A stretch of DNA of 20,000 bases, taken from the IMG/VR virus record IMGVR_UViG_3300031612_000006; one strand, given 5' to 3'. Made by a program: the position numbers and the translations under genes. Shown piece by piece: positions 1 to 20,000 of this stretch. The first letter of the stretch is position 1, and each line of letters opens with the position of its first letter. This DNA is from an uncultured virus (IMG/VR IMGVR_UViG_3300031612_000006). Lineage: Duplodnaviria; Heunggongvirae; Uroviricota; Caudoviricetes; Crassvirales. Under the pieces are notes generated by a model. That model searched no databases. It saw nothing but the letters and a program-made list of their open reading frames with translations, and was not told the DNA's origin.

Positions 1-1126
1 TAAGTGGATTTGTCTTTAGTATTTGTATAGGGTTAGTTATCCCAGAAACCCTTGATGACTTACCATCTGTAGTAACCAACCTATAACAGTAAGAATGAGA
101 ACCACAACTAACGTTACCACCACTAACGATACCAACAACATCAGGAGCTTCTAATTGAGCAGCCTTGAATACGTTTAAATCGTTTGCAGATAAATTTGAG
201 TAATAAGAAGGTGATTCTTTTAAGTTTAAAGTCCTAAGTGGTTGCACTCCATCTGTCCAGTAAATTCTATGGAAATGCTCATTTTCTTCAGAGACCTCCA
301 TTCTAATAGATGTCTTATCCACTAAACCTAAATTAGCCTGAAGCATTAGTGTTCGTGAATAAAGACTACCGTCCGTGTTTTGAGTGAATTTAAATATAGC
401 ATCATCTCCACCACCATTAGATGAGGTGGTTATAGCAATCATGTAATCAGAGAAATTAGCTAATGCAACAACATCGTAAATAACAGCAGGATAAGAAATT
501 GCAGTATACCCATTAACAATCGCTAAAGGGAAGTAGTCATAAACAAAATCAGAATTTTCTACATAACCTATATACGCACTAAAGCTTAATGTAATAGCTG
601 TACTACCAGGACTACTGTATGTTACACTGTAAGAGTCGTCCTCGTTAGCAGAGAATGATATACTAGTAGCGTCAGACACAGACTCACTAGCTAAAGCCAT
701 TTGAACACACGCAACTACGAAAATTGAATCAGGTGTTATTCCAGATAAATCAACAACGTAACCTTCGAATAGACCAGCCCAAGAACCTAACGCTTCACCT
801 ACAACAAAAGAGAAGGTTTCTGTAACAAAACCATTATCACCACTTACAGTAAGCTGAAAGCCACTAAAGGTAGCTGAAGGTAGGTTAACTATATCAGAGT
901 TTTCTAATATTGAAGAATCAGAGAAAGTTACTACTTGCTCGCTTATGTTTATAGTATCAAATACAGAGTTTCCTTCAGCGTTCTTTAAAACAAATGAATC
1001 ATCCTCTCTACTTATAAGTCTAGCGTTTGTTGCTGATTTATAGTTTTCAGCAGGTATTATGTTAGCATCTAAATCGGACATCATTCCCTTAGAGAATGAA
1101 TTCGGTTTCTTAGGAGATTGAGCCAT
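1..1126 (-). CDS. Tail stabilisation/muzzle protein (P22 gp10-like, crAss-type), partial, runs off window start
   Basis: Not in the ORF track because it is truncated. Manual translation from ATG at 1126 gives MAQSPKKPNSFSKGMMSDLDANIIPAENYKSATNARLISREDDSFVLKNAEGN, and later IYWTDGVQPLRTLN. The F-x-KGM-x-x-D...Y..A.NAR N-terminus and the position after the tail tubular gene are typical of crAss-like phages. Confidence 0.8.
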   Translation of the reverse strand, partial: MAQSPKKPNSFSKGMMSDLDANIIPAENYKSATNARLISREDDSFVLKNAEGNSVFDTINISEQVVTFSDSSILENSDIVNLPSATFSGFQLTVSGDNGFVTETFSFVVGEALGSWAGLFEGYVVDLSGITPDSIFVVACVQMALASESVSDATSISFSANEDDSYSVTYSSPGSTAITLSFSAYIGYVENSDFVYDYFPLAIVNGYTAISYPAVIYDVVALANFSDYMIAITTSSNGGGDDAIFKFTQNTDGSLYSRTLMLQANLGLVDKTSIRMEVSEENEHFHRIYWTDGVQPLRTLNLKESPSYYSNLSANDLNVFKAAQLEAPDVVGIVSGGNVSCGSHSYCYRLVTTDGKSSRVSGITNPIQILKTNPL

Positions 1127-1128
1127 TG

Positions 1129-1710
1129 TTAAAACAATTTACGTTCGTTACTAATAGGTTTAAGCGTGTTCCAGTATTTGCTTATAGCTCTCCACTGTTG
1201 CTTGGTAGGCATGTTATCCTTACCTCTAGCTTGAGCACACTGATAAGACCACTCCTTCTTAAGGTCTTGATATACATACCTAGGGAGTTTTTGGTTGTAG
1301 TAATCTTTAGCTTTATATTTGTACATTATATAACTAGCAATAGCGTCTTCGTGGTTACTATTAATAGTAGGGTAACCATCGTTATCAGTGGAGATTGCAT
1401 CGTAATGAATATCATACTTGCCATCAGCCACATCTGCATGCACGTAACCTCCTGATATGTAGAAGTTTACATTATCCCATCCTGGTATTTCTATTATGTT
1501 AAGTAAATCATCTGGAAGTAATGCTCTTTTATCTACTACAGATAACGATAAAATCTTTTTATCAAAAGTAGTGTACGAGCCTATTTTCTTTTCAGCCTCA
1601 AAAGCCCACTCCACGAAATGGTGGAAGTTGGCAGCAGCATCTTGTATACCTAAATTTCTTATAACTGCGGATACAATTTGCTTAACACTTATCCTTGGTT
1701 GTCCTTTCAT
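1129..1710 (-). CDS. Tail tubular/ring protein (P22 gp4-like)
   Basis: 193 aa with EWAFEAEKKIG, ALLPDDL and DGYPTI...AIASYIMYK motifs. Lies between the IHF-like gene and the stabilisation gene, as in the crAss-like module. Confidence 0.7.
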   Translation of the reverse strand: MKGQPRISVKQIVSAVIRNLGIQDAAANFHHFVEWAFEAEKKIGSYTTFDKKILSLSVVDKRALLPDDLLNIIEIPGWDNVNFYISGGYVHADVADGKYDIHYDAISTDNDGYPTINSNHEDAIASYIMYKYKAKDYYNQKLPRYVYQDLKKEWSYQCAQARGKDNMPTKQQWRAISKYWNTLKPISNERKLF

Positions 1711-1721
1711 CTTGACGTTAT

Positions 1722-2165
1722 TTAATTTTGTTTTATAGATTCCTTAAACCGCCTTAAAGGTAACACTTTATATTTGCCGTATTTGTAAGGTCTATCCCAA
1801 GCAACCTTAGTGTATTCGTCGTCTAAGATTGGTACTTTAACGTAGATAGGCTTATTAGCCTCATTACTACTCTTGTTATCCAACCTAACATGGAAGGGTC
1901 TTTTGTGCGGTAATTTCTTTAGGTAAACCTTACCCAGCTTTCCAGGTAATTTAAACACCTCTTGCTCTTTAACTACGACATTCAGAACCTCATCAAGGTA
2001 AGCTTCGAGTATAGAGTAGTACTCGCTATATTCTAGCATCCTAGTCCCTCTCTCGCTTTTAACCCTAATGCAATTCTTAGTGGAATTGTATATATCCTTA
2101 ACGGTCACATACTTATCCTTATATTTCTTTATATTACTTAGGCTTACTAGTTGTCTGTTTTTCAT
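1722..2165 (-). CDS. IHF/HU-like basic DNA-binding protein
   Basis: 147 aa and basic. A helical segment followed by FKLPGKLGKVYLKK resembles the HU/IHF beta-arm entry. An IHF-like gene at this position is conserved in crAss-like phages. Confidence 0.6.
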   Translation of the reverse strand: MKNRQLVSLSNIKKYKDKYVTVKDIYNSTKNCIRVKSERGTRMLEYSEYYSILEAYLDEVLNVVVKEQEVFKLPGKLGKVYLKKLPHKRPFHVRLDNKSSNEANKPIYVKVPILDDEYTKVAWDRPYKYGKYKVLPLRRFKESIKQN

Positions 2166-2778
2166 CTACCTGATTGTTTGGACCCGCAGAAGTTATTGCA
2201 GATATTACACTAAACTCTATTTTTAAGATGTTCTGTACAAGAATAGAAATCAATTCATCAGGCATAGGATAAGGCGTTGTATTATCATCAACATAAGAAC
2301 TAACTTCTGTTGGGTTTGAAAATATAGCATTAACCTCTAAAAGACCTCCAGAATAAATGGACTCACCTTCCCACACGTATAACTTCCTATCAGAGATGGT
2401 AGCTATTTTAGAGCTGGACTTCTTAATAAACCTAGATTCATTAACGAATGCTCTGTCGTGATGGTTTACGATTGGTAATATAACGAATTCAGAGTCCGTA
2501 CTGGAGTCTTCTTGTAAAGAGATACTTCGTATAGCCCTATCGTTATTAAAGCCCACAAACGGCTTTAAATCAACCCCATTAGCCTTAGATATTATTTTAT
2601 CCACTTGAAAGCTAGCGTTAGATGATTTCCTACCAGCATCAGTGTAACTTATAAGTAAGTTAGCTCTGTGGTAATGAATCATAAACTTAATCTGTCTGAG
2701 CGATAAATCTGTATCGTCAGAACCTATACCGCCAGAAGCGACGTTACGTATGTTGTAAGCTATTTCGTTTAGAGTCAT
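2134..2778 (-). CDS. Conserved crAss-like structural (tail ring) protein
   Basis: 214 aa with MTLNEIAYNIR...DDTDLSLRQIKFMIHYHRANLL and C-terminal YPMPDELISILVQNIL. Syntenic with the crAss capsid-tail block. Confidence 0.65.
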   Translation of the reverse strand: MTLNEIAYNIRNVASGGIGSDDTDLSLRQIKFMIHYHRANLLISYTDAGRKSSNASFQVDKIISKANGVDLKPFVGFNNDRAIRSISLQEDSSTDSEFVILPIVNHHDRAFVNESRFIKKSSSKIATISDRKLYVWEGESIYSGGLLEVNAIFSNPTEVSSYVDDNTTPYPMPDELISILVQNILKIEFSVISAITSAGPNNQVDEKQTTSKPK

Positions 2779-2790
2779 AGTCTTTTAATG

Positions 2791-2828
2791 AAAGAGGGGC
2801 GAGGCAGGCAGAACCTACGTCACCCCTC
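2791..2828 (-). terminator. Long GC-rich intergenic hairpin (weak terminator or processing stem)
   Basis: Minus-strand RNA GAGGGGUGA-C-GUAGGU-UCU-GCCUGC-C-UCGCCCCUC followed by only UUU. G-U pairs favour the minus strand. Confidence 0.55.
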
Positions 2829-2858
2829 AGTTGAGAAAGCAGGGAGCAAAAAGCATCT

Positions 2859-3476
2859 TTAACCTCGTCTATCCGTTATCTCCGCTTGGAGGATTTGGAA
2901 TCTTGGGTCTCCCAATGTAGCCAAGACTTTACGAGCAGCAATCTGACACACTTCTTCGTGTGTATGAAGGCTTAAATCTTCTATATTCGTTGTGTACTTT
3001 AAATACTTAACAATCAAATTCTTAGTTCCTTCCCATCCTCTAAAGAATAAATAACCCATCTGCTCGTAAGCTATAGGGTATTCTTCATTGACTAGGTTGA
3101 ACGGGTCGTTACTATAAGCTCCTAAATCTGACAACTGAATAATCTTAACAGAAGTATGAGGTTCTTCAGTGTAATGAATAGCAAGCAACTTAGAATAAGG
3201 GTAGTCAAACTGAGTGTCAGGAGTTTGCCAATCAAGACTACCAGCTGACTCCATATCAACCTGAGGACTCTTAGTACCAGCAATCAATTCAGACCTAACA
3301 AGCTTCTGTAGTTTATCTCTAGAATCTTGACTAGTCTCAAATGATAGATAATATTGTTGAGCAAACTCATCAACAGACATTTCAACAAACCCATCTATAT
3401 CAATATCTGATAAGTAGGCAGTATCCTCTCTGTCTATAATTAACCTTACTCTATTTCTAGCCTCTTCTATAGTCAT
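2859..3476 (-). CDS. Conserved crAss-like structural (head-tail ring) protein
   Basis: 205 aa with N-terminal MTIEE...IDREDTAYL..DID.F and C-terminal LSLHTHEEVCQIAARKVL. Supported by synteny. Confidence 0.65.
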   Translation of the reverse strand: MTIEEARNRVRLIIDREDTAYLSDIDIDGFVEMSVDEFAQQYYLSFETSQDSRDKLQKLVRSELIAGTKSPQVDMESAGSLDWQTPDTQFDYPYSKLLAIHYTEEPHTSVKIIQLSDLGAYSNDPFNLVNEEYPIAYEQMGYLFFRGWEGTKNLIVKYLKYTTNIEDLSLHTHEEVCQIAARKVLATLGDPRFQILQAEITDRRG

Positions 3477-3481
3477 TGTTG

Positions 3482-4156
3482 TTATTTTTTAGCAGCACCT
3501 TTAGACTTGGTTGGTTTAACTTCACCTCTGATTTCATGCTTCAATATAGCGTGAATATCTTTGTTAGCCTTCAACCAAACTAATACCTGTTCTTCGTTAG
3601 TACCAATAGCCTCTCTACCGTAGTAGAATGTATTGTTCTTAAATCCAATCTGACCGCCTTTCAATGCTTCAAGTATAAATACACGTAAATCCTTTTCAGG
3701 GTCAAACTGAGCACTCATAAATGATTCTGGATTCCTCTGAGCAACGCCAATAATCTTAGCTCTTAACACGTCAGTCTCCGCATTAAGGTTGTACCCTTTT
3801 AATCTAGCGAAATCTAATACATCTTTATCAGTCATCTTAGCGGCTTCAATAATAGCCCTTGCTGATTCTAAAGTATCTTTAGTATGCTTCTGTTCTTGAG
3901 CAGCTAAATCTGTTCTCTTCCATTCGCCTGTTAAGACAGATGGATTGTTTCTTAGGAACTCATCCATAATGACGTGACCCTCATTGTTCATATCTAAAAG
4001 AACAACAGGACTAGTCCATTTTAATTGAGCATTAGTTCCATTAATGTCTTTGTAAATCTGGTTTTTACCAGTTTTATCTTTGTAGTTAGAGAATGTATAA
4101 AACCCTAATCTTTTTGGTGAGTGAAATTCATATTTCACAAATGCATTTGCTTCCAT
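3482..4156 (-). CDS. Conserved crAss-like virion protein immediately downstream of the major capsid gene
   Basis: 224 aa with AQRNPESF and C-terminal IGTNEEQVLVWLKANKDI. Position matches the conserved gene after the MCP. Confidence 0.6.
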   Translation of the reverse strand: MEANAFVKYEFHSPKRLGFYTFSNYKDKTGKNQIYKDINGTNAQLKWTSPVVLLDMNNEGHVIMDEFLRNNPSVLTGEWKRTDLAAQEQKHTKDTLESARAIIEAAKMTDKDVLDFARLKGYNLNAETDVLRAKIIGVAQRNPESFMSAQFDPEKDLRVFILEALKGGQIGFKNNTFYYGREAIGTNEEQVLVWLKANKDIHAILKHEIRGEVKPTKSKGAAKK

Positions 4157-4181
4157 AATTTGCTTTGCTTGCTTTGTTAGT

Positions 4182-4210
4182 AAAAAAGCACACCCCCGAA
4201 GGGATGCGCT
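4182..4210 (-). terminator. Intrinsic terminator after major capsid gene
   Basis: Minus strand AGCGCAUCCC-UUCG-GGGGUGUGCU-UUUUU: 10-bp stem, C(UUCG)G tetraloop and U tract. Confidence 0.9.
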
Positions 4211-4225
4211 ATTTAATTATAATCG

Positions 4226-5725
4226 TTATACCGTTAAACCAGTTGGCTTAAGGATACCACAAGATAGTGGGTTACGAACGATGATACCAGATTGAGTCAA
4301 CCAGTGAACTTCAAACTTATCATCACCTGATGCCGCCATCATTGATTTAGAATCGTAAGGATTAATCATACCAGGAACGTATTTCTTAACGAAATTACGA
4401 TTGATACCTTCAGCTCCTTTAGTAATCAATTCAACATTTGCTACACCTTGTGTAGAACCCATGTCTAAGAATACCATTAAAGCAGATAATTTAAGCGAGT
4501 TAAATCCAGTACCAGTAATAGCCGCTGCAGAAGACGCAGTAGAAGTATAACCTGGAGCAGTTGCAATGTTCGGGTCATCAAATACTGGGCAGTGAGCTAC
4601 AGTAATTTTATTACCTAAAGCGAAGTAAGAGCTAAAGTTAGCACCCACTGAAACGTCTTGACCGAATTTATCAACTAAGATAGAAGAGTCAGAACCAGTA
4701 GAAACTAGTAAGTCTTTCATTGCTTTGTGGAATTGGATTTTCCCTTGAGTACCTGTAAATACAACATACTCATTACCTGTAGCGTTCTCAGCGTTTAGAG
4801 ATAATTGACCGATAAAGTCAAGAATAACATCTTCAGATAAATCGAAATCTCCAGCAGAACCAGTAGCTTCATTGTAAGTCAATACGTTAGCATCAGCAAT
4901 CTGAGCTAAGATACCATCACCAATAAGTGGAATTCCAGTAACAGGAGCTCCAGCACCAGAAACACCAGCACCTTCAGTATACTGAACGATAGATGTTCTA
5001 CCGAACCAACGCATAACTTCTAAGTCATACATGAATTGAGCTTCAGTTTGTTGTTCTTTAGTGAAGAACCATAGACGGTGTCCATTATGTTCTACCCAAG
5101 TAACGTCAGTTAAATCACGAGCATCAATCACTAATTTCTTACGAGAAATTGTTAACCAGTTCTTACGTGTTTCAGGATAAGAATATCCTTCACCAACATC
5201 AGCTCCGTCAGAACCTTCACCAAAAGCATTACCAATAACACCAACAATACCGCCACCAAGGACGTTAGCAGTAATAACCGATAGAGCTTTACAGGTTAAT
5301 ACAACTAAACTTGAACCTGAAACACCAGCAGATGTAACATGTGCTTGAGAACCGTCAGCTAAACGAATAATATCGTTAGCGTTAATCATACAAGGATTGG
5401 CTGTAGTATCGTCGATACTCAACTCAAAAGCTCCACCTACAGGTATTTTGTCTGTAGAGAATCCAGCCTCTTCCGAAATATCTAAATCAGCACCTTGTAA
5501 TTGTTGAGCTCTATAACGACCCATCATCTTCCATTCGAAAGAATTATCACCTAATACTTTTTCACCAGCACCGAAGCCTAGTTTTTCTAATAAGTAAGTA
5601 GTTGTATAACGAGGATACAATTCTACTACTTTCTTTGCAATCTCTGGGTATTTAAGCAAGTTTGCTACCAGGGAGTTGTCTTCTGTGTTATGTTCTGCGC
5701 TATATTTAGCACCATAAATCTTCAT
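4226..5725 (-). CDS. Major capsid protein (crAss-like)
   Basis: 499 aa, located after portal and scaffold and followed by a strong terminator. Motifs FEWKMMG, VFTGTQGKIQF, KITVAHCPVFDD and QSGIIVRNPLSCG. Confidence 0.85.
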   Translation of the reverse strand: MKIYGAKYSAEHNTEDNSLVANLLKYPEIAKKVVELYPRYTTTYLLEKLGFGAGEKVLGDNSFEWKMMGRYRAQQLQGADLDISEEAGFSTDKIPVGGAFELSIDDTTANPCMINANDIIRLADGSQAHVTSAGVSGSSLVVLTCKALSVITANVLGGGIVGVIGNAFGEGSDGADVGEGYSYPETRKNWLTISRKKLVIDARDLTDVTWVEHNGHRLWFFTKEQQTEAQFMYDLEVMRWFGRTSIVQYTEGAGVSGAGAPVTGIPLIGDGILAQIADANVLTYNEATGSAGDFDLSEDVILDFIGQLSLNAENATGNEYVVFTGTQGKIQFHKAMKDLLVSTGSDSSILVDKFGQDVSVGANFSSYFALGNKITVAHCPVFDDPNIATAPGYTSTASSAAAITGTGFNSLKLSALMVFLDMGSTQGVANVELITKGAEGINRNFVKKYVPGMINPYDSKSMMAASGDDKFEVHWLTQSGIIVRNPLSCGILKPTGLTV

Positions 5726-5765
5726 AATTTGTTTTTTTAGAAGTTATTAATAAATAGACTACAAC

Positions 5766-6803
5766 TTAATCAGATAAGAATTTGTTTGCACTAAATCCTT
5801 TAGCTGGAGTTTCATAATTATTAGATGAGCGATTACCTCTGTTAGGAGATGTTATGCCATCCAGAATTTTAGACTTCCCTTGTTCAACGCCTTGCGAACG
5901 AACCATCTTGAAAATCTTCTCTTTGTTTCGCCATAGAAAAGCAGCCTCCGCAACATTGGCATGAGACTCAAATATATCTTGGGCGAAATCACCTTTAGTT
6001 ATGTAACCGTAAAGTTGTTTCTTGTCTTTCTGTGATACCTTACCTCCGAAAAAGTCCTCTCTACCTTTGATGTAGCTTTGAAGTTCTTTTCTTGAATTAT
6101 CAGCATTCTCAGTCTTTAACTTATCGTTGTCAGCTTGCTCAGTTCTTAATCTATCCTTTTCAGAATGGATGTGCTTAGTAAGTTGACTCCTAACTAGTGT
6201 TGCTTCTCTCTTAAGAAGCCCTGCATCTTCTAGTCTATCTACAGTGTCATCTATCTCCTCTTTATCATACTTAGCTGCTCTCATATCAGCGATAACTAAA
6301 TCCTTATCAGATAGCTCTAAGTATGTATTAAGGTTATTAATAGTATCGTTATCAGCTACAGCTGGTTTGAAGGCTTCCTTCACTTTAGCTATAAAGTCTT
6401 CTTTACTAGATGCTTCTAGTCCAGCTTCCTTTCCTAGAGCTTCCCAGTTGAATTCAGCAGATTCATCTACCCCTTCAGCTTCTTCTTCTCTTGAATCATC
6501 CCAATCAGATTCTTCCTCTGCGGGCTCATTAGGCTCTTCAGTCTCTTCAGTCTCAGTTGCAGCCGCTGGCTCAACCTTTTCTTCAGTTTCTATTTCATCC
6601 CAAGAGAAGTCTCCTTCTTTTGATTCTTCAGCCGCTACTTCTGTAGCTTCGCTAGTACTTTCTGTTGCCGCTGCTTCCGTAGATTCTGTTGATTCTTCGG
6701 AAGCTCCAGCTTCACCTCCCAAGAAGGCAGACGCATCAAACGACTCCTCCTTAGCTTCCGTGTCCGAGATAATCTCTTCCACTAAATTACTTTCCTTTCC
6801 CAT
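5766..6803 (-). CDS. Acidic scaffold-like protein between portal and MCP
   Basis: 345 aa with a very Glu/Asp-rich disordered N-half and a helical C-half. Conserved position. Confidence 0.7.
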   Translation of the reverse strand: MGKESNLVEEIISDTEAKEESFDASAFLGGEAGASEESTESTEAAATESTSEATEVAAEESKEGDFSWDEIETEEKVEPAAATETEETEEPNEPAEEESDWDDSREEEAEGVDESAEFNWEALGKEAGLEASSKEDFIAKVKEAFKPAVADNDTINNLNTYLELSDKDLVIADMRAAKYDKEEIDDTVDRLEDAGLLKREATLVRSQLTKHIHSEKDRLRTEQADNDKLKTENADNSRKELQSYIKGREDFFGGKVSQKDKKQLYGYITKGDFAQDIFESHANVAEAAFLWRNKEKIFKMVRSQGVEQGKSKILDGITSPNRGNRSSNNYETPAKGFSANKFLSD

Positions 6804-6825
6804 TGTGCTTTGCTTTAAACTTTTA

Positions 6826-6833
6826 CAAATATA
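6826..6833 (-). promoter_or_regulatory. Bacteroidota sigma-A -7 element upstream of scaffold/MCP
   Basis: Minus strand TATATTTG matches TAnnTTTG, 22 nt before the ATG at 6803. No clear -33 TTG. Confidence 0.65.
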
Positions 6834-9089
6834 TTACTTTTTATCTTTATTTTTTTTGGACTCCATTTTCAAGGAGTGTTCGTTATCTACTTCTTTTTGT
6901 TGAGAGCCAAAGTCAGCCTTTATTTTCTCTAAGCTTAGTTTGTTTTTCTCTCTAGAGTCTTCAACATCTCTAGTGGCATCAGATGCTATCTCTTGAGACG
7001 CTACTCTAGCTTCAGCATTAATCTTAGCAACAGTAATGTTACCTTCGATTTCCATCTGCTTCATCTCCATTTGAGTCTGAGCCTTAGCTTGTTCAGCTTC
7101 TGCTTGAGCTTGTTGCATTTCAGCTTGCTGACTCTGAGCTTGAGCTTGTTGCTCTTGCATTGCTTCTAGTCCTTTCTCTAATACGTGCTGAGCTTCAGTC
7201 ATTGTATCTGATTTAAGAACCTTTAAAGCATCTAGTAAGCTAATAGAACCAGATTGTAATGCAGATTGAGACATTCCTTGAACTTGTTGTTTTAAAGAAT
7301 CATCTCTACCAGAGTCTCCTAAGAATATACCATAATCATTTAAGGCTACATCAGGAAGTATGTTAAGGAACTTGTATCCAGCATCACCAAATATGAATGC
7401 AGCACGCTTACCACCAGCCCAAGCTAGTTTCATTAAGTTAGCTAACCTCTCTAGTACTCTTTTCTTAACCTCATTATGGGAGAAGAACCAGCCTGCGGTT
7501 GATATAGATGACTGAGTAACAGAACGTTGCACGTTACCTACGTACTCATACTGCTCAACAGCACCTTCTCTCTGAGGAGACACTCCTGAGATTTGTCCTG
7601 CAGTCTGCTCTAACATCATCTTAAGATTTATAAGTTGCTGTATAGAATTAGACATAGTAAAATCAACTTGTTGGAATTGATTAAACGAAGCTGTATCCCC
7701 ACCCTCATCACGAGTGTTGATAGGTATAATACCATCATTTTTAAGGTGATACATAACTTCTTGCATGTCCATACCTAAGTTTGTAGGCATTTGAGACACA
7801 TCATATACTACAGCCTTACCACCAGCACGAGCCATAGTAAGTTCAATGTTGTACATAACAATATTATACAACATCTGTACGTGACGTAACGTATCAACTA
7901 GTGATGTTGGCTTACCTGTGGTGTGATTATAAACAACACCAACATAAGATAAGGAAGTAGAACCTGCATCATCAACAGAACGAACCTGATTAGGTCTTCT
8001 CCTGCAGTTAACCAGGACTTTTCCACCAATCTTAGTACCTTCCCATATATCATCAACGCATTTAGTTTCGATGTGGTCACCTTTTCTTTTTTTGTATCTA
8101 TCACCTACCAACTTTTGAAACGGTTGGTCTGGATTGTATTTATTTTCAGAGATTTTAAACTTAAGTGACTTAATAGACTTCCATTCAGCAGAGATTACTC
8201 TAATCTTAACACTTCTGTCGTCTTCTAGGTTCACCCAGTTGAACTTATCGTTCCATTTAGATATAGAATCAGGTGTAGCACCACGCATCTCTTCTAATTC
8301 ACGAACATCTTCTTCGCTTAACTCGTCTCTGTACTCGTCAATCACTTCATTTACCGCTAACCATCTCTCTTCACCCGCCCATTGAGCGTTATCCAAGAAA
8401 TCAGACTCTACAGACTTGTCATAAACAAAAGCTCTAGGGTCTACTCTACGAACATGTGGGTCACCGTCTTTAATGTACACCTTATAAAACTCTTTAGCCG
8501 TAACTAGTAAGTCTCTCATCCCTTCTTGGAATATCTTCTTCATTCCGTGTTTGTGAATGAGGTAGTCCAATCCGTCATGGATAGATTCTTCTATGATTTC
8601 CTTGTATTGGAACTTCATGAATAGGTCAATGTCGTCTGGTATAGGGAATTCTTTGTTGTCCATTTCTAACTCCATACCAAACTCATCCTCAACTTGAGAA
8701 TTAACTTCCTTAAGTAAGTCATTAGCAACTAAAGACACTTTAAACTGCTCCTTACGAAGGGCAGCCTCCATATTTACAGCATATACACTCTTATCTATAG
8801 GTCTGCTAAGGTCTTCGTTACAAAGAAGGTCAACCTTATTCCTAGTGATAGGATGGTTAGCCATTGTAGCTGGTGCAGTAGATTTATACTGGTCAGTAAC
8901 GTAGGCATAATCCTCTTCGTTAATCTCACCGTTGTATATTCTATAATTACTAGCGTCTCGTTCTGATTCACCAACAACGCCACTTACATCCCCTTTCTCT
9001 AGGGATTTAACAATAGCATCAATGTTTTTTTCGCACCAAGATTCGTCTTTTTCGTTGTCTGGTATGAATTGTTTAGGGAAGTTGCTCAT
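6834..9089 (-). CDS. Portal protein
   Basis: 751 aa directly after terminase. FPKQFIP..EKDESW N-terminus, RRVDPR, WEGTKIG, ISGVSPQREG, and a Gln/Ala-rich coiled C-terminus. Confidence 0.88.
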   Translation of the reverse strand: MSNFPKQFIPDNEKDESWCEKNIDAIVKSLEKGDVSGVVGESERDASNYRIYNGEINEEDYAYVTDQYKSTAPATMANHPITRNKVDLLCNEDLSRPIDKSVYAVNMEAALRKEQFKVSLVANDLLKEVNSQVEDEFGMELEMDNKEFPIPDDIDLFMKFQYKEIIEESIHDGLDYLIHKHGMKKIFQEGMRDLLVTAKEFYKVYIKDGDPHVRRVDPRAFVYDKSVESDFLDNAQWAGEERWLAVNEVIDEYRDELSEEDVRELEEMRGATPDSISKWNDKFNWVNLEDDRSVKIRVISAEWKSIKSLKFKISENKYNPDQPFQKLVGDRYKKRKGDHIETKCVDDIWEGTKIGGKVLVNCRRRPNQVRSVDDAGSTSLSYVGVVYNHTTGKPTSLVDTLRHVQMLYNIVMYNIELTMARAGGKAVVYDVSQMPTNLGMDMQEVMYHLKNDGIIPINTRDEGGDTASFNQFQQVDFTMSNSIQQLINLKMMLEQTAGQISGVSPQREGAVEQYEYVGNVQRSVTQSSISTAGWFFSHNEVKKRVLERLANLMKLAWAGGKRAAFIFGDAGYKFLNILPDVALNDYGIFLGDSGRDDSLKQQVQGMSQSALQSGSISLLDALKVLKSDTMTEAQHVLEKGLEAMQEQQAQAQSQQAEMQQAQAEAEQAKAQTQMEMKQMEIEGNITVAKINAEARVASQEIASDATRDVEDSREKNKLSLEKIKADFGSQQKEVDNEHSLKMESKKNKDKK

Positions 9090-9093
9090 CTTT

Positions 9094-10893
9094 TTAAGAT
9101 TTATATGGTACTAATCGTCCGTTTTCTCTTTTATAATATACAAAGCCTAAGCTTTTCTTTTCTACTGTCTCTGTTTTCACTTGTTTGTCGTGAAGGTCTA
9201 TATCATGTATAAGGCACAATCCAAAAGCAATCGCCCTATCCGTGTTCCTTAAACCGTAACCTGCTAGTTCGTCTAGTAAGTCAATAAACCATATGTTGTC
9301 GCATTCCTCTTCGATGTACTGTTCCATGAATTGCTCCATCACAGCCTTAGTATGTTTATTCATTTGAATACCATACTTATTCTTATTGACCGTCTTCGGA
9401 GAGTGGGCGGTAGCTGGACGCTCTTTCAAGTATCCTTTACCCCCTGCTCTTTGGAAATAACCTATGACTCCAATACGAGTATACTCTATCAACATTTTGG
9501 CGTTGTAATATACAGCTAATTTTAGACATCCATCCCAGAACTCTTCTGCCGTGTCTGGACGCTCTGTATATTCAGCCACAGGGTATCTGCTGGCGATGTC
9601 CATGTTAAAGAATCGTCTGAATATAATAGCACTACCTAAAGAATCCGTCGATGCTTGGTCTTGGTCATAACTATCAATACCTCCAATATCCAACCCTTTA
9701 AGGTCGGTCTTAGGGTGAGATAGAATCTTGTAAGGACCATATTGGTCTAATACAAATTCAACCTCCATTGAGTCACCAACCCATTCGAGTCGTCCTTTTT
9801 GTATTTGATTTCTAAGAGCATCATCGCTAAGTATCGCACTCCTCTGAGCGTTTATTTTAGATACATTAAACCTTGAGTTCTTAGTTTGTAAGAAGGCTTC
9901 TTCGACGGATAGCGGATAATTCTGAAGCTCTAGATTGTAACCCTTCTGGTTACCTGCGGCATACAGTTGCTCCCTTCTTTCCTTTAAAGCGGCTGTAGCA
10001 CCATCTACATCAGATACTCCCGTATCTTTGTCAAAGAAGCCATGATAACACATAGAAGCTGGAATAAATAGAGGAATAAGATTAAACGCCTCAGCATTAT
10101 AATACATCTCCATAAAATCCTTAGACGCAGCTTCAATATCTCCACCCGTTCCACCAATAATAGGTACACCATATTGGTCATCCCCATCCATGAAACAAGC
10201 TTTAGAAGACATATAAGCATTAAGGAGTTCCTTGAACTCACCAGCTTCTTCAAATACCATCACAGCAAGACGTTCACCCTTATAAACTTCAGGGTTACTC
10301 ATCGTTCGGCAGTGTATTACTGAATGAAATCCTCCAGTTCCCCACTTACCATCTTTAGCTTTTATTTTATACCCAGACTTTAGAACATCATCACCCTCTT
10401 TTAATATTGAGTGCCTGAAGTTACTACTCTGATTGTTTAATCCTGACTTAACCTTATCAAAGAAAGAGGTCGCTGTAACCTGTAAACCCGCAGCCACACC
10501 AACGTGGTTGTACGGATAAAAGGTGTACTCATGGGCTAGTATCCCTGAGTTCATATAACTAAAGCCTTTATCACGAGCTTTAATTACAATCATTCCTTTA
10601 CCTTCTTTCTTGCATCTATCGAACAAATCAAAATAGATTTTATCCATGTCTCTATACCAGGGTGCGATAAGAGTCTTCCTTGAATTCCCTTTCTCTCCTG
10701 TAGAACCTAATATTTTATAATAGTTAAGATAGTAATAGTGCTTACCAGTAATAGCGTCTAAACCCTTAGGTTTAAAGCCTTCCTTACATCTTCTAATCTC
10801 TTCGTCCCAGAACTCTTTAAACGCAATACTATCGGGGCTAACATCAGGCGCACCTATATGTACGATTGGAGCGTACTTTTCTATCTTAGACAT
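9094..10893 (-). CDS. terL: Terminase large subunit
   Basis: 599 aa. Walker A IVIKARDKGFSY, Walker B VMVFEEAG, coupling motif GGTGG, nuclease GGIDSYD and C-terminal DRAIAFGLCL. Confidence 0.93.
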   Translation of the reverse strand: MSKIEKYAPIVHIGAPDVSPDSIAFKEFWDEEIRRCKEGFKPKGLDAITGKHYYYLNYYKILGSTGEKGNSRKTLIAPWYRDMDKIYFDLFDRCKKEGKGMIVIKARDKGFSYMNSGILAHEYTFYPYNHVGVAAGLQVTATSFFDKVKSGLNNQSSNFRHSILKEGDDVLKSGYKIKAKDGKWGTGGFHSVIHCRTMSNPEVYKGERLAVMVFEEAGEFKELLNAYMSSKACFMDGDDQYGVPIIGGTGGDIEAASKDFMEMYYNAEAFNLIPLFIPASMCYHGFFDKDTGVSDVDGATAALKERREQLYAAGNQKGYNLELQNYPLSVEEAFLQTKNSRFNVSKINAQRSAILSDDALRNQIQKGRLEWVGDSMEVEFVLDQYGPYKILSHPKTDLKGLDIGGIDSYDQDQASTDSLGSAIIFRRFFNMDIASRYPVAEYTERPDTAEEFWDGCLKLAVYYNAKMLIEYTRIGVIGYFQRAGGKGYLKERPATAHSPKTVNKNKYGIQMNKHTKAVMEQFMEQYIEEECDNIWFIDLLDELAGYGLRNTDRAIAFGLCLIHDIDLHDKQVKTETVEKKSLGFVYYKRENGRLVPYKS

Positions 10894-11413
10894 TACTTTG
10901 CGCTTGAAGTGTTTCTAAGTAACTCAATTCTCTACTACCAGCAATAGTCTTCTTCTCTCCTCTACGTTCAATAGCATCGAGTAACTTCTGTCTAGTGGCT
11001 AAAATCTTCTCCACGCCAATCATCACCTTCTGGATGTCGGCAGCGTTTTCTATGTTTATCTTAGTGGCGTTTAATAAAGAGGTATATTCATCAATCTTCT
11101 CGTTAAAAGCAGATAGTTGAGCTTCTAATGGGTCGAACTGAAGTTCATTGTACTTGATAATAGCAGACTCAATTTTTTTATTTTTAGTCTTATTCCACTC
11201 ATAGTCTCCGTAAAGGTCTTTACCTACAACTTTCCCACGCTCTTCTTTTGTATAGTGTCTATAAGGGGAATCATAATCCGCCATGTACGCAACAAACATA
11301 AGTGCTTTAAGTCCTAATTTCTTAACGGCAACTAGTTCTGCAAATTCGGGTATACCGTAAATGCCGTCGTCATTAATCAATTCTCCTTGCTTACTTACTT
11401 TAAGTAGATACAT
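10886..11413 (-). CDS. Conserved protein upstream of TerL (putative terminase small subunit)
   Basis: 175 aa, overlaps the terL start. FVAYMADYDSPY motif and helical C-terminus. TerS function is inferred from position only. Confidence 0.55.
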   Translation of the reverse strand: MYLLKVSKQGELINDDGIYGIPEFAELVAVKKLGLKALMFVAYMADYDSPYRHYTKEERGKVVGKDLYGDYEWNKTKNKKIESAIIKYNELQFDPLEAQLSAFNEKIDEYTSLLNATKINIENAADIQKVMIGVEKILATRQKLLDAIERRGEKKTIAGSRELSYLETLQAQSNV

Positions 11414-11696
11414 GCTTTGTGAGTGTGGTTTTCATTACTAATATTCCATGGCTAATGTACGGCATCTGCTCGTATTCTTTGTCTCCATCTTCGTTCACGT
11501 ACACAAAGTCCATTGAAGATACATTACCTCCAGCGAGCTTGTATTCATTACTTATAGGAGTAAAGCCAAGGTCTATGTATTCAGTCATATTATCCAGCTC
11601 ACGGTCTTCACTCATCTGTTTAACAACAGACATACCTAATATTGTACCATCAGGCATTTCTTCAATCCAACCAAACTTAGTTTTTTGCTTTTTCAT
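11400..11696 (-). CDS. Hypothetical protein
   Basis: 98 aa, ATG start, preceded by a consensus promoter and overlapping the next gene. Confidence 0.65.
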   Translation of the reverse strand: MKKQKTKFGWIEEMPDGTILGMSVVKQMSEDRELDNMTEYIDLGFTPISNEYKLAGGNVSSMDFVYVNEDGDKEYEQMPYISHGILVMKTTLTKHVST

Positions 11697-11710
11697 ATAC
11701 CCTTCGTTGT

Positions 11711-11740
11711 CAAAGATAGTTATTTTTTCAACAGGTACAA
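11711..11740 (-). promoter_or_regulatory. Bacteroidota sigma-A promoter for the packaging operon
   Basis: Minus strand TTG (11740-11738), 19-nt spacer, TATCTTTG (11718-11711): canonical -33/-7 layout. Confidence 0.8.
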
Positions 11741-11747
11741 TTTAAGT

Positions 11748-11775
11748 AAAAAAAAAGAGAGTCATAACAACTCTC
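11748..11775 (-). terminator. Intrinsic terminator
   Basis: Minus strand GAGAGU-UGUUAUG-ACUCUC followed by U9, just after the stop at 11798. Confidence 0.8.
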
Positions 11776-11797
11776 CTTAGATAATTAAATACTAAAA

Positions 11798-12151
11798 CTA
11801 TTCTTTCTGTTCTTCGAAATCATTCTTAGTACGTAACGTTTTAACTGCACTCTTAAATGATTTACCAATACTCCTAGCTCCTTTAGATTTACTAACCTTA
11901 GACGCTCTAGATTTAGAGGCAACCCTGTTGTTTGAGTTCCTTACCTTTAACCTCTTTGAAGGCTTTTTAGGTTCACCATCCTTCGGCTTCGGTGTAGGTT
12001 TGGGTGTAGGTTTGGGCTTTGGCGTAGGCTTTGGCTTTGGTTTCGGTGTAGGTTTCGGTTTCGGCTTTGGTGTAGGTTTTTTCATAGGTGGTTTCTTTTT
12101 GGCTGGCGCTGCCTTACTGGCAGGAGCTTTAGATTTAGTTCCTTTTGACAT
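11798..12151 (-). CDS. Lys/Pro-rich basic low-complexity protein
   Basis: 117 aa with (KPTPKP/KP)n repeats. The ATG is 1 nt after the upstream stop and a terminator follows. Confidence 0.7.
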   Translation of the reverse strand: MSKGTKSKAPASKAAPAKKKPPMKKPTPKPKPKPTPKPKPKPTPKPKPTPKPTPKPKDGEPKKPSKRLKVRNSNNRVASKSRASKVSKSKGARSIGKSFKSAVKTLRTKNDFEEQKE

Positions 12152-12152
12152 C

Positions 12153-12317
12153 TTAGTCGTGTTGAATTATTCCACCACCCTTGAAGATAATCTCTCCATT
12201 AGCGTCTAGTTTATCCTTAGGACCAGAGTTCTGAATCTTATCTATCTTCTTTCGGTTTCTCTTACTCTTACGTTTATCCAAAGCCTTAGCTAGGAAATTC
12301 TTTTTCTTGTCGGGCAT
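12153..12317 (-). CDS. Small basic protein (54 aa) ending FKGGGIIQHD
   Basis: Manual translation MPDKKKNFLAKALDKRKSKRNRKKIDKIQNSGPKDKLDANGEIIFKGGGIIQHD. Fills the gap between its neighbours and shares its C-terminus with the upstream ORF. Confidence 0.75.
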   Translation of the reverse strand: MPDKKKNFLAKALDKRKSKRNRKKIDKIQNSGPKDKLDANGEIIFKGGGIIQHD

Positions 12318-12328
12318 AGTATATTTAT

Positions 12329-12787
12329 TTAGTCGTGTTGAATGAATCCACCTTTAGAGTATCCTAAGGCACTTTTAGCTTTCTCGAACATAGAAGGAGG
12401 GGTTTTATTAACAGAACCACTACCAGCACTACCGCTTCTTACGGGGTCTTGAGTTCTATTAACTACCTTATCCATTATAGCCTTACTAGACGCAGATGTA
12501 GTGGGCTTACCCTTCTTAATCCTACGCTTAACTGTATTGCTTGCTCTTTGAGATGGAGTGGTCTTAGTAACCTTATTAAGTACTTTATTTTTAACAGACT
12601 TAACCTTGTCTTTAATCTTCTTTTTTATGCTACCACCATCCTTAAATGAACTTCTAGTTACTGGAGTTCTCTTTGATGGTTCTTCAACTGGACCTCTTCT
12701 GCTATTTATTATAGCTAGCTTTTGTGCTTCAGTATACTTAGGAACCGCTTTAGGCTTACGTTTTAACTTTCTTGTGTCTTTAGGCAT
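12329..12787 (-). CDS. Basic Lys/Arg-rich protein ending YSKGGFIQHD
   Basis: 152 aa, first gene after the promoter at 12816-12823. Confidence 0.75.
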   Translation of the reverse strand: MPKDTRKLKRKPKAVPKYTEAQKLAIINSRRGPVEEPSKRTPVTRSSFKDGGSIKKKIKDKVKSVKNKVLNKVTKTTPSQRASNTVKRRIKKGKPTTSASSKAIMDKVVNRTQDPVRSGSAGSGSVNKTPPSMFEKAKSALGYSKGGFIQHD

Positions 12788-12815
12788 AATACTCTTAGTT
12801 TTAAATTAATAAAAC

Positions 12816-12823
12816 CAAAGATA
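12816..12823 (-). promoter_or_regulatory. Bacteroidota sigma-A -7 element
   Basis: Minus strand TATCTTTG, 28 nt upstream of the ATG at 12787, in an AT-rich context. Confidence 0.65.
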
Positions 12824-13212
12824 ACCTAAAATAATATTATTTATTTTCATAAAAAATTATATAGGTATGTTTTTACGGATGTCTTACCCTAACTACCCCG
12901 TACCTCATAGAAAACTTTGATGCCCCCCTCAATATTTCTAAAGGAACTGAACAAGTTCAGGTATTAAAGCTCTTATATTCCCCATTTACTCCTATATTAT
13001 ACCTAATAGGAACTAACTTACGTCGAGTTTAATAGAAATGTGGGTGTAAGGGTGTGGAGGTGTTCCACTACATAGGTAACAACCTTATTAATCCACTATG
13101 TGCTCATAAAGAAGAGCAAGGAAGGTTGCGTAATAGATGTGAGTAAGCTTGTAACCTCTTACTCTCACTAGGATAACAGCCATACTAATTAGGTTTAAGG
13201 GTTATGCTTAAC

Positions 13213-13242
13213 GCCTTCGGCTTATCCTCTTATCTCTTAGGT
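13213..13242 (+). promoter_or_regulatory. Conserved 30-bp motif copy 1 (variant; candidate phage RNAP promoter)
   Basis: GCCTTCGGCT-TA-TCCTCT-TATCTCT-TAGGT. The repeat is seen directly; the function is inferred. Confidence 0.5.
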
Positions 13243-13305
13243 ATTAATCATCTGTTTCATTTAGATGTTTAGTATCACTCGGTAGGGTCTTATCCACTAT
13301 CCCAC

Positions 13306-13336
13306 CAAAGGTACAATAAATAAATAACAATGTCAA
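13306..13336 (-). promoter_or_regulatory. Bacteroidota sigma-A promoter facing leftwards
   Basis: Minus strand TTG (13336-13334), 20-nt spacer, TACCTTTG (13313-13306). Confidence 0.6.
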
Positions 13337-13404
13337 GTCTTAGCTATGCTAATTCTCTCGATGTTCTTATTCATTTAGATGTTGAGTGGTGTTGGAGTGG
13401 ATAT

Positions 13405-13434
13405 GCCTTCGGCTTGTCCTCTTTGTTCTTTGCT
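13405..13434 (+). promoter_or_regulatory. Conserved 30-bp motif copy 2
   Basis: GCCTTCGGCT-TG-TCCTCT-TTGTTCT-TTGCT. Confidence 0.6.
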
Positions 13435-13444
13435 TTATTCATTA

Positions 13445-13685
13445 AAGTATATTTCGCGTCTATACAAAGCGTTTGCTTAACAGCAAACAAAGGTTGAGGG
13501 CGTGAAAAGACACGCGTAAATTCGGGTGTGAGTGGGAGTGAAAGCCCACACATTATTATGCTTAAACTAATCCATTCTCTTTGGTAAGCTCTGTTGCAAC
13601 AGAGAGCAGATATATCGTCTAAAGATATAGTAAGAGTTTTCGATTAGCTATTAGTAGGCCACACGATGTAAGTCCTACTAATATT
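13445..13685 (+). ncRNA. Putative structured non-coding RNA A
   Basis: No plus-strand ORF in the track. Serial hairpins at 13471-13488, 13500-13515, about 13526-13552, 13589-13604 and 13649-13683. Confidence 0.4.
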
Positions 13686-13741
13686 AAGCTTCACTATCAC
13701 TTATAGTACAACACTTCGTGTTGACTTATATTACCATATAT

Positions 13742-13771
13742 GCCTTCGGCTTCTCCTCTCCTTTATTTGCT
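13742..13771 (+). promoter_or_regulatory. Conserved 30-bp motif copy 3
   Basis: GCCTTCGGCT-TC-TCCTCT-CCTTTAT-TTGCT, ending 23 nt before the ATG at 13795. Confidence 0.65.
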
Positions 13772-13794
13772 ATTATTAATTAAACCCTTTAATT

Positions 13795-13983
13795 ATGAAA
13801 AATACTACCGTTGAGATAGTACTAAGTAATCTTAGTCTAAAAGAACTTCGTTCTTTACACGCTAAATTAATGATTGAAAAGGATACTTCTATTGATAAAA
13901 TAGAGTTGAAAGAGCTTATTATGCTCGTAGACCAATATATGTTCGATGCTTATATCGAAACCGTTGAACTACACCAAGGATAA
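13795..13983 (+). CDS. Small hypothetical (putative early) protein
   Basis: 62 aa, ATG with AT-rich leader, follows motif copy 3, hairpin after the stop. Confidence 0.65.
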   Translation: MKNTTVEIVLSNLSLKELRSLHAKLMIEKDTSIDKIELKELIMLVDQYMFDAYIETVELHQG

Positions 13984-13988
13984 TTAAA

Positions 13989-14254
13989 AGCAACAGGTAA
14001 CTCTGTTGCTCTTAATTTTCACCATCATTACCGTGTACTACGTACACCAAGGCTCTCAGTCCTTGCTAACAACTCTGAGTAGAGGCTTGATGTCCTTGAT
14101 TTATCAATCCATCACCCAGAGCTCCTAAACAAGAGCAACCATAAAAACTGTTTAGACCTACACATAATGTCGTTAAACTTGTTGTAATTAAACGCTTGTA
14201 GTAGTAACCTTAGGCAGTATAGCCGACGCGTCTACTACAAGTGTTTCTTTTATT
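13989..14254 (+). ncRNA. Putative structured non-coding RNA B with pseudoknot
   Basis: Hairpins at 13989-14010, 14033-14047 and 14048-14089, an H-type pseudoknot at 14121-14155, and a 15-bp stem 14190-14204/14232-14246. Confidence 0.5.
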
Positions 14255-14286
14255 ACTAACATTCATTAACTAAATACCTTAAGCGT

Positions 14287-14562
14287 ATGAACAATCTTAA
14301 ATCAGTCGAGACTAAAAGTCTCTCGTTATTGTCTAGCATTGCTAACGACAATAGAATGGCGTACCCTGTTGCTGTAAAAGTAACAGAATTAGGTGGAGAA
14401 AATAGAGTGGAGATAGTCCACGCCCACAACAAAAAGGAAATGCTAGATGTTATAGATGAAATAGCTCAAGCTATCCTAGAATCTGAATACGAATTAGATT
14501 TGAAAATCAGTCGCATCAACCGTTTATCGGCTAACAAATACGCAAGTATTTACTTAAATTAA
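14287..14562 (+). CDS. Hypothetical protein
   Basis: 91 aa, ATG start, AT-rich leader. Confidence 0.7.
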   Translation: MNNLKSVETKSLSLLSSIANDNRMAYPVAVKVTELGGENRVEIVHAHNKKEMLDVIDEIAQAILESEYELDLKISRINRLSANKYASIYLN

Positions 14563-14566
14563 GCTT

Positions 14567-14734
14567 ATGATTAATCTAATCGGAATGCTCGTGCTTATGT
14601 GTGCCTCAATAGGCATTATAGGAATCTTCACTGCTATCAGTGAGTGGAGAAGAGAAAGATTAAAAGTTAGAACTCCCTTAACGGGAACAATAGAAGAGTG
14701 TGAAAACCTAACTAGAGACCGAGAGTGCACCTAG
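14567..14734 (+). CDS. Small single-pass membrane protein (55 aa)
   Basis: Manual translation MINLIGMLVLMCASIGIIGIFTAISEWRRERLKVRTPLTGTIEECENLTRDRECT. Starts 4 nt after the upstream stop. Confidence 0.6.
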   Translation: MINLIGMLVLMCASIGIIGIFTAISEWRRERLKVRTPLTGTIEECENLTRDRECT

Positions 14735-14739
14735 TGTGT

Positions 14740-14770
14740 GCCTTCGGCTATCTCCTCTCTTCTCTTTGCT
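14740..14770 (+). promoter_or_regulatory. Conserved motif copy 4 (31 bp)
   Basis: GCCTTCGGCT-ATC-TCCTCT-CTTCTCT-TTGCT. Confidence 0.6.
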
Positions 14771-14876
14771 TAGAGATAATCTCTTTGCGTTTTAATCTTC
14801 ACTATCATTGCTACAGACAGCATAGTGAATATACTCCTTAAATCCTTAGGAGCGAAAAAAAGGAACCCCTTGCCTT

Positions 14877-15494
14877 ATGTTAGATTTCACTCTACCTACA
14901 GGACTTGCATTAGCTACACAAAAATCAGAACTTCGTTTAAGCTCTGCACACGCTAGTATTGATGCAAAAATTACTTCATTCACCGATGGAGTAGCCCAAA
15001 AGCGAGTTGATGGCGTCTTCAAAGACTTCACTCAAGCACGCTTAACGCTTGTATTCGGCTCTTTAGAATCGGATAATAATACTTATCGCTTTAATCTGCG
15101 TTTTCCAAACAAAACGATTAAAGACATTGCAACGGAGATTTACCTCTTCGACAATGTGCGTGCAAACCCGCCTAAGGCTTCTACCGTTCTCGGTAAGAAA
15201 ATCCTTGAGATGACGGATAAGGACGGCGTGATTCTTTACAGCTCAATAAACGAGTTCGTGGAGAAATTCAAATTATCAGGTAGTACTTCTAAGCTATACT
15301 CAGCTTTGCGTGAGAACAAAATCTCTTGGGATTTATCAAAGTTTGCTGAATCTATCACAGATACAACACTCTCAGTTCAGACTTACTACAACGATAAAAT
15401 GAAGGACTACACGATTTGCACAGTGGACTACAATCCCCGCAAATCTGCGTCCCAAACAACAAAGACTACAACCCGTGGTGGTAGCCTTTGGTAG
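14877..15494 (+). CDS. Hypothetical protein, monocistronic unit
   Basis: 205 aa, flanked by motif copy 4 upstream and a terminator-like hairpin downstream. Confidence 0.8.
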   Translation: MLDFTLPTGLALATQKSELRLSSAHASIDAKITSFTDGVAQKRVDGVFKDFTQARLTLVFGSLESDNNTYRFNLRFPNKTIKDIATEIYLFDNVRANPPKASTVLGKKILEMTDKDGVILYSSINEFVEKFKLSGSTSKLYSALRENKISWDLSKFAESITDTTLSVQTYYNDKMKDYTICTVDYNPRKSASQTTKTTTRGGSLW

Positions 15495-15500
15495 AAATAT

Positions 15501-15535
15501 TAGGAGTGCTCTTAGGAGTGCTCCTATTATTCTTT
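15501..15535 (+). terminator. Terminator-like hairpin
   Basis: UAGGAGUGCUC-UUAG-GAGUGCUCCUA (11 bp with tandem U-G/G-U pairs) followed by UUAUUCUUU. Confidence 0.7.
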
Positions 15536-15542
15536 AATTAGA

Positions 15543-15629
15543 ATACTATTACTAAATACCTTAATACTATTACTGCATACCTTGATACTATTACTAGATG
15601 CACCCTTGATACCTTGATACTATTTCTAG
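15543..15629. repeat. Degenerate 21-bp tandem repeat (ATACTATTACTnnATACCTTr)
   Basis: Units start at 15543, 15564, 15585 and 15617, with a partial ATACCTTG at 15609. Confidence 0.85.
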
Positions 15630-15743
15630 GTACAGGCTTGTTCGTGCCTCACAAGTAAGCTAACATGTGTTCACTATCACATGAACAGTAGTATGAACGG
15701 TACTTTATCAACCAATTTGAAAACAAGACTTCGTCTTTGGTTA

Positions 15744-15773
15744 GCCTTCGGCTTCTCCTCTGTTTTCCTTGCT
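15744..15773 (+). promoter_or_regulatory. Conserved 30-bp motif copy 5
   Basis: GCCTTCGGCT-TC-TCCTCT-GTTTTCC-TTGCT. Confidence 0.65.
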
Positions 15774-15819
15774 CATATAATTCCTTTCTTATTTATAAAG
15801 GTGTTGAGTGTTAAGATAT

Positions 15820-16160
15820 TAGGCATGGGTGACGCTGTTAAACCCAAATAATGAGAGCTACAGAGTGCGAGCCTGCAAAACCAAACCTCTCAGCCTATCC
15901 CTTAAAGTTAAAACATCTATGATTGCCCTCACCTGTAAAGGTTAGTAGCAGACTGCAGTTAGCAAAAGAAGCTGTAGATGGAGTTCTTGACGAAGAACAT
16001 AACTTTTAATATTGCAAGCCCTATTTCATGGATAGGCTTAGGTTCTCTGCACCTAAAACCCCAAGCATCTTAGAAAGCTATCGCTGAGAACGCAAAAGGA
16101 TAGCACTATTAAGATGCTCTATGAGAGTTATAAAGAAGTCAGTATCTCTGACTCATCTTA
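15820..16160 (+). ncRNA. Putative large structured non-coding RNA/leader C
   Basis: No ORF in the track. Nested helices: 15852-57/15887-92, 15892-900/16030-38, 15904-10/16000-06, 15914-19/15975-80, 15983-98, 16064-73/16109-18, 16077-82/16099-104 and 16137-53. Confidence 0.55.
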
Positions 16161-16165
16161 AATAT

Positions 16166-16208
16166 GAAACAGATGGTCTATAGAGAGGTTCGATTCCTCT
16201 CTGTTTCA
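16166..16208 (+). ncRNA. tRNA-like mini element (acceptor stem + T-arm, no anticodon arm)
   Basis: GAAACAG-ATGGTCTATAG-AGAGG-TTCGATT-CCTCT-CTGTTTC-A. Confidence 0.65.
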
Positions 16209-16231
16209 CTAACCAAACTAAATAGAAAGCT

Positions 16232-16411
16232 ATGGCTGGATTAGTAAATGCTCGTAAAGAGCGCAAAGAAGTGCTTAGAGAAGAAGCACAAGAAAGACAA
16301 GAGTATTACAATAACATTGTAAGCACTGAAGCAGGTATCCTACGTGTCATGGAAACTTGTGGAGCTAAGCAAAAAGCTAAGCTTCAAAAGAAACTACTTA
16401 AATTGAAGTAA
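16232..16411 (+). CDS. Small basic helical protein (59 aa)
   Basis: Manual translation MAGLVNARKERKEVLREEAQERQEYYNNIVSTEAGILRVMETCGAKQKAKLQKKLLKLK. The stop is 1 nt before the next ATG. Confidence 0.75.
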   Translation: MAGLVNARKERKEVLREEAQERQEYYNNIVSTEAGILRVMETCGAKQKAKLQKKLLKLK

Positions 16412-16412
16412 G

Positions 16413-17249
16413 ATGGCAAAAGTTACTATCACAAAGACAATGGTAATCCAACGAATCGTAAAGAACCTACAAAAAGAAAAGGTTTACGTTACGAGGTTGG
16501 GTAAACAAATCATCCCAAAAGATGAGAACGACTTACCACCACGAATGAAGCTTACTAGCTATGACGGTGTTAATAATCCTGAATACAGAAAGGCTCACCA
16601 ACAAATATATTACGAGTTGAGAACTAAACCTTCTAGAAATAAAAGAAAGGTGAAGATTAAAATATCAAAAACACAAATATACGAGGGTATACTAAGTCTG
16701 TACAAGAAAGATGAAGTGCTTGTAGATGTCAAAGGTAAAATGGTTATACCTATAACCATAAATGAACTACCAAAAGACGTGAAACAAACACATAGTCCTA
16801 CGTTTAAAAACATGTACCAAAGATTGTATTATAAGCAAAGCAGAAAAAACGACTCTGCTGCTGAATATAAGGCAGGTAGATGGAGTAAGGTTGAAGAACA
16901 AGACTTGAAGTCTATGTACTACGACTTAGCTACAGCAGGAGATATGTCTAGTAGATTGAATAGAACATCTCAAGCTGTTACACAGAAGTTATATGTACTA
17001 CGTAAGAATGGTGAGCTAGACGATAAAGTTAGCGAAACTCCAATTATGTTGGCAGAAACAATCCCAACACTCACTATCACTGAACCTACAATCAATGAGC
17101 CTATGGAGGCTTACAGACAAGTAGCTAGGACAGGTAGAGTAAGTGAAGATACATTCAGTAGCCTTGTTAACGAGTATGCGAAGTCATTTAAGATAACGCA
17201 CATGAGTAAGACACCCGAAGGGAGTATAACAGTTTACTGGGAGAAGTAA
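16413..17249 (+). CDS. Putative DNA-binding protein: duplicated N-terminal domain plus Myb/SANT-like HTH
   Basis: 278 aa. GRWSKVEEQDLKSMY...AGDMSSRLNRTSQAVTQKLYVL resembles a Myb-like/GcrA-like HTH, preceded by two ~70-aa repeats. Confidence 0.6.
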   Translation: MAKVTITKTMVIQRIVKNLQKEKVYVTRLGKQIIPKDENDLPPRMKLTSYDGVNNPEYRKAHQQIYYELRTKPSRNKRKVKIKISKTQIYEGILSLYKKDEVLVDVKGKMVIPITINELPKDVKQTHSPTFKNMYQRLYYKQSRKNDSAAEYKAGRWSKVEEQDLKSMYYDLATAGDMSSRLNRTSQAVTQKLYVLRKNGELDDKVSETPIMLAETIPTLTITEPTINEPMEAYRQVARTGRVSEDTFSSLVNEYAKSFKITHMSKTPEGSITVYWEK

Positions 17250-17407
17250 TGAGTAGTCTAGAATTTAATCTCGCACGCATAGAAGCTATGGGTAAGAGAA
17301 TAAAGGAATTAGAGGTAGCGTTAGACGAAGCTGTTGAATTGTTAGAGAAATCCTCGGACAATGTAGATAGGTTTGTGTTTGAGGCTAACAGAGAGCTTAA
17401 AAAGTAA
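17249..17407 (+). CDS. Small coiled-coil protein (52 aa)
   Basis: TAATG overlap with the upstream stop. MSSLEFNLARIEAMGKRIKELEVALDEAVELLEKSSDNVDRFVFEANRELKK. Confidence 0.7.
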   Translation: MSSLEFNLARIEAMGKRIKELEVALDEAVELLEKSSDNVDRFVFEANRELKK

Positions 17408-17415
17408 CAATATAT

Positions 17416-17449
17416 ACGACACACTTCGACTTAGGTTAGAGTGTGTCGT
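17416..17449 (+). other. Intergenic hairpin (terminator or processing stem)
   Basis: ACGACACACT/AGTGTGTCGT 10-bp stem with inner GAC-TTAG-GTT. No strong U tract. Confidence 0.6.
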
Positions 17450-17470
17450 TATGTATTAAAATACACAGTA

Positions 17471-18457
17471 ATGAAATTAAGAGTAATAACAGCTGTAGAG
17501 GCTGAAGAAAAATACGGTGAAGACTACGAGCATAGTATGGGATTCGCTTCAAGCGGTACAATGTCCTATTGCTTAGGTAGAGTCTTAGACCAAAGAGAGC
17601 TCACTGATTATCATAACTCTGTTAAGAATTCTAATCAAAAGTTCCATGTAGACAACAATGAATGGACTATAAGAACTAGAGATGTAGTGCCTGTATCGAC
17701 TCAACTATACATAAGAGATAGGAAGTGGTTTGAAGAGCACTATGGTAGGGTTGATTTCTGGGAAGCTTCTGGATGTATCTTTACAGATAACATGCTAGAC
17801 TTACTAGGTAGACCTTTGCGTGACGAGGATTATGCAAGAGTACTAAATAATATGAGTGAATGTAGAAATGTAGCCCCAATACACGGTTGGACTGTTGAGT
17901 TTCAGTGGCTTACAGATGTAGAACCACACAACAAGTTTAAGCCTTCGGATAAGAAATCATTCATGAAGTTTAACGAGATAGTTATACACCGTAATGATGT
18001 AGAAATCACTATCACTCAGCAACTCCCTGCAACATCTGGAGATATAGTCTACTTTATAGACGAAGAGAACGGAGAGACTGTCGAAGTACCTAAAGGCGAG
18101 ATAAATCCATCAACCGATGGAGCTACGTATGTAGTAAACGCACTTAATTCTAGGTTAATGATTAATGCAACAGGTGCAATCAACATTATACTTAAAAATA
18201 AAGGGTATGGAGACAACCATAAGTTCAATTTGTCTTACGACAATGTGAAATGCGATGACTTGGATAGCTTATTACATGCTATTTATGACATAAGAAACTT
18301 CACTAAGGAATATGAAGTAGCACTGTTCAATAACAGGGTTGCTAAGGTAAGTAAAGACTTAACTATTAACGACTTAAGATTAATTTCAGATGAATACAGA
18401 GAGATTCAAAGAGCTTCTCAAATCTTTAAAGTGGAAGCCGAAATATCTAACGACTAA
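17471..18457 (+). CDS. Hypothetical protein with tandem-duplicated N-terminal domain
   Basis: ATG at 17471 is preferred to GTG at 17441, which lies inside a hairpin. Repeats EE[KH]YG...M...LGRxL...WT[IV]. Confidence 0.75.
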   Translation: MKLRVITAVEAEEKYGEDYEHSMGFASSGTMSYCLGRVLDQRELTDYHNSVKNSNQKFHVDNNEWTIRTRDVVPVSTQLYIRDRKWFEEHYGRVDFWEASGCIFTDNMLDLLGRPLRDEDYARVLNNMSECRNVAPIHGWTVEFQWLTDVEPHNKFKPSDKKSFMKFNEIVIHRNDVEITITQQLPATSGDIVYFIDEENGETVEVPKGEINPSTDGATYVVNALNSRLMINATGAINIILKNKGYGDNHKFNLSYDNVKCDDLDSLLHAIYDIRNFTKEYEVALFNNRVAKVSKDLTINDLRLISDEYREIQRASQIFKVEAEISND

Positions 18458-18602
18458 ATCAGAGGACGGACATATGTTCGTCTTCCTAAGTCGTAAGAGA
18501 TACGAGGTATCCGAAACAGGAGACAAGATGATTCTAACCACAAGGGAAGGAAGAAGCCAACAAGCGGATAGATTATTCTATCAAAACAGAAAACTAACAT
18601 AG
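18390..18602 (+). CDS. Hypothetical protein (start uncertain)
   Basis: 70 aa, fills the gap before the amidotransferase and overlaps the upstream gene by 68 nt. Confidence 0.5.
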   Translation: MNTERFKELLKSLKWKPKYLTTKSEDGHMFVFLSRKRYEVSETGDKMILTTREGRSQQADRLFYQNRKLT

Positions 18603-18617
18603 TAAAGAACACAAGTT

Positions 18618-19580
18618 ATGTGCGGAATAGTAGCATACTCTGGTAAGAGTTTAAATATATCAAAAGTAATGTACCTATTAGATGAAAATGATTCTAGAGG
18701 TGGACATTCATCAGGATTGTACGTTGAGAACAACGAAGACAAGAAAATGTACAAGACACTGGAAACTTCAGGTAAACTGAATAGATTGATTGATGTTTCT
18801 GAAGTACAATTAGCGATTGGGCATACACGATATGCAACTCATGGTTTAAAGACTGCTGAGAACACACACCCTTACATGATAGGCTCTTACGTAGGCTGTC
18901 ATAATGGTGTGTTATCCAATTACAAGGACACTTCAGAGAAGTACGGTTTTACTCCCCCAGATGTAGATAGTAAAGCTATCTACGAGGCGTTAGTATCCAC
19001 CAATGATTACCAAACACTTGGTGAGCATGGTGGTACTATTAACGCTGTATGGACAGAGAATGACGGTAACCTGTATGTATACAGAAGAAACAACCCATTG
19101 TTTAGCCTAAGAACTGACGAGGGTATACTATTCTCTTCAATTAAGGCAGGTCTAACAGACCTAATGTCTGAAGGAGAGGAAGTATTAGAGGTTGAACCTA
19201 ATGTTATACATGTGTATGAGCAAGGTGTATTGATTAACAGCATTGATGTTAGCGTTACATTCATAGAGAAGAAAGGTACTGTAGTAAAGAACTGGACTGA
19301 CTATAAAGCGAAAGACACACAAGATGTGTGGAACACGTGGGATGCTGGAGCTGACTATGAAACTGCCAAGTATAATGCAGCGTATGTCTCTAAAGAAGAG
19401 AAAGCTGATTATTATATAGGACAGAGTACAGAGGAGATTCAGTGTCAAGCACTGCAAGATTTAATGTACAACGGAATCATAGACGAGACTCAAGAGACTG
19501 CTTTAGAGAAGTTGCTTGATGAGTTATATGATAAATCATACTTAGGTGCTCACACTAAAACAGAGAACATATATGAATAA
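18618..19580 (+). CDS. Class II (Ntn) glutamine amidotransferase, stand-alone
   Basis: N-terminal MCGI (catalytic Cys), plus RGGHSSG, IGHTRYATHG, NTHPY, HNGVLSN and VDS motifs. Confidence 0.92.
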   Translation: MCGIVAYSGKSLNISKVMYLLDENDSRGGHSSGLYVENNEDKKMYKTLETSGKLNRLIDVSEVQLAIGHTRYATHGLKTAENTHPYMIGSYVGCHNGVLSNYKDTSEKYGFTPPDVDSKAIYEALVSTNDYQTLGEHGGTINAVWTENDGNLYVYRRNNPLFSLRTDEGILFSSIKAGLTDLMSEGEEVLEVEPNVIHVYEQGVLINSIDVSVTFIEKKGTVVKNWTDYKAKDTQDVWNTWDAGADYETAKYNAAYVSKEEKADYYIGQSTEEIQCQALQDLMYNGIIDETQETALEKLLDELYDKSYLGAHTKTENIYE

Positions 19581-19746
19581 TCTAGAGAAACTACTGATAT
19601 TTATATCAGACGTGGAATTGATGGACGATATGACTACCTCCTTAGAGAGGTTAGTCGCTCGTTCTAATGGTAACAACTTAGTAGACGTAAGGTCTGTTAA
19701 GGCAAAACTAAAGAACATCAAGAAATTATGCCAAGAGAAACTTTAG
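19573..19746 (+). CDS. Small hypothetical protein
   Basis: ATG at 19573 overlaps the upstream stop region. MNNLEKLLIFISDVELMDD..., 57 aa. Confidence 0.6.
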   Translation: MNNLEKLLIFISDVELMDDMTTSLERLVARSNGNNLVDVRSVKAKLKNIKKLCQEKL

Positions 19747-20000
19747 ACTCTATATTAGAGCCAGACGTACAAGACGTACAAGAAGAGCAAGCCGTAGCGC
19801 TAGTGATTGAGCCGTTTATGTTCGAGATGGACTACGGTTCAGACATAGAGGTTGACCTGTCATCATTTGGTATATCCGAGATGTCAGAGGTATCACACCA
19901 CGAAGAAAGAGGCGAGCTTAGAGAGTACTTAGAAACCGAATATGAGATAGTATACTCAGAGAATGACGATTCAATGCATATAGAAGAATCGTTTGTATGT
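19728..20000 (+). CDS. Acidic protein, partial (runs off window end)
   Basis: Manual translation MPRETLDSILEPDVQDVQEEQAVALVIEPFMFEMDYGSDIEVDLSSFGISE..., open to the end of the window. Confidence 0.7.
   Translation, partial: MPRETLDSILEPDVQDVQEEQAVALVIEPFMFEMDYGSDIEVDLSSFGISEMSEVSHHEERGELREYLETEYEIVYSENDDSMHIEESFVC

Follow-up and report, generated by a model that had tools for sequence, protein, structure and literature searches.

Five co-oriented mini-hairpin motifs heading the early module in a marine crAss-like phage: candidate phage-specific promoter cassettes

Few known viruses rival the crAss-like phages in abundance, and these phages inject an unusual RNA polymerase. Which DNA signals such an enzyme may read is the question raised by the locus described here. 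It lies within a stretch of 20,000 nucleotides (the window) from a marine crAss-like phage, where a short motif is repeated five times at the start of the module oriented opposite to the capsid genes. The available text of the phi14:2 study reports no common motif upstream of the early transcripts (10.1101/2020.03.07.982082) and leaves the promoters of the injected enzyme undefined, and the sources covered by our literature search contained no later definition. A repeated, lineage-specific signal bearing a hairpin with a matched change offers a concrete template for studying the start choice of an injected RNA polymerase. Our preferred reading, to which we assign a probability of roughly 45% from sequence comparison, is that the motifs may be early promoter cassettes specific to the phage, which would have a phage-supplied polymerase as their probable reader and would double as recombination points.

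The 30-base motif is composed of a hairpin, a linker of 2–3 nt, TCCTCT, a 7-nt spacer and TTGCT, the latter being replaced by TAGGT in copy 1. An earlier, sequence-only reading of the window had described five co-oriented tripartite motifs on the plus strand, and counting bears this out. The sequence GCCTTCGGC has five exact matches in the whole 20 kb, all on the plus strand and all within 13213–15773 (copy starts 13213, 13405, 13742, 14740 and 15744). When one mismatch was allowed, GCCTTCGGC gave 8 matches vs. a shuffle mean of 1.12, and 8 was reached in 0/200 shuffles. The combined pattern of the hairpin and CCTCT yielded 4 matches vs. 0.22 expected (4 reached in 0/200 shuffles), copy 4 being missed because its linker is 3 nt and not 2 nt long. 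The sequence TCCTCT-N7-TTGCT is exact only at copies 2–5, and copy 1 deviates from it by two mismatches (TAGGT). The spacer had been claimed to be invariant and pyrimidine-rich; indeed, its length is constant across the copies, and 6–7 of its 7 positions are pyrimidines. The distance between the hairpin and the core differs by 1 nt between copies, whereas the spacing within the core remains constant. The first block of the template strand reads GCC-GAA-GGC in 5/5 copies, exactly as had been noted earlier.

The surroundings were then compared copy by copy. Copy 1 (13213..13242, plus strand; GCC-TTC-GGC hairpin, TCCTCT, 7 nt, TAGGT) is placed antisense within the leader of a leftward host-type promoter (13294–13336), and its homologue in the closest relative, L108, has the TAGGT end as well; a scan with the copy-1 pattern gave a match only in the L108 contig. 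Copy 2 (13405..13434, plus strand) stands at the start of a 256-nt non-coding stretch, and copy 5 (15744..15773, plus strand) heads a non-coding stretch of 459 nt (15774..16232, plus strand) ending in a tRNA-like minihelix. The stretches behind copy 2 (13435–13690) and copy 5 both fold better than their shuffles (z −3.1 in each case). Part of the longer one (15816–16127) shows 93% identity to a relative where this segment directly follows the leftward promoter. The Rfam search matched only cyano_tmRNA, and weakly so (E 0.04), and ARAGORN gave no match. Copy 3 (13742..13771, plus strand) is the only one of the five near a start codon, that of ORF62 (13795..13983, plus strand): TTGCT lies 23 nt upstream of the ATG, and the distance from TCCTCT to the ATG (13795) is 35 nt. 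ORF62, with no relatives found among 200 related loci, is followed by a terminator-like hairpin at 13989–14010.

Copy 4 (14740..14770, plus strand), the one with the 3-nt linker, is succeeded by a small AGAGAT-A-ATCTCT hairpin with a T-rich tail, and the presence of this terminator-like structure directly 3′ of the motif counts against a promoter. A second conserved box comes next and then, 118 nt after TCCTCT, ORF205 (14877..15494, plus strand), a conserved early-module protein with relatives in 21 loci at up to 49% identity and with a terminator-like hairpin downstream (15501–15526). Separate searches for related loci with the 152-aa and 205-aa proteins gave no match. The sequence-only reading had placed all copies outside supported genes; copies 2 and 5 do lie inside mechanical ORFs, one of 55 aa (13330–13497) and the other of 56 aa (15681–15851), neither of which has a relative among 200 related loci.

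Relatives bear their own co-oriented version of the motif in the same location. In L108 the version is GGCTTCGCC, where a matched swap keeps the 3-bp stem. The motifs are on the gene strand in all 13 non-redundant instances of type B, in 9/9 of type C and in 3/3 of L108. A start codon follows at 26–29 nt in 10 of 22 instances, namely at 26–27 nt in 7/13 of type B and at 29 nt in 3/9 of type C. The lineages at 81–84% TerL identity are devoid of the hairpin and keep only the pyrimidine core and an AT-rich box, and the hairpin is therefore a lineage-specific add-on and not a conserved key. In the relative G003 (57 kb), the lineage motif (up to one mismatch) occurs three times, always within 45584–46344, i.e., at the module head only. 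In viral contigs, the pattern of the hairpin plus CCTCT was found in 105 stretches, and the L108-type pattern in at least 118, with one match each among the 80 listed in either scan. Copies from one genome all conform to a single version, and the versions are particular to the lineages; therefore, the likeliest reader would be a phage-supplied one co-evolving with the motif. Megablast of 12800–16400 against GenBank phages gave no match. The 9.5-kb piece G001, identical to 2308–11789 of the window, is free of the motif.

What a host-type signal looks like at this locus is illustrated by the leftward promoter (13294..13336, minus strand), which reads on its own strand as TTGACA, 17 nt, TACCTTTG and then GTGGGATAGTGG. 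As far as the textual description goes, this element fits the tripartite middle/late promoter of phi14:2, with its −35-like, −10-like and third blocks (10.1101/2020.03.07.982082), and its conservation extends over at least 120 viral contigs. None of the host-type blocks (−35-like, TAnnTTTG −10-like, third block) is present on any of the five copies, which, unlike the host promoters that phi14:2 has for its genes of the middle and late classes (10.1101/2020.03.07.982082), are oppositely oriented and lineage-variable. The sequence-only reading had contrasted the motifs with a host TAnnTTTG box. The box is indeed absent from the copies and precedes two leftward start codons, by 36 nt (ATG at 12787) and by 30 nt (ATG at 6803); it shows no overall enrichment (14 per strand vs. 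about 11 expected), and the sole plus-strand TAnnTTTG in 13000–16400, at 14495, falls inside an ORF.

These data bear on the possibility that the motifs serve as promoters for the host RNA polymerase equipped with an alternative sigma or a phage-injected specificity factor. For their middle and late genes, crAss-like phages rely on the host enzyme (10.1101/2020.03.07.982082), and the core is often followed by an AT-rich, TATAAT-like box, represented by CATATAAT after copy 5 and found also in types B and D of the relatives. Nevertheless, the copies bear no −35/−10 pair, and sigma-70-type sites are not enriched (12 vs. 10.5 expected), with 0/12 on a motif copy. Moreover, a signal read by the host should be conserved among lineages just as the nearby leftward one is, whereas the motif changes between close lineages, and its 22-base version has no match among the genomes of 185,579 species. 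We thus regard a host-polymerase promoter as distinctly improbable. In metagenome contigs, the 22-base version was matched once, in an unrelated contig of 1.3 kb. As to the leftward element, its exact form is absent from the relative G005, where 113-nt terminal repeats are present.

Could an injected polymerase instead recognize the hairpin itself, as the virion RNA polymerase of phage N4 does? In a strict version of this scheme, the GCC-GAA-GGC hairpin extruded from the template strand would be the key, with a fixed distance from the loop to the start. The analogy has several grounds. Like the N4 promoters P1–P3 served by the injected enzyme, the motifs form several co-oriented copies at the early-gene head; in both cases there is an inverted repeat whose 3-nt loop, closed by C-G, is G-purine-A in the template strand. 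The C-GAA-G loop matches in type that of N4, where −10G is engaged with −12A in a sheared pair (PMC4496689). Besides, N4 packages its own polymerase (PMC4496689), and the same is putatively the case here, judging from the relatives. The pairing potential of the stem is retained in L108, whose 3/3 copies read GGC-GAA-GCC on the template strand: the middle pair is C:G in the five window copies and G:C in these three (one of three pairs swapped). Pairing is found in 24/24 stem cells, a level reached by 11 of 500 shuffles, and the swap amounts to one event between two genomes.

The dimensions of the hairpin speak differently. The N4 early promoters possess a stem of 5–7 bp within a GC-rich heptamer (PMC4496689), whereas here four copies have a stem of 3 bp and copy 5 has one of 4 bp, with nearest-neighbour DNA energies of −1.5 to −2.5 kcal/mol (template-strand z −0.3 to −1.9). 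The hairpin is gone in the lineages at 81–84% TerL identity that retain the rest of the motif, and the copies differ by 1 nt in its distance to the core, whereas inside the core the spacing is constant. In N4 promoters, the loop is centred at −11, and both supercoiling and SSB are needed; initiation 11 nt from the centre of the loop would here take place in a pyrimidine run. Unlike the N4 promoters, the motifs have a rigid pyrimidine-rich core behind the hairpin, which is present in the hairpin-less lineages too, and unlike the T7-like single-subunit enzyme of N4 (PMC4496689), the candidate polymerase of the relatives has a two-barrel DxDGD motif. The enzyme class is thus another one, and for gp66 of phi14:2, the text of the study shows transcription of M13 single-stranded DNA as well (10.1101/2020.03.07.982082), and therefore no evident specificity. 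Considered as an analogy, a strictly N4-style promoter appears quite unlikely.

If a phage enzyme reads the motifs, its gene should be found in the same phages, and a virion RNA polymerase gene had indeed been proposed as a check. The 20 kb of the window are without one, and the evidence comes from the relatives: G002, G003 and G005 encode, in the structural module, a giant protein of 3917–4424 aa with a G(A/S)DLDGD motif. A profile built from the three sequences of this region matches the virion RNA polymerase of phage P23-45 (E 1.2e-4). The predicted model displays a DPBB fold with Z 10.0 to the P23-45 RNA polymerase chain, a value equalled by non-polymerase barrels; the 601-residue model is poor (pLDDT 37.5), and the fold match stems from residues 203–315 only. 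The whole giant protein gave no polymerase match in Pfam, PHROGs or PDB sequences. Taking the profile and the model together, we consider the protein a putative two-barrel RNA polymerase.

The best match among solved structures for the barrel of the relatives is gp96 of P23-45, a virion RNA polymerase fused to a tape measure (10.1101/2022.12.01.518664). In the sources covered by our literature search, the gp96 motif was the only conserved promoter motif of a two-barrel virion RNA polymerase; its AT-rich pre-early promoters have starts mapped by cappable-seq and ChIP (10.1101/2022.12.01.518664). Compared with these mapped starts, the motif described here is known from its place, strand and repetition; the gp96 motif differs in being AT-rich, with no hairpin mentioned in the available text, and it belongs to an unrelated phage family and host (10.1101/2022.12.01.518664). 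The module headed by the motifs corresponds to the replicative one in the relatives, with DnaB_C (9e-85), AAA_24 and GATase, and the same module of phi14:2 belongs to the early, rifampicin-resistant class (10.1101/2020.03.07.982082).

From the position, strand and lineage pattern of the motifs, we infer a promoter role. According to our preferred reading, the five cassettes would initiate those short units that are transcribed first in the early rightward module, namely a pair of structured non-coding RNAs, ORF62, the ORF205 unit and a long unit extending into the replicative genes. The rigid core would comprise TCCTCT, seven pyrimidine-rich nucleotides and TTGCT followed by an AT-rich stretch, with the GC mini-hairpin 2–3 nt upstream presenting, if it forms, C-GAA-G on the template strand; the prime candidate for the reader would be the injected two-barrel RNA polymerase. 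The earlier proposal of early promoters for a phage enzyme is thereby retained in part: the strand, the module head, the lack of host-like features, the template-strand C-GAA-G with its matched stem change and the putative polymerase of the relatives agree with it, and the shortness of the stem (3 bp) and the lineage-specific occurrence of the hairpin do not. Further points against promoters are the lack of a shared early-transcript motif in phi14:2 (10.1101/2020.03.07.982082) and the proximity of a start codon to copy 3 only; moreover, the RNA-like strand is pyrimidine-rich, and therefore a start inside the motif would be with a pyrimidine. A bolder variant, rather improbable in our estimation, would make the motifs the first definable promoter class of a crAss-type two-barrel virion RNA polymerase, built of the pyrimidine core and a recruited mini-hairpin. 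This would imply that an enzyme unrelated to that of N4 arrived by convergence at initiation aided by a hairpin, on DNA that is transiently single-stranded, and the same cassettes would drive the shuffling of early genes.

Two further observations, both on hairpins, agree with the preferred reading. Terminator-like hairpins are enriched in the region (10 vs. 2.5 ± 1.7 in shuffles); they close the ORF62 and ORF205 units, and one, a 6-bp hairpin of terminator-like look whose TTC triloop has a C-G closing pair (13709..13723, plus strand), lies 19 nt before copy 3. A 5-bp hairpin with the same closed triloop (15725..15737, plus strand) is found 6 nt before copy 5. In total, there are 12 C-TTC-G triloop hairpins on the plus strand vs. 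a shuffle mean of 1.0 (maximum 4 in 300 shuffles), 9 of them within 13213–15743. A second signal, the box TTCACTATCA, is conserved clade-wide. It is present on the plus strand at 13690..13699 (52 nt upstream of copy 3), at 14798..14807 (58 nt past the first base of copy 4, with the ORF205 ATG following at 70 nt) and at 15670..15679 (74 nt upstream of copy 5). The non-redundant instances in the clade number 55, of which 24 fall where no frame is open; the box often comes right after a hairpin and a T-run (terminators), 9–200 nt upstream of the pyrimidine motif, as in L108, where it precedes copy d3 by 9 nt. This box could be the real promoter instead of the pyrimidine motif. A search of genome contigs with the box and its extension gave two matches, both in GC-rich MAGs without similarity to the relatives.

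The motifs would then be boundaries within longer early transcripts started elsewhere, e.g., at TTCACTATCA, and act as processing, pausing or 3′-end signals or as pyrimidine-rich translation leaders. A small hairpin with a U/C-rich tract does resemble a boundary signal, and a distance of 26–29 nt to the ATGs would suit a leader element too, but half of the instances, and 4/5 in the window, have no ORF at that distance. As an RNA, a 3-bp stem without a U-run would make a poor terminator. The conserved block begins exactly at the hairpin and fades past TTGCT, and the uniformity of the versions within each genome points to a phage protein as the reader and not to host RNases or ribosomes. On balance, RNA-level boundaries are an unlikely explanation.

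The last property to be accounted for is the mobility of the units. The sequence-only reading had offered, as an alternative, recombination sites bounding exchangeable cassettes, and the relatives support this: L126 has a 313-nt unit, consisting of the motif and ORF81, that both L128 and L180 lack, and the junction is internal to the motif. The modules of G002 are arranged in a different order, and the window region is mosaic in the metagenome contigs of 4/4 runs compared, with a joint from 13315 to 15816 in all four and one from 13637 to 13991 in two. Being repeated and co-oriented, the copies may therefore serve as crossover points for the gain and loss of small cassettes. That they are primarily recombination sites, or operators bound by a regulator, and have no promoter activity is nonetheless very unlikely in our judgement, given that none of the joints in the window's own strain population is on a motif copy and that recombination would need neither co-orientation, nor a fixed distance to the ATG, nor restriction to the module head.

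Both roles are compatible, as T4-type phages show with their PeSL (promoter-early stem-loop) cassettes, where promoter and recombination functions coexist (PMC2839356). Like the motifs, PeSLs are small repeated regulatory cassettes of a hyperplastic region, interspersed with small ORFs that are not essential, and recombination between copies leads to gain and loss (PMC2839356). PeSLs have a strong sigma-70-like promoter and a transcription-terminating stem-loop (PMC2839356). The copies here are without host-type boxes, and their own stem is a 3-bp mini-hairpin upstream of the core and without a T-run; separate terminator-like hairpins flank the units. If our preferred reading is correct, early-gene turnover in these phages may proceed via candidate promoter-bearing cassettes, as in T4-type phages. 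In the complete relatives, AT-rich words dominated the outcome of de novo word searches.

The search of the window for GCCTTCGGC returned five exact matches, at 13213, 13405, 13742, 14740 and 15744, on the plus strand every time. With up to one mismatch allowed, eight matches were obtained compared to a shuffle mean of 1.12, and eight was reached in none of 200 shuffles. The aligned copies have in common a 9-nt palindrome, a T followed by 2–3 nt, the TCCTCT, and exactly seven pyrimidine-rich nucleotides followed by TTGCT (TAGGT in copy 1, at 13213); the sequences 5′ of the palindrome are unrelated between copies, and the core devoid of the palindrome was not found in the window. The repeat is real and non-random. 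The five co-oriented tripartite motifs with an invariant 7-nt pyrimidine-rich spacer, as proposed in the sequence-only reading, are borne out.

The window represents a piece of a crAss-like phage genome where minus-strand structural genes are followed by a plus-strand module. The former (2–12787) encode the muzzle protein, ring proteins 1 and 2, the major capsid protein, the portal and the large terminase, as recognized by Pfam (crAss_MUZ, CrAss_Ring_1, CrAss_Ring_2, Crass_capsid) and PHROGs (portal, terminase); the plus-strand genes begin at about 13200. Among GenBank phages, the terminase has no relative above 60% identity (the best listed show 27–29%), and 202/202 matching records are crAss-like phages, with Flavobacterium, Bacteroides, Cellulophaga and Tenacibaculum as recorded hosts. 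The window DNA is present in marine metagenome runs, and IMG/VR comprises many relatives with a terminase identity of 62–93% and genomes of about 57–71 kb. A DnaB-like helicase, AAA_24, GATase and an amidoligase are encoded in the plus-strand module of relatives. In the window, a class-II glutamine amidotransferase gene (18618–19580, plus strand) lies within the replicative module; in the related genome G003, a glutamine amidotransferase is followed by an amidoligase_2 protein, and such a pair may serve nucleotide or protein modification.

Most likely, with a probability of roughly 0.45, the repeat is a set of phage-specific early promoter cassettes bearing a lineage-specific mini-hairpin. We prefer this reading because of the strand, place and distance of the motifs, the structure of the units, the concerted versions and the non-host-like sequence. 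The motif is oriented as the genes are in 5/5, 3/3, 13/13 and 9/9 instances. All five copies in the window are clustered within the initial 2.6 kb of the plus-strand module, with none in the next 4 kb of genes, and the 57-kb genome G003 bears three copies of its lineage motif within 800 nt at the module head and none elsewhere. In relatives, the distance from the motif end to the ATG of a small ORF is 26–27 nt in 7 of 13 instances and 29 nt in 3 of 9, the remaining instances preceding conserved non-coding stretches; in the window, an ATG is nearby for copy 3 only. Terminator-like hairpins are enriched (10 vs. 2.5 ± 1.7): they close the units following copies 3 and 4, ORF62 (13795–13983) and ORF205 (14877–15494), and another one lies 19 nt 5′ of copy 3. 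Neither a sigma-70-type pair nor a TAnnTTTG box was found on the five copies, in agreement with the initial claim that they lack this host box. Since the motif version is common to all copies within a genome and differs between close lineages, a single reader evolving together with the phage would account for these concerted versions.

The non-coding stretches 13435–13690 (after copy 2) and 15774–16232 (after copy 5) are more stably folded than their shuffles (z −3.1 each); the latter matches a relative at 93% identity and has a very high depth among metagenome contigs. Both stretches are reminiscent of the two long non-coding RNAs described near the module head of phi14:2, which show high early expression (10.1101/2020.03.07.982082). 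A tRNA-like top half is present at 16165–16215, 16 nt 5′ of the ORF59 start. Its acceptor-like stem has 6 bp and its T-stem 7 bp (loop TTCGATT), followed by C-TAACCA. This element is kept in the related contigs L378/L121, L372/L184 and L332 with different but still pairing stems; ARAGORN found no tRNA in it, and Rfam gave only a weak cyano_tmRNA match (E 0.04).

The exact motif is not conserved: among 81 related loci, the palindrome was found in two cases, in a single copy both times. Lineages each bear their own co-oriented repeat at the corresponding place: CCTG(C/T)TA-TTCTTCTCT followed by an AT-rich box (TAATTAAC and similar) in 5–6 copies in L126 and L180, TAATCCTTCC in three copies in L111, L113, L114 and L116, and other versions in L137, L140 and L127. 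In L108, the closest relative (terminase identity 93%), the repeat is present as three copies of GGCTTCGCC, 3 nt, TTCTCT, 7 nt, and TAGGT or TTGCA, where the core differs from that of the window at fixed positions and the middle stem pair is exchanged on both sides in all copies. Over the window and L108, 24/24 cells of the stem are paired, with one of the three pairs changed on both sides (C:G in five copies, G:C in three); this count was reached by 11 of 500 shuffles, and the exchange is a single evolutionary event that separates two genomes. When about 200 related loci were compared, repeated GC stems of 3 bp with 3-nt loops were confined to the window and the L108 contig, the exception being L369 (unrelated, GC-rich), and a permissive search for copy 1 with any variant of its stem matched solely the L108 contig. 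The hairpin is therefore specific to one sub-lineage and is superimposed on a broader class of motifs that have the pyrimidine core and an AT-rich box in common.

On the template strand, the hairpin reads C-GAA-G, which is the loop type described for N4 promoters (PMC4496689). C-TTC-G triloop hairpins are in excess on the plus strand (12 vs. a shuffle mean of 1.0), nine of them within 13213–15743, and longer ones stand immediately 5′ of copies 3 and 5. Members of this 12-fold excess are also found in coding sequence, at 13840–13856 in ORF62 (7-bp stem) and at 14929 in ORF205. A strict N4-like mechanism, with the template loop in its favor, is possible but unlikely: the stem comprises 3 bp only, the distance between hairpin and core is variable by one base whereas the spacing within the core is rigid, and the hairpin is absent from sister lineages. 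The computed DNA energies, which also speak against such a mechanism, are small and not significant, and energy models of this kind are not known to give a bonus for GNA loops.

A canonical host-type promoter is located on the minus strand at 13294–13336, a 17-nt core with flanks (TTGACA, 17 nt, TACCTTTG, GTGGGATAGTGG, read leftward). At least 120 IMG/VR contigs share it, and in most of these it lies 40–60 nt 5′ of a conserved leftward gene, and it probably belongs to the host-RNAP middle/late promoter type known from crAss-like phages. In this clade, the element fires into the rightward units and is antisense to motif copy 1. Because it is kept so widely whereas the motif is lineage-specific, the host-read leftward signal is frozen clade-wide, and the rightward motif drifts.

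As for the reader of the putative early promoters, the entire replicative module of phi14:2 is described as a rightward, rifampicin-resistant early class whose transcription is attributed to the injected gp66; gp66 is efficient on single-stranded or denatured DNA and works poorly on double-stranded templates, and this account reports that no common upstream motif was seen for the early transcripts (10.1101/2020.03.07.982082). In relatives of the window, the structural module encodes giant proteins of 3917–4424 aa with a conserved DLDGD barrel (G002, 22048–34236, plus strand; G003, 10726–24000, minus strand; G005, 20877–32630, minus strand) bearing the motif G(A/S)DLDGD(M/A)LH. A three-sequence profile of the DLDGD region matched the tape-measure-fused virion RNAP of P23-45 (E 1.2e-4) and a phage beta′ subunit (E 0.03). 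In a low-confidence model (pLDDT 37.5; 56–79 in the barrel), residues 203–315 form a DPBB fold, for which the comparison with P23-45 gp96 gave Z 10.0 over 96 aligned residues (rmsd 3.0, 23% identity), with Z 9.6–9.9 for cellular RNAP large subunits; non-polymerase barrels, however, reached 10.3. The motif, the profile match and the model make a virion RNAP plausible in the relatives, the window's own copy lying outside the 20 kb, and such an enzyme would be the candidate reader of the motif. The scan for Pfam and PHROG families covered one of the giant proteins, that of G002, where it returned an E3-binding (peripheral subunit-binding) domain (residues 807–842) and no other family.

The rightward module also bears another box that is conserved clade-wide, TTCACTATCA, with ATGCGCGGTAG as a frequent extension; it is found in the window at 13690–13699, 14798–14807 and 15670–15679 and in many other loci (e.g., L113, L133, L152, L161, L163, G002, G003). 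Among 55 non-redundant instances, 24 lie in stretches without an open frame, and the box often comes directly after a hairpin with a T-run, 9–200 nt upstream of a pyrimidine motif. In bacterial genomes, the search for the extended box gave two chance-like matches only. The box may represent a second promoter class; alternatively, it may be the true start of the units, the five motifs then being RNA-level boundaries.

The alternative raised in the sequence-only reading, that the motifs are recombination sites bounding cassettes, is also supported by the indel junctions inside the motif in L128 and L180. L128 is 99.8% identical to L126 as far as the first motif copy, at which point it resumes from the second, thus lacking the 313-nt unit of L126 (the motif plus ORF81); the indel in L180 is of the same kind. 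The window region is mosaic in four metagenome runs: the contig joint 13315 to 15816 was found in 4/4 runs at high depth, and the joint 13637 to 13991 in two runs, both joints lying outside the motif copies. In G002, the modules homologous to 14144–14255 and 15816–16127 stand in a different order. A parallel is offered by the PeSL cassettes described for T4-type phages, where early promoters also serve as crossover points (PMC2839356). At 15540–15640, three imperfect tandem copies of a 21–32 nt unit (ATACCTTGATACTATTACTA...) separate the terminator of ORF205 from the third TTCACTATCA box, and some metagenome contigs skip this tandem stretch (15501 to 15670).
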